In this document: piece by piece, positions 1 to 64,000 of the stretch
Numbering within the stretch: the first letter of the stretch is position 1
How the letters are laid out: each line of letters opens with the position of its first letter
Source of the DNA: an uncultured Gemmatimonadota bacterium
Lineage (GTDB): Bacteria > GCA-2686955
Assembly (NCBI GenBank): GCA_964490075.1
Contig: CAZBBK010000001.1
Location: 124,001-188,000 of the forward strand
Direction of reading: 5' to 3'
Length of the DNA: 64,000 bases
The notes under the pieces: model-generated
What the model was told of the DNA's origin: nothing
What the model saw: only the letters and a program-made list of their open reading frames with translations
Databases searched by the model: none
Program-made: the position numbers and the translations under genes

Positions 1-1273
1 TCGCCTCGTCGTCGTCGATCCAGCCGTTGTCGCACGAGACGTTGAAGACCATGCGTGCCCCGGGAACCACGTCGCCGACCGCGAAGTCCTGGTCGTCCGC
101 CCCCCAAGTCTGCCAGTCGTCGGGACCGCCATAGCCGCGGTAGTTGATCAGCCCGGCGCCGAGCGCGAGGGCCGCCTGCACATCGGCGTTGACGGCACCG
201 GCACCGCCATAGATGGGGACGAAGCTGAGCGCCTGGTTCTGGTGGGCCTGCACGATCCCATCGCTGAGGGCCGTGTAGCGCCCAGGGTAGCCGGCTTTGT
301 GGGCCACCATCAGCACCGTGTCGAGATTCGGGCCGCCGGCGCGCTCCCAACGCATAGTGGCGGCGATCTGCTCCGCCAGCTCGCCCTCGGTCTCGGCGCA
401 GAAGCGCCCCAGCGCCACGTCGGAGTAGAGGTCGTATCCGCCGACGGTGGTATACCAGTGTTCGGAGGGATCGCGGCCGCCGGGAAACACGGGAATCGAA
501 GGATCATCGCCCGCGAAGAGCACATGGGTCGCGCCGCGCTCGTAGTGGTAGGCGATCCAGTCCTTGATGGCGAAGGGCTCGGCGCCGACCTGAGATACCG
601 GCGTGATCGACACGTTGAAGCCGCGCCGGGTGCGCCACTCGGCCAGCTCTTCGAGGGCGGCGCCGGCGGCGAGATGATCGGCCGCCAGAACGACATAGCC
701 GGGAGCATCGGCGGCCGGCCACGGCGATCGTTCGACCACCTTGAGCTCCCCGGTCAGCTCCGCTTCGGGGAAGTCGATCTGGATGCGGGCGATCGAGAGC
801 AGCTCGAGGCCCCGTTCGGTCACCCGCAGAGGATCGACGCGCAGCGCGGCCACCCGGCGAGCGCCGCGTTCGGCCACCGGGCCGAGACGAATCGGCCGCC
901 GGTCGGCCGGCAGAAGCGGCAGCCCGCTGCTGTCGCGGGCCTGGCGCGGCTCTTCCCAACCCTCCAGCAGGCGGGTGCTGGCGGCGCGCACGTGCAGCAC
1001 CGCACGGCGCCCCGGCGGCACCTCTACGAGGCGCGTGAGACGGGGCAGAAGCGGTGCTCCGGGCGCCCCCTGGAGCGTCGCGCTCTCCATCCGATAAACC
1101 CTGCCCTCGGGCTCATCGACCGCCTGTAGATCGCCCGCTTCCACCCAGATCACGTAGGTGGCCGACTCGTCCCGGCGATCGACCTCGCCAAAAAAGGGCG
1201 CCGCCGGCGCGCTCGCGCCGATCGCCACCAATCCCATCAGCAGTGCCGCACAGGCCCGTGCCCATCGAGTCAT
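1..1273 (-). CDS. C25 (gingipain-like) cysteine peptidase family protein with propeptide; 3' end runs off the window
   Basis: Hand translation (absent from the ORF track because there is no stop in the window). GGAGGAG RBS, ATG at 1273, signal peptide MTRWARACAALLMGLVAIGASA, propeptide motif PGAPLLP..RLVEVP, then SEHWY..DVALGRF, GLINYRGYGG and VFNVSCDNG. Confidence 0.8.
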   Translation of the reverse strand, partial: MTRWARACAALLMGLVAIGASAPAAPFFGEVDRRDESATYVIWVEAGDLQAVDEPEGRVYRMESATLQGAPGAPLLPRLTRLVEVPPGRRAVLHVRAASTRLLEGWEEPRQARDSSGLPLLPADRRPIRLGPVAERGARRVAALRVDPLRVTERGLELLSIARIQIDFPEAELTGELKVVERSPWPAADAPGYVVLAADHLAAGAALEELAEWRTRRGFNVSITPVSQVGAEPFAIKDWIAYHYERGATHVLFAGDDPSIPVFPGGRDPSEHWYTTVGGYDLYSDVALGRFCAETEGELAEQIAATMRWERAGGPNLDTVLMVAHKAGYPGRYTALSDGIVQAHQNQALSFVPIYGGAGAVNADVQAALALGAGLINYRGYGGPDDWQTWGADDQDFAVGDVVPGARMVFNVSCDNGWIDDDEA

Positions 1274-1354
1274 CGATCTCCTCCACGATTCCTGGTGCGG
1301 AGCTCTCCTCGCGAGCTCCCCAACGCCCCGATTCGAAAGCCTAACCCGAGCTTC

Positions 1355-4300
1355 TCACTGCATGATCTCCAACTCGAAATCGTGCTGATCATAGACCACG
1401 CCGCCGACCGAGATCGACACCTGCACGCCGTAGAAGCCCGCGGGTGCACGCGAGTGCACCGGTCCCTCCACTCGCGCCGCATCGAGTCCCTGCGCGTCGA
1501 TATAGAGAGTGTCGAGGTTGGCCACGAAGCTCGGCCCATCATCCGGCAGCGAGACCAAGGTCTCGCGCACGATCGGCCCCTGGATCTGCAGATCGGGGTT
1601 GAAGACGTCGACCTGCATGCCGAACACCTCGCCGGCCTGAATCCACGTCGAGTCGGGCACCACCGTCAGCTCGAGGGTGTGGGTGAAGGGCAAGGCACCC
1701 AGATCCGCCACGCTGCCGTCGGCGTCGAGGGCGGAGCCCGGGTAGCCAGCGTCGATCATCGGCGAATGCGGGCTCAGCGCGAAGCTGGTATCGGCAAACT
1801 CGGGGTTCAGCTCCAGGTTGGATGGATCGGGAATCATGCCCGCCACCGACTCCGCTTCGTTGTTCCAGAAGTTGTTGTAGATCAGCACCGGCAAGGCGCT
1901 CTTGACTTCGAAGGCCGCACCGCTGCGGCCCTGCACCAGGATGTTGTTGGCCACCACCGCCTCGGCGGACTGCACCATGATCCCGGAGCCCTCGGCGGCC
2001 AGATTGCCGACCAGGGTGTTGTTGGCGATCAGCAGCTCGCCGCCGTCGGAGTAGCGCAACGCGCACCCACCGCCGCGACTGTCGTTGGCCAGATCGCTCG
2101 CCTCGTTGCCCACGAAGAGATTGGCGTAGAGCGTGCCGCCCACGTCGTCGCCGGTGGCGTAGAGCCCGCCGCCGTGGAAGGGCGTGGTGTTGGCATCGAA
2201 GCGGTTCAGGCGAATCGAAGGCGTCGCGCTCTGGACGTAGAGCCCTCCGCCGCCCGATCCGGTGGCCTCGTTGAGCAGGAACTCGTTCTCGAACACCGAT
2301 GCGGATCCGAGGGGATCCAGACCGTCGCGCACGATGGCCACCGCTCCGCCGGCGTGATCGGAGATGTTGTCTCGGAAGTGGTTGCCCTTCAGGTAGAGCG
2401 CGGCGTCGGTGGCCATCAGGGCGCCCCCTTCGAGCACCGCCTGGTTATCGATGAAGGTGTTGTTCATGATTCGGGCCGCGCCTCGGAGCACCGCGAGCGC
2501 ACCGCCGCCGTCGAGGGTCGCCATATTGTCGATGAAGTGACAGTTGATGATGGTCGGCGAGGCGCCATTGATCAGGATCGCCGCGCCCATGTCGGCCGTG
2601 TGGCCCTCGAAGCGGAAGCCGTCGACCGTAGCCGCCGCACTCTCCGCGTTGCCGATGGTCAGCACCGGTTGGCCGATGATGCCCCTCAACGCGGTGCTAT
2701 CGGGTCCGCCGCGCGCCACCAGTACGATGTCCTTGCCCTCGAAGTTGAAGGGTCCGGTGAAGGTGCCCGGCGCGACCAGCACCTGGTCGCCATCGAGGGC
2801 GCTTGCGACGGCGTCCTGGATCGTCGGGAACTCTGCCGACGGCACATCGAGGACCTGGCTGGAGGACATCGAAGCCTGGGGAGTGTTGCCGGCGAACCCG
2901 AGGTTGATCAGGCCACCGTTGGGCACCGGCTCGACCAGAGGATCGTTGTAGGGATTGATGCCACGGTCGATGCAGGGGCTGGAGGTCGAGTCGGCGACGA
3001 ACTCTTGCGCGTCATCGTGCCAGCTGCCGTTGGTCGACTGCAGGTGATAGTCGAAGGGCGTGCCGCCGACGAAGAGCGGATCTTCGCTCATGTCGCCGCC
3101 CCCCGGCGCCAGGCCTGCGTAATCGTGAGGTTCGTGTCCCCATACATCGTTGCGCCGCAGCTCGGCTGCCGACCCGGGCGCGGCGTAGATGCCCTCGGCG
3201 CCCTCATTGGCCGCCACGATCGTGTTGCGAATCGCCGGATAGCAGTCCCCGGTCAGGAAGAGCCCGGCTCCGCGTGCGGCGGCGTGGTTGTGGGCAACCG
3301 TCACGTTGACGAATTCCGGCTGGCCGCCGGCCACGTAGATGCCGCCACCGTCGCGATTGGACTGGTTGCCCGCCAACAGACAGCCACGCAGCTCGAGATC
3401 GGAGCCATCCACGACGTAGAGACCGCCGCCGCCGCCGTCATTGGCGATGTTGTCCAGGAAGCGACAGTTCTCAATGGTCGGCGCGCCGCCCAACACCGCC
3501 ACGCCGCCGCCCTGGGTGGCCAGGTTGTAACGGAACTCGCAAGCTTCGATCCGGATCTCGGCGTAGTCGAGCAGCAGCCCTCCGCCGCGGCTGCTGTTGC
3601 CACCTTCGAAGACCAGGCCGCTGACGCTGATCGACGGGTCGTTCACTCCCTGGATCCAGAGCAGAGGATCGCCCACCTGCCCGGGATCGCTCGGAGTGAT
3701 GACCACCTCTCCCTCACCGGCGTCGCCGACCAAGTTGATACCGACGCCGACCATCACCAGACGCTCTGCATAGGTCCCCGGGTGCACCAGAACCGTGTCT
3801 CCCTCGCCGACCGCGGCCAGGCCTTCGGCGATGGTCGGGTAGTCGTCGGGAACCTCGACCACCTCGCCGATACGCTGCACGAATTCGTAGGCGCCGATAT
3901 CGACACGATCACCTCCGCCCTCGGGCACGGGATCGCCCGGATCGCCGCGGTCGATCAGATTGGAGCCGGGCTGCAGACCGTAGAAGGGATCACTGTAGGT
4001 GTACTTTGGATCGCGTGACAATCGAGTATTGCTGTCGCCGAAGAGCAGGCCGCCCCAGTCGCCGCCGGGGGCGTTGGCGTAGCCGTTGCTGTGGGTGACG
4101 ATGGCCAGCGATCCGGGTGCTCCATAGACCCCGATGCCGTTGCTGGTGCTCGAGATCGAGCAGTTGCGCACGGTCGCCGCCGCGCCTCCGCCCACGTGAA
4201 TGCCGCCGCCGGCATTGAGCAGGCCGCTGTACTGGTCGTCGATGGTGCAGTTGAGAATGGTCGGGGCGGAGTCGGCTGCGTAGATTGCACCGCCCAGGCT

Positions 4301-6754
4301 GTCTGCGTGGTGGGTCCAGAGCACCGAGCGCAAGAGCTCTCCCGCGGCCTCCTCCACGAAGGCGATCGCTCCCCCTGACTCGGTGGCGAAGTTGTCGTGG
4401 ATCTCGAGACGGGTCAACTGCGGGTCGCCACGGGAGACCAGAATGGCGCCTCCGAGCGGAGCGGAGCTGTCCATGATCTCGCAGTCGTGGATCGCCGGCG
4501 AGGCGTCGTCGAGCAGGATCGCCCCCCCCTCGACGCCCTCGCCGTTCCCTTCGCGGAAGGTGATGCCGCTGATCTCGACGGTTCCGGCGTTGATGCCCGA
4601 CATGGTCAGGCAGCGCCGCGAATGATCGCCGTCGATGATGCTGACACCGGTCCCGTCGCCGATCAGCGACACCATCAGGCCGTTGATCACCACGTGCTCG
4701 TGGGTGGCGAAGTCGCCCAGGTGAATGGTGTCGCCGTGGGCGGCTTCGGCGAGCGCGGCGCCGATGCTGGCGTAGTCCGCGGGGACCTCGAAGCGCGCTC
4801 CCGGCGTGCGGGCCGCGGCCAGGGTTCCGGCGTAGGCGCCGAGATTGCGCCGCCCGCCGTTGGGGATCGGCTCGGGAGCCGGATCCAGCAGTGGATCGCC
4901 GGCGTCGATGCAGGGCGAGAGAGCGCCAGTCTTGCCCCTGAGCTCCTCGCCCTCGAAGTGTCCCGCCGGTGACGACAAGTGGAAGTCCCAGCTCGCGGCG
5001 GAAACGAAGAGCGGATCTGCTGAGATGCTGCCCGGCCCGGGGTCGATTCCATCGTAGTCGTTGCCGTTGTGACCCCAACTACAGTTGTACGAGAGCATCG
5101 GAGCCGCCGGCACGAGGACGCGCACTCCGCTGCCCTTGGTGCTGTGCGAAATGATGTTGCCGCTGATCGAGGGCGCCCCCCCCTGATCGACATAGATACC
5201 GCCGGATCCGCCGGGTCCGTTGCCGCCCTCGTTGTAGGCGATCGTGCAGTCGCGCAGCTCGCCGTCGGAGTCACGCCAGAACACTGCGCCGCCTTGGTAG
5301 GCCGCGGTGTTGTCGTGAAACAGCAGGCGCTGCACGATGGGCGCTGCGAGATAGACGCCAAGGCCGCCGCCGTAGCGCCCGGAGTAGTTGTTGCGAACGA
5401 CGATATCGGAGAGCGCCGGGGAGCACCAGTTGCGCACGTAGATGCCACCGCCGTCGCTGCTGGAGGAGCAATCCTCGATGATCAGATCGCGGACGGTGGG
5501 ATCCGCCCCTTCGATCAAGAGCCCGGCACCTCGCGTGTTGCTGCCCCGGCGCAGGGTGAACCCACTGATCCTGGTAGACGCGCTTTCGCCGCGGTGGATC
5601 CAGATCACGCTGGATGAGTCCCCGCCGTCGATGACGGTTAGCTCGGGACCGCCGCTGGAGCTCAGCTCCACCACCTGACCCATCAGGTCGAGGTTCTCGT
5701 GGTAGGTGCCGGGTTGGACGCGGATCAGATCGCCGCCCTGGGCGCTGTCGATGGCGGCCTGGATCGACTGTCCGGGCGAGACGTCGATCACGCGTGTGCC
5801 ATAGTCGTACTCGTGGGCACCGATGTCGATGCGCGCCCCGCCGCCCGCGGGAGGCGGATCGTCGGGATCGCCGACATCGATGCAGGGGGATTGCTCCTGC
5901 AGCTGATAGGTGCCGGGCACGAAGAGCGGGTCGACCGAGAGGCTGCCGGCGCCGGGGGTCACGTCGACGTAGTCGGGCGTGTTGCCCCACACGTCGTTGT
6001 AGCTGGCGTAGACCGTCGCGCTGCCGTCGGCCCAGATCCCGCTCGAGGAGCTCTGTACCGCGATGCTGTTGCGAAACACCACGTCGGACGAGTCGAGGAA
6101 GGCGGCGTGGGCCCCGACGTCGGCGGAGTTCTGGTCGAAGGTGCAGCTGATCACGGTCGGCGCACCGCGGCTGGCCCAAATTCCGCCGCCGGCGGTTGCG
6201 GCGCTGTTGGCGCTGACCAGGCAGCGCTCCAGCCAGGGCGAGCTGCGATACGAGGCCAGCGCCGCCCCGTAATCCCCCGCCGAGCAGAGCTGAAAGTGGC
6301 AGTCGAGCAGCAGCGGCTGGGCGTCGTTGAGCGCGTACACACCACCCCCGGCCGCGGCCGCGGTGCAGCCGACGATGCGCAGGTTCTTCAAGGTCGGCGA
6401 GGCGCCGTTCAGGTGTACGCCGCCGCCGTTGTCGTTTGCGCCCGCGCTCAAGGTGAAACCGTCCAGCACCGAGCCCGGCCCTTCCGCGGACCACATCACC
6501 ACGCAGGGATCGATGCCCCGGCCGTCGATGGTGGTGGAGTCCGGGCCGGCCGGCGCCCGCACCACGACCGCTTTCCCCTTGAAGTTGACGCGTTCGGGAT
6601 AGCTGCCGGAGTCGACCAGAATCGAGTCGCCGGCGGCCGACGCGGCGTCGATCGCCGATTGAATCGTGCCGTAGTCGCCCGGCACGTAAATGCGGATGGC
6701 GAATGCGCTGGGCAGCATGGACAGAACGAGTGCGGCGGTGGCGAGTACTCGCAT
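1355..6754 (-). CDS. Secreted 1799-aa protein with five tandem right-handed parallel beta-helix (pectin-lyase-like/Pmp-like) modules and a C-terminal Ig-like domain
   Basis: Signal peptide. Five modules start with a VPxDYxTIQxAI..GDxIxVxxGxY-like motif and end with DP.F...SPCIDxG...(D/N)xGA; many GG(A/G)(I/L/V) repeats. Confidence 0.85.
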   Translation of the reverse strand: MRVLATAALVLSMLPSAFAIRIYVPGDYGTIQSAIDAASAAGDSILVDSGSYPERVNFKGKAVVVRAPAGPDSTTIDGRGIDPCVVMWSAEGPGSVLDGFTLSAGANDNGGGVHLNGASPTLKNLRIVGCTAAAAGGGVYALNDAQPLLLDCHFQLCSAGDYGAALASYRSSPWLERCLVSANSAATAGGGIWASRGAPTVISCTFDQNSADVGAHAAFLDSSDVVFRNSIAVQSSSSGIWADGSATVYASYNDVWGNTPDYVDVTPGAGSLSVDPLFVPGTYQLQEQSPCIDVGDPDDPPPAGGGARIDIGAHEYDYGTRVIDVSPGQSIQAAIDSAQGGDLIRVQPGTYHENLDLMGQVVELSSSGGPELTVIDGGDSSSVIWIHRGESASTRISGFTLRRGSNTRGAGLLIEGADPTVRDLIIEDCSSSSDGGGIYVRNWCSPALSDIVVRNNYSGRYGGGLGVYLAAPIVQRLLFHDNTAAYQGGAVFWRDSDGELRDCTIAYNEGGNGPGGSGGIYVDQGGAPSISGNIISHSTKGSGVRVLVPAAPMLSYNCSWGHNGNDYDGIDPGPGSISADPLFVSAASWDFHLSSPAGHFEGEELRGKTGALSPCIDAGDPLLDPAPEPIPNGGRRNLGAYAGTLAAARTPGARFEVPADYASIGAALAEAAHGDTIHLGDFATHEHVVINGLMVSLIGDGTGVSIIDGDHSRRCLTMSGINAGTVEISGITFREGNGEGVEGGAILLDDASPAIHDCEIMDSSAPLGGAILVSRGDPQLTRLEIHDNFATESGGAIAFVEEAAGELLRSVLWTHHADSLGGAIYAADSAPTILNCTIDDQYSGLLNAGGGIHVGGGAAATVRNCSISSTSNGIGVYGAPGSLAIVTHSNGYANAPGGDWGGLLFGDSNTRLSRDPKYTYSDPFYGLQPGSNLIDRGDPGDPVPEGGGDRVDIGAYEFVQRIGEVVEVPDDYPTIAEGLAAVGEGDTVLVHPGTYAERLVMVGVGINLVGDAGEGEVVITPSDPGQVGDPLLWIQGVNDPSISVSGLVFEGGNSSRGGGLLLDYAEIRIEACEFRYNLATQGGGVAVLGGAPTIENCRFLDNIANDGGGGGLYVVDGSDLELRGCLLAGNQSNRDGGGIYVAGGQPEFVNVTVAHNHAAARGAGLFLTGDCYPAIRNTIVAANEGAEGIYAAPGSAAELRRNDVWGHEPHDYAGLAPGGGDMSEDPLFVGGTPFDYHLQSTNGSWHDDAQEFVADSTSSPCIDRGINPYNDPLVEPVPNGGLINLGFAGNTPQASMSSSQVLDVPSAEFPTIQDAVASALDGDQVLVAPGTFTGPFNFEGKDIVLVARGGPDSTALRGIIGQPVLTIGNAESAAATVDGFRFEGHTADMGAAILINGASPTIINCHFIDNMATLDGGGALAVLRGAARIMNNTFIDNQAVLEGGALMATDAALYLKGNHFRDNISDHAGGAVAIVRDGLDPLGSASVFENEFLLNEATGSGGGGLYVQSATPSIRLNRFDANTTPFHGGGLYATGDDVGGTLYANLFVGNEASDLANDSRGGGCALRYSDGGELLIANNTLVGNLAAEGSGIMVQSAEAVVANNILVQGRSGAAFEVKSALPVLIYNNFWNNEAESVAGMIPDPSNLELNPEFADTSFALSPHSPMIDAGYPGSALDADGSVADLGALPFTHTLELTVVPDSTWIQAGEVFGMQVDVFNPDLQIQGPIVRETLVSLPDDGPSFVANLDTLYIDAQGLDAARVEGPVHSRAPAGFYGVQVSISVGGVVYDQHDFELEIMQ

Positions 6755-7133
6755 CGATGACTCCGAGGCTCAGGGCGCGGGACGGACGGGGACATCCGCT
6801 ATCTCTGCAACTTGTGCGCCATATCAGAACCATCGCGCGCCAGCCGCCGGCTCCTTAGTCGCCCCGGCGCCTCCGCCGTGCCCGCCAGGCTCCGCCCACG
6901 CCCCTGCGCACTGCACGAAGTACGGTGTTTGACAGCGACTTCCGCCGCCTTCTCGGGTGCAAGCGCGAGCTCGCCACGAAGCGCTGAGAAGGCGAGCCGC
7001 GGCGGCGCGGCGGCCGATCTGTTCAGCGTTCGATCAGGCGAGGGGGAGCGTCGATGTGCGACGGCTGAACAGAGTCGCAGGGGCGGCTGCGCAGAGCGCG
7101 GACACGGCGCGCCGTGCTCCCCGGCCCGGGGGG

Positions 7134-7208
7134 TGGTGGGCGATCGCGGATTCGAACCGCGGACACAGAGCGTGTAAGGCTCCTGCTCTGCCTCTGAGCT
7201 AATCGCCC
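7134..7208 (-). tRNA. tRNA-Val(TAC)
   Basis: GGGCGATTAGCTCAGAGGCAGAGCAGGAGCCTTACACGCTCTGTGTCCGCGGTTCGAATCCGCGATCGCCCACCA: full cloverleaf, TAC anticodon, encoded CCA. Confidence 0.97.
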
Positions 7209-7450
7209 CCCGCTCCGGAGCTGTGGTCGCGAATCCCGATCAGAATCGCGGCCGGCACCAGCACGCAGTAGCCTATCACGAGCACGATCGGCGCAAAGGT
7301 GATCGAGCCCTGCGCCAGGGTCAGCCAGCCGCCGATGATGACCGCCAACGCGATGGCGAAGGTGATGTAGTTGCGCCGGTCGAAACCGAGGTCGTCGGCT
7401 TTGCGTCGGGCGCGGCTCTTGCTGGCTCGGTCCATGGTGGGCCGTCTCAC
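7199..7450 (-). CDS. DUF3098-like small membrane protein
   Basis: FxRRNY + TM helix, SITFAPIVLVIGY + second TM helix; GTGA overlap with the larE stop. Confidence 0.75.
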   Translation of the reverse strand: MRRPTMDRASKSRARRKADDLGFDRRNYITFAIALAVIIGGWLTLAQGSITFAPIVLVIGYCVLVPAAILIGIRDHSSGAGGD

Positions 7451-8271
7451 GGAGTCGGAGGGAGGGTGCTCACGTTGCCGGAACGGTAGCCCTCCAGATC
7501 GATGGTCACCAAGCGAAATCCGGCCGCCCTGACAAGGGTCAGGATCTGCTCTCGTTGCGGCGAGCGCAACAACCGGTCGAGATCCTCGCAGGCGACCTCC
7601 ACCCGCGCCAGCTCTCCGTGGTGACGCACCCGCACCACCGCGAAGCCCAGGTCGCGAATGGCCCGCTCAGCGCGCTCGATCTGCTCCAGCTTGGCGGCGG
7701 TCACGGTCGATCCCGCGGGGATGCGAGATGCCAGGCAGGGCTGAGCCGGCTTGTCCCAGTTGGGCAGCCCGGCGTGCCGAGCCAGCGCCCGGATCTCGGC
7801 CTTGGTCAAGCCGGTCTCGCGAAAAGGTGAGCGCACTCCCAACTCGGCGGCGGCGGCCATTCCGGGCCGGTGCCCGGCGGCATCGTCGACATTGGTGCCG
7901 TCGATCACGACGCCGCCCAGGTCGGCGCGCGCGATCTCGGCGATCAGGCTGTACATCTCTATCCGGCAGTGATAGCAGCGGTCGCCGGCGTTGGCGACGT
8001 AGGCGGGCCGGTCGAGCTCGGCGGAGCGGATCACGCGATGCGGCACGCCGATCCGCGCGGCCAGTCGGGCGGCCTCGGCGACCTCGGCGGCCGGCACCGC
8101 CGGCGACTCGGTGGTCACCGCCAACACCCGCTCGCCACCGAGTGCCTGGTGCGACTGGTGCAGGAGCAGGGTCGAGTCGACGCCGCCGCTGAAAGCGACC
8201 ACCACCGAGCCGAGCTCGCGCAGGAGTCCCCGCAGGGCGGCGCCTCGCTCATCGAGCTGGCGCTGGGTCAT
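7447..8271 (-). CDS. larE: ATP-dependent sulfur transferase LarE family (PP-loop)
   Basis: VVAFSGGVDS PP-loop, RCYHC, DGTNxDD..RPG, PAQPCLASRIP, RVRHHG; ATGA overlap with the upstream gene. Confidence 0.9.
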   Translation of the reverse strand: MTQRQLDERGAALRGLLRELGSVVVAFSGGVDSTLLLHQSHQALGGERVLAVTTESPAVPAAEVAEAARLAARIGVPHRVIRSAELDRPAYVANAGDRCYHCRIEMYSLIAEIARADLGGVVIDGTNVDDAAGHRPGMAAAAELGVRSPFRETGLTKAEIRALARHAGLPNWDKPAQPCLASRIPAGSTVTAAKLEQIERAERAIRDLGFAVVRVRHHGELARVEVACEDLDRLLRSPQREQILTLVRAAGFRLVTIDLEGYRSGNVSTLPPTP

Positions 8272-9563
8272 GGCAGCGGCGGAAGCCACGCGACGCTCGC
8301 CGCGGCGACCACCGGTGGCGGCGAGATCTCGACCGGAAAGACCTCGCCCTGGTGGAGTGAGACCGCTCTCGGCTCCGCCACCGACCGGCCTTCCCCGTCG
8401 AAGAGGATCGCTCCGGTGGTGCCGATGAAGTCGAGACCGGCCAGCAGGCGCTCGGTGACCTGCGCCGGCGTCAGTGCGCCCTGGCGCCGCAGGTGCACCA
8501 GCATCCGCACGCAGTCGTAGGCGTAGGCCGCCACCAGGCCGGGCGGCTCGCCGGAGGCCTCTTTGCAGCGGCGCACGAAGTCGCGCGTGGCGGGATCGGT
8601 GGAGTGCTCGTTGAAGGGTGCGGTGAACACCGCGCCGCCCACGTACTGATCGCCGAGCTCGAGGGTCTCGTCGGCGAGCCAGCCGTTGGCTCCGAGCAGC
8701 ACGGCGTGCACGTCGCGAAAGAGCAGAAGCGGCGCCAGGCGCGCCACGTGCGCAGCGGGCATCGGCATGAACACGCCGTCGGGATGCAGTTCCTTGACGC
8801 GCAGTGCGATCGGATCGAATTGCGGGGCCGCCGCGGGATACGACTCCGCGCCCAGCACCTGCCCGCCGCCGGCCTCGAAGAGCATCCGAAAGGCCGCCGC
8901 CACGGTCTCGCCGTAGGCGGTGTTGGCATGCACGATCGCGACCTTGCGGCAGTGGAAGAGATCGGCGGCGATGCGCGCCATGCGCCGCCCCTGAGCCTCG
9001 TTGGAGACGTTCAGCTGGAAGATGTTGCGCCCCAGGGCGGCGACCCGCCGGTCGGTGGCGGTCGGCGAGATCAAAGGGATCGCAAGCGCCTCCGCGACCG
9101 CGGCGGCACCGACCGCCACCTCGCTGAGCAGGGGGCCGACGATGCAGGCGACCGAATCGGTGTCGATCAGCTCCTTGGCGGCGGTCACCGCCCGGAAGGG
9201 ATCGCCGGCGGTGTCGCGCACGAAGAGCTCGATCGGGTCGTCGCCGACGGCCAGCCGCGCCGCACCGACCGCCTGACGCCCGAGCTCGGAGCGGCGGCCG
9301 GTCAGAGGCAGCAGCAGTCCGATCCGGCCCTCTCGTTGCGCAGGCGCCTCGACAGCCACCGGGGAGGTCGGAGCCACCGGCTCGGACGGAATCGCCTCGG
9401 TTTCGATCACCGGCACCGGCGCGGGCGGCGGCTTGCGCAGCGGCCGCGGCGGCGGTGCCTGTCGGGCGCAGCCGGCCAGCGCCACGAGGGCCGCGCAGAT
9501 GGCCGCCATGGTGCCGCGTCGACGTCCCAACGCGCGGCAGCCCGCAACAGATGGTCGTCTCAC
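8268..9563 (-). CDS. Lipoprotein, LpoA/LppC-like or LivJ-type periplasmic binding protein
   Basis: Lipobox LAGC, Pro-rich linker, IGLLLPLTG, IVGPLLS, LISPTAT, AAYAYD. Confidence 0.75.
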   Translation of the reverse strand: MRRPSVAGCRALGRRRGTMAAICAALVALAGCARQAPPPRPLRKPPPAPVPVIETEAIPSEPVAPTSPVAVEAPAQREGRIGLLLPLTGRRSELGRQAVGAARLAVGDDPIELFVRDTAGDPFRAVTAAKELIDTDSVACIVGPLLSEVAVGAAAVAEALAIPLISPTATDRRVAALGRNIFQLNVSNEAQGRRMARIAADLFHCRKVAIVHANTAYGETVAAAFRMLFEAGGGQVLGAESYPAAAPQFDPIALRVKELHPDGVFMPMPAAHVARLAPLLLFRDVHAVLLGANGWLADETLELGDQYVGGAVFTAPFNEHSTDPATRDFVRRCKEASGEPPGLVAAYAYDCVRMLVHLRRQGALTPAQVTERLLAGLDFIGTTGAILFDGEGRSVAEPRAVSLHQGEVFPVEISPPPVVAAASVAWLPPLP

Positions 9564-9583
9564 CGAATCACCTCAGGCCGCAG

Positions 9584-10072
9584 CTACTTGCGGCCGGTTC
9601 CCATGTCGCGCGGGTGGATCCGCCGCAGCACGCCGAGGATCGCCCGCTCTCGCTCTTCGCCCGTCATGGCGGTGAGATCGCCGACCTCGAACTGCGGCAA
9701 GGACTCGTCGGCCAGGATCGGACAGCCGGCACGCGCGGCGAGGGCGATGGCGTCGCTGGCGCGCGAATCGATGGTCAGGAGCTCTTCTTCCTGGCCGCGC
9801 AGCACCAGGCGGGCATGGTAGGTGCGATCCTGGTAGGAAGCGATCAGCACCCGCACCAGCTCCGCGTCGAGAGCCTCGAGAATTCGGATCGAGAGCTCGT
9901 GGGTCAGGGGACGCGGACAGGCCACCTCGCCCAGACAGATCTGCATCGCATGGCCTTCCGAGAAGCCGATCCAGATCGGCATGATGCGCGAACCGCCCTG
10001 CTCCTGCAGCACGACCACGGGGTACTCGCGTCGATCGTCGTGGAAGACCCCCGATATCTCCATTTCGGTCAT
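9584..10072 (-). CDS. Bifunctional nuclease family protein (DUF151)
   Basis: PVVVL..PIWIG..E..I...RPLTHEL...IDSRASDAIALA. Confidence 0.88.
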   Translation of the reverse strand: MTEMEISGVFHDDRREYPVVVLQEQGGSRIMPIWIGFSEGHAMQICLGEVACPRPLTHELSIRILEALDAELVRVLIASYQDRTYHARLVLRGQEEELLTIDSRASDAIALAARAGCPILADESLPQFEVGDLTAMTGEERERAILGVLRRIHPRDMGTGRK

Positions 10073-10189
10073 GAGCGCTTCCTCGCTCCCACCGCACCCG
10101 CGCGCTGGGAAGAAGGTGCCGGGGGGCCTGCGCGCGGCCCTCCCAACACTCTTAGAATAGCGCCTCCGGGCTGAGGGTGCAGCGGGCGA

Positions 10190-10642
10190 TCAGCTCGCGC
10201 TTTCCTTCATCACCCAGAGCTTGATCTCGACGACCACGTCGCGATGCAGGCGGATCGGCACGTTGTAGAAGCCCAGCACCTTGATCGGCTCCTCGAGCAC
10301 GATCTTGCGCCGGTCGACTTTGATTCCCTGCTCGTCCAGCAGGCGCTGCACGTCGGCATTGCTGACCGAGCCGTAGAGACGGTCCTCTTCTCCGACCTTG
10401 ACCGCGATCGTCACCGAGACGTCCTCGAGCTCCTTGGCGAGGACCTCGGCTTCGGCGCGGGCCTTGGTCTCCCGGCGCCCGCGGGTCACATCCTCGTCGG
10501 TGAGGGCGCGCCGATTGCTGGCGCTGTCGCTGATTGCCAGCCCTTTCGGGATCAATGAGTTGCGTGCGAATCCCGGTGCCACGTCGACGACTTCGCCGCG
10601 CTTGCCGAGAGTGGAAACATCTTCGCGAAGGATGACCTTCAT
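10190..10642 (-). CDS. rplI: 50S ribosomal protein L9
   Basis: MKVILREDVSTLGKRGEVVDVAPGFARN...LYGSV...PIKVLG. Confidence 0.97.
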   Translation of the reverse strand: MKVILREDVSTLGKRGEVVDVAPGFARNSLIPKGLAISDSASNRRALTDEDVTRGRRETKARAEAEVLAKELEDVSVTIAVKVGEEDRLYGSVSNADVQRLLDEQGIKVDRRKIVLEEPIKVLGFYNVPIRLHRDVVVEIKLWVMKESAS

Positions 10643-11337
10643 GGTGTCCAGCCTCCTTGGCCCGTCGGCCGCCCGTCCCCTTCGTCGGGAGTGGCTGGTC
10701 GCCGAAAATCGAACCATGTGTCGAATAGCCCAACTGCCGAAACCGGCAGAAACAGTAAGTAGATCGAGGCCAGGATCAGACCTCCGAGCGCGGCCGCCCG
10801 CAACACGAGCGCCGCGCCCCTCTTTTGCAGGGAGAAGTCCATCACCGCCAGCCCCCGAACCCAGTAGACCGCGGTGCAGAAGAAGAGCAGATTCCAGCCG
10901 ACGGTTCCGGCCCGCCCCAGGTCGACGATCACCAGCGAAAGCGCCGCGATCAACACCCAGACCAGACCGTCCCAGGGAGCGAAGCGCGCCAGCGAGGGCC
11001 GAGCCCGTCCCGGCAGAGGCGAGAAGCTGCGGTAGCCGGCGTGGACCGCGGCGGCAACGCCGAGCCAGATCGCCGCGCTGATCCCGACTCCGCCGCGCGC
11101 CAGGCGATGGGCCACGATGCGCCAGGCATCCAGGACCTCGCGCCGCTCCTCGTCTCCCAGGTTGGCGAAGCGACCGGTCTGCTGCTCCGCCCAGCGGATG
11201 TACTCCTCGGAGGTCCGCTGGATCGTCGCATCGTCGAGACCGAGCGCTCCCAACACCACGGCCATCAAGACCGCCAGGAGCACCCAGGCCGATCTGGACG
11301 AGGTCAGCGCCACGCTGAACTGCATGCTCGGTTTCAC
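10639..11337 (-). CDS. DUF2232 (YybS-like) membrane protein
   Basis: Multi-TM; C-terminal GLFDTWFDFR; typical position between rpsR and rplI. Confidence 0.8.
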   Translation of the reverse strand: MKPSMQFSVALTSSRSAWVLLAVLMAVVLGALGLDDATIQRTSEEYIRWAEQQTGRFANLGDEERREVLDAWRIVAHRLARGGVGISAAIWLGVAAAVHAGYRSFSPLPGRARPSLARFAPWDGLVWVLIAALSLVIVDLGRAGTVGWNLLFFCTAVYWVRGLAVMDFSLQKRGAALVLRAAALGGLILASIYLLFLPVSAVGLFDTWFDFRRPATPDEGDGRPTGQGGWTP

Positions 11338-11398
11338 CGCCCGGCTCGCGCCCGCCCGCCCCCGTCGGCGCTCCGCGCGACGGGGTTCGGACGCGGCG

Positions 11399-11626
11399 CT
11401 ACGCCGACATCTCGGAGACGTAAGGGAGCAGTGCGATGTAGCGCGCGCGCTTGATCGCTCTGGTCAACGCTCGATGATGCTTGGCGCTCGTGCCGGTGGT
11501 GCGGCGTGGGATGATCTTGCCGCGTTCGCTCATGAAGCGCTTGAGCAGTTTGGCGTTCTTGTAGTCGATATATTCGATCTGATTGGCGCTGAAGTAGCAT
11601 TCCCGGCGCCTGAGCTCTCTTGCCAT
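11399..11626 (-). CDS. rpsR: 30S ribosomal protein S18
   Basis: [34 protein letters not shown]. Confidence 0.97.
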
Positions 11627-11634
11627 GGTTCCTC

Positions 11635-12228
11635 CTAGGACGCCTTCTCGGCGGCCGGTGCCGGATCGGCCTGCTCGCTCTCATCGGCGGCTTCTTGTGT
11701 CGGAGCCTCCGGTTCTGCCGGCGGCGCGGCCTCGTTCCGCTCCCTCTCCACCGCAGGCGACTCGGCAGGAGCGGTGTCCGCCGGCTTCGAGGGCTCGGTC
11801 GAAACCGACTCCTCGGCTGCCGCGGCCGCCTCGGCGTCGAGCTCGTCCTGCCGCAGCCGGGCCTGCTCGGCCTTGCGCTCGGCCTCCTCGGCCGCGACCT
11901 CGTAGGCACGATCGGCGGCCTGTGTGCGGGTCACCGCCAGGAAGCGCAGCACCGGCTCGCGCAGCCCGAGCTCCCGCTCCAGGCCGCGAATCGTCTCGCG
12001 GCCGATGGTGAAGCGGAAGACCGAGTAGTAGCCCTCGCTTCTCTTCTTTATGTCGTAGGCGAGACGCCGCCGACCCCAGAGGTCGAGGGTCTCGAGCTCC
12101 CCGCCGTGGTCGGCGAGATAGCCCTTGATCCACTCGACCTCACGGTCGATGGCCTCGTCTTCGAGGGCCGCATCGATGATGGCGACCATTTCATACTTGT
12201 TGGTCAACAACGGGATCTTCTCCTTCAT
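11635..12228 (-). CDS. rpsF: 30S ribosomal protein S6 with long acidic Ala/Glu/Pro tail
   Basis: [26 protein letters not shown]; exact start uncertain. Confidence 0.93.
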
Positions 12229-12250
12229 GGAGTCTGCGCATGCCCAGCCA

Positions 12251-14290
<2,040 letters not shown>

Positions 14291-14341
14291 TCGTAGACTC
14301 CTCGTTCGCGAGCCTCTCTCCCGGCCCGCGATCCGTATCCG

Positions 14342-14920
14342 TTATCCGTTGTAACTGTTCATGACCCGGTCCAGCGTGGAGCCGGGAAGTTCCAGAATCA
14401 GGTTTGTCGCCCGCGACAGCATTTCGTCTGCGGCGGTTCGCTCGTTTTCTTCAAATGGGGAAAGGACAAACTCGGCGGCGTCGCCAGTCTTCGGTCCGAT
14501 GCCGAGCCTCAGGCGCGGCACCGCGGCGCTGCCCAGTGCATTCAACACCGACAGGAGGCCTTTCTGACCCCCCGCCCCACCACGCTTGCGAATCCGCAGC
14601 GTGCCGAGGGGCAGATCGATGTCGTCACAGACAATCAGAATCCTCTCGAGCTCGTGGCCCCGGGCGGCCACCAGCGGCGCCACCGCGGCGCCACTCAGGT
14701 TCATGAAGGTGAGGGGCTTTTGCAGCAGCAGCCGCTCGCCCCGGCAGTGGGCGCTCGCCTCCAACCAGGGGCCGTTCCCCGATCGCCACGGCGCCTCGAG
14801 CGCCGCCGCGACCGAGTCGACGACCCGGAAGCCCTGGTTGTGGCGGGTGCGCTGGTAGTCGGGGCCGGGATTGCCCAGGCCGACGATCAGCGTGGGCGGC
14901 CCGCCTGGCGCCCGCGTCAC
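14342..14920 (-). CDS. pth: Peptidyl-tRNA hydrolase
   Basis: LIVGLGNPG..Y..TRHN.GF, KPLTFMNLSG, DDIDLP.G..R, RLRLGIG. Confidence 0.96.
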   Translation of the reverse strand: MTRAPGGPPTLIVGLGNPGPDYQRTRHNQGFRVVDSVAAALEAPWRSGNGPWLEASAHCRGERLLLQKPLTFMNLSGAAVAPLVAARGHELERILIVCDDIDLPLGTLRIRKRGGAGGQKGLLSVLNALGSAAVPRLRLGIGPKTGDAAEFVLSPFEENERTAADEMLSRATNLILELPGSTLDRVMNSYNG

Positions 14921-15570
14921 TCCTCACCGGTCTCCTCGCCAGCCTCGGCCTCGGTGCCCTCTGCGGCCTCGCCCTCCTCAGCGCCCTCTTCGCCCTCCTC
15001 TTCCTCGAGGTGCACGCGCGGCGGATGCACCGACGCCACCGGACGGCTGAGATCGATGAGAGCCTCCAGACCTCCGGTATCGAGATCCGAGAAATGAAGC
15101 GCGTGGCCAATCAAGAGCTCGGAGATGTCGACGCGGATCGAGGTCGGAACCTCGGTCGGGGCGCAGTGCAGCTCGACGACGTTTGCGTACTTCTGCAGCA
15201 CGCCCCCGTCCAGGCGGACACCCGCCGGGGTACCGACGAACTCCAGCGGCACCTTGCACACCATCTTCTGGCTCTCGTCGATGCGGATCAGGTCGACGTG
15301 CACGTAGCTACCGGTCAGTGGGTCGCGCGATATCTGGCGCACCACCACGTCGCAGCATCCGGAGCCCTCGATGTCGAGGTCGAACACGGTGTTGCTGCCG
15401 AGCTCGGTGTGGAGCCCGGCGTGGAGATCGCGCGCGTCCACCGAGACCGCGACCGACTCCTCGTCGCCGCCGTAGACCACGGCCGGCACTCGTCCCAGGC
15501 GCCGCAGTCGCTTCGCCGCCTGCTTCTTTCTCTCCGGCCGCTGCTGCGCGGCCAGGCTGAACTTCTGCAT
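14917..15570 (-). CDS. rplY: 50S ribosomal protein L25/general stress protein Ctc
   Basis: LRR.G.VPAVVYG, HVDL, PAGV..GGVL, acidic tail; true ATG at 15570 inside the longer listed ORF. Confidence 0.95.
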   Translation of the reverse strand: MQKFSLAAQQRPERKKQAAKRLRRLGRVPAVVYGGDEESVAVSVDARDLHAGLHTELGSNTVFDLDIEGSGCCDVVVRQISRDPLTGSYVHVDLIRIDESQKMVCKVPLEFVGTPAGVRLDGGVLQKYANVVELHCAPTEVPTSIRVDISELLIGHALHFSDLDTGGLEALIDLSRPVASVHPPRVHLEEEEGEEGAEEGEAAEGTEAEAGEETGEE

Positions 15571-15614
15571 GGGTCTAAAGATCCCTCGGTTGGAGGTGCG
15601 CCCTAAGAGCGCTC

Positions 15615-16550
15615 TCAGCGGAACAGAATCGATATCGATTCGGCCTTGTGAATGCGGCTGATCGCGTCGGCAATGAGCGGCGCGACCGTCAAGTTCTTGA
15701 TGCGATCGCCGTCCACCGTGTGCAGGATGGTGTCGGTGATCAGCGTGCAGCGGATGTGGGACTCGCGCAGCCGATCCTCGCCATCGTCGCTGAGCACCGC
15801 GTGGGTGCAGGTGGCGTAGACCTCGCGGGCGCCGCCCCCCAGCAGCGCGTCGGCCCCTTTGACGGTGGTGCTGGCGGTGTCGATCATGTCGTCGACGATG
15901 ATGCAGGTGCGGTCCCGCACGTCGCCGATGATGTTCATGACCTCGATGTCGTTCGGCTTGGGGCGCCTCTTGTCGATGATCGCCATCTCGACCGACTCGC
16001 CGAGCTTTTGGGCGAACCAGCGCGCCATCTTGACACCACCGAGATCGGGAGAGACCACCATCGGGTTGTCGATGCGCATGCCCAGCAGGTGCTTGGCGAT
16101 GATCGGTCCGGCATAGAGGTGGTCGACGGGGATGTCGAAGAAACCCTGAATCTGGTCGGCGTGCAGATCCATGGTCAGCACTCGGCTGGCGCCCGCGGCG
16201 ACGATCAAATTGGCGATCAGCTTGGCGGTCAACGCCACCCGCGGCTGGTCCTTGCGGTCCTGCCGGGCATAGCCGAAGTAGGGGATCACCGCGGTGATGC
16301 GATCGGCCGAGGCGCGCCGCGCGGCATCGATCATCAAGAGGAGCTCGATCAGATTGCCGTCCGGCTGGTTGGTGGACTGAACGATGAACACGTCGGCGCC
16401 GCGGATGTTCTCGTTGATCCGCACGAAGCCCTCGCCGTCGCTGAAGCGGCGATGCTCCACGTTGCCCAAGGGGATCCCAAGATGCGCGCACACCGCTTCA
16501 GCCAGCGGTCGATTCGCTGTCCCCGACAGAACCTGCAGTTGCTTCGGCAT
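15615..16550 (-). CDS. prs: Ribose-phosphate pyrophosphokinase
   Basis: FSDGE, PYFGYARQDRK, DLHADQIQGFFD, VVSPDLGG, IVDDMIDT. Confidence 0.97.
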   Translation of the reverse strand: MPKQLQVLSGTANRPLAEAVCAHLGIPLGNVEHRRFSDGEGFVRINENIRGADVFIVQSTNQPDGNLIELLLMIDAARRASADRITAVIPYFGYARQDRKDQPRVALTAKLIANLIVAAGASRVLTMDLHADQIQGFFDIPVDHLYAGPIIAKHLLGMRIDNPMVVSPDLGGVKMARWFAQKLGESVEMAIIDKRRPKPNDIEVMNIIGDVRDRTCIIVDDMIDTASTTVKGADALLGGGAREVYATCTHAVLSDDGEDRLRESHIRCTLITDTILHTVDGDRIKNLTVAPLIADAISRIHKAESISILFR

Positions 16551-16561
16551 CGATCCAACCC

Positions 16562-16596
16562 AAAAAAGAAAAAGCCCACCGAGACCGGATGTCTCG
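16562..16596 (-). terminator. Terminator-like hairpin plus U-tract in the prs leader
   Basis: CGAGAC-atccg-GTCTCG followed after 6 nt by TTTTTCTTTTTT, ending 11 nt before the prs ATG; spacing is non-canonical. Confidence 0.4.
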
Positions 16597-16623
16597 AGTC
16601 GCCAGGGAGGGGGAACAGGACCG

Positions 16624-16690
16624 CCGGGGCTCGGCGATTCGATCTCGGACACCGCCCTCGGCGGCGCCCCCTACACTCGGCAGCCCTCGG
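16624..16690 (-). pseudogene. Degenerate tRNA-like element (possible tRNA-Gln relic)
   Basis: CCGAGGGCT / GCC..GGC / CCGCC-gag-GGCGG / CCGAGATCGAATCGCCG / AGCCCCGG; collapsed anticodon loop, no CCA. Confidence 0.35.
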
Positions 16691-16782
16691 GGGAGAGGGC
16701 ATCGCTATGGATAGATTTGGGCACGTCTCGTGCGGCCCGATGCACCCGGGAGCGCGCCTGGGCGGATGCGAGCCAAGCGGGG

Positions 16783-16811
16783 AGTATGGCGGGTCTTGGG
16801 GTGCTTGTCAA
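16783..16811 (-). promoter_or_regulatory. Sigma70-type promoter for the prs-rplY-pth-hppA-rpsF operon
   Basis: TTGACA (16811-16806), 17-nt spacer, CATACT (16788-16783). Confidence 0.75.
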
Positions 16812-16906
16812 AGGGAGATTCGCCGCCGTTCACCAGAGTCGGGGCGACCACGCGCATCGAAGGCGCGCTTCCAACGGACGCGCAGATCGATTGGTGTCCG
16901 GGGGCT

Positions 16907-19453
16907 TCAATCCACCCGCCGCGGAAGATCCCGCGGCTCACCATCCGGCAACAGCTCCCATATCTCCTCTGCGTCGGCGTCGACGGCCGCCGGTTCCAGC
17001 AGCACCGGGCGGTACTCACCCTCGAAGTACATCTCGGCCTGGTCGACATAGTGCTTCGATCCGACGATGCCGGAGTTGCCGCCCGGCAGCACCATCCAGG
17101 CGCGGATGCCGCGCGGATCCATGTCGGCCACCAGTCGGAAGCCCGACTCCATGGGACTGACGGTGAACTCGCCGGCGTCGATCGGCCGCGCCGCCTCGGA
17201 AGCGGGTGGGTAGTCGTAGTCACCGCCCAACTCGTGGTAAAGACGCTTGGTGTGGATCTCGCCCCAGTTCCAGAGCGTCATCTCCTCGGTGCCGAAACGA
17301 CCGGAGAGGAAGTCGAGGGCGGAAACGAGCGCCTCCAGCAACACTTCTTCTTTGGACTCCACCCGATCAGCGGTTCGCTGGTCGTCCCAGAGAGCGTCGC
17401 CGGTGCGCGTTTGCTCCGGATGCTCCAGCAGATTCAAAATGCCGTTGACGATGATGACGTCGATGAAGAACTCCGGCTCGATCTCATCGTCGAGCAAGCC
17501 GTGCGACATATCCAGCCACCAGTGGTGGAAGATCGACTGCTGGTACGATTCGCGGATCGCCCGTCGATCCCAGCTCTCGAGGGCGGCGATGGCCTGGGCG
17601 CCGCGGTCGCTCACCAGGTCGGGGCGGGCGGCGGCGGCGGCCGAGAGATGGGGCAGGAGGCGCGCGGCCAGCTCGACGGTGACGTCGGTCTGGGTCGCCA
17701 TCATGTCGTCGATGCTTAGCGGAGTGCGCTCGATCAGCTCCTGGTGGATGCGCCGCTGGCGGAATCCGGGGTCGTGCCCAAACGAGTAGTAGACCGGATC
17801 GTTGGTGGTGCGATTGTCGAAGGCGTAGCCGGCCGGATCGTTGTTCGAGGTGGAGACAAACCCGCGCTGAGGCGAGATCGAGCTCAGGTAATCGTCGCGA
17901 CCGAGCCGCCCGCGCCATTCCCAGAGCCCGCCGCCCAGACGCGGCCAGTAGGGCTGGAAGAGGTCCTTGAAAGCGCGCACCGGAAAGGTGCCGGTGACGG
18001 TGTAACCGATGTCGCCGTAGACGTCGGCCACCACCATGTTGGCACCGAACACGTCGATCGACTGGCTGGCCTCCAACGCCTCGGCGACGCTGGTCGCGCG
18101 CATGCGGCGCAGCAAGGGCTCGACGAATGTAGACTCCTCGAAGCCAACCCAGCGGTAGCTGAGCGCCCGGCGACCGAAGAGCGCGGTGCCGAGGATCGGG
18201 CCGTGGTGCGGCACGAATCGTGTCGTTGGATCTACGATCAGGTCGGTGCGATCGACCAGCTCGCCGTCGACATTGGCGTAGTAGGTTTCGTTGCGCGTTT
18301 CGATGTCGACGAAGCGGCCCATGAAGAACACTTTGTTCGGGAAGGGAAGCCGTTCCCAGAACAGATCGGAGCCGTCGACGGGCAGCACGGTGTAGGCCCA
18401 CGCGGCGCGGCGGTTGAAACCGTTGGCGACCACCGGGCCGCCTGGAATGGTGACGCCATAGGATTCGATTCCGGCCTCGGGCGAGTCGAGATGCATCTCG
18501 TAGTAGATCGAGGGCAGCGGGGTGCCGACATGGTTGTCGGAGGCGAACACGGCGCGCCCGGAGGCCGACCGGTCGGCGGCCACGGTCCAGGCGTTCGAGC
18601 CGCCGGTCAAGAGCCACGGATTCTCGGCGACGATCCGATTCCATAGCTCGAGTGCGGCTTCGACCGCCTCTTGCAGTCCCTCGAAGAGGTCGCCGGCGGT
18701 GCCGGGAGAGCCGCCGGGCGGGATCAGACTGTCGTCGCCCGGCAGCGGGCCCTCGGGGCGCAGGTGGTCGGGGTACTCGCCCGGGTAAAGCGCCGGGACG
18801 GTGTCGGCGGGCGCGAAGCGGAACACGTCGGTGCGGACATCGGCGGGCACGGTGAGAGAGGCGATGGTCATGCCCAGGTCGACGTCGATCGCCTGCGTCA
18901 GAACGAAAACGAAGCCGCCCAGCGAGGCAATGGTGTCGTGGGGATCCCAGGGGAGAATCGACGCCAGATGGAGGCCGAGATCGGCATATTCGGGCGGGAT
19001 CGGCAGGCCCGGATGGCCGTCGATGACCGCGGCGCGCCAGGCGTTGACGCCTTCGGTGTAGGCCGCGAGCACGGCGCGATCCTCAGGCGCGAGCCCCTCC
19101 CACATCAGGTCGGCGCCCCATCCGAGGCCCAGCTTGCGCATGTCGTGATCGGCGCTCACCGCGCCCGGGCCGAGAAGCTCCGCCTTGGTGCCCTTGATGG
19201 TGCGCCGGGTCACGTCCATCTGGAAGAAGCGATCGCGCGCCTGCGCGAAGCCCAGGGCCACCCAGACGTCACGTTCGGTCCGGGCCCGCAAGTGGGGAAT
19301 CCCCCAGGAGTCGTAGACGATCTCGACCGGCTCCTCAAGGCCCGGAATGCTCAGGTCATGGCGGGGCGGTGGGACGCGGTCGAGGGCGCCGGCGGCAGGG
19401 GCGAAGGCGAAGGCCAGCAGGAGCGCGATGTGCAGGAAGGGAACGCGGAGCAT
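16907..19453 (-). CDS. Penicillin acylase family (Ntn hydrolase, S45) secreted amidase
   Basis: Signal peptide, YDSWGIPH..A, AQARDRFFQMD, GSNAW (beta-chain N-terminal Ser), PGGNSG..S.HY.DQ. Confidence 0.92.
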   Translation of the reverse strand: MLRVPFLHIALLLAFAFAPAAGALDRVPPPRHDLSIPGLEEPVEIVYDSWGIPHLRARTERDVWVALGFAQARDRFFQMDVTRRTIKGTKAELLGPGAVSADHDMRKLGLGWGADLMWEGLAPEDRAVLAAYTEGVNAWRAAVIDGHPGLPIPPEYADLGLHLASILPWDPHDTIASLGGFVFVLTQAIDVDLGMTIASLTVPADVRTDVFRFAPADTVPALYPGEYPDHLRPEGPLPGDDSLIPPGGSPGTAGDLFEGLQEAVEAALELWNRIVAENPWLLTGGSNAWTVAADRSASGRAVFASDNHVGTPLPSIYYEMHLDSPEAGIESYGVTIPGGPVVANGFNRRAAWAYTVLPVDGSDLFWERLPFPNKVFFMGRFVDIETRNETYYANVDGELVDRTDLIVDPTTRFVPHHGPILGTALFGRRALSYRWVGFEESTFVEPLLRRMRATSVAEALEASQSIDVFGANMVVADVYGDIGYTVTGTFPVRAFKDLFQPYWPRLGGGLWEWRGRLGRDDYLSSISPQRGFVSTSNNDPAGYAFDNRTTNDPVYYSFGHDPGFRQRRIHQELIERTPLSIDDMMATQTDVTVELAARLLPHLSAAAAARPDLVSDRGAQAIAALESWDRRAIRESYQQSIFHHWWLDMSHGLLDDEIEPEFFIDVIIVNGILNLLEHPEQTRTGDALWDDQRTADRVESKEEVLLEALVSALDFLSGRFGTEEMTLWNWGEIHTKRLYHELGGDYDYPPASEAARPIDAGEFTVSPMESGFRLVADMDPRGIRAWMVLPGGNSGIVGSKHYVDQAEMYFEGEYRPVLLEPAAVDADAEEIWELLPDGEPRDLPRRVD

Positions 19454-19716
19454 GGCGGAGTCCTGGTCGAAGGGGCGGGGACAGGCTGGGCTCGTCTTCA
19501 ACCCTACGTTCGCTTTTAGGGTTGTGCAATCCCTGGGGTTTCCCACGGTGTTTCGACTTGGCCCAGGATCCGCTCATAAACGACTTCCCATCTTGGCGCC
19601 CAGATGTGGCGCAGTTCTGGTCGATCGGTGCGTTCCGAAACCGGAGGAGCAGCGGCGCAGCTTCGAGGACTTCGGGGCTCGCCAATCGACCGGAGATGGG
19701 TCGAGGAACAATCGAA

Positions 19717-20433
19717 ATGCACGAATCCGATCACTACCAGATCTCTCTGATGCCGCAGTCCTCGGTCGACCATCCGCATTCGAGAGAGTTGGAGCAGATA
19801 GGTCAGGTTCTAGATGCCAACCCAAAGCTGGTCAATCTCGCTGCCAGCGATCTGGCCCGGCGGCTTCGGCGTCCAGAGCGCGGTGCTCGAGGACTGTCCC
19901 CCTCTCTTGCACAAGGGCATAGCTGCTGAAGCAGTTCCACGGACTGAGCTACGGTGAGCTGGCATTCGAGCTGGCGGGCCCTATTTCGTCTCGGCTGTTC
20001 TGCGGACTCGAAGAGGGGCATCAACCAGGGCGTTGAGGACCTCGACCCAGTGCGGTTCGACGCCGCAGTCGTTGACGCAGCAATTCTGCACCCGACTGAC
20101 TCCGGTCTGTCGTGGGATAGCGTTCGCGTCCTGGCGCGCGGCATGGTTCTACTCAAGAAACTCGCGCCCGCGATGCCGCTACACTTCTCCGACCATCGCC
20201 GCCCAGCCAAGCGACGCCATCTGAAGATCCAGAATGCCAACAGTGCTCAGGGGCGCAGGGCACCCCGTCGCGACCTACTGAAGGTCGGCCGCAAGACCGT
20301 CGGCTATGCCGGGGCAGCAGTCAAGGCGCTGCGCGACGCGAGCCCGGCTGAGTTCACCGATCTTCAGCGATGGGCGAAAGCGAAGGGAATCGCCGAGGAG
20401 CTGACGCAGTTCTCTGAACTTGGTCGCCGATAG
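19717..20433 (+). mobile_element. ISNCY-family transposase remnant (frameshifted, internally deleted, truncated)
   Basis: Fragments in different frames: HPHSRELEQIGQVLDANP..DL..RGARG; LLKQFHGLSYGELAFEL; RFDAAVV..I.HPTDSGL.WDSVRVL; DHRRPAKRR..I.NA..RDLLKV. Confidence 0.75.
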
Positions 20434-20681
20434 GCATGGATCGCGACAGCGCGGACGTGGGTGCGATGCGACATGCGCAACAGTGTAGCGCATTGGCAGG
20501 TAGCTACATCAGTAATGCTCTGCGCGCCGCGGACCCACTGCGGCGATGATTCCGCTGGCGCTGGCGTGACGCCTGGACTACCGTCTGGATCACGGGTTCG
20601 GTGTCGTCTCTTCGCGACGCTCGCCCCGGAGCTTCCAGCGGCCATGGAAGACCAGGGTGAGCAGAAAGGCAAGGTTGGATC

Positions 20682-22517
20682 ATGGGCAATGTCTCCCATC
20701 GGACGGCCGCGAGTTCGGTCGCCGCCGTGCTGCTTTCGATCTGCGCATCACCTGTCTCCGCGCCGGCTGCGACCAGCTCGCCGCGGGCACACCTGGTGCC
20801 GCCTCCTTCACTGGGTGCGGATAGCGCCGACGCGGGCGCGGCCTACTTCGGGCTGCCGCCGCTCGGCGATGTGCAGGTCGTCACCGGCGGCATCGACCGC
20901 GGCGGCGACTTCATGGCACCGACCGACTACCCGCAAGAGCGTCACGTCGTCTACAGCCCCTTCGGCGCGACCTACGGCGCGTTCTACGAGTGGAACGAAG
21001 CGGGCGACTTCATGATCGGCGCGCAGTACTGGGCCGGCGATGCCGGGTGGTCCGCCGCCAGCATCCCCTCGGAGCTGGGCGTGCAGATCGACGCCGGACG
21101 GCCGAGTGCGCACGAATCCGACCATGGAGTGATGGTTGCCTACCACGCCACCGTGAACGGCGTCGGTTACGACCTGTGGGTCAACAACTTCGATGCTCGC
21201 TCCGGAACCTGGGGCGAGAGCGTGCAGGTCAGCGCAGCTGGCGGCACCTTCGCGTTTCTCGAACGGGCCTCGGACGGCACCTGGATGATCGGGGCGACCG
21301 GGGCGCTGGGCGAGAAGAAAGTGTACGCACATACCTCGAACGACGACGGCGCGACTTGGAGCGCCAGTCTGGTAGCGGAGCTCACCGTCGACAACTGGAC
21401 CCTGGTCAGCGGCGCGGCCGATCCGGAGAACGGCGACCTGTACCTGGCCTATGGCGATGATGCCGACGGCGACGACATGGGTGATATCGTGCTCCACCGC
21501 TCCATCGACGGCGGCACCAGCTGGTCGTCCGGGGCCATCGTCGCACACGGCGTCTTCGGCGGTCAAAAGGTGGAGCCATCGCTGGTGGTCGACCGCAGCC
21601 ACCAGGTGCACCTGGTCTTTCAGTCCAACATCGTCGATGACTTCGCCGGAGGCGGACTGAGCGGTCTGGGAGTCGCGGGGATCATCGGCCCGCCGGAGTA
21701 CGCGTGCGGGCACTTCGACGGCGATCAGTGGATCGCGACCGAGAGCGGCGCCCTGCTCGACCGCGCGGAGCTGGCGGCGCTGCCCGACAGCTGCGGCCTC
21801 TCCCCCACCATCGACAACATCGCCACCGATCTGCTGAGCGGGATGCCGCAGCTCGGCATCTACCGCGGAGAGGCCGGCGACCGGCTCTTCGTGGCCTATG
21901 GTCAACCCTACATGGCGGTCGACGTCGACGACTCGTGGGAGATCTGCGGTCCCTTCCAGATCTTCATGCAAGAGCGCGACCTGGAGGACGGCGAGGGCTG
22001 GTCGTCGCGGAGCATGGTTTCCGCCATCTCCGAGCAAGCCGCCGACCAGGGCCGCAACGCGATCTACGTCAACACCACGCACGAAGTGCCCGGGATCGGA
22101 CCCGGTTTCTTGTGGTCGGAGATGGAGGACGCCAGGCCTCCGGCGGATGTGATGTTCGCTCGCCCAGTGGTCGCGGGACCGGCTCTGCAGGTCTCCCTCA
22201 ACGCGGGGGCGGAGCAGATCGGGCTCGGCGAGCTGCTGCCACTGGGCTTCCGGATCGTCAATCCGTGCTCCGACGCGCGCAGCTTCGAGGCCTGGGTCGA
22301 AGGCTTCGATCCGGGCGGGGCTCCCTATCCCGACAATCCCTTGTTCGGTCCCCTCTCGATCAGCCTGGCCGCGGGGGAGAGCGTGTCCGGCACCCGCTTC
22401 TACCGGGTGCCCCCCGATGCCGAGATCGGCGCTCCTCACCGCCTCTGTCTCTCGGTCGGCACCCATCCGGGCGAAGTGATCGACCGGAGCTGCGCGGCCT
22501 TCGAGGTCGTGCCATAG
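20682..22517 (+). CDS. Secreted Asp-box/BNR (sialidase-like beta-propeller) protein with C-terminal Ig-like domain
   Basis: Signal peptide; Asp-boxes TSNDDGATW and RSIDGGTSW. Confidence 0.75.
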   Translation: MGNVSHRTAASSVAAVLLSICASPVSAPAATSSPRAHLVPPPSLGADSADAGAAYFGLPPLGDVQVVTGGIDRGGDFMAPTDYPQERHVVYSPFGATYGAFYEWNEAGDFMIGAQYWAGDAGWSAASIPSELGVQIDAGRPSAHESDHGVMVAYHATVNGVGYDLWVNNFDARSGTWGESVQVSAAGGTFAFLERASDGTWMIGATGALGEKKVYAHTSNDDGATWSASLVAELTVDNWTLVSGAADPENGDLYLAYGDDADGDDMGDIVLHRSIDGGTSWSSGAIVAHGVFGGQKVEPSLVVDRSHQVHLVFQSNIVDDFAGGGLSGLGVAGIIGPPEYACGHFDGDQWIATESGALLDRAELAALPDSCGLSPTIDNIATDLLSGMPQLGIYRGEAGDRLFVAYGQPYMAVDVDDSWEICGPFQIFMQERDLEDGEGWSSRSMVSAISEQAADQGRNAIYVNTTHEVPGIGPGFLWSEMEDARPPADVMFARPVVAGPALQVSLNAGAEQIGLGELLPLGFRIVNPCSDARSFEAWVEGFDPGGAPYPDNPLFGPLSISLAAGESVSGTRFYRVPPDAEIGAPHRLCLSVGTHPGEVIDRSCAAFEVVP

Positions 22518-22607
22518 GATCCGCCGCCCCGGTGAGCACACCGGCGCCCGCGCCCGACCCCGCCTCGTCCATCCGAGGCACGGGTCAGGTGCGGGCGCCC
22601 TCGATGC

Positions 22608-22636
22608 TTGACTCAGGCTCTTCGGCCCCGTAGGAT
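22608..22636 (+). promoter_or_regulatory. Sigma70-type promoter
   Basis: TTGACT, 17-nt spacer, TAGGAT. Confidence 0.65.
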
Positions 22637-22639
22637 ATT

Positions 22640-22658
22640 GATATTGATCTTCATTCTC
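22640..22658. promoter_or_regulatory. Fur-family box
   Basis: GATATTGATCTTCATTCTC is a 15/19 match to GATAATGATAATCATTATC; AT-rich patch directly after the -10. Confidence 0.7.
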
Positions 22659-22690
22659 ATTTACCGCACCGCCTCGACCGGGAGCCCACC

Positions 22691-22927
22691 GTGCAAAAGC
22701 AGCATCGTCGCACCACCCTCACATCGACCCCCACCTACCGAATCGACCGCTGCAGCTGCGGCCGCGTCAACCTGGTGGTAGGCGAATCGACCCTCTCGAT
22801 GTGCCCGCATCTGCTCGCCCGCCTGCGCAACGATCTATCGGTGGCGATCCACGAGAACCGCCAGGCTTCCGGCGATGCCGACCCGCTCGATCTGCCCGTG
22901 GATGGGCACATGTTCAGCCTCAACTGA
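22691..22927 (+). CDS. Small hypothetical protein with CxCG motif
   Basis: GGGAG RBS, GTG start, 78 aa, IDRCSCGRVNL..G..TL. Confidence 0.6.
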   Translation: MQKQHRRTTLTSTPTYRIDRCSCGRVNLVVGESTLSMCPHLLARLRNDLSVAIHENRQASGDADPLDLPVDGHMFSLN

Positions 22928-23030
22928 TCGAAGGGCGAATTCCGCTGCGCCGTCGCGATCGGGTGAGATAGACTTGTAGGTTCCGATGAGCAAGGGTCAT
23001 CCGAGTCCACCAGATCGACGACAAGGCGCG

Positions 23031-23171
23031 ATGAGCATCCTCACTCCGATCCTGATACTGGCGGCGTGGCTGGTTCTGAACCGCTACGTGCTTCCGAAGC
23101 TCGGCGTCCCCACCTGAGCGGTCCCCCAGAGCCCTCCGGCGGAGGGCACGCGCAAGAGCGACTGCCGGTAG
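23031..23171 (+). CDS. Small single-TM protein, candidate selenoprotein (in-frame UGA at 23115-23117)
   Basis: MSILTPILILAAWLVLNRYVLPKLGVPT-U-AVPQSPPAEGTRKSDCR*; SECIS-like hairpin at 23131-23147; not in the ORF track. Confidence 0.6.
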
Positions 23172-23181
23172 GAATCCACCC

Positions 23182-23388
23182 ATGCCGATCTTTGATTTTC
23201 GCTGCAAGCAGTGCGGAACGACCTTCGAGGAGCTGCTCCGAAGCGCGGCGGACGATGCCGCCATCGTCTGCCCGGGCTGCGGGTCAGGGGAGAGCGAACG
23301 CCTGATCGGCGCGCCCAACGTGTTGGGCTCGTCGGGCGGCGTCGGTGGCGGCGGCTGCGCGGCCCCACCCGGCGGCGGCTTCACCTGA
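23182..23388 (+). CDS. FmdB-family zinc-ribbon protein; possible Sec at the terminal UGA (read-through to 23397)
   Basis: MPIFDFRCKQCG..FE.L...CPGCGS; Gly-rich tail CAAPPGGGFT-UGA; hairpin at 23406-23419. Confidence 0.85.
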   Translation: MPIFDFRCKQCGTTFEELLRSAADDAAIVCPGCGSGESERLIGAPNVLGSSGGVGGGGCAAPPGGGFT

Positions 23389-23431
23389 GCGGCCTGATTC
23401 GTGCGGCGCCGGTCGGCGCTCTTCTACATCG

Positions 23432-26383
23432 TCAGCTCAGCGCGCGCCGCGCCAGCGCTTCGACCTCGGCCGGAGAGGCGACGCGTAGCAGCGCCCCGAG
23501 GGTGATCAACGTACGGTGGAAGCTCGCGCCAGGCAGCGCCGCGGCGGCGATCTCGATCCAGTCCCCCGGCCCGATCCGGCCCAGCGCCCAGACCGCCTCG
23601 GAGCGCAGCTCGTCGACCACGACCGGATCGCCGGCGATGCGCGCCAGGAGCGGCATGGAGGGGACGTCGCGCAGCACCCCCAGGGTCTCGATGACCCAGC
23701 GCATGTTGCGCTGTCCCATCCAGGAATCGTCGCCCTGCTCCAGGTAGTCATCGAGCAGCACGCCCAGTCGCGGCGTGACGTCGTCCGCGCCGGCGCGCGC
23801 CAGCGATACCAGCATCGCGACCTGCAGTTCTGGATCGGCGACCTCGCGCTCCAAGGCAGTGCGCAACGCAGCGCGCACCGCGGGGTCGGGGAAGCGCCAG
23901 AGGTGCAGCGCGGCGCTCAGGCGCTGCTCGGACGCCGGTGCGGCCAGCAGCTCGAGCAGCCATGGTATGTCCGCGGGAGCGACCAGGTGCGACTGGGCGG
24001 CGACCAGGGCGGCGAGCTCGTCGCGGTCCTCCGGGAGCGGCGCGGCGAAGAGCGCATCGTGGGCGGTCTGGCCACCGATCGTGGCCAGGGTGGCGAAAGC
24101 ACTGCGGCGCAGCGTGGGCTTGGCGCTGCCGAGATGGCCGGCGATGCGGCTCACCAGGGCGGGCGGCGGCGGCGTGGCGGCCGCGTGCCTGAGTGAGGCC
24201 GTGGCGCTCGTCGTCGCCGCGCGTGGATCGGCCGGAATCGGCACCGCGACCCAGGGCAAGCGCCCAGGGCGCGCGGCGATCGTCGCCGGCTGGCCCGGCA
24301 GCACGCCAGAATGGGGGCGCAGCAGGCGGGTGGCGGACCACATGGCGGCACGCGCCACGCGGGCATCAGGGTGCCCGACCAGGCCGATCAGCAGGTCGAG
24401 CAGGACGGAGGTCGATGCGGTGCCGCCGGGTGCCAGGGCGGCGGGCTCCGGCGTGCCCAGATCGCCGAGCGCCACCACGCAAGCCACCAGCAAAGCCACG
24501 GGCCGATCGGACGGCGCATCCGCCAGTTCGGCCGCCAGGTCGAAGAGCGCCGGCCGCGCCCGGACCTCGCATAGCTCGCCGAGGGCCGCCACGATGGCGC
24601 GCCGGCAGCCGGGTTCCTCCTCGGCCAGCCCCTCCAGCAGGAGCGGCCCCAGCTCCACCAGGCCGAGCCGCCCGGCCGCCTCGATCGCCTCCCGCCGCAC
24701 CGCCGCCGATCGGTGCCGCACCCCAGCGCGCACCAGGTCGACGCAGCTCGAGTCCCCACCGACCGCCAGCCCCCGCTGAATGGCGGCGAGCACCAGCGCG
24801 TCCTCCTCGAGCTCCCAGCCGCGCCGCAGCAGCGGCGCCCCCTCCGGATCCCGCGCCCAGCTCCGATGCACCTCGGCGCGCGCCAGCGGCTCCGCGCGCT
24901 CCCGCAGTCCCTCCGGGTCGCGCAGATGGTCCTGCTCGAGACCGTCGAGGGCGCGCGCCAGCCGCTCCAGGCGTGCACCGGTGCCGGTGTCGGCGGCAGC
25001 CGCCGAGGATGGCGGAGGCGGTGCGTCGAGGCGGGCCAGCAGCGGCTCCACGAAGGCACCGGCCGCTTCGCCGAAGTAGGCGTAGCCAAAGGTCGTGAGG
25101 TGCACATGATCGGCGAAGAGCGCACTGCCGTAGGGGTCGCCCAGCTCGCGCTCCGCGGCGGCGAGACAGAGCGGCATGTCCAGGATCGGAATCGCCGCCA
25201 CTCCGGCGATCCCCCGCAAGAGCGCGTTCTTCTCCGCCGTCGAGCGTTCCGCGTCGAGCCGCCGCCGCGCCTGGCGGTCGCACGCACGTGCCCCCCGGTG
25301 ATCGCCCAGCGCCTCCAGACAACGCGCCTCCCAGAAGAGCGCCGGCGATCCGACCGGCAGATCGCGGCGCGCGGCCCGCACCAAAGCCAGCGCCTGCTCG
25401 GCCCGCCCCTCCTCGAGCTCGTTGAGCCCACGGGCCAGAGTCAAGAGCCCCTCCCCGGGGCCCAGCGGGGCCTTTTCGTCCGCCCCGACCACCCGGTAGG
25501 GCGTCCCCCAGAACAGGTCGTTGGTGGGGCGCGGCAGCAGATCGGGCCAGGCTGGGAAGTGCCCGCCCTTGTGGACCGGGTTCTCGGTCACCAGCTCCAA
25601 GAGGACCAGTGGCACCTCGCTCTCCCGCGCCATCCCGACGATCGAGACCAGGTTGCGCCGGTAGTTGTCGAGCACCGATCCGAGCGGCGGGCGAAGGACC
25701 GGCGACTGCGGCGGCGCCAGCATCGGCCGCTGCCGCATGTCCAGATCCATGGGCGATACCGCCCGCCGCGGCGCCAGCTCCGGCAGCAGCGCCCGCGCCC
25801 CCCAGCGCATCAGCCCGACCGCACGGCTGCCGCGCAGCGCCGCCTGCGTCGCCAGTACGCCGCTCGAGCGCTCCAGGAGCGGCCGGTAGAAGTTCTGCTC
25901 GAGCGCCTCGTTGTGTCCGGTCGACACGACCAACAGATCGGGCCCGTAACCCAGCACCTCGCGCTCCATGAAGAGCAGCCGCGAAGTGCCCATCCCTTTG
26001 TAGCCGGCGCCGACCACCTCCACCCTCCCGCCCAGTCCCAGGTCGTCCACCAGGAAGCGCTCGAAGAAGCCGGGGTAGGGCGAGGCGGTGACCGATCCGC
26101 CGAGGCAGAAGAGGCGCAGCCGGTCCTCGCGGGGGCGCAGCGCGAAGCGTTCCTCGAGCATCGTGCTGCCCAGCCCGCCCTGGCTCCGCATCCAACCCGC
26201 GCTCTCCGGGTCCCGCTCGAAGAAGGTCGCCAGACCGAAGAAGCCGAAGAAGGGGTCGGAGTGCACCTCCTCCAGGGCCAGCTCGCGGGTCACCAGGCGA
26301 GCCGCCCCTTCGATCGCCGCCAGCAGGGCCAGCACCACCGCAGCGCCGAGCAGCATCTTGCGCACCAGGAGTCGTGGGTTCAC
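23432..26383 (-). CDS. Membrane-anchored SGNH/GDSL hydrolase-like protein with TPR-like segment and C-terminal HEAT repeats
   Basis: N-terminal TM + EGAAR, FCLGGSVT, GHNE, FADHVHLT; repeated VRxxAxxALG.L motifs. Confidence 0.75.
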   Translation of the reverse strand: MNPRLLVRKMLLGAAVVLALLAAIEGAARLVTRELALEEVHSDPFFGFFGLATFFERDPESAGWMRSQGGLGSTMLEERFALRPREDRLRLFCLGGSVTASPYPGFFERFLVDDLGLGGRVEVVGAGYKGMGTSRLLFMEREVLGYGPDLLVVSTGHNEALEQNFYRPLLERSSGVLATQAALRGSRAVGLMRWGARALLPELAPRRAVSPMDLDMRQRPMLAPPQSPVLRPPLGSVLDNYRRNLVSIVGMARESEVPLVLLELVTENPVHKGGHFPAWPDLLPRPTNDLFWGTPYRVVGADEKAPLGPGEGLLTLARGLNELEEGRAEQALALVRAARRDLPVGSPALFWEARCLEALGDHRGARACDRQARRRLDAERSTAEKNALLRGIAGVAAIPILDMPLCLAAAERELGDPYGSALFADHVHLTTFGYAYFGEAAGAFVEPLLARLDAPPPPSSAAAADTGTGARLERLARALDGLEQDHLRDPEGLRERAEPLARAEVHRSWARDPEGAPLLRRGWELEEDALVLAAIQRGLAVGGDSSCVDLVRAGVRHRSAAVRREAIEAAGRLGLVELGPLLLEGLAEEEPGCRRAIVAALGELCEVRARPALFDLAAELADAPSDRPVALLVACVVALGDLGTPEPAALAPGGTASTSVLLDLLIGLVGHPDARVARAAMWSATRLLRPHSGVLPGQPATIAARPGRLPWVAVPIPADPRAATTSATASLRHAAATPPPPALVSRIAGHLGSAKPTLRRSAFATLATIGGQTAHDALFAAPLPEDRDELAALVAAQSHLVAPADIPWLLELLAAPASEQRLSAALHLWRFPDPAVRAALRTALEREVADPELQVAMLVSLARAGADDVTPRLGVLLDDYLEQGDDSWMGQRNMRWVIETLGVLRDVPSMPLLARIAGDPVVVDELRSEAVWALGRIGPGDWIEIAAAALPGASFHRTLITLGALLRVASPAEVEALARRALS

Positions 26384-26440
26384 GACTTCTTCATACCACC
26401 TTGGGGGGTCGGAGAACCACGATGAACGCCGACCGCCATC

Positions 26441-27082
26441 TCAAATCGCCTGCTCCCGCAGCAGCGTCGAAATCAGCTCCTTCCAGACCGCCACGCTGCG
26501 CGCGCTGCGCGTGGGATCGATGCCAGCGACTCCCCACAGTGCCATGCCGCGCATCATGTGCAGGGTGAGGTTGATCGCCTCGGCGAAACGCGCACCGCGG
26601 CTGATCTCGGGGCCGAAGAGCTCCTCGCAGAGCTGCCGCAACGCCTGGCCGAACTGTTGCTCGAGGGGGCGCAGGCGTGCTAGCAGCGCGGCATCGGTGC
26701 GCGCCGCCACCCAAAGCTCGATGGCCGCTACCATCAATCGATCGGAGTAGATCGACCAGAGTAGATCGATCGCCGCCGCCGTCCGGTCGGCGCTGCTCGC
26801 TTCCTCGAGCCGGCGCTGCGCGGCCTCGCGCCGGAGCTCGGCGCCGCGCCGCTCGGCCAGGTGCGCCACCGCGCAGGTCACCAGGTCGGCCTTGCTGGGG
26901 AAATGGTGCAGCTGTGCGCCGCGAGACACTCCCGCCCGTGACGCGACCTCGATCGTCGTGGTGCGGCTGTAGCCGCGCTCGATCAGACACTCGATCGTCG
27001 CATCCAGAATCGCCAAACGGGTGGATGCGCTGCGCTGGCGCTGGGTGCGACGCGGTCGTTGCTGTGGGTGGTCGGCGGCCAT
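26441..27082 (-). CDS. TetR/AcrR family transcriptional regulator
   Basis: ILDATIECL.E.GY..TT..EVA.RAGVSRGAQLHHFPSK. Confidence 0.93.
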   Translation of the reverse strand: MAADHPQQRPRRTQRQRSASTRLAILDATIECLIERGYSRTTTIEVASRAGVSRGAQLHHFPSKADLVTCAVAHLAERRGAELRREAAQRRLEEASSADRTAAAIDLLWSIYSDRLMVAAIELWVAARTDAALLARLRPLEQQFGQALRQLCEELFGPEISRGARFAEAINLTLHMMRGMALWGVAGIDPTRSARSVAVWKELISTLLREQAI

Positions 27083-27098
27083 CGGTCGGTCGTCCCGG

Positions 27099-28280
27099 TC
27101 AGTCCCGGCGATAGAGCGTGACGACGCAGGCACCGCCAAGCCCTAAATTGTGCTGCAACGCGATGCGCGCTCCCTCCACCTGGCGCTTGTCGGCCTGCCC
27201 GCGAAGCTGCCAGACCAGCTCCGCGCATTGCGCCACGCCGGTGGCTCCCAGCGGGTGGCCTTTGGACAGCAGCCCTCCCGACGGGTTGGTCACGAAGGCG
27301 CCGCCATAGGTGTTGTCTCCTTCGTGGACGAACTTCTCGGCATCTCCTTCGGCGCAGAGCCCGAGCGCCTCGTAGGTCAAAAGCTCGTTGCTGGTGAAGC
27401 AGTCGTGGAGCTCCACCACGTCGACGTCTCGTGGACCGATGCCGGAGCCCTCGTAGACCTGGCGGGCGGCATCGTGCGCCATGTCGAAGCCGACCATCTT
27501 GATCATGCTGCGTGGATCGAATGAGCTCTCGAAGTCGGTGGTCATCGCCTGGGCGGCGATGTAGACCGCTGCCTCGACGCCGGCACGGGCGGCGAAGTCG
27601 TCCGAGCAGAGCAGCGCCGCGGCCGCGCCGCAGGTGGGCGGACAGCACTGGAAACGGGTGAGCGGATCGAACACCTCCGGCGAGGCCATGATCTCGTCGA
27701 CCGTGAGCACCTGGTTGAAGATCGCGTGCGGGTTGTTGCTGGCGTGGCGGCGCGCCTTCGCGGCGATCTGCGCGAAGGTCTCGCGCCGGGTGCCGTGGCG
27801 CCAGCGATACTCGCGGCCGGCACCGCCGAACATCTGCGCGGCGAAGGGCGAGGAGTCGAAACCCTGCAGCTCGTTCATCACCTCCAAGTGCTGGTCCAGA
27901 GGATTGAGACGATCCGACCACTTGGCGCCGATCGCGCCACGTTCCATCTGCTCGAATCCGACCACCAGCACGGCATGCGCGGCACCGCTCAGAATCGCTT
28001 GCCGCCCCAGCATCAGCGCCGACGATCCGGTGGCGCAGTTGTTGTTCACGTTGAACACCGGGACTCCGGTCAGGCCGATCTCGTAAGCGGCACGCTGCCC
28101 CGATGTGCTCTCGCCGTAGACGTAACCGGCGATCACCTGGTCGACGTCGGAGTAGGCGACAGCGGCATCGTCCAGAGCCGCCCGCGCGGCCCGGGCCGCC
28201 ATGACGTGGTAGGAATCCGATGCGCCGGGCTTGGCGAACTTGATCATGCCGACACCGGCGATGTTGGCTCGCGTGCTCAT
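27099..28280 (-). CDS. SCP2/SCPx-type thiolase (lipid-transfer protein)
   Basis: NVNNNCATGS, ELHDCF, NPSGGLLSKGHPLGATG, QHNLGLGG. Confidence 0.92.
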   Translation of the reverse strand: MSTRANIAGVGMIKFAKPGASDSYHVMAARAARAALDDAAVAYSDVDQVIAGYVYGESTSGQRAAYEIGLTGVPVFNVNNNCATGSSALMLGRQAILSGAAHAVLVVGFEQMERGAIGAKWSDRLNPLDQHLEVMNELQGFDSSPFAAQMFGGAGREYRWRHGTRRETFAQIAAKARRHASNNPHAIFNQVLTVDEIMASPEVFDPLTRFQCCPPTCGAAAALLCSDDFAARAGVEAAVYIAAQAMTTDFESSFDPRSMIKMVGFDMAHDAARQVYEGSGIGPRDVDVVELHDCFTSNELLTYEALGLCAEGDAEKFVHEGDNTYGGAFVTNPSGGLLSKGHPLGATGVAQCAELVWQLRGQADKRQVEGARIALQHNLGLGGACVVTLYRRD

Positions 28281-30904
28281 GACTCTCCTCCTTCTGGTTC
28301 GATCAGCCCATGCAGGAATCCGAGCCGATGCGCGACGGGCAGATCGCCTTCGATTCGGAGCTTGCCTTTCTGAAACAGTGACGCCGCCGTCTCGCCGCCG
28401 GTCGCCAGAGCCACCAGGTCGGCGTCGGCCAGCATCAGAATCGTGTCGGCCTGGACGGCGGATCCCTCGAGCACCTCGGCCCCCTCGCGGCAGCTCAGGG
28501 TCCAGGTGGCGGCGGGGGCGCTGATCTCGAAACGGCAGACCGCGTCGAGCTTCGCGGCCGCGCCAGGGTCGTCGCCCAGGCGCGCGCACAGGGCCGCGAA
28601 GATCTCTGCCGCGCGCGGCTCGACGGCCTCGGCGGGCGGTCCCGGCTCCGACAGCGCGTCTCCGCCCTCCGCCCGGCGCTCCTCGGCGACGGCCAGCACG
28701 GTTTCGGGATCGATCTCTTTGAGGAACTCCAGCTGCTGCGACGCCATGATGTTGCCGGCGATCTGCAGCTTGCCGCTGAAGAAAAGCTGCTGGGCGTCGG
28801 CGGCACCGCTGCACATCGCCACGAACTCGGTGTCGGAGAGGGTCAGGGTGCACTCGGCCTGTTCGGTCTTGCCCGCATTCACCGCCCCAGACTTCAGGTC
28901 TACGGTCCAGGTGCTCTCGGGTTCGGTGAGCACGAACTGATAGACGGTCTGGATCTCATCCACCACCTCGGGGTGATCGGCCACGTGGCGGGCAATGGCG
29001 TGAAAGATGTCGCCGCTGGCCGGTCCGGAGGGCTCGGGCTCGGAAGCGGACGCGTCGCGATCGGCCGGCGCCCCCTCGGCGGGCGGCACGGGCCGTGGGA
29101 TCTCCCGGTAGAGCTCGACCACGGCCTGGGTCAGCACGGCCACCTCGCGCTCCTTGACCGATGCGCGCAGCACGATGCGCTGCTCCGACTCGCGCCACAT
29201 TTCGGTGACCAGGGTCTCGCCAGGATACACACTTTCCGCGAAGCGCACCTGGATGCTCTTGAAAAGCCGGAGGTCTCCGCCGGCAAAGCTGTCGATCACG
29301 TGGCGGGCGACATATCCGAAAGTGCACAGGCCGTGCAGAATCGGGCGTTCGAAACCGAATGCGCGGGCGATGGTGGGGTCGGCGTGCAGGGGGTTCCAGT
29401 CGCCGGAAAGGCGATAGAGCAGCGCCTGGTTGTCGCCGATGGCCTGCTCCACGCGCGCATCGGGCTCCCGCTCGGGCGGAATGTTGCGCTCTTCGGAAGG
29501 ACCGCGCTCGCCGCCCCAGCCTCCGGCCCCGCGAATCACCGCCGTGAAGCGGTTGACGATCAGCTCGGTCCCCGCCTCGTCGAAGCTACGGGTCTCGAGG
29601 ATCATCAGCGCGTTCTCGCCCTTGTCGAAGATGTCGACGATCCTGGAACGGTTGGTGAGCGTCGCCTTGGGCGGCAGCGGCAGCTTCACTTCGGTGTACT
29701 GCTCGCCGTGCAGCAGGCGGTCGAGACTGTAGTGGCAACCCGGCGCGGAACCGCCGCTGCGCGCCATCTCCAGCATCACCGCCAGGCCGGGGATCACGCC
29801 GAAGGTCGGCAGCACGCGGAATCCCTCGGGGTGCATCTCGTAGACCAGAGGCAGATCGTCGCCACCGTCGGGCTGCTGCGCCGCGCCGACGCCCAGTGCG
29901 TAGATCGCCACGTCGCGTTCGTCGTAGCTGGAGGTAGTGTCCGGAAACTCGTAGCCCAGCGCCAGGTCGAGATCGATCAGCTCGTTCCCGCCCTTGCTCG
30001 GTCCGGCGTGGACGTTGGCCATGATCGGAGCGAGCGCCGATGCGAGGTCGGTCGGATGGGTCGACTGGTCGAAAGAAGTGATCGTATTCCACTCCCCACG
30101 CACCAGCTCGGGCGTGATCGCCCGGCCGATGCGGAAAGTCCTCCCCGCCGCACGCTCCCAGCGCAGCTTGGCGAAGAAGCCGCCCCCCACCTCGAAGAGC
30201 GACCCCGTCTCCGCGCAGCTTTCGTGACACAGATAGGCGACCAACGCACTGACGCAGCCGGGATCGAGCGCCGCGAGGGTATCGGGAGGGAGCACTGTTT
30301 CGGTGAGCCGCGACGCGGCCACGGGCGCCACCGCGTTGACCAGAATATTGTGTTTCTTCCCCTCCAACGCCAGGGTGCGCGCCATTCCGAGCAGGGCCAG
30401 CTTGGCGCTCGAGTAGTTGGTCTGGCCAAAGTTGCCGTAGATGCCGGCCGCCGATGCGGTGTTGACGATGCGCCCATGCTCCTGGTCGCGCATCTGCGGC
30501 CAGGCGGCGTGCGCGACCTTGAAGCCGCCGCGCAGGTGCACCCGCATGATCAGCTCCCAGTCCTCCTCGCTCATCTTGGCGAAGCTGATGTCGCGCAGGA
30601 TGCCGGCGTTGTTGACCAAGATGTCGAGGCGGCCGTAGCGATCGAGCGCTAGTCGGACGATCTTCTCGCCCTCCTCCACCGAATCGTAGCTGGGAACCGC
30701 TTCGCCGCCCGCCTTCCTGATCTCGGCCACCACCGCATCGGCCGCCGCGGAGGATCCTGCGCTCCCCTCCGGTCCGCCGCCGAGATCGTTGACCACCACC
30801 GACGCGCCCCGCGCGCCGAAGAGCAGCGCATGGCTGCGGCCGAGCCCATTGCCGGCCCCGGTGACGAGGGCAACCTTGCCATCGAAGCGCATCTCGTTGG
30901 CCAT
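28277..30904 (-). CDS. Peroxisomal multifunctional enzyme type 2 (MFE-2)-like protein: SDR dehydrogenase + MaoC hydratase-2 + two SCP2 domains
   Basis: TGAGNGLG, NNAGILRD, GNFGQTNYSSAK; YRLSGDWNPLHADP, ILHGLCT; two SCP2 endings LFFSGKLQIAGN and LFQKGKLRIEGD. Confidence 0.92.
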   Translation of the reverse strand: MANEMRFDGKVALVTGAGNGLGRSHALLFGARGASVVVNDLGGGPEGSAGSSAAADAVVAEIRKAGGEAVPSYDSVEEGEKIVRLALDRYGRLDILVNNAGILRDISFAKMSEEDWELIMRVHLRGGFKVAHAAWPQMRDQEHGRIVNTASAAGIYGNFGQTNYSSAKLALLGMARTLALEGKKHNILVNAVAPVAASRLTETVLPPDTLAALDPGCVSALVAYLCHESCAETGSLFEVGGGFFAKLRWERAAGRTFRIGRAITPELVRGEWNTITSFDQSTHPTDLASALAPIMANVHAGPSKGGNELIDLDLALGYEFPDTTSSYDERDVAIYALGVGAAQQPDGGDDLPLVYEMHPEGFRVLPTFGVIPGLAVMLEMARSGGSAPGCHYSLDRLLHGEQYTEVKLPLPPKATLTNRSRIVDIFDKGENALMILETRSFDEAGTELIVNRFTAVIRGAGGWGGERGPSEERNIPPEREPDARVEQAIGDNQALLYRLSGDWNPLHADPTIARAFGFERPILHGLCTFGYVARHVIDSFAGGDLRLFKSIQVRFAESVYPGETLVTEMWRESEQRIVLRASVKEREVAVLTQAVVELYREIPRPVPPAEGAPADRDASASEPEPSGPASGDIFHAIARHVADHPEVVDEIQTVYQFVLTEPESTWTVDLKSGAVNAGKTEQAECTLTLSDTEFVAMCSGAADAQQLFFSGKLQIAGNIMASQQLEFLKEIDPETVLAVAEERRAEGGDALSEPGPPAEAVEPRAAEIFAALCARLGDDPGAAAKLDAVCRFEISAPAATWTLSCREGAEVLEGSAVQADTILMLADADLVALATGGETAASLFQKGKLRIEGDLPVAHRLGFLHGLIEPEGGES

Positions 30905-30958
30905 GAATCGGTCCTTTCAATCGATTGGACTGTGGAATGGCGAGAGTGTGGCCCTTAG

Positions 30959-30986
30959 AAAACAAACAGTCAAGACTGATTGTTTT
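30959..30986. promoter_or_regulatory. Palindromic operator, probably for the operon's TetR
   Basis: AAAACAA-A-CAGTC-AA-GACTG-A-TTGTTTT, ~55 nt upstream of the MFE-2 ATG. Confidence 0.6.
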
Positions 30987-31178
30987 GTCCGCGTTTCTGG
31001 GTGGCTCTGAGGTGACCCATCGCACTGCAGAATAGTCTCGGGCAAGATTGTAGAATATTGCCCAATCGGCGGACTGGGCGACCAAGCAGCAACGACTTGG
31101 GACGTGGCCTGTCTCTTGCGACACTTCCTCATCTCCCGGTCCTTACGAACCATCCCTCCTGCCCGGAGCATCTGCCGA

Positions 31179-32471
31179 ATGCAGCCCCTGCGGAACACCT
31201 CCCTACGCGCCCGGCGCCGGTTACTGGCGCCGGCTCTGCTCGTCATCGCCCTGGTCGGCCCGGCCCGGGCGAGCGGCGATGCGCAGCTCGACGAGCTCGT
31301 GGCGCGGGCGCTGGAGCACAACCTGGACATCGAGGCTCGGCTGATGCGCGCCGACGCCCTCGCCCACGAGACGACCCGTGCCGGCGCGTGGCAGAACCCG
31401 ACCCTCAGCCTGGCCTACCAGAACGTGCCGATCGAGTCCTTCGCTCTGGACCGGGAGGGGATGAGCATGGTGGCGCTGCGTGTGGCGCAGCCGCTGCCCT
31501 GGTTCGGCAAGACCGAGCGGCGCCGGGCGGTCGCCGACTACGCGGCCAGGGCGGCGCGGTGGAGCGTCGAGGAAGAGCGGGCAAGAGTCGCCGCCGAGGT
31601 GCGCCGTATCTACTACCGGTTGGCGCTGAGTCGCCAGCTCCAGAGCCTCACCCGCGATCATCTCGACCTGGTCGATCAACTGGTCGACGCGGTGCGCATC
31701 AAGTACGAGGTGGGGCGCGCGCCGGAGCAGAACTTGCTGCGCCTGGAGCTGCTGCGCACCCGTCTTGGGGACGATCTGCACGACTTCGATGCCGAATGTC
31801 GCCAGCTCCTGGCGGCCCTGAACGAGATCCTGCACCGGCCACCGACCACCGCGGTGCCGACCCCGGATCGGCTCGAGGTCGAACCGCCCGCGCAGGCACC
31901 CCACGAGCTGGCCGATCTGGCATTCGCGTTCCGCCCGGCGCTCAAGGAGCTCGACGCGCTGATCGCCCACCACCGAGCCGCGCGCGACCTGGCGCGCTAC
32001 GAAATCCGTCCCGATCCCACGCTCTTCGCCCAATATGGAGTGCGGCAGGCGCTGCGCTCGGGCGGCGCGGGCCGCGACCTGGTGACGGTGGGGCTGAGCC
32101 TGCCCCTGCCGGTGCAGTTCCGGGGCCGCAATGTCGCGGCGGCGGAGTCGGCGGCCGACCGCGCCCGAGAAGCCCGGGCGCGCCGCGAAGGGCTGCGCGA
32201 TGCCATCGCCAGCGCCCTGGAGGCTGCGCACGCACGGTGGCAGCGATCGGCCCAGAAAGCCGCCACCTATCGCCAGCGCCTGGTGCCCGACGCACACCGC
32301 ACGCTCGACGCCACCTTCGCCAGCTATCAGGTCGGTTCCGCCGATTTTCTGTCGCTCTTCGAGGCCGAGCTCGAGCTGCTGGAGTTCGAGAAGACCATTC
32401 GCAGCGCCACCGTCGCAGCACTGGTGGCGCGTACCGATATCGAGATGATCATCGGGAAGAGGACATCATGA
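31179..32471 (+). CDS. TolC-family outer-membrane efflux protein (CusC-like)
   Basis: Signal peptide, ALEHN, QPLPWFGK, KYEVG, SLPLP, YQVG..DF..L. Confidence 0.85.
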   Translation: MQPLRNTSLRARRRLLAPALLVIALVGPARASGDAQLDELVARALEHNLDIEARLMRADALAHETTRAGAWQNPTLSLAYQNVPIESFALDREGMSMVALRVAQPLPWFGKTERRRAVADYAARAARWSVEEERARVAAEVRRIYYRLALSRQLQSLTRDHLDLVDQLVDAVRIKYEVGRAPEQNLLRLELLRTRLGDDLHDFDAECRQLLAALNEILHRPPTTAVPTPDRLEVEPPAQAPHELADLAFAFRPALKELDALIAHHRAARDLARYEIRPDPTLFAQYGVRQALRSGGAGRDLVTVGLSLPLPVQFRGRNVAAAESAADRAREARARREGLRDAIASALEAAHARWQRSAQKAATYRQRLVPDAHRTLDATFASYQVGSADFLSLFEAELELLEFEKTIRSATVAALVARTDIEMIIGKRTS

Positions 32472-33982
32472 AGTACACCATTCCGCTCTGGTTGCTGCTG
32501 GCCGTCGCGGCGACACTTGCGCAGATCGCACCGCCCGCCGCCGGCGCCGACGCCGGCTCGGCCGACCACTCGTCGAGGACGATTTACACCTGCGGCATGC
32601 ACCCGCAGATCGTCCAGGACGCGCCGGGCTCCTGCCCGATCTGCGGCATGGATCTGACGTCCAAGGCCCTGACCGGCGGCGCCGTCGCCGCGGGCGCGGA
32701 TCCGCCACGCGCCGACCGCCGCATCAAGCACTGGGTGGCGCCGATGGATCCGAGCTTCATCTCCGATTCCCCCGGCAAGTCACCGATGGGCATGGACCTG
32801 GTGCCGGTCTACGAAGACCAGGGGAGCGGCTCCGGCGTGAGCATCGACCCCACCGTGGTGCAGAACATGGGGGTACGGGTGCGTCCCGCCCAACGCGCAA
32901 CGATCTTCCGCCAGGTGCGAACCATCGGCACCGTCGAGGTAGCCGAGGATCGGCTGTCGGTGGTCAATCTGCGCTACTCCGGCTGGGTGGAGCGAATCCA
33001 CGTCGACCAAACCGGAGTGTCGGTGGAAAAGGGACAGACGCTCTTCGATATCTACTCGCCGGAGCTGGTGAGCGCCCAGGAGGAGTACCTGCTGGCGCTG
33101 CGTGGCGCCACGCCCGACTCGCCGCTCGCCCGCAGCTCCCGCGCCCGGCTCGAGTTCTGGGATCTACCGCCCGCCACCATCGAACGCATCGCCGGCCGGT
33201 CGCGGGCCCAGCGCACTATCGCCGTGCGCGCCCCGCGCAGCGGTCACGTGTTGCACAAGAGCATCGTGCAGGGCGCCCGAGCGCAGGCCGGCGCCGATCT
33301 GTATCAAATCGCCGATCTGAGCACCGTCTGGGTCAACGCCGAGGTCTACGAGTTCGACGCGCCTTGGATACGAGTCGGCCAGCGCGCCACCATGGAGCTC
33401 TCTTTCGCGCCCGGCGAGACCTACCAAGGAAGTGTCGCGTACATCTACCCGACACTGAATCGACAGAGCCGCACTCTGACGGTGCGCCTGGAGTTCGCCA
33501 ATCCCGACCTGGCGCTCAAACCCGGGATGTTCGCCACGGTGCGGATCGAGACTCGTGGCAAGGAGAACGCTTTGGTAGTGCCGACCGAGTCGATCCTCCA
33601 CTCCGGCAACCGCCAACTGGTGTTCGTCGCGGTCGAGCTCGGTCGCTACGAGATGCGCGAGATCGTGCCCGGACTCGCCGGCGAAGGCGATCTGACCGAG
33701 GTGCTGGAGGGCCTGGAGCCCGGCGAACGGGTGGTGACATCGGGCCAGTTCTTGCTCGATTCGGAGAGTCAACTGAACGAAGCGGTGCAGAAATTGCTCG
33801 CCGCTCGTCTCCACGCCGGACGCGCGCGACCCGCGCCAGGCCGTGCCGACACCCTGCCCGTGGCCGCGGATCCGACCTCCTACTGGACTTGCGGCATGCA
33901 CCCCCAGGTGGTGGAGGAGGGCCCGGGAAGCTGCCCCATCTGCGGCATGGATCTCATCGAGCGCACCCAGGCGACGCCATGA
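32468..33982 (+). CDS. cusB: Cu/Ag efflux RND periplasmic adaptor with heavy-metal-binding domains
   Basis: YTCGMHPQI..PGSCPICGMDL-type motif at both ends, WVAPMDP..KSPMGMDLVP, YSPELVSAQEE, LKPGMF, FLLDSES. Confidence 0.9.
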   Translation: MKYTIPLWLLLAVAATLAQIAPPAAGADAGSADHSSRTIYTCGMHPQIVQDAPGSCPICGMDLTSKALTGGAVAAGADPPRADRRIKHWVAPMDPSFISDSPGKSPMGMDLVPVYEDQGSGSGVSIDPTVVQNMGVRVRPAQRATIFRQVRTIGTVEVAEDRLSVVNLRYSGWVERIHVDQTGVSVEKGQTLFDIYSPELVSAQEEYLLALRGATPDSPLARSSRARLEFWDLPPATIERIAGRSRAQRTIAVRAPRSGHVLHKSIVQGARAQAGADLYQIADLSTVWVNAEVYEFDAPWIRVGQRATMELSFAPGETYQGSVAYIYPTLNRQSRTLTVRLEFANPDLALKPGMFATVRIETRGKENALVVPTESILHSGNRQLVFVAVELGRYEMREIVPGLAGEGDLTEVLEGLEPGERVVTSGQFLLDSESQLNEAVQKLLAARLHAGRARPAPGRADTLPVAADPTSYWTCGMHPQVVEEGPGSCPICGMDLIERTQATP

Positions 33983-36900
33983 TCGAGTCCATCATCACCG
34001 CCTGCGTCCACAACCGCGTCTTCGTCCTCATGGTCACCGCGATCATCGTCGCGGCCGGCCTCTGGGCCCTGATCAGCACTCCGGTCGACGCGATTCCCGA
34101 TCTGAGCGACGTCCAGGTCATCGTCTACACCGACTACGCCGGCCAAGCGCCCCAGGTGGTCGAGGATCAGGTCACTTATCCCTTGACCACGGCCATGCTC
34201 GCCGTGCCCTTTGCCAAAGATATTCGTGGCTACTCCTTCTTCGGCTTCTCGATGGTGTACATCATTTTCGAGGACGGCACCGATCTCTACTGGGCACGCT
34301 CACGGGTTCTGGAGTACCTGAACTTCGCCCGCGGGCGACTACCCGCCGGTGTCGCCCCACAGCTCGGCCCCGACGCCACCGGAGTCGGCTGGGTCTACGA
34401 GTACACTCTCACCGACTTCAGTCCGCGCAGCGCGGTGCTGCGCGCGGCCCTCGATGTCGACGGCTCGGGCAAAGTCGAAGATCGAGAGCTGCCGGCGCCA
34501 CGGGCCACGACCGACAGCGCCCGCGGCACCTCGCCGGTGTACGCATCCGATCAGCTCGCAGCCCTGTTCCGCACCGAGGATCCGCCCGGCCCCGCGACGC
34601 CGGAGCGCTTCGTCGAGCGGTCGCTGCACTTCTTGTACGAGTCTTTCGACCGCGACCGCGACCGCCACATCTCGTCGGAGGAATTGTCGCTGGCGGCCAA
34701 CTTCGAAGGGATCGATCTCTCCGAGCTACGCTCGAAACAGGATTGGTACCTGCGCTACGAGCTAATGAGCGTGCCGGGTGTGGCCGAGGTGGCGTCGGTG
34801 GGCGGTTTCGTTCGCCAGTACCAGGTCGAAGTCGATCCCGAGAAGCTGCGCGCCTACGGAATCCCCCTGGCGCGGGTCAAGTCCGCCATCCAACGCAGCA
34901 ACATCGACGTCGGCGGGCGTCTGTTGGAGATGGGCGAGACCGAGTTCATGGTGCGCGGCAAGGGCTATTTGCAGTCTCTCGACGATCTGCGGCACATTCC
35001 GATCGGCGGCGACATGGTCAGCCACACGCCGGTGCTGCTCTCGCAGGTGGCCGACATCCATCTCGGCCCCGAGCTGCGCCGCGGCCTGGTAGAGATGAAC
35101 GGCACCGGCGAGGTGGTGACGGGAATCGTCATCATTCGCTTCGGCGAGAACGCCCTCAAGGTGATCGATCGCGTGAAGCAACGCATCGAGGAGCTCAAAC
35201 CGGGCCTGCCGCCGGGCGTAGAAATCCACGTCTCTTACGACCGCTCCAGTCTGATCCACCGCGCCATCGACACGCTGCGCACCAAGCTCCTGGAGGAGCT
35301 CCTCGTGGTGGCGCTGATCTGCATCGTCTTTCTGCTGCACTTCCGCTCCGCCTTCGTCGCTATCTTCACGTTGCCGGCCGGCATCTTGATGGCCTTCATC
35401 ATCATGCGCCTGATGGGCATCAACGCCAATATCATGAGCCTGGGCGGCATCGCCATCGCCATCGGGGTGATGGTCGACGCATCGGTGGTGATGGTCGAGA
35501 ACCTGCACAAGCACCGCGAACGAGATTCGGGCTCGAGTCAGGCGGAGTTGGTGATCGCCGCCTCCAAAGAGGTCGGGCCGGCACTCTTCTTCTCGCTGGT
35601 GATCGTTACGGTCAGCTTCGTTCCGGTGTTCAGTCTGGAGCAGCAGGAGGGACGTCTGTTCTCACCTCTGGCATTCACCAAGACCTTCGCCATGGGCTCC
35701 GCGGCGCTGCTCGCGGTGACGATCGTTCCGGTGCTGATGTACTACTTCGTGCGCGGCCGCATCCGCCCAGAGGCCCAGAACCCGATCAGCCGCTTCTTCA
35801 TTGCCATCTACCGGCCCTGCATCCGAGTGGTGCTGCGCTTTCCGAAAGCCACCATCTGCGTCGCCTTCGCCGCCACCGCGCTGACCTGGCTGCCCTATCG
35901 TTCCCTGGGCTCGGAGTTCATGCCTCCGCTCAATGAAGGGGATCTGCTCTACATGCCCACCACGCCGCCGGGGATCTCCATCACCAAAGCCAAGGAGCTC
36001 TTGCAGCAGACCGACAAGATCATCGTCTCTCATCCCCAGGTGGAGCATGTATTGGGCAAGGTCGGCCGCGCCGAGACCGCCACCGATCCGGCGCCGCTCT
36101 CCATGATCGAGACCACGATCATCTTGACTCCCCAGGAGACCTGGCCGCCGGGTCAGACGATCGAAGGCATCATCCGCGAGCTAGACGCCATGGTGCAGTT
36201 CCCGGGAGTCACCAACGCCTGGACGATGCCGATCCGCACCCGCATCGACATGCTGGCGACCGGCATCAAGACCCCGGTCGGCATCAAGCTCCTGGGCGAC
36301 GATCTACAAGTGCTCGGCCGGGTGGGGGAACGCATCGAGGCGGTGCTCCGAGAGCTGCCCAATACGCTCAGCGTCTACTCCGAACGGGTGGTTGGCGGCA
36401 ACTACATAGACATCGACATTCGGCGCCGCGACGCGGCGCGCTTCGGACTGACGATCGCCGACGTGCAGGAGATCATCATGAGCGCCATTGGCGGCATGAA
36501 CGTCACCTGGACCGTCGAGGGCCTGGAGCGCTATCCGGTCAATGTGCGCTACCCGCGCGAGCTGCGCAACGACATCGACAAGCTGCGTCGGGTGGCGGTT
36601 CCCACACCCATGGGACACACCATACCGCTGGCCTCGATCGCCGATCTCACAGTGGTCAAGGGCCCGCCGGCGATCAAGAGCGAAAACGCGCGCCGCACCG
36701 CCTGGATCTACGTCGATCTGAAGACCTCCGATGTCGGCGGCTATGTGCGAGAGGCGCGGCGCGCGGTGAGCTCCCAGGTGACGCTACCGGAGGGTGTGTC
36801 GCTCGCCTGGTCGGGGCAGTTCGAGTACATGCAGCGAGCCAACGCCCGGCTGTCGATCCTGGTGCCGCTGACTCTGGCGATCATCTTCGTGCTGCTCTAC

Positions 36901-37419
36901 GTACACTTTAGAAGTGTCGGCGAATCGCTGATCGTCATGTTGACCCTCCCCTTCGCGCTGGTCGGCGGTGTCTGGCTGATGTGGATCTTCGACTACAACC
37001 TCTCGGTCGCGGTGGCGGTCGGGTTCATCGCCCTGGCGGGTCTGGCGGCCGAAACCGGCGTGGTGATGCTGGTCTATCTCGACCAGAGCTATGCGCGGTG
37101 GCGCGCCGATGGGCGCCTGGTCTCTCTTGCCGATCTGAATAGTATCATCACCGAGGGCGCGGTCGATCGAGTGCGTCCCAAGCTGATGACCGTGGCCACC
37201 ACCACCATCGGACTGCTGCCGATCATGTTCGGCTCCGAGACCGGCACCCGCATCATGAAGCGCATCGCCGCGCCGATGGTCGGCGGACTGATCTCCTCGA
37301 CCCTTCTCACCCTGCTCATCATCCCCGCGATCTACCTGTTGTGGATGCGCGCCAAACACCGCCACGACCTGCCGCCGCTCGTGGCGCAGACCGAACCTAC
37401 GAAAGGGACCCAACGATGA
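33979..37419 (+). CDS. cusA: CusA/CzcA heavy-metal efflux RND transporter with EF-hand insertion
   Basis: DAIPDLSDVQVI, VEDQVTYP, GPDATGVGWVY, NIMSLGGIAIAIG, EFMPPLNEG, RIDMLATG, RPKLMT. Confidence 0.95.
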   Translation: MIESIITACVHNRVFVLMVTAIIVAAGLWALISTPVDAIPDLSDVQVIVYTDYAGQAPQVVEDQVTYPLTTAMLAVPFAKDIRGYSFFGFSMVYIIFEDGTDLYWARSRVLEYLNFARGRLPAGVAPQLGPDATGVGWVYEYTLTDFSPRSAVLRAALDVDGSGKVEDRELPAPRATTDSARGTSPVYASDQLAALFRTEDPPGPATPERFVERSLHFLYESFDRDRDRHISSEELSLAANFEGIDLSELRSKQDWYLRYELMSVPGVAEVASVGGFVRQYQVEVDPEKLRAYGIPLARVKSAIQRSNIDVGGRLLEMGETEFMVRGKGYLQSLDDLRHIPIGGDMVSHTPVLLSQVADIHLGPELRRGLVEMNGTGEVVTGIVIIRFGENALKVIDRVKQRIEELKPGLPPGVEIHVSYDRSSLIHRAIDTLRTKLLEELLVVALICIVFLLHFRSAFVAIFTLPAGILMAFIIMRLMGINANIMSLGGIAIAIGVMVDASVVMVENLHKHRERDSGSSQAELVIAASKEVGPALFFSLVIVTVSFVPVFSLEQQEGRLFSPLAFTKTFAMGSAALLAVTIVPVLMYYFVRGRIRPEAQNPISRFFIAIYRPCIRVVLRFPKATICVAFAATALTWLPYRSLGSEFMPPLNEGDLLYMPTTPPGISITKAKELLQQTDKIIVSHPQVEHVLGKVGRAETATDPAPLSMIETTIILTPQETWPPGQTIEGIIRELDAMVQFPGVTNAWTMPIRTRIDMLATGIKTPVGIKLLGDDLQVLGRVGERIEAVLRELPNTLSVYSERVVGGNYIDIDIRRRDAARFGLTIADVQEIIMSAIGGMNVTWTVEGLERYPVNVRYPRELRNDIDKLRRVAVPTPMGHTIPLASIADLTVVKGPPAIKSENARRTAWIYVDLKTSDVGGYVREARRAVSSQVTLPEGVSLAWSGQFEYMQRANARLSILVPLTLAIIFVLLYVHFRSVGESLIVMLTLPFALVGGVWLMWIFDYNLSVAVAVGFIALAGLAAETGVVMLVYLDQSYARWRADGRLVSLADLNSIITEGAVDRVRPKLMTVATTTIGLLPIMFGSETGTRIMKRIAAPMVGGLISSTLLTLLIIPAIYLLWMRAKHRHDLPPLVAQTEPTKGTQR

Positions 37420-37970
37420 AGTCAGCGCTGATCTCCCTGGTTGCTCTGGCCTTGCTCTCGGCTCCTCCCGCCGCCGCTGATGCAGGCCTGCTTGCCTTCG
37501 ACGCCAGCATGGCCCCGATCCTGCAGAGTTATCTGCAGGCCCACGAGGCATTGGCCAACGACACCACGAAAGGAGTGCAGGCCGCGGCCAAACGCATCTC
37601 CGATCTAAGCGCCGATCTGAAGGGCGCGACGGTCGCCGGCGAGCATGCGACCCACTATCGGCAGCTGCCAGAGAGGATCGGCCGCGCCGCCGCCACTCTG
37701 GCCGCGGCAACCGATCTCGCGACCGCTCGGGCGGCGTTCAAGGAGCTCTCGAAGCCGATGGCGATGTGGGGCACCATGTCGAAGCCGGCCGCGGTCGACG
37801 TGGTGTTCTGCTCGATGGCCAGGGGCAGCTGGCTACAGTCCGAGGGCGCGGTGCGCAACCCCTACTACGGCGCCAAGATGCTGCGCTGCGGCCAGGTGGT
37901 CGGCGGTGCTCGGCACGCGGCGGGCGCCACCACCGCCGAAGCCAAGGCGCACACTGATGGGCGCATGTAA
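37416..37970 (+). CDS. DUF3347-type periplasmic metal-binding accessory protein
   Basis: Signal peptide; AR.AF..LS, FCSMA.GSWLQ....RNPYYG..ML.CG. Confidence 0.8.
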   Translation: MKSALISLVALALLSAPPAAADAGLLAFDASMAPILQSYLQAHEALANDTTKGVQAAAKRISDLSADLKGATVAGEHATHYRQLPERIGRAAATLAAATDLATARAAFKELSKPMAMWGTMSKPAAVDVVFCSMARGSWLQSEGAVRNPYYGAKMLRCGQVVGGARHAAGATTAEAKAHTDGRM

Positions 37971-38042
37971 ACCGGTTGGCGGCGGACGGCGTCCAATTCC
38001 TACCAACGCGATCCGGTCAGCACCCCGAATGAGGAGACCTCG

Positions 38043-38279
38043 ATGACCCGCCTGCGCCAGCTCGCGCTCAACCGCGACGGATTCGCCTTCGACCCCTCCA
38101 CCGGCACCAGCTTCTCACTCAATCCGTCCGGTGTGGCGGTGCTGGAGGGACTGATGGGCGATCGCTCGACCGAGCAGATCGCGCGCGATCTTCGCGAGCG
38201 CTACCAGGTGTCGCTGGAAGAAGCGGTGCGCGATGTCGCCGACTTCGTCGACAGCCTGCGCGCCCACGATCTGCTGTGA
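38043..38279 (+). CDS. PqqD-family (RRE-like) small protein
   Basis: GAGGAG RBS; GF.FDP.TG.SFSLN..G..(helical)..Y.VS.EEA.RDV..F...L. Confidence 0.8.
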   Translation: MTRLRQLALNRDGFAFDPSTGTSFSLNPSGVAVLEGLMGDRSTEQIARDLRERYQVSLEEAVRDVADFVDSLRAHDLL

Positions 38280-39343
38280 GCGATCCAATGCCCGCCCCGC
38301 TGACGGTCGGCGTATCCGGCATCAACGCCGTGGACAATCCCGGGCCCGGCGTCGGGGTCGCGCGCAGCCTGCGCGAGGCCGAGGATCTCGACCTGCGCAT
38401 CGTCGGCCTGGCCTACGACGCCATGGAGCCCGGCATCTACATGGATTGGTTGCTCGATCGCTCCTTCGTGGTCCCTTACCCTTCGGCCGGACGCGACGCA
38501 TACATCGAGAGGTTGCGATACATCCAGTCGGTGGCCGGCCTCGATTTCATCATTCCGACGCTCGACACCGAGATGCCCTTCTACAGTCGCTGCCAGGGTG
38601 AGCTGGAGACACTCGGAATGCACTGCTTCGTGCCGACTCCCGAGATGTATCGGCTGCGCGGCAAGGACCGGTTGACCGAGGTCGCCGAGACCATCGGCAT
38701 CGAGCTGCCCGAAACGGAGGTGGTCTCCAGCCAAGAGGAGCTGGTGGTCGCGGTGGAGAAGGTCGGATTGCCGGTGATGATCAAGGGCGCTTTCTACCAG
38801 GCGCGGCGCGCCCACACCACCCAGGAGGCGCTCCAGCACTGCCACCGAATCGTCGCCGAATGGGGCTATCCGATCATTGTCCAGCAGGTGGTCTCGGGCG
38901 ACGAGCTCAACGTCGTCGCGGTCGGCGACGGTGTGGGAGGGTGTCTTGGCAGGGTGGCGATCCGCAAGATGTGGATCACCGAGCTCGGCAAGATGTGGAC
39001 CGGTGTCACGATTCACAATCAGGCCATTCTCCGGGCCAGCGACGCCTTCGCCCGCGCCTACCGGTGGCGCGGCCCCTTCGAGTTGGAATGCATCGCCAGC
39101 GCCGGTCGTCTCTACCTGGTCGAGATCAACCCGCGCTTTCCCGCTTGGTGCTACTTCGCGACCGGCGTCGGCCTCAATCTGCCGGCGCGCATGATCACCA
39201 CGGCGCTCGGCGGCCCGCTGTCGGCCGAAAGCGACTACCCGGCGGGGCGCCTGTTCATTCGGTACACTTATGAGCTGGTCACGCGAATGGAACAGTTTCA
39301 AAGGCTGGTCATTCGCGGCGAGACCGCGGAGGCCCAGCGATGA
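38276..39343 (+). CDS. ATP-grasp ligase (carbamoyl-phosphate-synthase-large-like)
   Basis: DNPGPG.GVARSL, IIPTLD.E, PVMIKG, IIVQQ, GPFELE, LVEINPRFPAW. Confidence 0.85.
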   Translation: MSDPMPAPLTVGVSGINAVDNPGPGVGVARSLREAEDLDLRIVGLAYDAMEPGIYMDWLLDRSFVVPYPSAGRDAYIERLRYIQSVAGLDFIIPTLDTEMPFYSRCQGELETLGMHCFVPTPEMYRLRGKDRLTEVAETIGIELPETEVVSSQEELVVAVEKVGLPVMIKGAFYQARRAHTTQEALQHCHRIVAEWGYPIIVQQVVSGDELNVVAVGDGVGGCLGRVAIRKMWITELGKMWTGVTIHNQAILRASDAFARAYRWRGPFELECIASAGRLYLVEINPRFPAWCYFATGVGLNLPARMITTALGGPLSAESDYPAGRLFIRYTYELVTRMEQFQRLVIRGETAEAQR

Positions 39344-40707
39344 CAACCGCTTATCAGAAGCCGGTCATCTCGCGGCTGGAAACCGGGCTGGTCAACAAGT
39401 ACGGCGCCCATCCGCTCTACGCCCGGCGGGTACGCACCAAGATCGACGGCGTGGCGATCGACGATCTGCTCGAGGCCCACGGCTCGCCGCTCTTCGTCTT
39501 CAGCGAGCGCAAGCTGCGGGAGAGCTACCGCTCGGTGCTGCACGCCTTCAACACGCGCTACCCGCACGTGGTCTCGGCCTGGTCGTACAAGACCAACTAC
39601 TTGCAGGCGATCTGCGCCATCCTGCACCAGGAGGGGGCGCTCGCCGAGGTGGTCTCGGAGTTCGAGTATCAGAAGGCCCGCAGTCTGGGCATTCAGGGCG
39701 ACTCGATCATCTTCAACGGCCCCTTCAAGCGCCGCGGCGCGCTCGAGCGCGCGGTGCGCGAAGGGGCCCGAATCCACGTCGATCACCTGGACGAGATCAC
39801 CGATCTGGAGTCGATCGCCGAGCGCGAGGACAGGACGATTCACCTGGGAATCCGTCTCAACATCGACACCGGGATCTTCCCGCAGTGGACCCGATTCGGT
39901 TTCAACCTGGAGAATGGTCAGGCGCTCGACGCGGCGCGGCGCATGCGCGCCGGGGGCAAGCTGATCATCGACAGCATCCACGCCCACATCGGTACCTTCA
40001 TTCTCGATCCCGCCGCCTACGGCAAGCAGACCGCCAAGATGGCGCAGTTCGCCCGCACGCTGCAAGAGGAGCTGGGATTCGAAGTCGAGATGATCGACAT
40101 CGGCGGCGGCTTCCCGTCGCGCAGCAAGCTCAAAGGCACCTACCTGCCGCCCGATATGGCTGTGCTGCCGGTGGACGACTATGCCGAGAAGATCACCGAA
40201 GCTCTCTATGAAAACCTGCAGCCGGGCTCGTTTCCCAAGCTGGTGCTCGAGACCGGCCGTGCCGTGGTGGACGAAGCGGGCTCTCTGGTTACGACAGTTT
40301 TCGCGGCCAAGCGGCTCCCGGATGGACGCAAGGCCTACGTCATGGACGCGGGCGTCAACACTCTTTTCACCTCGTTCTGGTACAAGTTCGACATCGCGCT
40401 CGGGCAGGAGCCGCGAGGCATGAACGAGGCGGCGCTGATCAACGGTCCGCTGTGCATGAACATCGATGTGCTCGACGAAGCGACAGAGCTGCCGCCGCTG
40501 CAGCGAGGAGATCGGCTGATCTTCTCGCCGGTGGGCGCCTACAACGTCACCCAGTGGATGCAATTCATCGAGTATCGGCCCAGCGTGGTGCTGATCACCG
40601 AGGACGGCTCCGTCGAGTTGATCCGGGAGGCGGAGAACCTGAGCGATATCGAGCGACGTGAACGCCTTCCCGATCGCCTGCGGCCGCCGGCGATCGACGG
40701 CGAGTGA
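39340..40707 (+). CDS. PLP-dependent diaminopimelate/ornithine decarboxylase-family (fold III) enzyme
   Basis: HGSPLFVF, WSYKTN (PLP Lys), IIFNGP.K, HAHIGT, IDIGGGF, LETGR, GPLCMNID, VGAY. Confidence 0.88.
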   Translation: MTTAYQKPVISRLETGLVNKYGAHPLYARRVRTKIDGVAIDDLLEAHGSPLFVFSERKLRESYRSVLHAFNTRYPHVVSAWSYKTNYLQAICAILHQEGALAEVVSEFEYQKARSLGIQGDSIIFNGPFKRRGALERAVREGARIHVDHLDEITDLESIAEREDRTIHLGIRLNIDTGIFPQWTRFGFNLENGQALDAARRMRAGGKLIIDSIHAHIGTFILDPAAYGKQTAKMAQFARTLQEELGFEVEMIDIGGGFPSRSKLKGTYLPPDMAVLPVDDYAEKITEALYENLQPGSFPKLVLETGRAVVDEAGSLVTTVFAAKRLPDGRKAYVMDAGVNTLFTSFWYKFDIALGQEPRGMNEAALINGPLCMNIDVLDEATELPPLQRGDRLIFSPVGAYNVTQWMQFIEYRPSVVLITEDGSVELIREAENLSDIERRERLPDRLRPPAIDGE

Positions 40708-40717
40708 GGCGCGGGTG

Positions 40718-42817
40718 ATGCGTGCCCACACCGTCGCGATCCTCGGCAGCTACAGCGAAGTGCTCTTCTATCGCGGCTGGCCGATGGGCCTCTTGTTGGC
40801 AACGGTGACACTCATCTCGCCCGACGTGGCCGGGGCGGGGCTGGTGGCGGTGGTCGCCGCCTACGCCTTCGCGCGCTTCATCGGCATGCAGGCGACCTTC
40901 CTCGAGTCTGGCTTCTACACTTACAACCCCCTGCTGGTCGGGCTGTCGATCGGCTACCTGTTCCAGCTCACGCCTTTGACGGCCTTCTTCGTGGTCGTGG
41001 CCGGGGTCTGCGCCTTCGTGGTGACCCACATAATGCACCACCTGCTCGGCTCCTTGCTGCGCCTGCCGATCCTGAGCGTGCCCTTCGTGCTGGTCAGCTC
41101 CACCGCCTACCTGGCAGCCTCGCAGTACACCAATCTCCATGTGCGGGGTCTGTATCCGGTCAGTCGAGGACCGGTCGGCACCGCCCTGCCGATGTGGCTC
41201 TCGGGGTTCTTCGAGTCTCTGGGCGCGATCTTCTTCATGCCTCACCTGGTCGCCGGGATCTGTATCGCCCTCGGCCTGCTCCTGGTGTCGCGCATTCTGC
41301 TGCTGCTGGCATTCACCGGCTATCTGGCGGGGGCGACGGTGCTGGCGCTGCTCGCGGGCTCCGCGCCGGCCGCGTTCTCCAATCCCAACGCTTTCAACTT
41401 CATCCTGATCGCCATGGCCCTCGGCGGGGTGTTCCTGGTGCCCTCGCCGCGCGCCTATTCGATCGCCATGATCGCGGTGGTGGTCTCCACGCTGCCCTTG
41501 AGCTCCACCGAAGTGTTCTGGTCGCAGTACGGCCTTCCGGCTTTTGCCCTGCCCTTCAACCTGGTGACGCTCACCTTCGTCTACCTACTAACGCTGGTGG
41601 ACCACCCGCTGGTCGCCCGCCCCGCGGGCGCCACACCGGAGGAGGCGCTCGATGCCTTCCTCGCCGGTCGCGACCGCTTCCCGGGCACACTGCGTACCCT
41701 CGCCCTGCCCTTCCACGGCGAGTGGTCGGTGTGGCAAGGATGCGACGGTCCCTGGACCCACCGGGGGCCGTGGCGGCACGCCTGCGACTTCGTGCTGCGA
41801 GGCGAGGACGGCAATACGTACCGCGGTCCGGGCGACCGGCTCGAACACTACCTGGCCTATCGCAAGCCGGTGCTGGCGCCGGTCCGGGGTCGGGTGGCGA
41901 AAATCGTCGCCGAGCTGCCCGACAACCCGGTGGGGGAAAGCGACCGACAACGCAGTTGGGGCAACCTGGTTATCCTGGCCGACGAGCGCGGCTTCTTCGT
42001 CGAGCTCTCGCACTTCGCACAAGGCTCGATTCGGGTCGTCGAAGGGCAATGGGTGGAGCGCGGCGCGCTGCTCGGTCTATGCGGCAACTCCGGGAACTCG
42101 CCCGAGCCGCATATCCACGTGCAGGTGCAAGCGACCGATCGCGTCGGGGCGGCGACCCTGCCCTTCAGCTTCGTCGCCTACCGCGCCGGTGATTCCTACC
42201 ACGGCAACGACATGCCCCTACAGGGCGAGCGGATCGCGACGCTGGCGCCCGAGCGCGACATGGAATCGCGGCTCGGATTCGTGCTGGACGAGCAGTTCGT
42301 CTTCGAAGTATCGCGCAATGGGCGGCCCGCCGGTCGAACGCAGCACCAGGTGCGCGCCGCTCACGACGGAACGCTCTACTTCGAGTCGGCGCGCGGCAGG
42401 CTCTTCTTCGGTCGCTTCGAAGACACATTTTACTGCCACCGAGTGGAAGGCGACGACCCCTGGTTGCGCACCCTCTTCCTGGCGGCGCCGCGGCTGCCCC
42501 TGGCGTTCCACGAAGGCCTGCGCTGGAGCGACCGGGTGCCGGCCGCCGCCGCCCGCGATGGGCTGCGCTCGTTGCTCTTCGATTTCCTACGCTCCTTTCA
42601 CCACGGCCTGGGGCGCGTCGACGTCGAGCTCGCATCCGCGGGGGATGCGGTGTTCGATGGCATAGTGCGTTCGCGGGCGCTGGCCATGGAGCGGTCGACG
42701 CGAGTCGAGATCCACCCGCGCCGGGGATTCCAGTCGATCCGTGTCGGCGAAATGCGGATGCAGCGGATCGAGGAGGCAGATCCCGTCGACGAAGACCAGC
42801 AGAGGAAGAGCACATGA
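40718..42817 (+). CDS. Urea-transporter-family membrane domain fused to M23 peptidase domain and C-terminal extension
   Basis: About 10 TM helices with YNPLLVGL, LS.PFV, FNFILIAMALGG, LPFN; then LPFHGEW.V.QG, THRG.W.HA.DF, PVLAPV.G, WGN.V, LSHF, GNSGNSPEPHIHVQ. Confidence 0.82.
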   Translation: MRAHTVAILGSYSEVLFYRGWPMGLLLATVTLISPDVAGAGLVAVVAAYAFARFIGMQATFLESGFYTYNPLLVGLSIGYLFQLTPLTAFFVVVAGVCAFVVTHIMHHLLGSLLRLPILSVPFVLVSSTAYLAASQYTNLHVRGLYPVSRGPVGTALPMWLSGFFESLGAIFFMPHLVAGICIALGLLLVSRILLLLAFTGYLAGATVLALLAGSAPAAFSNPNAFNFILIAMALGGVFLVPSPRAYSIAMIAVVVSTLPLSSTEVFWSQYGLPAFALPFNLVTLTFVYLLTLVDHPLVARPAGATPEEALDAFLAGRDRFPGTLRTLALPFHGEWSVWQGCDGPWTHRGPWRHACDFVLRGEDGNTYRGPGDRLEHYLAYRKPVLAPVRGRVAKIVAELPDNPVGESDRQRSWGNLVILADERGFFVELSHFAQGSIRVVEGQWVERGALLGLCGNSGNSPEPHIHVQVQATDRVGAATLPFSFVAYRAGDSYHGNDMPLQGERIATLAPERDMESRLGFVLDEQFVFEVSRNGRPAGRTQHQVRAAHDGTLYFESARGRLFFGRFEDTFYCHRVEGDDPWLRTLFLAAPRLPLAFHEGLRWSDRVPAAAARDGLRSLLFDFLRSFHHGLGRVDVELASAGDAVFDGIVRSRALAMERSTRVEIHPRRGFQSIRVGEMRMQRIEEADPVDEDQQRKST

Positions 42818-43698
42818 CTCGCCGCTTCGTTCTTGTCGCGATCGGTCTGCTCTGGGGAGCTTGCGACCCGCTGCCGTGCCCCCGGGCATGCGCGGGCGAT
42901 CTCTCGGCGCTGGTCTACGGCGCCGGCACCAGCTACGGCACCTCTCGAGCCAAGGAGTCGGCCGCCACCGCCGGCATCTACGCCGCCGCCAGCGCTGCTC
43001 CCGGACATGCCCTGGAGCTCGACCTGGCACGCACCGCCATCGCAGCGCGAGTCGACAGCGCGAACACGGAACAGATCGATCTGACAGTCTCTTGGATCCG
43101 TACCCTGCCGGGCCGCCGTACCCGCGCCGGCGTCCACTGGATCGAGTCGAGCGACCCCTGGAGCGACGCGGCGCTCACCCTCTTCGCATCGGAGCTGGCA
43201 GGAAGCGCTCATCGATCCCACGCCGACCTGGAGCTCGCATACACCCGCTACCCGCACTATTCGAGCGGGCTCGGCGTGCTGCAGATCTCGCCGGGAATCG
43301 GTCGCGCCATCTATGACGCCACCGGCGGCGGCGGTCTCCACGGGTCGCTGCGGATGCACTACATTCGGCTGCTCGATCCGGTGATCGACGGCGCCCACGG
43401 CGATCTCGACCGCAACATGATCTCGGTCGAGGCCGATCTGGCCTTCCTGCGCCCTCCCTGGAGCCTCCGCTGCACCGTCTGGAGCGGCCGCCAGTCCTTC
43501 GCCGTGCGGCGCTCCGGCTTCCTGGTGTTCAATCTCTCCGAACTGCACAGCGGAGGCTATGGAGCCACTCTGCGGCGCCGCCTCGGCGCTGGCTTCACGG
43601 CGAGTGTGGGCGCCTTCCGCGAGCAGTTTCGCGAGCTAGGCTTCGACGACCCCCTCGCGTCGACCACGTTCTCGGCGACGCTCGGAATTCTGCCATGA
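42814..43698 (+). CDS. Hypothetical exported protein, probable outer-membrane beta-barrel
   Basis: N-terminal signal; alternating amphipathic strands (ALELDLART, DLELAYTRY, LRMHYIRL, SVEADLAF, FTASVGAF). Confidence 0.5.
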   Translation: MTRRFVLVAIGLLWGACDPLPCPRACAGDLSALVYGAGTSYGTSRAKESAATAGIYAAASAAPGHALELDLARTAIAARVDSANTEQIDLTVSWIRTLPGRRTRAGVHWIESSDPWSDAALTLFASELAGSAHRSHADLELAYTRYPHYSSGLGVLQISPGIGRAIYDATGGGGLHGSLRMHYIRLLDPVIDGAHGDLDRNMISVEADLAFLRPPWSLRCTVWSGRQSFAVRRSGFLVFNLSELHSGGYGATLRRRLGAGFTASVGAFREQFRELGFDDPLASTTFSATLGILP

Positions 43699-44363
43699 GA
43701 CAGTCACCAGCCCGGGCAAGCTCCTCGATCATCGCAACCATCGCGCTGTCGGGCCTGCTCCTGTCGGCGACGACCTGGGGACAGACCGCGCCTCCCGTTC
43801 CGCTCTCCGCCGCCCAGATCGCCGACGCCTACCAGCGTTCCTACGGCTACGAACGCTCTCAGGACCACGCCAACGCCTTGCGCGCCCTGGCGCCGGTTCA
43901 CGCCGCCAATCCCGACGACTACACCGTCAACTTGAGGCTCGGCTGGTTGAGCTACCTGGCCGGCCACCACGCCGACGCAACCGACCACTACGCGAGTGCG
44001 ATCCGCGCCGCGCCGCAGAGCATCGAAGCGAAGCTCGGCCGGCTGCTGCCCTTGCTGGCCCAGGAGCGCTACGCCTCCGCCGAGGCGGCGGCTCTGCAGA
44101 TCGTCGCGCTCGATCACTACAGTTACTATGGCAACCTGCGCCTGGCCCACGCGCTGCGCATGCAGGGCAAACTGGAGCAGGCCGAGCGGATCGCGGCGAA
44201 GATGGCAGGCGCCTACCCGACCGACACACAGTTTCTCACCGAGCTGGCGCTGATCGACGTGGCGCGCGACGATCTCGCGGCGGCGAGCCGGCGCTTCGCG
44301 CACATCCTGCTGCTTGATCCGGAGAACCCGATCGCCCGGGCCGAACTTCAGGATCCGGAGTAG
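43695..44363 (+). CDS. Exported tetratricopeptide-repeat protein
   Basis: Signal peptide; Y..NLRLGWL.Y..G, EAKLG..LPL, YYGNLRLA..L...G, LLLDPEN. Confidence 0.8.
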   Translation: MRQSPARASSSIIATIALSGLLLSATTWGQTAPPVPLSAAQIADAYQRSYGYERSQDHANALRALAPVHAANPDDYTVNLRLGWLSYLAGHHADATDHYASAIRAAPQSIEAKLGRLLPLLAQERYASAEAAALQIVALDHYSYYGNLRLAHALRMQGKLEQAERIAAKMAGAYPTDTQFLTELALIDVARDDLAAASRRFAHILLLDPENPIARAELQDPE

Positions 44364-44499
44364 AGCTCGGGGAGCGAGGGACTCCGGAACACGTTCGGAC
44401 GAGACTCGTCCTCCGTCCCCCTTCCATGTGGTGAAGCACGAATCGCTGCCCAGAGCTCCTAGCCGCACAGGTTCGAGCGGTGGCGGCGAAGTAGCGCGA

Positions 44500-46032
44500 T
44501 CAATCGATGTATCCCAGGGCCCTCAGCTCTTGGATCATCAGGGAATCCAGTTCCACCCGCGCCCCCGCCTGGTCGCGACTCCGGCGCGCCGTCCACGCCA
44601 GCAGGTGGTCCCGCATGCGTTGTTCTCGCTGAGCTTCCGCGACCGCGAGGTCACGCTGCTCATGTGGATCGTCGCTCAGATTGAAGAGCTCGAGCCCCTT
44701 GTGCCGATATACATCCGGCGCAGGCTTGTAGAGCTCTGCGGTGGAGACGATGATCTTCCAAGGCCATTCGATCATAGCCAGGGCCGAGCGATTGGCGTGC
44801 TCGATGATGATGGGCTGGGGGAGGGCCTCGATCGTGTCGAGACAGGCGCCGACCAGGCTTCGGCCGGGCAGGGCGCTCGTCGCCTCCAGCTCCGCGAGCT
44901 CCAGGATTGTCGGCAACAGATCGATTCCCTGTACGGGCGTGTCCACGCGGCGCCCTTCCGGTAGTTGGCCCTGCCACGAGAGCAGCATGGGAACGCGAAC
45001 GCAGGCTTCGTAGATGCTGCGATGCGCAGCGTACACGCCGTCCACGTCGAAATTCTCCCCGTGATCGCCGACTACCACGATCAAAGGGGCGGGATCACCT
45101 TCCTCGGAGCTGGAACGTAATCCCTCGAGGAGCCTGCCAATCACCGCGTCCGTTTGGGCAATCTCGCCGTCATAGAGCGCTTCGATGCACGCCCGATCCG
45201 CCTGTGAAAGGAGCCGGTGGACCTGGTCGAGATCGCGTCGTGGATCGCGGTGCTGATAGGTACTCTCAAAAAGTCTGTGTTCCGAGGCAGTCGAATTCGG
45301 AAGTCGTCGACGTGCCTCACTGGGATCGATCACCCGAGCGTGCAGATCACGGAGTGTCGAGAGCCGTGGCGTCCAATGATCCACGAAGCGGTTCGCAAGG
45401 GTGGAATCCGGTGCATAGGGCGTGTGCGGTTCGAAGAGGTGGACCCAGATCAGATAGGCGTGGCCACGGTTTCGCCTGACCCAACGCAGCGCCCGTTGCG
45501 CCGTGCGTTCGCCGGGGCGGGTCCAACGATCGGCACCGTAGTGCGTGGGGCCGGTTTGGTGGCGAACGTTGTCGAAGTGATCGAATCCCGGATCGAATCC
45601 GGATCTGGGGCCGTTGAGATGCAGTACGCTCACGAAAGCAGCGGTCCGATGTCCGGCGGCCTGGAAGTACTGGGCGAGAGTAGGCACACCCAGGTCATCC
45701 CAACGCTGCCCGTTGTCGTGCAGTCCGTGGTCGCTCACATGTTGACCACTCAAGATCGAGGCGTGCGAGGGAACGGTGGAGTTGGATTGGCTGTAGGCCC
45801 GAGTGAAGAGGACACCAGTCGCGGCCAGGGAGTCGAGGATCGGACTGGTTGGATGCTCGTAGCCGTAAGCCGAAACGTGGTCGGCACGAATGGTGTCGAT
45901 GGTCACGAGGACGACCGGAGAACGAGGATCCACCCCGCAGGAGACCAGGAAGAAGAGAGCGGTGGGAATCAAGATCAGACGGCCCCACGTCGGGCGCGGC
46001 AACGTGGTGGTCGAACTCCGAGATCTGCACAT
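44500..46032 (-). CDS. Sulfatase-like hydrolase/transferase lipoprotein (TxPSH motif)
   Basis: Lipobox LVSC; LVTIDTIRADH..YGY, STVPSHASILSG, HLFEPHTPY, GDHGE, LRALGYID. Confidence 0.85.
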   Translation of the reverse strand: MCRSRSSTTTLPRPTWGRLILIPTALFFLVSCGVDPRSPVVLVTIDTIRADHVSAYGYEHPTSPILDSLAATGVLFTRAYSQSNSTVPSHASILSGQHVSDHGLHDNGQRWDDLGVPTLAQYFQAAGHRTAAFVSVLHLNGPRSGFDPGFDHFDNVRHQTGPTHYGADRWTRPGERTAQRALRWVRRNRGHAYLIWVHLFEPHTPYAPDSTLANRFVDHWTPRLSTLRDLHARVIDPSEARRRLPNSTASEHRLFESTYQHRDPRRDLDQVHRLLSQADRACIEALYDGEIAQTDAVIGRLLEGLRSSSEEGDPAPLIVVVGDHGENFDVDGVYAAHRSIYEACVRVPMLLSWQGQLPEGRRVDTPVQGIDLLPTILELAELEATSALPGRSLVGACLDTIEALPQPIIIEHANRSALAMIEWPWKIIVSTAELYKPAPDVYRHKGLELFNLSDDPHEQRDLAVAEAQREQRMRDHLLAWTARRSRDQAGARVELDSLMIQELRALGYID

Positions 46033-46109
46033 GATGAGCTCCGTCTCTCTAATCCGGGTACGACGTGGGGACGGCCCGGCACGCCAGTGCACAGGGGCGG
46101 CCGCATCCT

Positions 46110-46590
46110 TCAATCGAGGTAGCCGAGGGCACCAAGAAGTCCCTGAAGCCCTCGCTCCGGGCCAGGCTGGCGATCCGGGGCAATGTCTCTGGAGAGCGGA
46201 ACAGCCGCCTCTCCGCGTCGGATCGGATGCGCTTCGAGGTGCGTCGGGCTGAACGCATCGGTCAGAACTCGGGCATCGAGATCGGCGGGAACCGGGAGTC
46301 CAAGCAGGTGTAGGATCGTGGGGGGAAGATCGGTGATTTCTGCTTCCGCCAGTGTCTTGCCGGCACGAATGCCCTCACCTCTGGCGACCAGGATGCCGTT
46401 CATGCGGTGCACGCCGCCTCTGAACTCGCTGAAAACCGTGTCGCCTGCGACCGCGCCCGAGGCAACGACAGACCAGTCCTTGAACTCCGCGATCAGGTCG
46501 GGTGCCTCATCGGCGTGGGGGCCGTGGAAGATCTCGGCGCCCTCGCGGATCCGTTCGCAGAGGGGCGCGCCGGTCGCGGGGGGGCGTATG
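46110..46590 (-). pseudogene. C-terminal fragment of a type I phosphodiesterase/nucleotide pyrophosphatase-family protein
   Basis: PATG.P, GPH.DEAPDL, GVHRMNGIL.A.G.GI, ITDL.PTIL.LLG.PVP.DLD.RVL, ALGYLD; catalytic N-terminus missing. Confidence 0.65.
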
Positions 46591-47158
46591 ACACACTCCC
46601 ATTCGGCCTCGGTAGGCAGACGATAGCCCTCGGCCTGGTGGTTCCACAGCACCTGATCGCCGTCGACCTGGTAGGCCGGCGAGAGCCCCATGCGCAGGGA
46701 GAGAGCGTTGCAGTAGAGGACGGCATCCAGCCAGCTGACCCCCTCCACGGGGCAGGACTGGCAGCTCTGGTAGCTGCTCGGGCTGTCGCCCATGATGGAG
46801 AGCGCCACTGGGCCTGGGTCACCTCGGTCTGGGACAGATAGAAGGCTTGGGTCAGCCGCACGCCGTGTTGGCGCTCATCCATGTCGCGACCCAGCTCATC
46901 TTCCGGTGAGCCCATAATGAAGTCGCCGGGCTCGATTCTGATCAGAGGCTCTGGCGTGGGCAGGGCGGCCTCGTAGTGATTGGCGGCGGTGGCGAGGGGC
47001 TCGGCACCCAAGTCGTCGCCGCTCCATGGCCAAGATGCCAGAACGAGGACGCAAGCGAGGGCGACAGATCTGCGCCAGGTGCTTCCTCCTCGGTCGCGGT
47101 GCATCACCGATCCCTCGTCACGGTTCTCGCTGCCACTGATGGTCCCGTCTCCTGTCAT
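46591..47158 (-). pseudogene. Frameshifted, truncated formylglycine-generating-enzyme (SUMF1/FGE-sulfatase) domain gene
   Basis: GDFIMGSP..E.GR..DE.QH.V.LT..F...TEVTQAQW | 2-nt insertion near 46800 | SIMG..PS...PVEGVSW.DA..YCN.LS...YRLPTEAEWE, then ends. Confidence 0.75.
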
Positions 47159-47161
47159 TTC

Positions 47162-48823
47162 TCATTGTTGCATGCTATCGACGCCCTGACCGGAGTAGCG
47201 CTCGGGGAGCGAGGCCGGATCGAGGCCGGGAAAAAGCCGTCGCTGGCGCGCCAGGATCTCGTCGTCGGTGAACGCCGCGACGATGGTCGGATAGTCGAGC
47301 ATGAAGCGCTTCATCTCGTTCTTGTCGTATCCGCAAGTCTCGATCAGATCGTTGTCGGCCCACAGATTGCCGTGACGGTAGCCGCGGAAGATCAATCTCT
47401 CGGGGTCGGCGGCGGCGGCGGAATCGCAGACCGGGAAACGCCGGTTCAAGACCTCCAGGAGCTTCTCCAGCGACAGTCGCCGCGAGCTGTCGAGCGGCAC
47501 CAGCGGTCCGGCGCCGTGATCGGAGGTCAGAATCAGCAAGTAGTCGTCGCCCGTGAGCCGCCCGAGGAGCTCGACGAGCTCCCCGGTGAAGCGATCGAGC
47601 CCCTGCATGGCGAGCCGGTGGGCATCGCTCTCGGTACCGACGAAATGTCCGATCTCGTCCAGGATCTTCATGTTGATGAGCACAAGGTCGGTGATCTCGT
47701 CGCCACCGGGCGCCTCGTGCTCGAGCATGTCGAAGATGATCCGCTTGCGGTAATCGACGCAGAGCGGACCGGCCTTGAGCTCCTGGTAGTTGCGCGGCGG
47801 CCATCCCACTACCTCCAGTCCCGATTCCGGCAGCTCGGCGATGAAGCGCTCCGGGCTGTAGTCCGCCAGGTAGTCCGGGATGGGGCGCTGGTGCGCGTCG
47901 GCCTGCAAGGCACCGCTGTGCAGATCCTGGAAGAGCACGAGGTCGCGGTCGCCGCCCGGGTGCATGGTGCCGTGGCCGGTGAGTGGCACGATCGCCTTCT
48001 TGTGCTCGGAGAAACCGATCACCTGCGCGCCGTTGCCGACCGCCGCGTCGTGGAGATCGGCGAAGGTGGGCTGCAGCAACCGCGAGGGATCGCCATCCTC
48101 GAAGTAGTTGGCCCACTTCCAGACCCGCGGGCTGCGCGAGGCCAGGCGGAAGTTGGTCGAGACGCCGTGCACGTTGGGGTAGGTGGCCGTGCCGAGAACG
48201 GCGTGCGAGATCGACGTATGGGTGGTCAGGTAGTCGAGGTCGCAGCGGTCGAAGACGATCCCCTCGCGCTCCAGGCGGGCGAAGTGAGGATGCGCTTCGA
48301 GCCGGCTCTGATAGGTGTCGTAGGCGAGCATATCGAGCACCACCAGGGCCAGGATCTTCGGCCGGCCGGTGAAACGCACCGGCAGCGCCGAGGCGGTCGA
48401 CCACCTGCCGCGCGGGAGCGAGAGCAGGTCGAAGAAGGTCGCCGCGATGTTGATCGGGCCGACTGGATCGTGCTTGACGCTCGGCGGCTCGCCCAGGGCC
48501 GAGGGGGAGTAGAGCACCAGCGGCACGTGGGTGTCGTAGCGCCAGGGCGTGGCGTGGAAGTGGATCTTGCGCTGGCCGCCGTGCGCGAAGACCGCGCCGT
48601 CCTCCTGGACCAGGAAGAATTGGCCCGACTCCCGCGGATAGAACGAGCGCGCCAGGCGATCGAGCATCCGAACGGATTCGTGCGGGGCGAGCCGCGCCGC
48701 GCTCGCGCGCACTTCGACCTGCGCCTCTTCATCGTTCGGGCCCGAACCGCGCGGCTCCCCGCCGCCGCAGCCGGGTGCGAGGAGGAGGCCGATGATCGGC
48801 AGAAGAGCGATCTTTCGATCCAT
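47162..48823 (-). CDS. PafA/PhoK-type alkaline phosphatase superfamily lipoprotein, circularly permuted
   Basis: Lipobox-like APGC; RSFYP.ESG and H.TPW.YDTHVPL precede RPK...VVLDM, T.TSISHA.L.T..P..HG, DEIGH, LTSDHG. Confidence 0.8.
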   Translation of the reverse strand: MDRKIALLPIIGLLLAPGCGGGEPRGSGPNDEEAQVEVRASAARLAPHESVRMLDRLARSFYPRESGQFFLVQEDGAVFAHGGQRKIHFHATPWRYDTHVPLVLYSPSALGEPPSVKHDPVGPINIAATFFDLLSLPRGRWSTASALPVRFTGRPKILALVVLDMLAYDTYQSRLEAHPHFARLEREGIVFDRCDLDYLTTHTSISHAVLGTATYPNVHGVSTNFRLASRSPRVWKWANYFEDGDPSRLLQPTFADLHDAAVGNGAQVIGFSEHKKAIVPLTGHGTMHPGGDRDLVLFQDLHSGALQADAHQRPIPDYLADYSPERFIAELPESGLEVVGWPPRNYQELKAGPLCVDYRKRIIFDMLEHEAPGGDEITDLVLINMKILDEIGHFVGTESDAHRLAMQGLDRFTGELVELLGRLTGDDYLLILTSDHGAGPLVPLDSSRRLSLEKLLEVLNRRFPVCDSAAAADPERLIFRGYRHGNLWADNDLIETCGYDKNEMKRFMLDYPTIVAAFTDDEILARQRRLFPGLDPASLPERYSGQGVDSMQQ

Positions 48824-48936
48824 GGGGAAAAGTCCTCGTGGCGATGACGACAGCAAAATCCCTTCATTGGAAGGGGGGAAACGCCTTGCTGTCAATCCGA
48901 ATCCCGGAACGGAAGGCAAAACCATATGATCCGATC

Positions 48937-50613
48937 ATGCCGCTCGCCACGCGCCGGGGCGCCGCTGCCCAGATCGTCTTGAGGACCCTCGCGCTGGGTG
49001 TCTCGGCCTGCTCCGGACCCTCTGGACCGCCCGCCGCCTCTCATCTCCCCGAAGACTTCCAGGGCGGCCTGGGACTGTGCTTCGAGCTGCTCGATCCGGC
49101 CCGCTCCGGCATCATCGCGCGTCACACCCAAGGGGTCGCCATCGACGATTTCGACGCCGACGGCGATCAGGACATCTTCCTGACCACCTTCGCGACCATC
49201 GGCGCGCCCTGGCGAGCAGATGCCCACGCGCACCCCGACGCGCTCTATCGGAACGAGGGCGACCTGACCTTCACCGACATCGCAGAACCCGCCTTCGGGC
49301 CCGGCAGACGGACCTCGGCGCTGGCCGCCGCCTGGGGCGATCTCGACGGTGACGGACACGACGATCTCTACGTGGCCACCGCGCGGACCTGCCCCAATCT
49401 GCTCTACCGCAGTCGTGGCGACGGCACCTTCGAGGAGTGCGGGCGGAGCAAGGGTGTGGCGGCCGAGGAGTACGGGCGCGGCGTCGCCTTCGCCGACGTC
49501 AACGACGACGGCCACCTGGACATCTACGTTTCCAACTTCGCGCCGCGCGGGGAGGGAAGCCACCCCTTTCCCGAGTCGATCGAGAGCGCAGAGGAAGCGC
49601 GACGCATGGGGGGCCGCCGCACACGCCGGAACCGCGGCCGGCGCGGTGGCCCCAACCATCTCTTCGTGCGCCGGGAGGGCGGGATCTTCGCCAACATGGC
49701 GCTCGAGATGGGTGTCGAGGGGTCGACGCGGGGCGAGGGCTGGGGGGTCGGCTTCAGCGATCTGAACGACGACGGCGATCCCGATCTCTACGCGACCAAC
49801 GACTTCCGCGAGGACGATCTCTACCTCAACCGGCACGGGGTCTTCGAGGATCGGGGCGGGCGCTTCATCGAGAAACGGCCCGATCGACTGCGCACCACCG
49901 GCGCCATGGGGGTGGCCTTCGGGGACTACGACAACGACCTGGACATCGATCTCTACGCCACCAACTACTACGCGGACTACCTGTTCGAGAACATCGAGGG
50001 AACCGCGCTGCGGCCGCGGGGCAAGCGCTCGGGTGTCGAGCGCCACACCAACGTGGTGGGGATGGGAGTGGCCTTCGCCGACTTCGACAACGACGGCGAC
50101 CTCGATCTGGCGGTGGCGAACGGCCACGTGGCCAAGATCGATCCCGAGCGCAACATCCTGCTGGAAAACCTGGACGGTGGCTGCTTCGTCGATCTGACCG
50201 AGGCCGCCGGCCCCGGGTTCGCGGCCGAGCAGCGCAGCCAGGGTCTCGCGGTGGGCGACCTCGACGGGGACGGCAGACTCGACATCGTGATCGCCAATGA
50301 CGACGGCTCCTTCCCGACGGTGTTGATCAATCGCACCGAGCGCATCGGGGGCTGGATCCGCGTGCGCCTGACCGGCCGCCCCCCCAACACCAGCGCCATC
50401 GGCGCGCGGGTGTGGCTCGATTCCGGCGGGACGGTCCAGGTGCGTGAGCGGGCCGCCGGCACCAGCCTCTACTCGTGCCATGAGGACGTGCTGCATTTCG
50501 GCCTGGGGGAATACCGGGGAGCGAGCGTGGCGCGGGTGCGCTGGCCGGACGGCAGCCTCACCGAGACCGCGGGAATCCGACCGCGCTCCGCGATCACGAT
50601 CGCGCAGCCCTGA
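48937..50613 (+). CDS. CRTAC1/ASPIC-UnbV family protein with FG-GAP/VCBS repeats
   Basis: Repeated DxDxDGxxDLY motifs; C-terminal N.SAIGARV......QVRE..AG.S..S.....LHFGLG. Confidence 0.9.
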   Translation: MPLATRRGAAAQIVLRTLALGVSACSGPSGPPAASHLPEDFQGGLGLCFELLDPARSGIIARHTQGVAIDDFDADGDQDIFLTTFATIGAPWRADAHAHPDALYRNEGDLTFTDIAEPAFGPGRRTSALAAAWGDLDGDGHDDLYVATARTCPNLLYRSRGDGTFEECGRSKGVAAEEYGRGVAFADVNDDGHLDIYVSNFAPRGEGSHPFPESIESAEEARRMGGRRTRRNRGRRGGPNHLFVRREGGIFANMALEMGVEGSTRGEGWGVGFSDLNDDGDPDLYATNDFREDDLYLNRHGVFEDRGGRFIEKRPDRLRTTGAMGVAFGDYDNDLDIDLYATNYYADYLFENIEGTALRPRGKRSGVERHTNVVGMGVAFADFDNDGDLDLAVANGHVAKIDPERNILLENLDGGCFVDLTEAAGPGFAAEQRSQGLAVGDLDGDGRLDIVIANDDGSFPTVLINRTERIGGWIRVRLTGRPPNTSAIGARVWLDSGGTVQVRERAAGTSLYSCHEDVLHFGLGEYRGASVARVRWPDGSLTETAGIRPRSAITIAQP

Positions 50614-50707
50614 GGCAGCGCGGATTCCCCCCGACCGGCGCGGGAGCGTGTAGTATCGTCCAACCTATTGTGCTCTCGGGGGCTTTTCATCAAGGAGACG
50701 CCGCGGC

Positions 50708-51871
50708 ATGAGGCCGATCGTCATCATCAGCACCGCGCTGGTCGTCTGCGCCGGCGCCGCCATCTACCTGGGCGCCGCGGGTCGCTCGGGGCCGCCGGTC
50801 CGCATCGGCTACTTCCACGGTGGCCGCACCCAGCTCCTGGCGCGGGTCCACAACGACTACGAGTGGGCCAAGGCCGGCGTGAAGGTGGAGATGTGGTCGC
50901 GCGATCTGCACGCCGAGGAGTTCGCGTTGATGCCTCACTCGATCCGGGAGTTCAACGCTCCCGGAACCGACATCGTCGGCAAGGTGCGCGGCACCGAGCT
51001 GATCGAGCACCTGCTGCGCGGCGACTACGACTTGACCACGCCGGGGGAGAGCTCGTTCGTCCTGGCGATGCGCCAGGGGCTGCCGGTGGTCGCCATCGCC
51101 GAGCTCGGTCACGACGTGCGCAACCAGTCGGGCCACGTGATCATGATGCGCAACGGCATGCCGGCCGGCGGTCCGGGCGACTACTTCGGAAGGGTGCTGG
51201 TATCGCGCCGCGCCGGACCCGGCGACTCGATCATGCTCAAGGAGTATCTGGAGACGATCGGTGTCGATCTCGAGGAAGACATCGTGCAGCTCGACGCGCT
51301 GCCCCGCGACGTGGCCTCGAAGAGCGCTCTTCCCGACGACTTCATCTACATCATCGATCAGCTCTATGAGCCGCAGTGGGCGATCGGAACCGCCAACTGT
51401 GTGATCGACGGCGGCTATTACCACCTGATGGGGGTCCCGGCCAAGATCCATGAGTTCTGGATCGTGGCGGCGCTGCAGGATTGGGTCGATCCCGAGCTCT
51501 CGCACGCGCTCTTGGTCTCCACGCCCGAATATGTCGCCGCCAATCGCGAGCGCCTGGTGAAGATGATGGAGACATACATCTTGCGGATCAAGATGGAGCA
51601 CGCGTTGAGCTACGAGGTGCGTACCCGGCAGGACGAAAAGGGCATCCAGATGGCGATGGACTACTACGGCTTGAATCTGCCCCAGTACGACGTCGTGCCG
51701 ACCGTGAGCGTCGAGCTATTGACCGAGATGACGCGCCTGCTGCGCAAGTACGGCTTCGTCGACGAACAAGCTGTCGATGTGGCGAGCTTCGTGGACAACA
51801 GCCTGGTGCTGGAAGCGCTGGACAATCTCGGCATCAGCGAGGCCGATGACGTCTGGGGGTCGGAATTCTGA
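50708..51871 (+). CDS. Substrate-binding protein, NMT1/SsuA-like
   Basis: N-terminal anchor; RIGYFHGGR, GESSFV.A...GLPVVAIA.LG, LLVSTPEY..ANRE, FVDNS. Confidence 0.7.
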   Translation: MRPIVIISTALVVCAGAAIYLGAAGRSGPPVRIGYFHGGRTQLLARVHNDYEWAKAGVKVEMWSRDLHAEEFALMPHSIREFNAPGTDIVGKVRGTELIEHLLRGDYDLTTPGESSFVLAMRQGLPVVAIAELGHDVRNQSGHVIMMRNGMPAGGPGDYFGRVLVSRRAGPGDSIMLKEYLETIGVDLEEDIVQLDALPRDVASKSALPDDFIYIIDQLYEPQWAIGTANCVIDGGYYHLMGVPAKIHEFWIVAALQDWVDPELSHALLVSTPEYVAANRERLVKMMETYILRIKMEHALSYEVRTRQDEKGIQMAMDYYGLNLPQYDVVPTVSVELLTEMTRLLRKYGFVDEQAVDVASFVDNSLVLEALDNLGISEADDVWGSEF

Positions 51872-53349
51872 CGCTTCCGATCGTCTCGATACTGCTGCTC
51901 CTGGCGAGCTGCGGTGGTGAAACGACCGAGCGGCCGAAGTCGGAGGAGGATGCCGCCGGTCCGCGCCCCAACATCGTCCTGATCGTGATGGACACCTTTC
52001 GCTACGATCACCTGGGGTGCTATGGATACGGGCGCGACACCAGCCCCAATCTCGATGCCTTCGCGACCGGTGGAATCCGTTTCGGACAGGCGATCGCCCA
52101 GGCATCGTGGACCCTGGCCAACGCCGCCAGCTACTTCACCGGGCAGTACGTGCCGACCCACCGCGTGTTCACCGCCCACCACAAGCTGCACCCTTCCGCC
52201 CTGACCCTGGCCGAGGCGCTGAGCGTCCACGGCTATCGCTGTGGCGCCTTTACCGGCGGCTTCCATATCTCTTCGATCTACGGCGTCGACCAGGGCTTCG
52301 AGATCTACACCGATCGGCCCGACTACGGCCGCCTGAGCGACGTTCTGCCGAAGGCCCGAAGCTGGCTCGAGGGGATCGGAGACGATCCCTTCTTCCTCTT
52401 CGTCCAGGCCTACGACACCCACGCCCCATTCGAGCTGGAGCCCGAATGGGCGACGAGATTCGAGCCGCAGGGCTACCGGGGCATCCTCGACGAGTTCCCG
52501 ATCGATCACACCCTGGGCGACAATCTCCAGGACGGAATCCTGACCGCGGAGGACGGCGCGACCCACGTGCTCGCCCAGCGCGATATCGACCATATCATCG
52601 CCCTCTACGACGGGTCGGTCGCCCGCGCCGACCAGCGGATCGGCGCCTTTCTCGGCTTCCTGGACGACTCCGGCCGGCGCGACGATAGCGTGATCATCAT
52701 CATGGGCGATCACGGCGAGGCGCTGCTCGAGCATGGTCACCTGCTGAAGTCGCGCCACGGCGACAGCTACGAAGAGGGGATCCACGTTCCCTTGCTGATG
52801 CAGCTTCCCGAGAAGCTGCGCGCCCCGATCTCGGGCGGTAGCCCTTCGACGGTGGTCGATACCCAGGTGCAGCTCATCGATTTGATGCCGACACTTCTGG
52901 AGTGGCTCCAGATCCGCATCCCCGCCGAGTGCCAGGGGGCGAGCCTGGTGCCGCTGCTGGAAGGACGGGCGGCGCCCGGCTTCAACGACTACGTTTTTTC
53001 GAGCGGCGGGACCGGAGGGCCACGGCGCGAGCTGTGCATTCGCAGCTCCGAGTGGAAGCTGCTGCGCTTTCGCAACATCGACGATCCCTGGGGCCGGAGA
53101 GATGAGCTCTTCCATCTTGGCGACGATCCCGGAGAGCGTCGCAACCTGTTCCAGGAGCGCCAGGATGTGGCGGCCCCATTGGGAGAGAAGCTCGACGCCT
53201 GGGAGCGCGAGGTGCAGGCCGCGGCGCTCGCCGAGGAGCTGGTCGATCCGGCGGTCGGCAAGATCATGCGGGAGCGGATGAGGGAACGAGGCTACTGGTG
53301 GCTCGAGACCGAGAAGCCGCAGCGGCGGGGGGGCGAGGCGCAACCGTGA
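51868..53349 (+). CDS. Sulfatase-like lipoprotein; probable CTG start
   Basis: The frame extends 39 codons upstream of the listed GTG through LTLPIVSILLLLASC (lipobox) and PNIVLIV; DTFRYDH, WTLAN, YDTHAPF, GDHGE. Confidence 0.82.
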   Translation: MTLPIVSILLLLASCGGETTERPKSEEDAAGPRPNIVLIVMDTFRYDHLGCYGYGRDTSPNLDAFATGGIRFGQAIAQASWTLANAASYFTGQYVPTHRVFTAHHKLHPSALTLAEALSVHGYRCGAFTGGFHISSIYGVDQGFEIYTDRPDYGRLSDVLPKARSWLEGIGDDPFFLFVQAYDTHAPFELEPEWATRFEPQGYRGILDEFPIDHTLGDNLQDGILTAEDGATHVLAQRDIDHIIALYDGSVARADQRIGAFLGFLDDSGRRDDSVIIIMGDHGEALLEHGHLLKSRHGDSYEEGIHVPLLMQLPEKLRAPISGGSPSTVVDTQVQLIDLMPTLLEWLQIRIPAECQGASLVPLLEGRAAPGFNDYVFSSGGTGGPRRELCIRSSEWKLLRFRNIDDPWGRRDELFHLGDDPGERRNLFQERQDVAAPLGEKLDAWEREVQAAALAEELVDPAVGKIMRERMRERGYWWLETEKPQRRGGEAQP

Positions 53350-56300
53350 GTAGGCGGCGGCGCGCTACGGTGGCGATCGGACCGAGCGTGGCGCTGGCGC
53401 TGGCGCTGCTGCTCGGCGGCGGCTGCGACAAGGAGGCCGATCCGCCCTGCGAACCCGGCCCGCCGATCGAGCTCGGCTACTTCCACGGCGGACGGGCGCA
53501 GCTGCTCTACCGGGCGCACCTGGCCGGTGACTTCGCCTCGCACTGCCTCGACTTGCGACTGGTCGCCGGCCGCGATGCAGCCGGGGATCTCTACCGGGTC
53601 CCGGCCGAGCACCAGACCTTCCAAGCGGCGCTCGACTCGAAGAGCGTCGCCAGGTGGAGCAGCGCCTCGATCGTGCAGGCGATCGCCGACGGTGAGCTCG
53701 ACGGCGGAGCGGTCGGAGAGGCGGAGCTCATCGCGGCCGTGTCGCGCGGGCTGCCGATCACCGCGGTCGCGACCCTCGGCATCAACCGCGCGGAGACGCC
53801 CGGCTTCGCGCTGCTGCTGCGGACCGGGACCGAGCTCGAGCGCGCGGCCGATCTGTCGGCTCTGCGCATCGGCGTCCATAGCTCCGCGCCTTTCGACCTG
53901 GTGCTGGCCCGCGAGCTGGTGCGCAAGCTGACAACCCGGGGCCGGGCGCCCACGCTGATCGAGATGGAGTCGCCGCGGCGGATCACGGAGGCGCTTCGGT
54001 CCGGAGAGCTGAACGGCGCGTTCTGTCACTACCGGGCGGCGAAGGAGCTGGTGGAAGCGTCGGTCGCGACACTGCACAGGCGCCTCGATTGGGTCGACGC
54101 CGGGCTCAGCCACGCGCTCCTGGTCTTCCACAACACCTTTCTGGATCGACGCGCGCGCGATCTGGAGCGCCTGCTGGCCGCCTACCAGGAGCGGATCCAC
54201 CAGGAGGCCGAGCTGCCGCCCGAGGAGCGCCGGCGCATGCGTGGAGAGGGACCGACGATCGCCGACGACTCGGCCGAGCTGGGACTCGGAATCCCGGTCT
54301 GGGAGCCCCATCCCCGGGTCGACGCCGCGCGCCTGGAGCAGGTGCAGGAGCTGATGGTCGCGAACGGTCTGCTCGCCGATCGAAGCGATCTCTACCCCCA
54401 CATCGACAACCGCTTTCTGGATCGCGCGCATGAACCGCGCCGGCTGATCGTGGTGCAGTGGGAGGGCGCCGAGGCGGCGGCCGTGGGGGAGATGCTCTCC
54501 GACTGGGAGCTGCCGAATCTGCGCCGTCTGGGCGAACGTGGCGCGACCTGCGAGCTGCCTTCGCCCACCGCGATGTCCCCTGGCGCCCGGTGGCGGAAGG
54601 CTCTGTCGCGGGTGGGACGGGAGCCGCTCGAGCTGCGCGCGGGAGAGGGCTCGCCGGGCAACCGTGCCCTGACAGCGCGCCTGGTAGATCATCTCGCGTC
54701 GGCTGAGACGCAGGCGCGCACCATCGTGCTGCGCTACCACGCCACCGGGCGCGCCGCGATCGCCGCCTGCGACGCAGAGCTGCGCACTCTCGACAAGACG
54801 CTGGAGGTGTTGGGCCTGTCCGGCGAGACGCTGGTCTACCTCCTCGCCGGAGGGGAGGAGGCCGGAGCGGGGAAGGGGTTCCTGGCCACCGACGACTCCG
54901 CCGTGCCGCCCGGCGCCGCCGGAGCGGAGGAGCTCGAAGCGACGCTGCTGCGGCGCGCCGGGCTCGTCGTGCCGGGCCCGACCTTGCTGCCGCAGATCGC
55001 GGACACGCGGGGGCACGCCGCCGGCGACGATCCCAACATCATCGTCATCGCGCTCGACGCCTTTCGCGCCGATCATCTCGGTTGCCTCGGCTACGGCCGC
55101 GACACCACGCCCCAGCTCGACGCCCTGGCGCAGCGCGGCTTCCTCTTCACCCAGGCGATCTCGGCCGCCGGCTACACCGTGCCGAGCACCGTCAGCCTGC
55201 TCACCGGCCGGCATCCTCCCTCTCACGGCGTTCCCTTCGCGACCCTCAAGCTGCCGCCTTCGGCGCTCACCCTGGCCGAAGTGCTGCGCGACCACGGCTA
55301 CGCCACGACCGCCATCACCGGCAGCGTCCACAACTCCTCGATGGTCGGCTATGCGCAGGGCTTCGACCGCTACCTGTCGGAGATGGAGTACGGACACCTG
55401 CGCGAAGTGCTGACCCGCGCCCGGCGGCGCTTGAACCAGCATCCCGGCGGCCCCTTCTTCCTCTACCTGCACGCCTACGACGCCCACGCCCCTTACGAGG
55501 TACCCGAACCCTTCGCGAGCAAGTTCGGCGGCGACTACCAGGGGGTGCTCGCCGACCTCACCCTCGGCCACCCGGTGGGCGGCGAGCTGCGCGGATCGAC
55601 TCTGATCTCGGAGAGCGGCGCGCGCAGGGAGCTTTCCGCGCGGGATCGCCGTTTCTGGATCGATCGCTACGACGCCGCGCTGGCCCATGCCGATCACCAG
55701 ATCGGCGCCTTCTTGCGCTACCTGGAGAGCACATCCCTGGCCGACAACACGATTCTGGTGGTGCTCGGCAACCACGGCGAGTCGCTCTTCGACCACGGAG
55801 CGGTTCTGCAGCGCCGCCACGGCGACATCTGGGAGGAGGGCATCCACGTACCGCTGATCGTGCGAATCCCCGAGCAGCTCCTCGCCGGGCGAGGGATCAA
55901 AGACAGCTCTGTGCGCGCCATCGACACCCAGGCCCAGCTCGTCGACCTGATGCCGACCCTGCTCGAGCTGCTCGAGATCCCAATCCCCGAAGCGTGCCAG
56001 GGGCGCAGCCTGGTGCCGCTCATGAGAGGCGACGCGCCCGCGGACTTCAACGAGTACGTCTATTCGATCGGATCGGCGGGAGGCAACAAGTTTCCCTGGC
56101 GCTCCTGCGTGCGCACCGAAGAGTGGAAGCTGCTGCGTTTTCACCAAGACGAGGCGCCGAACCCGCGCAGCCGACTCTACCGTTTGAGCGACGATCCCGG
56201 CGAGCGACGCGACCTGGCCGCCGACCACCCGCAGATCGTCGCCCGCCTGGGCGAGAAGCTCGACGCATACGATCGTCTGCTGCCCCAGGCGAGCAGAGAG

Positions 56301-57734
56301 GCGATGGTCGCGCGCAGAAAGCGCTGGCGAAGCGCGCGCGGCGCGAGTGCGGCGGTGCGACCGAACGTTCTCCTGATCATCGTCGACACCTTGCGCGCCG
56401 ATCGTCTGGGCTGCTACGGACACGACCGTCCCACCACTCCGAACATCGACGCACTGGCCGCCAGCGGCGTGATCTTCGAGTCGGCCTGGGCGCAGTCGTG
56501 CTGGACCCTGCCCTCTTTCGCGTCGCTGTTGAGCGGTCAGTACCCGACCACGTTGGGGCTGATGCGCGAGGAGGGGCGCGTCTCCGACTTCCCCTACGTC
56601 GATCCGGTCATGGACGCCCAGGTGACGACACTCGCCGAGGCGCTCAGCGCCGACGGCTATGCCACCGCCGCCTTCTTCACCGGTCGATTCAACGATTCCC
56701 TCTACGGCATCGACCAGGGTTTCGAACTCTACCGCAACTACAAACGCAACATCGACAAGAACCGCCTGCCGATGCGCTCCTTCCCCGACTTTCTGCCCGA
56801 GGCCTTCGAGTTCATGGAGGCGAGCGATCCGCGCCCCTTCTTCGTCGCGATGAATCCGAGCGAGCCGCACCGTCCCTACCTGGCGCCCGAGATCTACATG
56901 CAGCCCTTCACCGAAGGCTACCAGGGGGCCTTCGAGGGGCTGTGGATCGCCAAGCCGATCCTGTTCGGCATCGACCGCGACGAGGGCGGCTGGGGTCTAT
57001 CGCTCGCCGACGGGCCCAAGGGCGGGCGCTGGCCGCCCGATCTGGAACGCCCCTTCGGCGGCCGCCAGCAGGTGACCCTGGAGCAGTCGGACATCGACTA
57101 CCTCGGCGACCGCTACGATGCCTGCCTGAGCTACGCCGACCGCTTCATCGGCGAGATCGTCGATCGGATCCAGAAGGAGATGCTCTACGAGACGATCATC
57201 ATCCTGACCTCGGACCACGGCGAGGGGCTCGGCGACCACGGCGTGTTCCTGCACGCCACCCGGCCGCCCAGGCTCTACGAAGAGATCACCCACGTGCCGC
57301 TGATCATCAAGCCGGCCAAGACCTGGCTGCTCCCCGAGCGGCGCACCATCGACACCCCCGTCGAGCTGGTCGACCTGGCGCCGACGGTGCTCGAGCTGGT
57401 GGGATGCCCGCCCCTCCCCGGGGTCCAGGGGCGCAGTCTGGTCGGGGCGATGCGGGGCGACCAGGCCCTCGATCCCGAGCGGCCGGTGTTCGCCGAAACC
57501 CGCGGCTACGGATCGACGGTGCGCAGCGTGCGCCAGGGAGACTGGAAGCTGATCCTGACGCTCGCCGAGGGGGCGACCGAGCCCGGGGTGGAGCTCTTCG
57601 ATCTGGCCTCCGATCCGGGCGAGACCCGCAATCTGGCGACCGCCGAGCCGCGACGCGTCGCGCGGCTGACCCGACTGGTGCGGGAGTGGGCGGGCGAGAA
57701 CGCCTGGCTCCAGGCCCTGGGCGGCGCGCCATGA
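53346..57734 (+). CDS. Fusion lipoprotein: NMT1-like binding domain + degenerate phosphodiesterase-like segment + two sulfatase-like domains
   Basis: ELGYFHGGR..DWVDAGLSHALLV; IVVQWEGA..ELPNLRRL..RG; PNIIVIALDAFRADH..YTVPS; PNVLLIIVDTLRADR..WTLPS; GTGA overlap start. Confidence 0.85.
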   Translation: MSRRRRATVAIGPSVALALALLLGGGCDKEADPPCEPGPPIELGYFHGGRAQLLYRAHLAGDFASHCLDLRLVAGRDAAGDLYRVPAEHQTFQAALDSKSVARWSSASIVQAIADGELDGGAVGEAELIAAVSRGLPITAVATLGINRAETPGFALLLRTGTELERAADLSALRIGVHSSAPFDLVLARELVRKLTTRGRAPTLIEMESPRRITEALRSGELNGAFCHYRAAKELVEASVATLHRRLDWVDAGLSHALLVFHNTFLDRRARDLERLLAAYQERIHQEAELPPEERRRMRGEGPTIADDSAELGLGIPVWEPHPRVDAARLEQVQELMVANGLLADRSDLYPHIDNRFLDRAHEPRRLIVVQWEGAEAAAVGEMLSDWELPNLRRLGERGATCELPSPTAMSPGARWRKALSRVGREPLELRAGEGSPGNRALTARLVDHLASAETQARTIVLRYHATGRAAIAACDAELRTLDKTLEVLGLSGETLVYLLAGGEEAGAGKGFLATDDSAVPPGAAGAEELEATLLRRAGLVVPGPTLLPQIADTRGHAAGDDPNIIVIALDAFRADHLGCLGYGRDTTPQLDALAQRGFLFTQAISAAGYTVPSTVSLLTGRHPPSHGVPFATLKLPPSALTLAEVLRDHGYATTAITGSVHNSSMVGYAQGFDRYLSEMEYGHLREVLTRARRRLNQHPGGPFFLYLHAYDAHAPYEVPEPFASKFGGDYQGVLADLTLGHPVGGELRGSTLISESGARRELSARDRRFWIDRYDAALAHADHQIGAFLRYLESTSLADNTILVVLGNHGESLFDHGAVLQRRHGDIWEEGIHVPLIVRIPEQLLAGRGIKDSSVRAIDTQAQLVDLMPTLLELLEIPIPEACQGRSLVPLMRGDAPADFNEYVYSIGSAGGNKFPWRSCVRTEEWKLLRFHQDEAPNPRSRLYRLSDDPGERRDLAADHPQIVARLGEKLDAYDRLLPQASREAMVARRKRWRSARGASAAVRPNVLLIIVDTLRADRLGCYGHDRPTTPNIDALAASGVIFESAWAQSCWTLPSFASLLSGQYPTTLGLMREEGRVSDFPYVDPVMDAQVTTLAEALSADGYATAAFFTGRFNDSLYGIDQGFELYRNYKRNIDKNRLPMRSFPDFLPEAFEFMEASDPRPFFVAMNPSEPHRPYLAPEIYMQPFTEGYQGAFEGLWIAKPILFGIDRDEGGWGLSLADGPKGGRWPPDLERPFGGRQQVTLEQSDIDYLGDRYDACLSYADRFIGEIVDRIQKEMLYETIIILTSDHGEGLGDHGVFLHATRPPRLYEEITHVPLIIKPAKTWLLPERRTIDTPVELVDLAPTVLELVGCPPLPGVQGRSLVGAMRGDQALDPERPVFAETRGYGSTVRSVRQGDWKLILTLAEGATEPGVELFDLASDPGETRNLATAEPRRVARLTRLVREWAGENAWLQALGGAP

Positions 57735-58807
57735 GCCGGCGCCTCGCGGCGATCGCCCTGCTCTGGGCCGCCCCCCTCGGCGGCTCGGGTGCCGGGAGCG
57801 AGCCGGGGCCGGTAGCCCCCGCCGCCGGCCGCGAGACGACGATCCGAAGATGGGAGGGACGCATCGCGCACTTCCTCGACGCCGGAGTCCTGCCGATCAT
57901 CGACACCCAGTCGACCTACGACGGGCGGGTGATGGAGATCGACGCGATCCGCGCCGAGATGGACCGCCTGGGGATCGCGCTCCTGGCCTTCGCGCCGAAG
58001 TTCCGGGGAGCGGGCAGCGGCAGCGCCGAATCGCTGGCGCTTTGGGAAGCGCACCCTTCCTACTTCGTCCCCACCACCGCCGAGGGAAGCAACGAGGCCT
58101 GGTACGCGCAAAGCGGTCCCTTCATGGAGCACCTGGAGCAGGCGGCGCGCGGCGGCGCCTACTTCCTGATGGGGGAGTTCGAGCTGCGCCACTACACGCC
58201 ACCCCAGAAGTTCAAGCTGGGGCAGGCGCCACATCACGACGTCTACGTGCCGCCCGACTCGCCCTGGGGACGCAGGCTCTTCGCCCTTTCGGCCTCGACC
58301 GGCCTGGCCTTCCAGATCCACCACGAGCCGGAGGACAGCCTGCTGGCGCCGCTCGAGAAGATGCTGCGCGAGCACCCGCGGGCCAACGTGATCTGGTGCC
58401 ACCTGGGTCAGATCCGCTTCCCCGACAAGCAGAGGCGCTTCGGTCCAGCCTATGTGGGCGATCTGCTCGGAAGCTTCGACAATCTCTACTTCGACCTCGC
58501 CATGCCGGCCCCCGGCTCGCGCTACCCGAGCAGCGGCTTCATGCACAACACCGTGCAGGACGCGGCGGGCACCATCCTGCCCGCCTGGCGCGCCGTGATC
58601 GAGCGCCATCCCGGGCGCTTCGTCATGGGCACCGATATCGGCGGCGACCGCTGGCGCGGTTACGCCCAGAAGGTGGACCGGTTGCGCACCCTGCTGCCCC
58701 AGCTCACGCCCGCGACCCGCCGGCGGGTCGCGTTCGAGAACGCCTGGCTCCTGATCACCGGGCGCCCCTGGGGCGGCGACGTTGTCCGAAGAGGATACGC
58801 CCGATAG
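57731..58807 (+). CDS. Exported amidohydrolase-family (TIM barrel) protein
   Basis: Signal peptide; MGEF..RH, FQIHHE, IWCHLG, NLYFDL, RFVMGTD, ENAW.L; ATGA overlap. Confidence 0.78.
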   Translation: MSRRLAAIALLWAAPLGGSGAGSEPGPVAPAAGRETTIRRWEGRIAHFLDAGVLPIIDTQSTYDGRVMEIDAIRAEMDRLGIALLAFAPKFRGAGSGSAESLALWEAHPSYFVPTTAEGSNEAWYAQSGPFMEHLEQAARGGAYFLMGEFELRHYTPPQKFKLGQAPHHDVYVPPDSPWGRRLFALSASTGLAFQIHHEPEDSLLAPLEKMLREHPRANVIWCHLGQIRFPDKQRRFGPAYVGDLLGSFDNLYFDLAMPAPGSRYPSSGFMHNTVQDAAGTILPAWRAVIERHPGRFVMGTDIGGDRWRGYAQKVDRLRTLLPQLTPATRRRVAFENAWLLITGRPWGGDVVRRGYAR

Positions 58808-58843
58808 ACTTCGAGCGGGCCACTACCGGAGAGGGCTGCCGAC

Positions 58844-60475
58844 ATGAGACTGAAAAGGCATAGTCAGAGAACTCTGCTGTCCGGGGGGGCGGCGGTTGGG
58901 CTCTTGGCGGCGATCACCGCCGTGCTGGCCGGCTGCGGCGCGAGCAGCGACGAGGAGCCCCAGCGCCCGTACAACGTGCTGATGATCTCGATCAACAACA
59001 TCGGCGCGGAGCACATGAGCCTCTACGGCTACCCGCGTCCGACCACGCCCGGCCTCGACGCCTGGGCCGAGGAAGCGGTGGTCTTCGAGAACTTCTTCTC
59101 GCACTCCTCCTGGACCCTGCCGGTCGGCACCTCGCTCTTCACCTCGCTGCACCCCTACACCCACCGGGTGATGGATCGCTGGCACGGCAACCTGCTCGAT
59201 CCGACCATTCTCACGCTGCCGCGAATCCTGTTGGGCAACGGCTATCGCACCGCCGCGTTCACCGGTGGCGTCGACTACAAGAACATCTTCGGGCACATGG
59301 ACGGCTTCGAGGTGACCGACAACAACCCCGATTTCACCAGCTTCGACGTCACGCTGCGCCAGGCCAGCCGCTGGCTGAGCGGGGTTCGCGACGATCCTTT
59401 CTTCCTCTTCATCCACGGCTACGACACCCACTGCCCCTTCGACCCGCCCGACGAATACCGGGGACTGTTCAGCAATACCGAGGGCAAGAACATCACCGTC
59501 GACCACACGGTCTGCATGCGCGGCTACGGCAATGCCGAGGTCGGGTTCACGGCCTATATCACTCTGGGCGATCCCTTCCGCAAAAAGCGCAAGGACCCGC
59601 CGGAGTGGTTCAAGCAGAAGCTGGCCGACGGCTTCCGCGAGCACGGCGTCGACCCATCCCGGCTCGACCGGCAGAGCGCGCTGCGCGACTCGATCGTCGA
59701 CACCATCCTGAAGGTCGATCTGACCGGCGACGATATCTCCTTCCTCTCCGATCTCTACGACGAGGAGGTGCGCTACGTCGACGACCTGGTCAGTGAGTTC
59801 CTGGACGACCTGGACGACGATCTGCTGGAGCGGACCATCATCGTCATCCTCTCCGAACACGGAGAGATGTTCGCCAAGCACGGTCGCTTCGGGCGTGCCG
59901 GAACGACCCGCGGCACCCACTACGACGATGTGTTGCACGTGCCGCTGATGATGAAATGGCCCGGCTCCCCGGCCAAGAGGGTGAAGGGACTGTCGCAGTT
60001 CGTCGATGTGATGCCCACTGTCCTCGATCTGCTCGACATCGCCGTCTGGCAGGACCACCAGGGCAAGAGCCTGCTGCCCCTGGTCGAAGAGGACCGGCCT
60101 CTCAACGACTACGTGTTCGCAGGCGCTCTCTACAATGTCGGCGTCTCCAAGACCAATCGTTTCTTCCCCGAACGCAGCATCAACGAGTCGCTGCGCAACC
60201 ACCAGTGGAAGCTGATCCGCGAGGGACGGATCGAGCATCAGCCGGGCGAAGAGGTCTACACTCTGGAGGACGAGATCTTCGAGCTCTACGATCTCGCCAA
60301 CGACCCCGACGAGCTGCACAACGTGGCCGCCGACCATCCCGATCTCCTGGCCCGGCTCAAGGTGGAGCTGGAGCGCGAGGCGGAGCGGGCCAAGAGCATG
60401 GCCGGAGCGGAGTCGGGAACCCTGCCGGTGCCGGACGACCTGATCGAAGAGGCGATGAAGCGGGGTTATTGGTAG
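58844..60475 (+). CDS. Sulfatase-like lipoprotein
   Basis: Lipobox LAGC; NVLMISINNIGAEH..YGY, WTLPV.TSLFTS, YDTHCPF, SEHGE, ELYDL.NDP.E. Confidence 0.85.
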   Translation: MRLKRHSQRTLLSGGAAVGLLAAITAVLAGCGASSDEEPQRPYNVLMISINNIGAEHMSLYGYPRPTTPGLDAWAEEAVVFENFFSHSSWTLPVGTSLFTSLHPYTHRVMDRWHGNLLDPTILTLPRILLGNGYRTAAFTGGVDYKNIFGHMDGFEVTDNNPDFTSFDVTLRQASRWLSGVRDDPFFLFIHGYDTHCPFDPPDEYRGLFSNTEGKNITVDHTVCMRGYGNAEVGFTAYITLGDPFRKKRKDPPEWFKQKLADGFREHGVDPSRLDRQSALRDSIVDTILKVDLTGDDISFLSDLYDEEVRYVDDLVSEFLDDLDDDLLERTIIVILSEHGEMFAKHGRFGRAGTTRGTHYDDVLHVPLMMKWPGSPAKRVKGLSQFVDVMPTVLDLLDIAVWQDHQGKSLLPLVEEDRPLNDYVFAGALYNVGVSKTNRFFPERSINESLRNHQWKLIREGRIEHQPGEEVYTLEDEIFELYDLANDPDELHNVAADHPDLLARLKVELEREAERAKSMAGAESGTLPVPDDLIEEAMKRGYW

Positions 60476-60482
60476 CGACGAA

Positions 60483-60707
60483 TCACGAGGTCCTGCGAGC
60501 GCTGGCGCGGTCGAGGCGGTAGTCGCGCGCCGGCTGCCAGTAACTGTGCTCCGAGGCCGGAGCGTCGCGCAGCAGAGAGCGACGGAAGAGCCTCAGAAAG
60601 AGATGCGTCAGGCCGAATCCCAGCAGGTAGATCAGCACCAGCACTGTCGCCAGCAGCACCTTTCTGGCAACGCGCGTGCAATCGCCGAGGATCTTCTTCG
60701 GCTCCAT
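60483..60707 (-). CDS. SxtJ-like small membrane protein
   Basis: TM segment, then RLF.R..L.....SYW; directly downstream of the carbamoyltransferase. Confidence 0.6.
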   Translation of the reverse strand: MEPKKILGDCTRVARKVLLATVLVLIYLLGFGLTHLFLRLFRRSLLRDAPASEHSYWQPARDYRLDRASARRTS

Positions 60708-60708
60708 C

Positions 60709-62391
60709 TCAGCTCCGCTCGACCAGGCAGCGCTCCAGCACCAGGCAGTCCATCTCACTGCGCCGGAAGCAGTCGATGGCGTCGCGTGGGGTGCATACGA
60801 TCGGCTCGCCGCGCAGATTGAACGATGTATTGACCACCATGGGGACCCCGGAGCGTTTGTCGAACTCCTCGATCAGGCCCCAGAGCTCGGGGTTGGTGTC
60901 GCGCCCCACGGTCTGCACCCGCGCCGTGCCGTCGGCATGGGTGACGGCCGGCAGCAGCGCCCGTTTCTCCTCGCGTACCCGCGCGGCCAGCAGCATGAAG
61001 GGCGAGTCGTCGAGCAGCTCGAAGAACTCCGCGGCACGGCTGCGCAGCACCGCCGGGGCGTAGGGACGAAATCCCTCGCGTCTCTTCACCCGCTCGTTGA
61101 GCCTCTGCTTGGCGTGCGGATCGCAAGGGTTGGCCAGGATCGAGCGGCGCCCCAGCGCGCGCGGCCCGAACTCCATGCGCCCCCGCACCCAGCCGACGAT
61201 CTGATTGGCCGCCAGCCGCTCCGCCACCTGTTGGATGAGCTCCTCCTCCTCCAACTCGCGGAAGCGCAGCCCGGCGAACTGCAAGGCCTGGCGCGCCTCC
61301 TGGTGCGAGAATTCAGGCCCCAGGGCCACGTCGTCGAGCACGAACTCGCGCTCGTTGTCGAGCATCGAGCAGTGTACCAGCGCCGCCGCGCCGAGCGCTC
61401 CGCCGGCATCGCCCGCGGCGGGCTGCACGAAGATCTTCTGAAAAGGCGTACGCTCCAGTATTTTGTGATTCAGCACGCAGTTCAGAAATACCCCGCCGGC
61501 CAGGCAGAGTCGGTCGATGCCGGTCCGCGCGTGCACATGGCGGGCGAGGGCGACCACCGCATCCTCGGTGAGCTGCTGCAGCGACGCGGCGATGTCGCGG
61601 TGACGCTGCTCGATCTCCGACTCCGGCTCGCGCGCCGGGCCCAGGGCCCGCAGCAGGCGCCCGCTGAACATCCTCGCGCCGCTGTTGAAATCGAAATATC
61701 TCCGATCGAGGCGAAAGCTGCCGTCGTCCTTGAAGTCGACCATTGCCCGCAGCGCATCCAGATAGCGCGGCTCGCCATAGGCCGCCAGTCCCATCACCTT
61801 GCCTTCGCCGCTCAGAGCCTCGAATCCCAGGTAGGTGGTCAGCGCGGTGTAGAAGAGACCCAGAGAGTGCGGATAGTGCAGCTCCTCGAGCATCTCGATC
61901 TGGTTGCCACGACCGATGCCGAAGGCCGTGGTCGCCCACTCGCCGACTCCGTCGGCGGTGATGATGGCGGCCTCGTCGAAAGGCGAGACCAGAAAGGCGC
62001 TGCCTGCGTGGGCCAGGTGATGCTTGACGAAGACGATCTCGCCGCGATAGCCGATGCGGCTCTCCAGCAGCATCGGCAGCGCCAGACGATCCTGGAGCCA
62101 GCTCGGCATGGTGCGCAGGAAGCGTCCCATGGAGAAAGGAAAGGAGCGGATGTGGTCGACCACGACCCGCGCGAACTTGAGATATGGTTTCTCGTAGAAG
62201 CCGACGAAATCGAGATCGGCGAAGGAGGTACCGGCCGCCTGGATGCAGTAGTTGATCGCCGACTCCGGGAAATCCGCGGAGTGCTTGACGCGATTGAAGC
62301 GCTCCTCCTGGGCCGCGGCCAGCAGCTTGCCATCTCTGAAGACGCATGCAGCCGCGTCGTGGTAGTGGCAAGAGAGCCCGAGGATGTTCAC
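60709..62391 (-). CDS. O-carbamoyltransferase, NodU/CmcH/TobZ family
   Basis: ILGLS..YHDAAA, QEERF.R.KH, HHLAHA.SAF, DGVGE, GEGKVMGLAAYG, GRMEFGPRALG.RSIL, NTSFN..GEPIV. Confidence 0.95.
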   Translation of the reverse strand: MNILGLSCHYHDAAACVFRDGKLLAAAQEERFNRVKHSADFPESAINYCIQAAGTSFADLDFVGFYEKPYLKFARVVVDHIRSFPFSMGRFLRTMPSWLQDRLALPMLLESRIGYRGEIVFVKHHLAHAGSAFLVSPFDEAAIITADGVGEWATTAFGIGRGNQIEMLEELHYPHSLGLFYTALTTYLGFEALSGEGKVMGLAAYGEPRYLDALRAMVDFKDDGSFRLDRRYFDFNSGARMFSGRLLRALGPAREPESEIEQRHRDIAASLQQLTEDAVVALARHVHARTGIDRLCLAGGVFLNCVLNHKILERTPFQKIFVQPAAGDAGGALGAAALVHCSMLDNEREFVLDDVALGPEFSHQEARQALQFAGLRFRELEEEELIQQVAERLAANQIVGWVRGRMEFGPRALGRRSILANPCDPHAKQRLNERVKRREGFRPYAPAVLRSRAAEFFELLDDSPFMLLAARVREEKRALLPAVTHADGTARVQTVGRDTNPELWGLIEEFDKRSGVPMVVNTSFNLRGEPIVCTPRDAIDCFRRSEMDCLVLERCLVERS

Positions 62392-63980
62392 GAGGGGGGC
62401 TCGGAAGCGGGCGCGAGCGTCTCGGCGGGCCCCGCGTCGAGCGTCTGCTCCCATTCGAGCAGCCGTCGCTGCAGCTCCTCGGCGAGGCGTGGATGCTCCT
62501 CGACCACGTTGCGCAGCTCATTCGGATCGTCTCGGAGGTCGTAGAGCTCCCATTCCTCCCGCTGCAACGGCTCTCCGCAGAGATAGGACCACCAGCTGAC
62601 CTGCTCCTCTACGGCACGCGCCCGGCGATGCAGCAGCTTCCAGCGCGCGGTGCGCATTCCGGTGTCGCCTACCCCCGGCCGATCGAGAAGCTCGTCGATG
62701 CCGTCGGTGTAGTCACGGGGCATCTGGCTGCGGTGGCGGAAGATATCTTCCCAGAGCGGCGTGCGCTCGAAAAATGCCGCCCGATCGGGATCGCCCCGGC
62801 CGCCTCGCAGCGCGCCTGCGAAGCTGCGCCCGTCCACACCGGGCAAGGCCTCGAGGTCCAGGATCTCGAGCAGTGTCGGGGCCAGGTCGACCCCTTCGAC
62901 CTGCTCCGCGATGCGGCGCCCCGGCGCGCGCTGGCGCGGGTTGAGGATCAGCAGCGCGTTGCGCACCTCGGTATCGTAGATATCGTAGTGGCCGAAGTAG
63001 CCGTGCTCGCCCAGGTCCTCGCCGTGCACCCCGTGCAACACGATGAGCGTGCGCTGCAGGAGATCCTCGGGAATCGACTGCATCAGGTCGCCGATGAACT
63101 GATCCACGACCCAGAGGCCAAAATCGTAGCGGGCACGGATGAAATCCAGATCGGCGGCATCGAGCTCGCGCATCTGACCGGAGCCGAGCGCGTACATCTT
63201 GCCCTGGTAGATCCGCGACAAGACCTTGAAGCCGAGGTTCGGGAAACGGCGTAGGGGGCCCTGGTAGTCGGAAGCGACGAATTTGTCCTTGAGCAGCGGG
63301 TCACCGCTGGCGCCGTAGGGCCAGTGGAGGGTGCCGAGAATCAGCCACAGAAAGAAGGGCTCGTCGGCCTGCTCGTGGAGCCAGGCGATGGCGTCGCTGG
63401 GCACGTTGCGATTGCCGGTGAAGACGAAACGGTCGAATCCCCGACCGAAGCTCAGCCCGGGGTTGAGGCCGTCGCGGCGAAAGTGGGCGCGCCGCGACTG
63501 GAAGCTTGACATATCGGTCATGACCTCGAACGAGGAGCCCATCGCCACGGTCTGGTAGCCGGCGCCCTTCAGCGCCGCCGGGAAATAGGGGATTTCGGGA
63601 TCGAGCTGCGAAGCGAAGGAGACGAAGCCGTTGCGGGAGGGATAGCGCCCGGTGAAGAGCGACATCTGGCTGATGGGCGTCATGTAGGACTGAACGATGA
63701 AGTTCTCGAAGAGTGTTCCTTGCTTGGTCAGCTCGCAGATATTGGGGGCGGTCTGGCGATCGTAGCCGAAGCAGGGCAGATGATCGGGGCGGAAAATGTC
63801 GAGCGAGATCAGGATCAGGTTGCAGTCGCGACAGATCGGATCGTCGGCGGCGTCGGCGGCGAGGACGCGCGCGGGCTGCTCCTCACCCGGCGAGTAGAGC
63901 ACGAGGGCGATGCCCCCCAGCACCGCCACATTGAGCAGCAGCAAGAAGGCCGCGATCGCGCGCCGCCCTTTCGGCGTCAC
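62388..63980 (-). CDS. Membrane-anchored sulfatase-like hydrolase/transferase
   Basis: N-terminal TM; CRDCNLILISLD..RPDH..FGY, MTPISQMSLFTG, HWPY, GVHGE, ELYDL.DDP.E. Confidence 0.85.
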   Translation of the reverse strand: MTPKGRRAIAAFLLLLNVAVLGGIALVLYSPGEEQPARVLAADAADDPICRDCNLILISLDIFRPDHLPCFGYDRQTAPNICELTKQGTLFENFIVQSYMTPISQMSLFTGRYPSRNGFVSFASQLDPEIPYFPAALKGAGYQTVAMGSSFEVMTDMSSFQSRRAHFRRDGLNPGLSFGRGFDRFVFTGNRNVPSDAIAWLHEQADEPFFLWLILGTLHWPYGASGDPLLKDKFVASDYQGPLRRFPNLGFKVLSRIYQGKMYALGSGQMRELDAADLDFIRARYDFGLWVVDQFIGDLMQSIPEDLLQRTLIVLHGVHGEDLGEHGYFGHYDIYDTEVRNALLILNPRQRAPGRRIAEQVEGVDLAPTLLEILDLEALPGVDGRSFAGALRGGRGDPDRAAFFERTPLWEDIFRHRSQMPRDYTDGIDELLDRPGVGDTGMRTARWKLLHRRARAVEEQVSWWSYLCGEPLQREEWELYDLRDDPNELRNVVEEHPRLAEELQRRLLEWEQTLDAGPAETLAPASEPPS

Positions 63981-64000
63981 GATCCCGCCACCCGCGCACC

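Follow-up and report, generated by a model that had tools for sequence, protein, structure and literature searches.

Two small open reading frames of an uncultured Gemmatimonadota bacterium each end at a TGA embedded in the same 11-mer, CACCTGAGCGG, and the locus raises the question of whether these codons terminate translation or are read as selenocysteine (Sec). The two copies are located on the + strand at 23111-23121 and 23382-23392 of a 64,000-nucleotide stretch of contig CAZBBK010000001.1, which is called the window hereafter. An identical sequence is present on contigs of four DNA runs from one marine study, and these runs are not independent, one of them being a possible origin of the assembly. 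A first-pass annotation had described the region as a mini-locus of three small Cys/Sec proteins. The components named there were recovered: a promoter, a Fur-like box, an ORF with a CxCG motif, a hydrophobic micro-ORF and a zinc ribbon are all present on the + strand, and downstream of each copy of the 11-mer is a hairpin whose loop starts with G. The features considered here are as follows.

22608..22636, + strand: sigma-70-like promoter, TTGACT-17 nt-TAGGAT (consensus match only)
22634..22658, no strand assigned: AT-rich hexamer-repeat box, Fur-like, overlapping and directly downstream of the -10 element
22691..22927, + strand: ORF A, 78-aa orphan ORF from the ORF list, with Cys21, Cys23 and Cys38, ending at an ordinary TGA stop
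23031..23171, + strand: ORF B, candidate 46-aa single-helix membrane selenoprotein, assigned by family match, TAG at 23169-23171
23115..23117, + strand: UGA read as Sec29 of ORF B, putative context Pro-Thr-Sec-Ala-Val-Pro, aligned with the conserved Cys of the family
23131..23147, + strand: SECIS-like hairpin of ORF B from the hairpin scan, GCCCTCC-GGC-GGAGGGC, 7-bp stem, loop GGC
23182..23397, + strand: ORF C, 71-aa FmdB-type zinc ribbon (PF09723, TIGR02605), predicted true stop TGA at 23395-23397
23386..23388, + strand: UGA read as Sec69 of ORF C, the TGA being kept in metagenomic and genome relatives
23405..23420, + strand: SECIS-like hairpin of ORF C in the 3' UTR, from the hairpin scan, GGCGCC-GGTC-GGCGCT, loop GGTC

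The answer proposed here, drawn from comparisons at the sequence level, is that ORF B and ORF C represent a conserved pair of selenoprotein genes missed by annotation, which we regard as highly probable, and that both TGAs (23115 and 23386) are very probably Sec codons. The genome encodes the full Sec set (SelA, SelB, SelD and tRNA-Sec). In profile searches, SelB, SelA and SelD reached 345.6, 505.9 and 317.9 bits, respectively, all above the curated cut-offs; a tRNA-SeC with anticodon tca was detected, and the selD gene contains one in-frame TGA. In an alternative explanation, both TGAs would be ordinary stops, the hairpins would serve in transcription termination or mRNA stability, and the 11-mer would be shared by coincidence. 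It draws support from the use of TGA as the main stop codon of this genome, where it ends 1870 of the 3005 likely genes. When the genome was scanned for in-frame TGAs on the basis of codon-position GC, 460 candidates were returned, mostly noise, and only a few recognisable UxxC genes were picked from them.

Within the window, CACCTGAGCGG has two matches against 0.08 expected, a number reached in 0 of 100 shuffles, and both surround the TGA that ends a small ORF. Genome-wide, its 9 sites on both strands are about what composition predicts (~7, the window rate scaled up), a chance-like frequency that favours coincidence, and the other seven sites show no ORF-end pattern. The first-pass annotation had taken the 11-mer for a shared recoding signal. 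In its strict form, this reading makes the exact 11-mer a dedicated signal common to both genes, beyond the hairpins, and several observations are in its favour. The two copies are only 271 nt apart, each on a Sec-candidate UGA, and at ordinary stops this context is rare, ACC-TGA-GCGG being found at 0 of 1868 TGA stops of likely genes. Around the ORF B UGA, CCCACCTGAGCGGTyCCC is invariant across three related genomes in which nearby synonymous sites vary; Thr precedes Sec in 12/12 ORF B genes and Ala follows it in 30 of 44 ORF C-type genes. Against the signal stand, besides the seven sites without pattern, further probable Sec codons in this genome, none of which carries the 11-mer (GGC-TGA-GCC in SelD; TGG-TGA-CCG and ACC-TGA-GGC in ResA-like genes). 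In ORF B relatives of other phyla the TGA is followed by ATG, CTC, TTA or GTG, and ORF C of the genome G001 reads TGA-GCA-TAG. A dedicated 11-mer signal is thus very doubtful. The 11-mer is not a general recoding signal, and the identity of the two copies is explained by the predicted Thr-Sec-Ala of each family being written in favoured GC-rich codons.

The hydrophobic micro-ORF B, which has an alternative in-frame start at 22986, reads ...LPKLGVPT up to the TGA at 23115-23117. It is single copy in the genome, where it was matched through one TGA. Its family comprises 850 database representatives at E<=1e-3, Cys forms included, and residues were counted in the best 150 of these 850. Cys occupies the TGA position in 88 of these 150, 74 of the 88 showing a CxxxxC, and the TGA of ORF B aligns with the first Cys of this conserved motif; ORF B and its relatives therefore constitute a Sec/Cys pair. 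Another 37 of the best 150 end at the Thr before the TGA, as expected if annotation truncates the gene. Trp is found at the position in 17 and Gly in 2, forms that we read as TGA translated by gene callers; each of the 17 Trp forms carries a Cys at +5. Eleven further TGA-bearing ORF B loci, which carry at least seven phylum-level labels, retain ...RY[VL]LPKLGVxT-TGA, and their frame stays open past the TGA; U-x4-C or U-AVP follows in frame in 12/12 ORF B genome loci and in another 8 loci from metagenomes. The ORF B subtype of the window lacks the second Cys of CxxxxC. The AVP after the TGA is kept in 7/7 loci of this subtype, one protein (P0111) is its Cys form (PT-C-AVPQ), and a Cys is located 16 residues on in the window and G001, with none in G003. 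A further Cys-form ORF B (P0088) is fused to thioredoxin. With G003 and the metagenomic contigs set aside, SelB was above the cut-off in 10/10 other genomes with TGA-type ORF B versus 2/14 control genomes. If both TGAs were ordinary stops, neither the Cys in place of TGA in most of the best relatives, with the motif in frame, nor the presence of SelB in every other host genome tested would be explained.

Some likeness was noted between ORF B and DoxX/DoxD (PF07681, PF04173), in which the last helix ends ...DRYLLPKLGVPW, almost the same as the ORF B motif ...NRYVLPKLGVPT. These proteins differ from ORF B in being multi-pass, 250-540 aa long and devoid of TGA or Cys after the motif, and searches of the 12 ORF B proteins with PF07681 and PF04173 gave no match. 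The likeness is limited to the last helix, and ORF B was not assigned to DoxX/DoxD.

ORF C spans 23182-23388 up to its first TGA and matches the FmdB profiles PF09723 (E=3e-16) and TIGR02605 (E=8e-16), scoring 57.9 bits versus a cut-off of 31.3 and 59.6 bits versus 34.4 (TIGR02605/PF09723). The ribbon cysteines form two N-terminal CxxC pairs (Cys8, 11, 30 and 33). Read through the TGA, the Gly-rich tail ends Cys59...Phe-Thr-Sec69-Ala-Ala, in which the putative Sec69 follows Gly-Phe-Thr and the nearest Cys is 10 residues upstream; the tail pattern of the Sec-type proteins is C-x(5-9)-F-[TSG]-U-x(1,2). Annotation truncates this protein as well: 109 of the 120 best database relatives end F[TSGRV] (given also as GF[TSGR]) and so stop just before the TGA.

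For ORF C the metagenome scan was carried out with a close alignment of database matches, the six-phylum alignment being too diverse, and it provided 78 complete FmdB loci, 44 ending F[TSGRV] and 34 others. The first stop is TGA in 44/44 of the former versus 19/34 of the latter (Fisher p=4e-7, although related sequences are not independent and p-values overstate the case), with TAG or TAA in the other 15. A second stop follows 1-2 codons after the TGA in 43 of the 44 F[TSGRV]-ending loci, in which the second stops are TGA (21), TAG (14) and TAA (9), and TGA is retained in this type even at 44-50% GC. Five other ORF C genome loci also have a TGA plus a second stop shortly after. Ordinary termination leaves the exclusive use of TGA and the close second stop unexplained, and its retention at lower GC also speaks against it. 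No Cys at the exact Sec69 position was found among the 120 proteins and 78 loci; ordinary FmdB tails end in Cys pairs, for example ...C-x4-C-G-L-N, and their alignment to the Sec tail is not compelling.

The hairpins were then compared with what is described for bacterial SECIS elements. In the available part of the source, the bSECIS model has a small apical loop in whose first two positions there is a G, often with G/U after it, located 16-37 nt from the UGA (PMC13188914). The ORF B hairpin, whose loop GGC starts 23 nt after the U of the UGA, and that of ORF C, whose loop GGTC starts at 25 nt and whose stem has 5 Watson-Crick pairs plus one G-U, fit the model as it is given there. Unlike a bSECIS in coding sequence, the ORF C element is non-coding, and it is a putative SelB site. 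In the fdhF SECIS of E. coli, the loop reads GGUC. Hairpins of matching geometry also accompany other probable Sec genes of the genome; their loops, GGT, GGC or AGTTG, start at 19-20 nt. A SECIS-like hairpin was found in 12/12 ORF B loci, in 6/6 ORF C genome loci, the degraded G003 copy being set aside, and in 40/44 F[TSGRV]-ending metagenomic FmdB loci versus 10/33 other FmdB genes. Of the 40 hairpins in the F[TSGRV]-ending loci, 27 have the loop GGTC, GTC or GGTCG.

The criterion used in these counts (a stem-loop 16-37 nt from the UGA whose loop has G in its first two positions) is loose, as it is passed by 407 of 1868 (21.8%) ordinary TGA stops, a point in favour of ordinary termination. 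In three Gemmatimonadota loci, in an alignment not picked for the hairpin, the ORF B stem shows two compensatory pair changes. The pair count on this three-sequence alignment gave 3 compensatory pairs, with a covariation score that was reached by 28 of 500 shuffles. With the 12 ORF B sequences aligned without gaps on their TGA, RNAalifold returned 0 pairs, as the place of the hairpin shifts by a few bases from phylum to phylum. The ORF C hairpin sits between convergent genes, which also suits an ordinary stop, and it could have a terminator function too, or instead. On the other side, the ORF B hairpin is inside the operon, ahead of ORF C; no T-run terminator was detected in the window, and G001 has a separate T-run terminator downstream of its ORF C hairpin. 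Taken with the Cys forms and the stop-codon bias described above, these observations make ordinary termination at both TGAs highly improbable. The earlier proposal that the UGAs are recoding sites is supported by the Sec machinery, the Cys at the ORF B site and the SECIS-like hairpins.

Under the selenoprotein reading, SelB with Sec-tRNA(Sec) would be recruited by the stem-loop at the first UGA of each gene, the recruiting apical loop beginning G(G/U) 23-25 nt after the UGA, and Sec would be inserted at both UGAs in place of termination. ORF B would then give a 46-residue single-pass membrane protein with Sec29 directly after the helix, at the place of the first Cys of CxxxxC. ORF C would give a 71-residue FmdB zinc ribbon whose flexible Gly-rich tail carries Cys59 and the terminal Phe-Thr-Sec69-Ala-Ala, and its SECIS would lie wholly behind the real stop.

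The ORF B/ORF C pair recurs across many bacterial phyla. Of 12 ORF B loci, 9 have an ORF C-type gene (in one case a degraded copy) at most 1.5 kb away, and ORF B is directly upstream of ORF C in 8/44 Sec-type FmdB loci versus 0/36 others. In G003 the ORF C gene has a 149-nt internal deletion; therefore, either the pair is dispensable or the G003 assembly is faulty. Across 9 ORF B loci the neighbours include thioredoxin (5), ArsR (3), DsbD_TM (1) and HMA (1). The recurrent neighbours in the ORF C and ORF B loci scanned are thioredoxin, ArsR, DUF302 and efflux parts, with ArsR, ORF C, ORF B and thioredoxin as a recurring gene arrangement. Neither ArsR nor thioredoxin was found near the pair in the window. 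The ArsR and thioredoxin contexts of other phyla fit the earlier suggestion of a metal- or redox-related module.

From this neighbourhood alone we infer a function for the pair: the two proteins may constitute a membrane-proximal thiol/selenol relay recycled by thioredoxin, whose task would be either to pass on redox equivalents or to deliver a soft metal or metalloid. In most lineages an ArsR-type regulator would control the pair; in the window it lies behind a lone putative promoter with an AT-rich operator. That it is a dedicated Se-based relay at the inner membrane face, reset by thioredoxin and controlled by ArsR in most phyla, is a tentative possibility to which we give only a modest chance. 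The Cys...Phe-Thr-Sec arm of ORF C would in that case swap a selenenylsulfide/diselenide, or a soft metal or metalloid, with the post-helix Sec of ORF B, and the Thr-Sec(-Ala) context found in both proteins would be due to a partner or a chemistry that they have in common, and not to chance. Mammalian thioredoxin reductase has a C-terminal redox arm, Gly-Cys-Sec-Gly, and mercury resistance relies on a Cys-pair hand-off chain from MerT/MerP to MerA. As functional analogies only, ORF C resembles the former in its flexible C-terminal tail with a Cys/Sec pair, and ORF B resembles the latter in being small, membrane-bound and equipped with a reactive pair where the protein meets the membrane face; the association of the pair with thioredoxin and metal-sensing regulators is in line with both. 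There is no sequence relationship with either system, and no reductase or Mer gene is present in the ORF B/C loci.

Another reading of the ORF C tail would make the protein a RiPP-like precursor, with the Gly/Cys/Sec tail as substrate and not as a redox or metal-binding arm. According to the TIGR02605 description, FmdB tails resemble those of some bacteriocin precursors. A "selenobacteriocin" family, TIGR04081, also appears in the available part of a 2026 review. However, no maturation enzymes, transporter or immunity genes were found in the 22 ORF C and 9 ORF B loci scanned, where the recurrent neighbours are instead those named above (thioredoxin, ArsR, DUF302, efflux parts), and the N-terminal zinc ribbon is a folded domain, untypical as a leader peptide. 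A precursor role for ORF C is thus extremely improbable.

The upstream part of the locus requires separate treatment. The site at 22608 is the sole promoter-like site in 22450-23500 (shuffle mean 0.1), and the box that overlaps and follows its -10 element invites the proposal of an iron-responsive, Fur-repressed operon in which ORF A, B and C are co-transcribed from this promoter. Compared with the E. coli Fur consensus, the 19-mers at 22640 and 22634 match at 15/19 and 14/19 positions, respectively, the former being the joint best score in the 5.7 Mb genome. The genome carries one gene of the Fur family, and no terminator-like site was found between ORF A and ORF B. Yet with a three-hexamer NAT[AT][AT]T model (>=14/15) the box is the sole site genome-wide. 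The regulon search of the whole genome gave no second Fur-like box, the region upstream of fur included, and because the box is unique in the genome no regulon backs its assignment to Fur. Iron is not implied either, as Fur-family proteins include peroxide, zinc and other sensors, and in other phyla the adjoining regulator is ArsR-type. Lastly, the box and ORF A are missing from the ORF B-ORF C loci of relatives. Fur control of all three genes by iron is therefore unlikely.

ORF A itself contains a C-S-C-G motif and has a codon-position GC of 0.65/0.47/0.81, like real genes. Profile searches assigned it to no family, its sole database match is itself, and its Atlas scores are below 0.9. It is absent beside ORF B in two related genomes. 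The description of three Cys/Sec proteins with an identical UGA context holds for ORF B and ORF C, but not for ORF A, whose TGA has neither the 11-mer CACCTGAGCGG nor a SECIS-like hairpin. ORF A is outside the conserved unit and has no Sec signature.

Selenoproteins of the FmdB family are not without precedent. Zhang and Gladyshev (2008; PMC2398784) predicted them in reads of the Global Ocean Sampling, and they are listed as CxxU/UxxU forms of TIGR02605 (PMC9312934, PMC13188914), according to the available portions of these sources. ORF C shares with them, as described there, the family and the predicted decoding through UGA and a bacterial SECIS, and differs in the site of Sec, which is in CxxU/UxxU in the earlier proteins, a position taken from the motif names alone, and in the tail, as residue 69 of 71, in ORF C. 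ORF C does not belong to the CxxU/UxxU type, since its putative Sec69 follows Gly-Phe-Thr and its ribbon CxxC pairs are all Cys.

Families with Sec at the extreme C-terminus are described in the available part of the 2026 review, namely UXX-star 1 (NF041114), UXX-star 2 (NF041211, GxGU) and KCU-star/DUF466 (NF033934). As far as they are presented there, ORF C is like them in having its putative Sec one to three residues from the end, so that gene callers lose few residues and the SECIS must be in the 3' UTR. It differs in being a zinc-ribbon protein without a match to these models, all three of which were absent at E<=1 for 5 ORF C-type and 2 ORF B proteins. Several selenoprotein families of this type were reportedly defined by Haft and Tolstoy in 2025. 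By hmmscan none of the NCBIfam selenoprotein models, including TsoA (NF045695), was matched, the 12 ORF B proteins included; one ORF C relative gave a sub-threshold match of 13.9 bits to NF041197 (dual-CXXC), for which the cut-off is 40. The ORF B family has no Pfam or NCBIfam model, and it was not found in the available part of the 2026 inventory of 119 families.

With ORF B the selenoproteins would thus gain a family whose Cys-containing sister group is large, and ORF C would bring a Sec position that is new to the FmdB family. The database versions of both proteins stop exactly at the presumed reactive residue, and functional or structural studies would therefore start from the wrong sequence. 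The pair would also supply natural examples of a bacterial SECIS acting from the 3' UTR, of use to selenoprotein prediction tools, which assume that the element lies within the coding sequence. For the FmdB family, the ArsR-ORF C-ORF B-thioredoxin arrangement offers a concrete and testable handle on its role. If the relay proves true, it would represent a new stress-response system made of two proteins of fewer than 75 residues, both of which are now cut at the Sec codon.

Three small ORFs (ORF A, ORF B and ORF C) lie within 22608-23420, where the following elements were identified:

22608-22636, + strand: sigma-70-like promoter match (TTGACT-17-TAGGAT), the sole such site in 22450-23500 against 0.1 expected
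22634-22658: AT-rich repeat box, overlapping the promoter match at its -10 end
22691-22927, + strand: ORF A, 78 aa
TGA at 23115-23117, + strand: ORF B, a hydrophobic micro-ORF ending ...LPKLGVPT-TGA
start 23182, TGA at 23386-23388, + strand: ORF C, an FmdB-type zinc ribbon ending ...GGGFT-TGA (PF09723, 59.6 bits; TIGR02605, 57.9 bits)

The flanks are unrelated, with a BNR-repeat protein upstream, housekeeping genes farther out, and a convergent 983-aa HEAT/GDSL protein downstream of ORF C, ending at 23432. The UGAs of ORF B and ORF C had been proposed as recoding sites in the first-pass annotation, and comparative evidence now supports this, each UGA having a hairpin behind it. Judged on sequence comparison, they are very probably selenocysteine (Sec, U) codons served by bSECIS-type hairpins, located in the coding extension of ORF B and in the 3' UTR of ORF C.

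Sec decoding is possible in the source organism, since its genome (5.70 Mb, 68.4% GC) encodes SelA, SelB and SelD (profile matches of 505.9, 345.6 and 317.9 bits) as well as a tRNA-SeC gene; SelD has one in-frame TGA of its own (...GG-U-ARK). A reassigned genetic code was ruled out as the cause of the in-frame TGAs, because TGA is the normal main stop codon, ending 1870 of the 3005 likely genes. Three ResA-like UxxC genes are further probable Sec genes of this genome, with family matches below curated cut-offs. These large, secreted-looking proteins with ResA/TlpA-like domains carry SW-U-PxC or T-U-GGC, and their SECIS-like hairpins have 8-, 6- or 7-bp stems (candidates at source-genome positions G000 C1:204714 and C1:214342, both outside the window, C77:19006 and C68:13644; loci L123-L125). 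At G000 C4:92299 (L126), an in-frame TGA (…VDT-U-SHFW…) with the hairpin GCGCAC-GGTC-GTGCGC lies in a long reading frame, open over about 890 codons. No NCBIfam model matches the surrounding 345 residues, and this gene may be another unrecognised selenoprotein.

With its TGA read through, ORF B encodes 46 aa, ...PT-U-AVPQSPPAEGTRKSDCR, followed by TAG. Of the three other genomes in this family, two retain the gene; synonymous changes at third bases are seen upstream of the TGA, its surroundings are invariant, and 17-18 codons beyond it remain open. Scanning one genome per species yielded 18 loci: 11 TGA-type ORF B genes, five long proteins with the same helix-end motif (four tested, all DoxX/DoxD-like) and two unclear loci. 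According to record titles, the hosts of the 11 are Gemmatimonadota, Thermoanaerobaculia, Calditrichaeota, delta-proteobacteria/Thermodesulfobacteriota, Moduliflexus/KSB3 and Acidobacteria. All 11 genes read ...RY[VL]LPKLGVxT-TGA, and most have a Cys five residues after the TGA, as in T-U-MSAS-C. The last helix of the multi-pass DoxX/DoxD-like proteins (L031, L032, L035, L036) ends ...DRYLLPKLGVPW, almost the ORF B motif, and ORF B may be derived from, or mimic, this helix.

Hairpins with stems of 5 bp or more were found at 12/12 TGA-type ORF B loci, the loop starting 20-26 nt beyond the U of the UGA codon, against a background of 407 of 1868 ordinary TGA stops (21.8%) of the source genome that pass the same test. 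The loops have a G within the first two positions, and the stem sequences differ across lineages; in a three-genome alignment not selected for the hairpin, both sides of the stem changed at two pairs. A metagenome containing the window's own ORF B sequence also has an ORF B-like gene of a different organism, with 2 differences over 37 nt from window positions 23089-23125 and a different stem after the TGA (AGGCC-GGTC-GGCCT).

An exhaustive profile search gave 850 ORF B representatives at E<=1e-3. In the 150 that scored best, Cys occupies the TGA position in 88 (CxxxxC in 74 of them), 37 stop at the Thr preceding it, 17 have Trp, all with Cys at +5, and 2 have Gly. We read the Trp and Gly forms as gene-caller translations of TGA by a different code. 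Such a TGA-sense code was apparently applied to the contigs behind these 19 of the 150 relatives, a recurring annotation artefact around selenoprotein genes. The representative P0111 is a Cys form of the window's own subtype (PT-C-AVPQ). This alternation between TGA and Cys among relatives is the classical Sec/Cys signature. SelB scored above the cut-off in 10/10 other ORF B host genomes tested, compared with 2/14 control genomes. Pfam and NCBIfam models matched none of 12 TGA forms or 8 stand-alone Cys forms; a ninth Cys form, which is the fusion P0088, had matches to thioredoxin models only. Where sources name the ORF B protein, it is a 'hypothetical protein'.

ORF C, when read through, ends Cys59-AAPPGGG-F-T-U-A-A, followed by a second TGA. 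An F[TSGRV] ending occurs in 109 of the best 120 database matches to ORF C, which therefore stop at one conserved place. The stop was examined in the DNA of 80 metagenomic FmdB loci, 78 of them complete (44 ending F[TSGRV], 34 other). The first stop was TGA in 44/44 F[TSGRV]-ending loci versus 19/34 others (Fisher p=4e-7), TAG or TAA in none versus 11 and 4, and a hairpin was found in 40/44 versus 10/33. Of the F[TSGRV]-ending loci, 43/44 reach a second stop 1-2 codons on (second stops TGA 21, TAG 14, TAA 9), the hairpin loops include GGTC (11), GTC (10), GGTCG (6) and CGTGA (5), and TGA is retained even at 44-50% GC. Five of the other loci have a hairpin and only a brief extension, and so resemble variant Sec forms. 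FmdB genes with the tails GTPT, GPIT, RGLG, SGAT, RGGG and GHS (L045, L066, L072, L080, L098, L128) have a TGA stop, a second stop 2-3 codons later and a hairpin; these probably represent additional versions of the C-terminal Sec form.

The FmdB genes adjoining ORF B at five other genome loci end GFT-U-A, GFR-U-AG, GFG-U-GI, KFT-U-A and GFG-U-G, each with a hairpin behind it (loops GGGC, GTG, CGTGC, GTC or GCGC). Cys at the exact Sec position was not found in any ORF C homologue examined, so the argument for ORF C draws on its codon choice, on a short extension that is conserved, on the hairpin and on the genes found with it. ORF B and the Sec-type ORF C each occur once in the source genome, whose two other FmdB paralogues lack an in-frame TGA. 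In the related genome G003, ORF C (L014, about 1455-1530, minus strand; alignment columns 297-439) has lost 149 nt of its interior, out of frame, while retaining its start, the GGCTTCACCTGAGCGG end and a GGTC-loop hairpin; either this copy is a pseudogene or the assembly is faulty there.

The 11-mer CACCTGAGCGG lies, just as the first-pass annotation stated, at 23111 and 23382, two copies in the window against 0.08 expected, a number reached in 0/100 shuffles. It is absent from ordinary stops, ACC-TGA-GCGG occurring at 0/1868 ordinary TGA stops. Its proposed role as a shared recoding signal is not supported, as other probable Sec codons of the genome differ in context: GGC-TGA-GCC in SelD, TGG-TGA-CCG and ACC-TGA-GGC in the ResA-like genes. 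In ORF B genes elsewhere, the codon after TGA is ATG, CTC or others. Thr precedes Sec in 12/12 ORF B genes, and Ala follows it in 30/44 ORF C-type genes. Given these differing contexts and a genome-wide count of 9 sites, which is the chance frequency, the identity of the two 11-mers reflects Thr-Sec-Ala, present in both proteins, written in favoured codons.

The shared UGA feature is confirmed for ORF B and ORF C, and not for ORF A, which has no SECIS-like hairpin behind its TGA. ORF A is gene-like in codon-position GC (0.65/0.47/0.81), has no family and no database homologue except itself, and lacks a counterpart at related ORF B loci; no terminator-like site was found between ORF A and ORF B. 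The box at 22634-22658 matches the E. coli Fur consensus at 15/19 positions, joint best in the genome, and is the sole genome site fitting a three-hexamer model. The source genome has one Fur-family gene, with no such box upstream of it. No other strongly AT-rich element of repeated hexamers exists in this genome of 68% GC, and the box would thus be the one target of any binder.

An ORF C-type gene lies within 1.5 kb in 9/12 ORF B loci (fetched flanks), including the 149-nt-deleted G003 copy, and elsewhere in two of the three remaining genomes. Conversely, ORF B is just upstream in 8/44 Sec-type FmdB loci versus 0/36 others, four of the eight being of the window's PT-U-AVP subtype. Neighbours at nine ORF B loci include thioredoxin (5), an ArsR-family regulator (3), DsbD_TM (1) and HMA (1); at 22 ORF C loci they include ArsR (3), DUF302 (4), thioredoxin (1), DsbD_TM (1) and efflux components (5). 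The order arsR - C - B - thioredoxin occurs at two loci. P0088 (208 aa) is an in-frame fusion of a Cys-form ORF B with a canonical thioredoxin (TIGR01068, 105.7 bits), a hint that the two may work together, both on one face of the membrane.

A 2008 study predicted FmdB selenoproteins carrying a CxxU motif (PMC2398784), and two reviews give them as U/CxxU or UxxU (PMC9312934, PMC13188914); ORF C differs from these forms, as so described, in its Sec position. The NCBIfam models of the C-terminal 'UXX-star' and 'KCU-star' Sec families match neither ORF B nor ORF C-type proteins. In the table rows covered of a 2026 inventory of 119 families, neither a UxxxxC membrane micro-protein nor an FmdB form with C-terminal Sec appears, and the words 'FmdB' and 'zinc' do not occur in the BSepDB paper. 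With respect to these portions of the literature, ORF B and the C-terminal-Sec FmdB proteins are provisionally regarded as uncatalogued families.

ORF B would be oriented N-out/C-in, given the Arg and Lys after its helix and the cytoplasmic nature of its partners, and Sec29, the residue read from its TGA, would thereby sit at the inner membrane face. The Gly-rich tail of ORF C could serve as a mobile arm with a Cys...Sec pair, and both proteins would be recycled by thioredoxin; a relay between the two seems rather unlikely. Possible substrates are disulfides or peroxides, chalcogen oxyanions, and soft metals or metalloids, with a leaning toward the last because of the ArsR, HMA, DUF302 and efflux contexts.

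Follow-up and report, generated by a model that had tools for sequence, protein, structure and literature searches.

Positions 23031–23171 on the + strand of the window (the whole 64,000-nt stretch of DNA analyzed here) very probably form one gene for a 46-residue membrane selenoprotein, in which the UGA at 23115–23117 would be read as selenocysteine (Sec). This assignment, which we base on sequence comparison, agrees with the transmembrane selenoprotein of 46 residues proposed in the initial annotation, and is supported by the Sec machinery of the genome, by the invariance of TGA among the homologues, by the hairpins that follow it, and by the occurrence of Cys forms. In the predicted product, a short N-terminus leads into a single transmembrane helix; the motif LPKLGVPT and Sec follow, and the protein closes with a charged tail of 17 residues that carries a Cys close to its C-terminus. 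Judging from the anatomy of the locus and from comparison with its relatives, the hairpin at 23131–23147, which lies inside the tail coding sequence, would recruit SelB with Sec-tRNA(Sec), such that the ribosome would insert Sec at the UGA instead of terminating.

Anatomy of the locus

The coordinates first given for the ORF, UGA, TAG, and hairpin were all confirmed on the window sequence, and the succession from ORF to UGA to TAG was read identically. Translation from the ATG at 23031 (ORF 23031–23114) yields MSILTPILILAAWLVLNRYVLPKLGVPT, 28 residues, after which comes the TGA at 23115–23117; reading through the UGA (TGA = U) adds AVPQSPPAEGTRKSDCR, 17 residues, up to the TAG at 23169–23171. 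The full coding sequence (23031–23171) thus comprises 46 codons (28 + Sec + 17) and the TAG, an architecture shared by the homologues. Within it, AlphaFold2 run on a 114-sequence alignment places a transmembrane helix at residues 4–23 (23040–23099), and the conserved motif LPKLGVPT (23091–23114), shared with distant homologues, stands immediately 5′ of the putative Sec codon (residue 29), which is TGA in homologues and aligns with an invariant Cys of the Cys forms. The translation further gives a Cys at residue 45 (codon 23163–23165) as a candidate partner of the Sec. An ATG at 22986, raised initially as an alternative start, does exist upstream and in frame; the start at 23031 is nevertheless favored on comparative grounds, because homologues carry just a few residues ahead of the helix.

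Downstream on the same strand lies an FmdB-family zinc-ribbon gene (23182–23388), which is matched by PF09723 at 59.6 bits (cut-off 34.4) and by TIGR02605 at 57.9 bits (cut-off 31.3). The TAG of the micro-protein gene overlaps the AGGA that sits 8 nt 5′ of the FmdB ATG at 23182, so that the overlap with the ribosome-binding site of the next gene described initially is present. No terminator-like site was found in the 10-nt gap between the two genes, which are probably co-transcribed. Evidence for a promoter is weak, and consists of a promoter-like site, TTGACT-17-TAGGAT, at 22608–22636 on the + strand (consensus scan: 1 found vs 0.1 expected). At gathering thresholds, Rfam gave just one tRNA in the window and no match at the micro-protein site. 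Of the recurrent neighbors of the family, FmdB alone is adjacent here; the flanking genes (BNR-like, HEAT/GDSL, and TetR regulator) are unrelated. The stretch 22900–23400 is identical in a second sample from the same study (DNA contigs), and a search of the window's genome for a second copy of the gene found none, the gene being present there in one copy only.

Homologues and the codon at the UGA site

When 41 related genomes were searched through stops, the peptide was recovered in two genomes of the same family and in one distant low-GC genome, and all three homologues have TGA at the same place with the frame open behind it. LPKLGVPT is common to distant homologues that were found without the motif as query (e.g., G020), and the single 46-residue peptide, used as a homology query, returned just the 28-residue form. 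A codon scan of one genome per species (185,579 species) used the DNA pattern [V/L..]LPKLGVxT followed by TRR, which leaves the final codon free to be TAA, TAG, TGA, or TGG, and gave at least 120 stretches, with 117 TGA, 2 TAG, 1 TAA, and 0 TGG among the matches listed. Three matches with TAA or TAG (L046, L047, and L134) and two with TGA (L035 and L072) have no hydrophobic helix upstream and were set aside as chance matches; in the remaining homologues, again among the matches listed, the codon is TGA in 115 of 115, a low-GC member included. Homologues ending in UAA or UAG, which the initial annotation had named as an observation that would count against it, were not seen among the matches listed, where these codons occur in the three helix-less chance matches only.

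The build of the 115 homologues is a few residues, one helix, W/Y-x-LPKLGVxT, TGA, and a tail of 13–46 residues (median 24) in which S, R, E, and K abound; we note that these loci were fetched by the motif itself, so that its invariance in their alignment (A2) is partly by construction. By record title, the carriers belong to Acidobacteriota (many orders), Desulfobacterota, other "Deltaproteobacteria" including Geobacter, Planctomycetota, Nitrospirota, Armatimonadota (Ca. Fervidibacter), KSB1, Zixibacteria, Eisenbacteria, and others. Metagenome-assembled genomes account for almost all of the homologues.

The constancy of the codon bears on an alternative that we regard as improbable, namely, that translation truly ends at the UGA and yields just the 28-residue membrane peptide, the hairpin serving regulation or mRNA stability, for example by coupling translation to the FmdB gene. 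A form of 28–29 residues is what gene callers and databases hold, and some truncated peptide is likely made in any case, given that Sec insertion is usually incomplete. A true stop would, however, drift between TAA, TAG, and TGA, which is not the pattern in the homologues. A true stop is also at odds with the Cys forms described below, which continue past this position into a matching C-x4-C tail.

A profile of 114 read-through peptides (A2) matched 1429 proteins in a word-indexed protein collection. Among the matches listed (120 of 1429), most are 29-residue fragments, and the entries that bear a name are called "hypothetical protein", "uncharacterized membrane protein", or, in three cases, "uncharacterized membrane protein YdcZ (DUF606 family)". 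Longer proteins among those listed mostly have W at the Sec site, which indicates that they were called with a TGA = Trp code. An exhaustive search with the same profile gave 2052 representatives at E ≤ 0.001, and among the 138 new sequences in the best 150 of these 2052 the Sec column holds C (107), W (19), S (3), R (3), G (2), or L (1), and 3 sequences end there. The Cys forms read ...NRWVLP[WKRA][FL]G[VI]xTCMSGAC..., with both Cys invariant. Scanning metagenome contigs for LPWFGVPT-TGN-M gave 10 loci, some of them near-duplicates, in which the codon is TGC (7), TGT (2), or TGA (1), and profiles of the Sec forms and Cys forms align with each other (hhalign 99.8%, E 2.4e-29) with U on Cys. 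The homologues with Cys at the UGA that the initial annotation had suggested looking for therefore exist. Most members are U-x4-C and a minority are C-x4-C. A motif scan for true Cys forms with LPKLGV[PK]TC returned 1 stretch, unconfirmed; the Cys forms carry other residues at the K position. In the ESM Atlas, the nearest cluster is a "hypothetical protein" (score 0.85), which we treat as a lead only.

These data also bear on whether read-through of the UGA inserts a residue other than Sec, either by near-cognate read-through or under a code in which UGA stands for Trp or Gly. Among the best matches, public calls of homologues carry W in 19 cases and G in 2 at this position, which shows that codes of this kind were applied by some pipelines. 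Against this, the residue naturally aligned here is Cys at true TGY codons, not Trp or Gly; ordinary genes of this genome, such as the FmdB gene (23386–23388), end in TGA; the carriers span many phyla; and the hairpin conforms to the SelB-type SECIS model and is similar to that of the genome's own SelD (see below). We therefore consider a non-Sec read-through very unlikely. More remote still is the notion that 23031–23171 is a chance ORF in GC-rich intergenic DNA and no gene: high-GC DNA does yield many spurious ORFs, and no family model matches the peptide, but the 1429 and 2052 database relatives, the homologues in low-GC genomes, and the strong codon periodicity of the helix part all contradict it.

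Returning to the reading of the UGA as Sec, the tail behind it shows several features expected of translated sequence in the family, and a weaker signal in places. A Cys stands exactly five residues past the TGA in 93 of the 115 homologues, and the tail is without any Cys in just two. In the 92 U-x4-C sequences with tails of at least 14 residues, the entropy of this +5 Cys codon is 0 / 0 / 0.97 over its three positions, that is, the codon varies at the third base only, which argues against a true stop; Arg is found at +10 in 65 of the 92. Over the 14 tail codons, the entropy by codon position is 1.48 / 1.35 / 1.65, the same pattern as in the helix (0.95 / 0.55 / 1.68), only weaker. Close pairs show 115 synonymous and 113 nonsynonymous single-base codon differences, and the tail DNA is poorly conserved between close relatives, which is a point on the side of a true stop. 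In the window itself, the tail has a GC3 of 0.94 in frame vs 0.69 in the other two frames, with neighboring genes at 0.77–0.89.

The Sec...Cys pair put forward initially is, taking these observations together, a feature of the family, with a qualification for the window. The sub-group to which the window peptide belongs, U-[A/G]VPxP..., commonly has its Cys within the last few residues and not at +5, as in the window peptide, and the tail of the closest relative (L011) is without Cys.

Hairpin and selenocysteine machinery

The hairpin GCCCUCC-GGC-GGAGGGC, described initially as having a G-starting loop 20 nt past the UGA, was confirmed at 23131–23147 on the + strand (stem 23131–23137 / 23141–23147, loop GGC at 23138–23140). 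The stem counts 7 bp, the 3-nt loop has G as its first base, and 20 nt separate the loop from the UGA; folded as a simple stem-loop, the hairpin has an energy of −12.4 kcal/mol. In the legend of Fig. 2 of PMC13188914, the bacterial SECIS model is given as a loop of 3–9 nt, a stem of 4–16 bp, an MFE ≤ −7.5 kcal/mol, a G in the first or second loop base, and 16–37 nt between UGA and loop; the hairpin of the micro-protein gene fits this published model in loop, stem, G, spacing, and energy alike.

We note, however, that the 71-nt region of the window, taken by itself, has no unusual stability (z = −1.29; 21 of 200 shuffles are equally or more stable), which can be counted in favor of a true stop, and the family median against mononucleotide shuffles is z = −1.1, with 19% of members below −2. 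A single locus thus shows little, and the significance rests on the recurrence of UGA, tail, and hairpin across the 115 homologues. Under a stricter rule (stem ≥5 bp, loop of 3–8 nt starting 16–27 nt past the UGA, G in the first two loop bases), a SECIS-type hairpin is present in 93 of the 115 family members, vs 10 of 165 ordinary TGA stops and 18 of 407 internal in-frame coding sites, both sets of controls being taken from the same loci. With the published SECIS model and uninterrupted stems, the corresponding counts are 75/115, 11/165, and 26/407; 40 of the 115 members miss −7.5 kcal/mol when just the uninterrupted stem is counted. When nucleotides 7–54 past the UGA are folded with RNAfold, the longest stem carries a loop beginning 16–27 nt from the UGA in 109 of 115 members, and G is among the first two loop bases likewise in 109 of 115. 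The most frequent loops in the 115 members are GUC (28), GGA (15), GGC (8), and GGU (6). The hairpin recurs regardless of the downstream gene, and no U-run terminator follows it, both of which speak against a regulatory element behind a true stop.

Among relatives, the stems at this site differ in sequence; those of the window sub-group include GCCCUCC/GGAGGGC, UCCUC/GAGGA, UUCCUC/GAGGAA, and CCCCGGCC/GGCCGGGG. Covariation was scored for an 8-bp helix on a structure-blind MAFFT alignment of 93 U-x4-C sequences, with 500 shuffles as the control. Helix cells are paired in 67.4% of cases vs 48.4% in the shuffles, double-change cells number 153 vs 75.6, and the covariation score is 0.371 vs 0.157, values that 0 of 500 shuffles reach in each case. 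Slid registers are just 27–43% paired, a comparison that can favor the scored helix, since it was derived from one member. An ungapped, codon-anchored pairing test gave 0.586 vs 0.417, the highest of 500 shuffles reaching 0.46. Because the hairpins occupy slightly different registers, RNAalifold predicted no consensus pairing for the MAFFT alignment.

The initial annotation had pointed to selA, selB, selC, and selD as the genes to look for, and SelA, SelB, SelD, and tRNA-Sec are all found in the window's genome (5.7 Mb, 136 contigs, 95% complete). SelA scores 430 bits, SelB 345.6 bits (378 including neighbors in frame), and tRNA-Sec, whose anticodon is TCA (ARAGORN), 75.2 bits (gathering score 47). 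SelD (317.9 bits) has an in-frame TGA of its own, at a canonical Sec site that reads ...PAGGUARKLG... (U in GGUARK), and its SECIS is AGGACCUG-GUC-CAGGUCCU, located 27 nt past the SelD UGA. Together, these findings indicate that the organism decodes UGA as Sec with a hairpin of the same design as that of the micro-protein.

Distribution, neighbors, and relation to known selenoproteins

In Pfam and NCBIfam (release 20.0, June 2026), no model matches the window peptide, and there is no real match for the 114 members or for the Cys forms. Neither a one-helix peptide of this kind nor the T-U-x4-C motif appears in Table 1 of PMC9312934 (2022, 87 families) or in Table 1 of PMC13188914 (2026, 119 families/subfamilies), although supplements could add candidates; the "hypothetical" entries of these inventories now carry NCBIfam accessions or other motifs. 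A full-text literature search found LPKLGV nowhere, nor a selenoprotein together with DUF2892, and for small single-transmembrane bacterial selenocysteine membrane proteins nothing relevant was among the matches listed. Set against the two inventory tables and Pfam/NCBIfam, the predicted family is an uncatalogued addition to the SelB/SECIS-decoded selenoproteins and, if real, the first single-helix micro-protein among the families in the 2022 and 2026 inventories. That it is uncatalogued may be put down to the 29-codon ORF ahead of the UGA, and the case exposes a blind spot, in that gene callers stop at UGA; over a thousand fragments of 29 residues from this family stand in public databases. 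Searches based on Cys homologues miss the family because the Cys forms are tiny unannotated ORFs themselves. According to the deep-Sep paper, that method may miss selenoproteins without Cys homologues, and BSepDB draws on families reported before. If our reading is correct, the bacterial selenoproteome gains a very widespread family.

With SelB/SECIS-decoded genes, the micro-protein gene shares an in-frame UGA, a hairpin 16–37 nt downstream whose small loop opens with G[G/U], Cys homologues, and the full machinery, and its hairpin has the same design of stem and small loop as the SelD SECIS of its own genome (GUC). It differs from known SelB-decoded selenoproteins in being a 46-residue, single-helix peptide with no known fold or domain. 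The prototype of such genes with an in-ORF SECIS is E. coli fdhF. A further likeness is to SELENOK and SELENOS of eukaryotes, which cross the membrane once and carry Sec in a C-terminal tail that is cytosolic and disordered; they have, however, a 3′-UTR SECIS and Sec at the very C-terminus, and the likeness is an analogy only, from another domain of life. Selenoproteins of the membrane or of metal handling include the MerT-like mercuric transport protein, the SaoP permease, YeeE/YedE, and the SO_0444 efflux transporter (PMC13188914, Table 1), which resemble the micro-protein in membrane location and in having Sec beside Cys in a short motif. The likeness extends to metal handling in that the neighborhoods of the micro-protein hold ArsR-type regulators and RND/CusB-type efflux genes; however, the micro-protein does not match the NCBIfam/Pfam models of these proteins and, having one helix, cannot itself form a channel.

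DUF2892 (PF11127) resembles the micro-protein in closing with a ...CPxxxxLrKLGV motif at the edge of the membrane, and is the commonest immediate neighbor of the micro-protein gene, occurring in the Cys-form loci L178 and L180 as well. It has two helices vs one in the micro-protein, and homology between them found no support (no Pfam hit at E ≤ 1; hhalign probability 6.6%).

The frequency of the family was determined in phylum samples that were each drawn around one carrier genome, with phylum names taken from the record title of the carrier. In the Acidobacteriota sample (around the genome of L031), the family is present in 58 of 201 genomes, with an in-frame TGA in all 59 matches; in the Desulfobacterota sample (around a Syntrophales genome) in 67 of 151, with TGA in 67 of 68 matches, the remaining match stopping short of the site; and in the Planctomycetota sample (around a Pirellulaceae genome) in 20 of 201, with an in-frame TGA in all 20 matches. 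This corresponds, in that order, to about 29%, 44%, and 10% of species in these carrier-centered samples. The Sec form greatly outnumbers the Cys form in all three, which sets the family apart from the usual selenoprotein families: according to PMC13188914, Cys homologues are usually far more abundant than Sec forms. This dominance in the sampled genomes makes the family a good case for asking why Sec persists.

The family also follows the Sec trait. SelA was found in 47 of 50 Sec-form genomes vs 18 of 41 in a mixed sample of relatives, the three SelA-negative carriers being assemblies of unstated completeness, and in the Acidobacteriota sample it was found in 58 of 58 carriers vs 105 of 143 non-carriers (163 of 201 overall, a count that includes three unpublished-flagged genomes, G339, G442, and G314, all non-carriers). 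As related genomes are non-independent, we give this co-occurrence without a probability; the presence of SelA in 47/50 and 58/58 carriers is nevertheless at odds with the UGA being a true stop.

As for the protein itself, AlphaFold2 on A2 predicts one helix, at residues 4–23, with coil elsewhere (mean pLDDT 73.3). Across the family, there are 4.6 K + R per sequence after the helix vs 0.45 before it, and by the positive-inside rule this concentration of basic residues past the helix suggests an N-out/C-in topology, which would place the U/C-x4-C pair at the cytoplasmic face of the membrane.

The genomic neighbors are heterogeneous, with no single partner in more than 17 of the 119 Sec-form loci. 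DUF2892/YgaP-like transmembrane proteins (PF11127) occur in 17 of these loci, mostly directly upstream; ArsR-family regulators in 15, often overlapping the start by 1–4 nt; redoxin, TlpA, thioredoxin, or DsbD neighbors in 13; RND pumps in 12; FmdB in 10, across several phyla; an ECF sigma factor with zf-HC2 in 10; and DUF302 and OsmC in 5 each. On a contig with a Cys form (L178), the order is ArsR–thioredoxin–Cys form–DUF2892, and one database protein (P0202) is the micro-protein fused to thioredoxin. From these neighbors we propose, with low confidence, that the micro-protein may act as a membrane-tethered redox-active or soft-metal-binding selenol/thiol pair. Such a pair could cycle via a selenenylsulfide that is reduced by thioredoxin-like partners, or could bind soft metals or sulfane sulfur, and might serve an ArsR-controlled response to thiol/persulfide or metal(loid) stress. 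In a broader form of this proposal, to which we would give even weight for and against, the family would be among the commonest selenoproteins of soil and sediment bacteria, mostly in the Sec form, and under persulfide or soft-metal stress its membrane-tethered selenol would work together with DUF2892 proteins, thioredoxins, and sensors of the ArsR type. If so, the family may help account for the retention of the costly Sec machinery in these lineages. The recurrent neighbors (ArsR, thioredoxin-like proteins, DUF2892, RND pumps, and FmdB) offer a testable entry into the functions of several DUFs.

In single neighborhoods, we also observed a metallo-β-lactamase–rhodanese protein (one locus), and other loci add thioredoxin, CusB-type fusion proteins, rubrerythrin, and a hybrid-cluster protein.

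Thioredoxin and DUF2892 Neighbors

The clearest functional context that we met for this family of probable one-helix membrane selenoproteins is a compact operon on a metagenome contig (locus L178, 963–2625), in which an ArsR gene, a membrane-anchored thioredoxin, a micro-protein of 81 aa that is Cys-rich and carries Cys in place of Sec (the Cys form), and a DUF2892 gene occur together. In P0202, a database protein of 208 aa, a Cys-form micro-protein runs on into a thioredoxin domain (PF00085, E 3e-26), which represents either a natural fusion or read-through of adjacent genes. DUF2892 genes also lie just upstream of the micro-protein at other loci, for example at 1600–1785 in L073 and at 3415–3600 in L119, and the C-terminal end of their products (...WCPMMTFLRKLGV) resembles the ...LPKLGV motif of the micro-protein; homology between the two is unsupported by profile comparison (6.6%).

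Variation around the Sec Column and Further Motif Matches

Among the matches listed, the position following LP is K in 130 of 138 Sec forms, whereas of 112 Cys forms 38 have W, 19 R, 18 K and 15 A. Sec forms from Planctomycetota, however, also show R, S and A at this position. The Sec column itself is occupied by S, R or L in a few database forms, each of which is one base change from TGA.

The profile search also gave a high score to P0127, a repetitive protein of 592 aa with eight copies of ...VLPKMGVRTK..., which lacks the helix context and is probably unrelated. In run X2, a set of metagenome contigs compared with the window, the second record (705 nt, from the same marine metagenome) matches only 23089–23125, with two differences. 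This is the motif-plus-UGA stretch; the flanks are unrelated, and the contig looks like it carries a family copy from another organism.

Surroundings of the Locus

Two small overlapping ORFs lie upstream of the window copy, at 22691–22927 (+) and 22738–23010 (−), neither of which has a family match; the former shows only a 14-residue similarity (E 0.004) in the closest relative, L011. The FmdB gene that follows the micro-protein in L011 (approximately 1386–1472) appears truncated, in that only its first 18 residues align, after which the alignment jumps to the gene end.

Sec Machinery of the Genome

The SelD (selenophosphate synthetase) of the window's genome (contig C65, 32509–33429; locus L151, 1501–2460, minus strand) is a selenoprotein in its own right, with U within GGUARK and a SECIS element, AGGACCUG-GUC-CAGGUCCU, 27 nt past the UGA. 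The open frame that contains the SelA match (contig C68, 8801–9925) spans 889 aa, roughly double the normal size, and may represent a fusion or simply a frame that stays open far upstream in GC-rich DNA.

Follow-up and report, generated by a model that had tools for sequence, protein, structure and literature searches.

A conserved six-gene cassette of diderm bacteria that may make and move a small amino-acid-derived amide or amine

A six-gene cassette from an uncultured Gemmatimonadota bacterium appears to belong to a self-contained, horizontally spread system by which diderm bacteria produce and transport a small amide or amine derived from an amino acid, a reading to which we give slightly less than an even chance. 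The cassette corresponds to no described pathway. Full-text searches yielded no paper describing the gene set, in line with the preliminary description of this DNA, which knew of no pathway assigned to it. The window analysed here is a stretch of 64,000 nucleotides (contig CAZBBK010000001.1, positions 124,001 to 188,000), and its ORF listing places six tightly packed genes, all on the + strand, between positions 38043 and 44363 (Table 1). Four junctions are 4-nt overlaps (38276/38279, 39340/39343, 42814/42817 and 43695/43698), as had been described, while 10 nt separate the decarboxylase stop (40707) from the ATG at 40718 of the fusion gene. The fourth ORF extends over 40658-42817 and encodes 719 aa if counted from its GTG, but ATG 40718 is most likely the start, since the orthologue alignment fits the 699-aa version. 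A GGAGA motif lies 7 nt upstream of the PqqD ATG, and the GC content of the cassette (0.64-0.69) shows no difference from the flanking DNA.

Table 1. Genes and predicted domains of the cassette, in positions of the window.
Feature	Position	Strand	Length	Basis
PqqD-like small protein, RiPP-recognition-element fold	38043..38279	+	78 aa	Pfam PF05402
ATP-grasp ligase, uncurated family	38276..39343	+	355 aa	weak Pfam/NCBIfam matches, 2pn1
Fold-III (alanine-racemase-fold) PLP decarboxylase, FigC-like, not LysA	39340..40707	+	455 aa	Pfam, NCBIfam, 7kh2
Three-part membrane protein (most likely start)	40718..42817	+	699 aa	Pfam UT + M23, structure model
UT-fold channel part of fusion	about 40736-41587	+		Pfam UT, dvUT 3k3f
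M23 metallopeptidase part of fusion	about 41690-42229	+		Pfam Peptidase_M23, model
Beta half-barrel domain of fusion	about 42263-42778	+		structure model
14-strand outer-membrane beta-barrel with signal peptide	42814..43698	+	294 aa	AlphaFold2, Foldseek
Secreted TPR protein	43695..44363	+	222 aa	Pfam TPR families, signal-like segment

Relatives of the fusion protein were found in 284 species records, and 80 loci were fetched for neighbourhood comparison. All six genes are present in 43 of these loci, from many diderm phyla, and their order and strand are unchanged in 40, which far exceeds a chance arrangement and bears out the expectation that the genes co-occur across phyla. Enough flanking DNA was available for 52 loci, and complete sets occur in 38 of them. 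Clustering of every ORF of at least 50 aa in the 80 loci recovered the UT-M23 fusion in 73, the decarboxylase in 61, the ATP-grasp enzyme in 60, the TPR protein in 58, the PqqD-like protein in 56 and the barrel in 51; it revealed no conserved seventh gene, the next flanking family occurring in just 7. By tblastn, counted over 81 loci, the PqqD gene is present in 58 and the TPR gene in 64. The barrel was not detected with the query used in six loci having enough flanking DNA, and the fusion gene stands alone in two loci (L039 and L085). A distant UT-M23 paralogue in genome G020 adjoins Kdo-transferase and heptosyltransferase genes.

The decarboxylase belongs to the ornithine/DAP/arginine decarboxylases (Pfam Orn_Arg_deC_N 3e-29, Orn_DAP_Arg_deC 2.9e-13). 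That it is simply the genome's LysA, a possibility raised in the preliminary description, was rejected: it scores 209.5 bits against NCBIfam lysA (cut-off 297.9) and 208.1 bits against FslC (cut-off 500), its nearest solved structure is the N-citrylornithine decarboxylase FigC (7kh2, 1.7e-55), ahead of DAP decarboxylase 1twi (3.8e-37), and the complete carrier genome G024 encodes a separate LysA elsewhere (518.3 bits, versus 221.6 for the cassette enzyme). In genome G000, too, another gene resembles LysA more closely (lysA 232 bits, FslC 54.5 bits). A Met directly follows the catalytic Cys (CMNID, each position at least 95% conserved among 62 decarboxylase sequences). This Cys-Met pair is common to FigC and the cassette enzyme; in DAPDC and ODC an acidic residue that binds the side-chain amine occurs there. 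In the cassette enzyme, residues H357, R387 and N389 of FigC, which bind citrate according to excerpts of PMC7857480, are replaced by I, Q and M, and no carboxylate-binding Arg is evident at the FigC positions in the main-type decarboxylase.

The cytoplasmic genes are replaced in a variant found at five loci of marine Gammaproteobacteria (Psychromonas, Shewanella and a Moraxellaceae MAG), where three other genes come after the UT-M23 and TPR genes. These encode a fold-I, glutamate decarboxylase-like enzyme of 896-912 aa (9n0o/Rv2531c, 5.7e-174), an ATP-grasp enzyme of another family (500-510 aa; NF005096, 479 bits), related to the cassette enzyme with an hhalign probability of only 22.5%, and a C45 acyltransferase/hydrolase. 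The Shewanella locus also carries a divergent barrel (hhalign 93.6%, E 2.1e-07). The PqqD gene is absent from the variant cassette, and the cassette-type ATP-grasp is absent from the variant genomes (best 22-24 bits, compared with 598.8 and 589.7 bits in control genomes). Since an unrelated ligase and decarboxylase replace the cytoplasmic set, 'ligase plus amino-acid decarboxylase' is, judged from the sequences, the partner that the envelope module requires. PMC13506015 links K406, T606, R576, R718 and N731 to glutamate recognition, and the variant decarboxylase of locus L072 retains all five. By analogy with one characterised homologue of the variant enzyme, on which the idea leans, a glutamate-derived (GABA-type) building block would be the single most likely one, although still doubtful.

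The PqqD-like protein exceeds the cut-off of Pfam PF05402 (2.1e-15, 57.2 bits, cut-off 23.4) and falls below that of every NCBIfam PqqD subfamily, the best matches there being lasso-peptide PqqD chaperones. In its alignment an N-terminal LAxNxEGFxFDPxTGxS motif is conserved and the C-terminus is hydrophobic and non-acidic. The Pfam matches of the ATP-grasp enzyme are weak, none reaching the cut-off (best ATPgrasp_Ter, 1.6e-05); it scores 70 bits against PRK12767-type 'carbamoyl phosphate synthase-like' NCBIfam models (cut-offs 218-390), and its nearest solved relative is 2pn1 (4.3e-11). Mean column identity is 68% for 26 orthologues from many phyla. Prediction of a PqqD/ATP-grasp complex, a check proposed in the preliminary description, gave a score of 0.37 (runs 0.37, 0.45 and 0.36; best of three controls 0.00), with contacts agreeing 100% between runs and a partner pLDDT of at least 82. 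Of the solved complexes used to calibrate this score, 116 out of 157 attain the mark, as do 2 out of 215 mismatched pairs, and scores up to 0.60 include only 18 of the 157 solved complexes plus both passing mismatches, counts that are valid only roughly here because our own alignments were used. The prediction gives weak support to the pairing. A search of low power found no fusion of PqqD with another cassette protein.

Such a pairing would suit a RiPP-like or scaffold-peptide pathway, in which the PqqD-like protein would present a peptide whose gene lies elsewhere in the genome, with the ATP-grasp enzyme attaching an amino acid via its side chain and the decarboxylase turning it into an amine; the M23 domain would cut off the leader or scaffold, and the envelope proteins would export the product. 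The clear PqqD fold with its sub-cut-off matches to lasso-peptide chaperones, the 4-nt overlap of the PqqD and ATP-grasp genes and a metallopeptidase in the same operon are consistent with this pathway. Proteins of the PqqD fold would normally be expected to have a peptide as ligand, which counts against our preferred reading. We nevertheless regard a peptide pathway as quite unlikely. In no phylum group does a conserved ORF of 18-70 aa occur in the 3 kb around the cassette, the small-ORF clusters nearby all being shadow ORFs of lineage-specific genes, and the 56 loci with a PqqD ORF in the clustering have nothing conserved ahead of that gene. The cross-phylum identity of the ATP-grasp enzyme (55-67%) suits a fixed small substrate over variable peptides. 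The 'modified peptide' product considered in the preliminary description is weakened by the missing precursor ORF and by the variant cassette without PqqD.

In the fusion protein, Pfam recognises UT (1e-57, 196 bits) and Peptidase_M23 (7.3e-11). The UT domain matches dvUT (3k3f, 1e-16), contains both LPxxS/TxPF pore segments and scores 107.9 bits against the yut equivalog (cut-off 274.6). The Q-T-T-Q pore motif, as taken from excerpts of PMC11589576, is altered at three of its four positions in most family members: among 74 sequences, Q(Pa) is replaced by E (60 sequences) or D (7), T(5a) by S (69) and Q(Pb) by A (56). The M23 residues H348, D357, H432, H465 and H467 are invariant (74/74 sequences). 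In a model of residues 300-699 (pLDDT 90.3), the M23 domain has a structural match at Z 14.2, and every fold match is to a peptidoglycan M23/LytM domain. The C-terminal beta domain, which best matches the lipoprotein 4fvs (Z 9.1, close to the tool's stated background of 7-8), resembles lipoprotein and LolA-like folds, which are usually periplasmic.

The M23 peptidase probably lies on the cytoplasmic face rather than in the periplasm. By homology, with excerpts of PMC11589576 as the source, the UT fold has both termini inside the cell, no hydrophobic segment occurs beyond residue 320, and a positive-inside tally, with helix bounds set by eye, agrees with a cytoplasmic C-terminus (about 6.8 K+R in 'in' loops versus 2.8 in 'out' loops). 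Against this placement, the nearest relatives of the M23 subtype that stand alone are secreted proteins with signal peptides, and the fold matches of the beta domain mean that the peptidase half could be periplasmic if the UT domain were inverted. A periplasmic M23 and beta half might then act on peptidoglycan or a lipoprotein, with the cytoplasmic enzymes supplying a diamine or a modified stem-peptide precursor. Such envelope remodelling would accord with the secreted relatives, the fold matches of both domains, the kinship of the decarboxylase with DAP decarboxylases and the gene neighbours of the G020 paralogue. It is very unlikely, given the topology evidence above, the lack of the acidic residue that binds the amine of DAP or Orn beside the catalytic Cys, and the ORF clustering of 80 loci, which found no conserved cell-wall genes nearby.

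The barrel protein has no Pfam or NCBIfam match. AlphaFold2, run with 30 orthologues, confidently predicts a signal helix at residues 2-15 followed by 14 strands (pLDDT 90.3, pTM 0.86). Foldseek ranks OmpG, CymA and the barrel of BcsC highest (E about 4e-07, TM 0.5-0.6), with the PelBC barrel also among the fold matches. The TPR protein (TPR_19 2e-09, TPR_14 8.9e-09) begins with a hydrophobic, signal-like segment, and in Verrucomicrobia the TPR region is fused to the N-terminus of the barrel in the style of the PgaA and BcsC porins. The preliminary description had proposed a beta-barrel at 42814 and a layout of cytoplasmic enzymes, inner-membrane channel-peptidase, TPR protein and outer-membrane pore; the model supports the barrel, and the layout stands on the basis of cross-phylum conservation, the non-LysA enzyme, the barrel model and the TPR-barrel fusion.

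The polymer reading offered by that description would amount to a synthase-dependent kind of secretion, with a linear polyamide or oligoamide as its cargo. The ATP-grasp enzyme and decarboxylase would act iteratively, for example by gamma-glutamylation of an amino end and alpha-decarboxylation to GABA units, and the side-chain-free chain would thread the UT-fold slot, be trimmed by M23 and be guided by the TPR protein to the barrel. M23 enzymes typically favour glycine-like, side-chain-free chains, and BtrJ and BtrK iterate on a growing chain. Excerpts of PMC7857480 describe this pair as an ATP-grasp enzyme and a fold-III decarboxylase that take turns on a single chain, BtrK is a detectable relative of the decarboxylase (2j66, 1e-23; 7ru7, 3.8e-24), the variant decarboxylase retains the glutamate-recognition residues, and the TPR-barrel scaffold and the BcsC and PelBC fold matches point the same way. 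We consider a polymer unlikely, because the cassette has no polymerase-like or processive synthase domain, a single ATP-grasp enzyme being the lone candidate, and no carrier-protein or primer genes. The UT pore is built for urea-sized solutes and is not known to pass a chain; a cytoplasmic M23 would meet the chain ahead of export, and none of the carrier organisms is known to make a polymer of this kind.

UT proteins conduct solutes in both directions, with uptake as their usual role, and 14-strand barrels such as OmpG and CymA also serve uptake. In a salvage system, a small amide or peptide would enter via the barrel, TPR protein and UT channel, be cut by a cytoplasmic M23 peptidase at the inner mouth of the channel and be converted by the decarboxylase and ligase. 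Such salvage is highly improbable: the clustering of the 80 loci shows no conserved regulator, binding protein or downstream catabolic gene beside the cassette, a ligase that consumes ATP and an adaptor of the PqqD type are hallmarks of biosynthesis, and retention of a ligase-decarboxylase pair through non-orthologous displacement is unusual for catabolism. We infer export rather than import.

In our preferred reading, a small exported amide or amine, the ATP-grasp enzyme would form an amide bond in the cytoplasm, and the FigC-like decarboxylase would strip the alpha-carboxylate from an amino acid with a neutral side chain, for example one already amide-linked, by the ligation/decarboxylation logic of FigA/FigC and BtrJ/BtrK. 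The PqqD-like protein may be a partner or adaptor of the ligase, not a reader of a cassette-encoded precursor peptide. The intact M23 amidase, on the probably cytoplasmic C-terminus of the channel, would cut the product or a carrier-bound precursor, so that the product is trimmed or gated there and exported through the UT fold, in which the urea-recognition positions are altered and an acidic residue occupies the inner site. It would then cross the periplasm with the TPR protein and exit via the dedicated 14-strand barrel. The UT pore is sized for urea-like solutes, and an amino-acid-sized product may therefore not fit.

Both the cassette and the FigA/FigC (FslA/FslC) rhizoferrin route of Francisella, with SbnH-type steps, pair an amide-forming ligase with an alanine-racemase-fold decarboxylase, which in the FigC system takes an amino acid already acylated on its side chain. 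The cassette ligase, however, is an ATP-grasp enzyme and not an NIS synthetase, and UT-M23, TPR and barrel genes occur in place of an MFS exporter and iron-related genes. The cassette resembles BtrI/BtrJ/BtrK of the butirosin side chain in grouping the genes for an ATP-grasp enzyme, a fold-III decarboxylase and a small third protein; BtrK decarboxylates glutamate held via its gamma-carboxyl (excerpts of PMC7857480). The small cassette protein is PqqD-like rather than an acyl carrier protein and lacks a conserved acidic or thiol attachment end, and the cassette has an envelope module but no aminoglycoside genes. Translational coupling of a stand-alone PqqD fold to a modifying enzyme is shared with RRE (PqqD)-dependent RiPP maturation, although no precursor gene was found and the ATP-grasp enzyme falls outside the known RiPP ATP-grasp families. 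Like UT/SLC14, dvUT and Yut proteins, the fusion has a full UT fold with both pore segments, but it adds a 400-residue M23 and beta domain, its pore positions are mostly changed and the cassette is without urease genes. The AlgK/AlgE, PgaA, BcsC and PelB/PelC systems likewise combine a TPR protein with a dedicated beta-barrel, fused in some lineages; in contrast to synthase-dependent secretion, the cassette has neither a glycosyltransferase-type synthase nor a c-di-GMP receptor, its inner-membrane part is a UT-fold channel with a peptidase, and its barrel model is 14-stranded.

The six cassette genes recur together in many phyla. A query of the species collection with the single fusion protein, which joins a urea-transporter (UT) fold to an M23 peptidase and a beta domain, returned no locus. 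The profile used for the scan, an alignment of 23 homologues of this protein, identified 284 encoding stretches, from which 80 loci were kept. Judged by record titles, these loci derive from Gemmatimonadota, Rhodothermales, Calditrichota, Ignavibacteria/Kapaibacteria/Melioribacter, Verrucomicrobiota, Lentisphaerae, Planctomycetota, Aquificota (Persephonella), Desulfobacterota-type bacteria, Nitrospinia, Cyanobacteriota, Chlamydiales, several candidate phyla and Gammaproteobacteria; cultured carriers, by the same titles, are Psychromonas aquimarina, Shewanella surugensis and Melioribacter roseus. The preliminary description had proposed a neighbourhood search for co-occurrence across phyla, and such co-occurrence was indeed found: all six genes are present in 43 of the 80 loci, with order and strand kept in 40 of the 80 (tblastn). 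Many contigs of the fetched loci are short. Flanks of at least 3 kb on the upstream side and 2.2 kb on the downstream side of the fusion gene are available in 52 loci, 38 of which contain all six genes; with the 3 kb upstream as the sole requirement, 64 loci qualify, and the PqqD, ATP-grasp and decarboxylase genes occur together in 54 of them. The complete 1.5-Mb genome G024, from another phylum, carries the cassette; five of its genes are 37–59% identical to those of the window, and the barrel gene 23%. Within the collection, two of the five genomes of the window's own phylum contain the fusion gene. Clustering of ORFs of at least 50 aa over the 80 loci limited recurrence to the six cassette families; the commonest true neighbour was found in 7 loci, and all remaining clusters of similar spread were off-frame shadows of these six families.

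Several loci show the fusion gene, or the cassette, in other company. A lone fusion gene follows a class-III aminotransferase gene and a gene for a 218-aa protein without family in a Persephonella metagenome-assembled genome (MAG) (L085, 9959–12055), and another lies between genes for a response regulator and a SIS-CBS protein in a Nitrospinia MAG (L039, 5874–7937). Genome G020 (contig C19; L016, 7847–10033, minus strand) encodes a distant UT and M23 fusion of 728 aa with 28% identity; the other cassette genes are absent, and it adjoins two ABC ATPase genes, a Kdo transferase and a heptosyltransferase. Because of this different gene context it was not counted as a cassette, and it may represent a second use of the fusion, tied to LPS-core genes. 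In seven loci of Verrucomicrobia and relatives (for example L055, 14242–15723), a Peptidase_S74 (endosialidase chaperone) protein of about 500 aa is encoded directly after the TPR gene and is followed by a 300-aa protein without family; both look like lineage-specific additions.

Genes of the cassette and of its flanks in the window
Feature	Position	Strand	Product
AcrB/CusA-type RND pump	33364-37419		
DUF3347 gene	37341-37970		
PqqD-like protein	38043-38279	+	78 aa
ATP-grasp ligase	38276-39343	+	355 aa
Fold-III PLP decarboxylase	39340-40707	+	455 aa
UT + M23 + beta-domain fusion	40658-42817	+	719 aa from GTG
Barrel	42814-43698	+	294 aa, without family match
TPR protein	43695-44363	+	222 aa
Sulfatase	44500-46113	-	
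FGE-sulfatase-like gene	46110-46808	-	short

The four 4-nt overlaps between cassette genes described earlier are correct by ORF coordinates. The fusion gene most likely starts at the ATG at 40718, giving a predicted product of 699 aa, in agreement with the alignment of orthologues. The motif GGAGA lies 5′ of the ATG of the PqqD gene, the first of the cassette, and the GC content of the cassette is that of its flanks. A promoter and terminator scan gave no more sites than shuffled sequence. Upstream lie the AcrB-type pump and DUF3347 genes and downstream, on the opposite strand, the sulfatase and FGE-like genes; none of these recurs with the cassette in the fetched loci. As listed, the pump ORF is much extended at its N-terminus; its residues 420–454 weakly resemble an EF-hand. 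The DUF3347 gene was considered as a seventh member and rejected, as it was found in 1 of 81 loci and goes with the pump. The sulfatase gene overlaps the FGE-like gene by 4 nt; the pair is convergent to the cassette and is not conserved with it.

Pfam families were matched by the PqqD-like protein (2.1e-15), by the fusion protein (UT, 1e-57; Peptidase_M23, 7.3e-11), by the decarboxylase (Orn_Arg_deC_N and Orn_DAP_Arg_deC) and by the last gene product (TPR families); ATP-grasp matches were weak, and the 294-aa barrel product had no Pfam match. No NCBIfam model reached its curated cut-off for any of the six products, which are therefore without a name in NCBI's curated library.

The PqqD-like protein is clearly assigned to its fold by its score against the PqqD/RiPP recognition element PF05402 (57.2 bits, cut-off 23.4). 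Its 355-aa neighbour matched four Pfam ATP-grasp families (1.6e-05 to 7e-03, all below cut-off), PRK12767-type models (1.7e-19, far under cut-off) and the solved relative 2pn1 (4.3e-11), with weak matches to PurD and CarB; from these sub-cut-off matches we assign it an ATP-grasp fold, in a subfamily that is not a curated one. Prediction of a complex between the two proteins gave a score of 0.37 (runs 0.37, 0.45 and 0.36; best of three controls 0.00), which lends weak support to their association, with 100% contact agreement between runs and a partner pLDDT of at least 82. Among solved complexes, 116 of 157 pass the mark applied, as do 2 of 215 mismatched pairs, counts that are rough since our own alignments were fed in; scores of 0.60 or less comprise just 18 of those 157 complexes, plus both passing mismatches. 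We read the PqqD-like protein as a putative adaptor of the ATP-grasp ligase. In passages of a graspetide survey, PqqD is named by analogy only (PMC8939145).

A precursor peptide encoded in cis was sought in two small-ORF searches and rejected: among the 56 loci in which ORF clustering had recovered a PqqD gene, none was conserved on the upstream side of that gene, and no conserved ORF of 18–70 aa lay within 3 kb of the cassette in loci with cassette genes (4047 small ORFs clustered), all clusters found being antisense shadows of lineage-specific genes. A peptide ligand of PqqD encoded in trans, elsewhere in the genome, is still conceivable. With the recognition-element fold on one side and these negative searches on the other, a scaffold-peptide or RiPP route whose precursor is encoded elsewhere seems distinctly unlikely. 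Fused forms of PqqD were not found at E ≤ 1e-8 in a search for longer proteins, a type of search that the tool itself grades as weak. Amino-group carrier (LysW/LysX) pathways use a small carrier protein with an acidic C-terminal attachment residue. The PqqD-like protein ends in hydrophobic or basic residues (..RxxRLL); an alignment of 57 sequences shows no conserved Glu or Asp at the terminus, and a LysW-like carrier role was rejected for this reason. A second PqqD-like gene of the window's genome (98 aa; L004, G000:C17:52788-55961) adjoins a radical-SAM enzyme gene near a class-V aminotransferase gene; this looks like an ordinary RiPP-type maturase pair with no tie to the cassette.

The decarboxylase scored below the cut-offs of both lysA (TIGR01048; 209.5 bits, cut-off 297.9) and FslC (NF041039; 208.1 bits, cut-off 500). 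That it is simply the only LysA of its genome, a concern raised in the preliminary description, proved not to be so. The window's genome has a second gene on contig C53 (lysA 232 bits, also under the cut-off of 297.9; FslC 54.5 bits) that is clearly more LysA-like than the cassette enzyme, and G024 encodes a true LysA (518.3 bits) far from the cassette, whose enzyme there scores 221.6 bits; an identity as LysA was rejected on these grounds. After the C53 gene (L001, G000:C53:10972-15111) comes an asparagine-synthase-like gene, which matches a macrolactam cyclase weakly (6.6e-13, below cut-off).

Among solved structures, the nearest to the cassette decarboxylase is the N-citrylornithine decarboxylase FigC (7kh2, 1.7e-55), then diaminopimelate (DAP) decarboxylases (3.8e-37), a D-Orn/Lys decarboxylase (7e-29) and BtrK (1e-23). 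In DAP and ornithine decarboxylases (DAPDC/ODC), an acid after the catalytic Cys is reported to bind the side-chain amine of the substrate (PMC7857480). The cassette enzyme has no such acid; it has Cys-Met in the motif CMNID, each position of which is at least 95% conserved in 62 sequences, and shares this pair with FigC, whereas DAPDC/ODC have Cys-acid. In a HMMER alignment in which a constant offset of 20 reproduces the FigC residues C354, M355, H357, T327, T330, Y331, R387 and N389, the cassette enzyme has I, Q and M at the FigC citrate contacts H357, R387 and N389 and W at T330, and T327 and Y331 are kept. Because the citrate-contact residues are not retained, a citryl-amino-acid (siderophore) substrate was rejected as a claim of membership. 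These residues lead us to infer an alpha-amino acid substrate that carries no free amine or citrate at its distal end, where the group is probably neutral, for example amide-linked. Residues 1–28 (39340-39423) form a conserved N-terminal extension with KPxI and NKYG motifs before the FigC-homologous core, missing in the aligned part of FigC and DAPDC; this is a candidate docking peptide for PqqD.

The fusion protein contains a full UT fold at residues 7–290 (PF03253, 196 bits, cut-off 25) and scores below the cut-off of the yut equivalog (TIGR03441, 107.9 bits vs 274.6). The motif Q(Pb)-T(5b)-T(5a)-Q(Pa) is described as that of urea recognition and transfer in UTs (PMC11589576). Of 74 sequences of the family, 60 have E and 7 have D at Q(Pa), and 69 have S at T(5a); at Q(Pb), A is found in 56, S in 11 and T in 5. 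Position T(5b) retains T in 58 sequences; the other 16, among them the window's protein, have A. Since the urea-recognition positions are changed across the family, the channel is probably not a plain urea channel. As a reading of the cassette, uptake or salvage of a compound is very improbable.

The M23 domain occupies residues ~325–504 (PF01551, 42.6 bits, cut-off 28.7) and matches LytM domains in fold (Z 14.2, rmsd 2.6–5.2 Å over 124–135 residues; Foldseek E 1.3e-06). Residues H348, D357, H432, H465 and H467, which we take to form the HxxxD and HxH motifs of M23, are invariant in 74 of 74 sequences, with an unusual H-x8-D spacing in the first motif. Residues ~516–687 are modelled as an antiparallel beta domain with inserted helices (pLDDT 90.3, pTM 0.86). 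It is matched best by 4fvs, a lipoprotein of unknown function from Parabacteroides (Z 9.1, rmsd 3.8 Å, 149 residues), followed by the lipid-binding barrels of ApoB and vitellogenin (Z 8.4–8.5) and by MucB and LolA-type folds (Z 5.8–6.0). As these values lie near the stated background of the comparison tool (Z 7–8), the model gives only a hint of a ligand-binding half-barrel.

The M23 and beta half is likely to lie on the cytoplasmic side. In favour of this placement, there is no hydrophobic segment past residue 320, the number of K and R residues over the alignment is ~6.8 in predicted inward loops vs 2.8 in outward loops (helix bounds set by eye), and both termini of solved eukaryotic UTs are reported to be intracellular (PMC11589576). 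Against it, the closest stand-alone relatives of the M23 subtype (proteins of 213 and 339 aa) carry signal peptides. Split forms of the fusion were sought among shorter proteins; most of those retrieved were fragments at contig ends, and the complete ones were secreted stand-alone M23 relatives, so that this search revealed no true split form. Remodelling of the envelope from the periplasm, weighed here against the topology data and beside the secreted relatives, is improbable.

The preliminary description had left room for the gene product at 42814 not being a beta-barrel. Modelled with 30 orthologues, it is predicted to have a signal helix (2–15) and 14 strands closed into an antiparallel barrel (pLDDT 90.3, pTM 0.86), as expected of an outer-membrane barrel. 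The 14-strand OmpG and CymA are the best fold matches (E about 4e-07, TM 0.53–0.61), and the BcsC and PelBC barrels are also listed. In Verrucomicrobia the barrel gene product has 484 aa with TPR repeats at its N-terminus. Six loci with enough flank gave no barrel match by tblastn with this query, which is no proof of absence, because the Shewanella barrel also escaped tblastn.

The detection of a second enzyme set for the envelope module is new here. Five gammaproteobacterial loci (Shewanella L057, L062 and L064, Moraxellaceae L070 and Psychromonas L072) contain the fusion and TPR genes; within 10 kb of these, the PqqD, the cassette-type ATP-grasp and the fold-III decarboxylase genes are all missing. 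Directly 3′ of their envelope genes lie three others, encoding a fold-I decarboxylase of 896–912 aa (match to M. tuberculosis Rv2531c, 5.7e-174), a protein of 500–510 aa that matches NF005096, an ATP-grasp model named "biotin carboxylase" (479 bits, cut-off 684), and a C45 acyltransferase/hydrolase (158.7 bits, cut-off 85). In Shewanella these are followed by a gene for a 296-aa secreted protein, homologous to the barrel but diverged from it (hhalign 93.6%, E 2.1e-07), and by a second TPR gene. The two ATP-grasp families are alike at the level of the fold only (hhalign 22.5%). A search of two gammaproteobacterial genomes for the cassette-type ATP-grasp gave best matches of 22–24 bits, to CarB-sized ORFs; the control genomes scored 598.8 bits (window's genome) and 589.7 bits (G024). 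It follows from this swap of enzyme sets that the envelope module requires both an ATP-grasp ligase and an amino-acid decarboxylase, and that PqqD is dispensable.

Rv2531c, for which a structure paper is available (PMC12329521), is a reported L-glutamate decarboxylase, in which K406, T606, R576, R718 and N731 are tied to glutamate recognition (PMC13506015). All five residues are identical in the Psychromonas enzyme, in an alignment in which the residue types agree throughout at a fixed offset of 14. On account of this identity, and of the likeness of the variant decarboxylase to Rv2531c, our guess, made with low confidence, is that the decarboxylated unit is glutamate-derived.

Our best reading, put forward tentatively, is that a small amide or amine is made by cytoplasmic ligation and decarboxylation and exported via the envelope module. 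The ATP-grasp ligase and the decarboxylase would form the compound, which would undergo processing by M23 at the inner end of the re-specified UT channel and leave via the TPR protein and then the barrel. Secretion of a linear polyamide, by the same ligase, decarboxylase and predicted pore, is unlikely. A more speculative proposal, which we regard as a long shot, is that the UT fold has been recruited as an inner-membrane translocon secreting a side-chain-free polyamide (oligo- or poly-gamma-aminobutyrate): alternating gamma-glutamylation by ATP-grasp and PLP-dependent decarboxylation would build the chain, the fused M23 amidase would set its length, and the TPR adaptor and 14-strand outer-membrane pore would pass it, giving a protein-templated "nylon-like" biopolymer pathway across many diderm phyla. 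A valid model has to account for the altered pore and the intact M23 site as well as for both interchangeable enzyme sets, and a candidate product must be reachable both by PqqD, the cassette ATP-grasp and the FigC-like decarboxylase and by the Rv2531c-like decarboxylase, the variant ATP-grasp and the C45 enzyme.

If the export of such a compound is correct, the cassette would constitute a widespread route across the envelope, with a urea-channel fold fused to a peptidase as its inner-membrane component, an architecture in no paper found. The cassette occurs in Gemmatimonadota-like lineages, the FCB group, Verrucomicrobiota, Planctomycetota, Aquificota, Desulfobacterota and marine Gammaproteobacteria. 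It would imply a new use of the UT/SLC14 fold, a new substrate class for FigC-like decarboxylases, and an unknown metabolite, possibly a polymer, made by many environmental bacteria.

The earlier statement that no pathway assigned to this gene set was known agrees with our full-text searching of the main texts of open-access articles, which found no paper on it. The cassette is composed of parts of known families, with an inferred function, and as a system it matches none that we could name. It lacks the features by which LysA, FigC, yut-type urea transporters, RiPP clusters and synthase-dependent secretion are defined. No glycosyltransferase-type synthase is present among the six genes or their conserved neighbours. 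The Alg, Pga, Bcs and Pel systems combine a TPR/porin half with an inner-membrane synthase of this type, and often with a c-di-GMP receptor, whereas the cassette shares with them the TPR/barrel half only.
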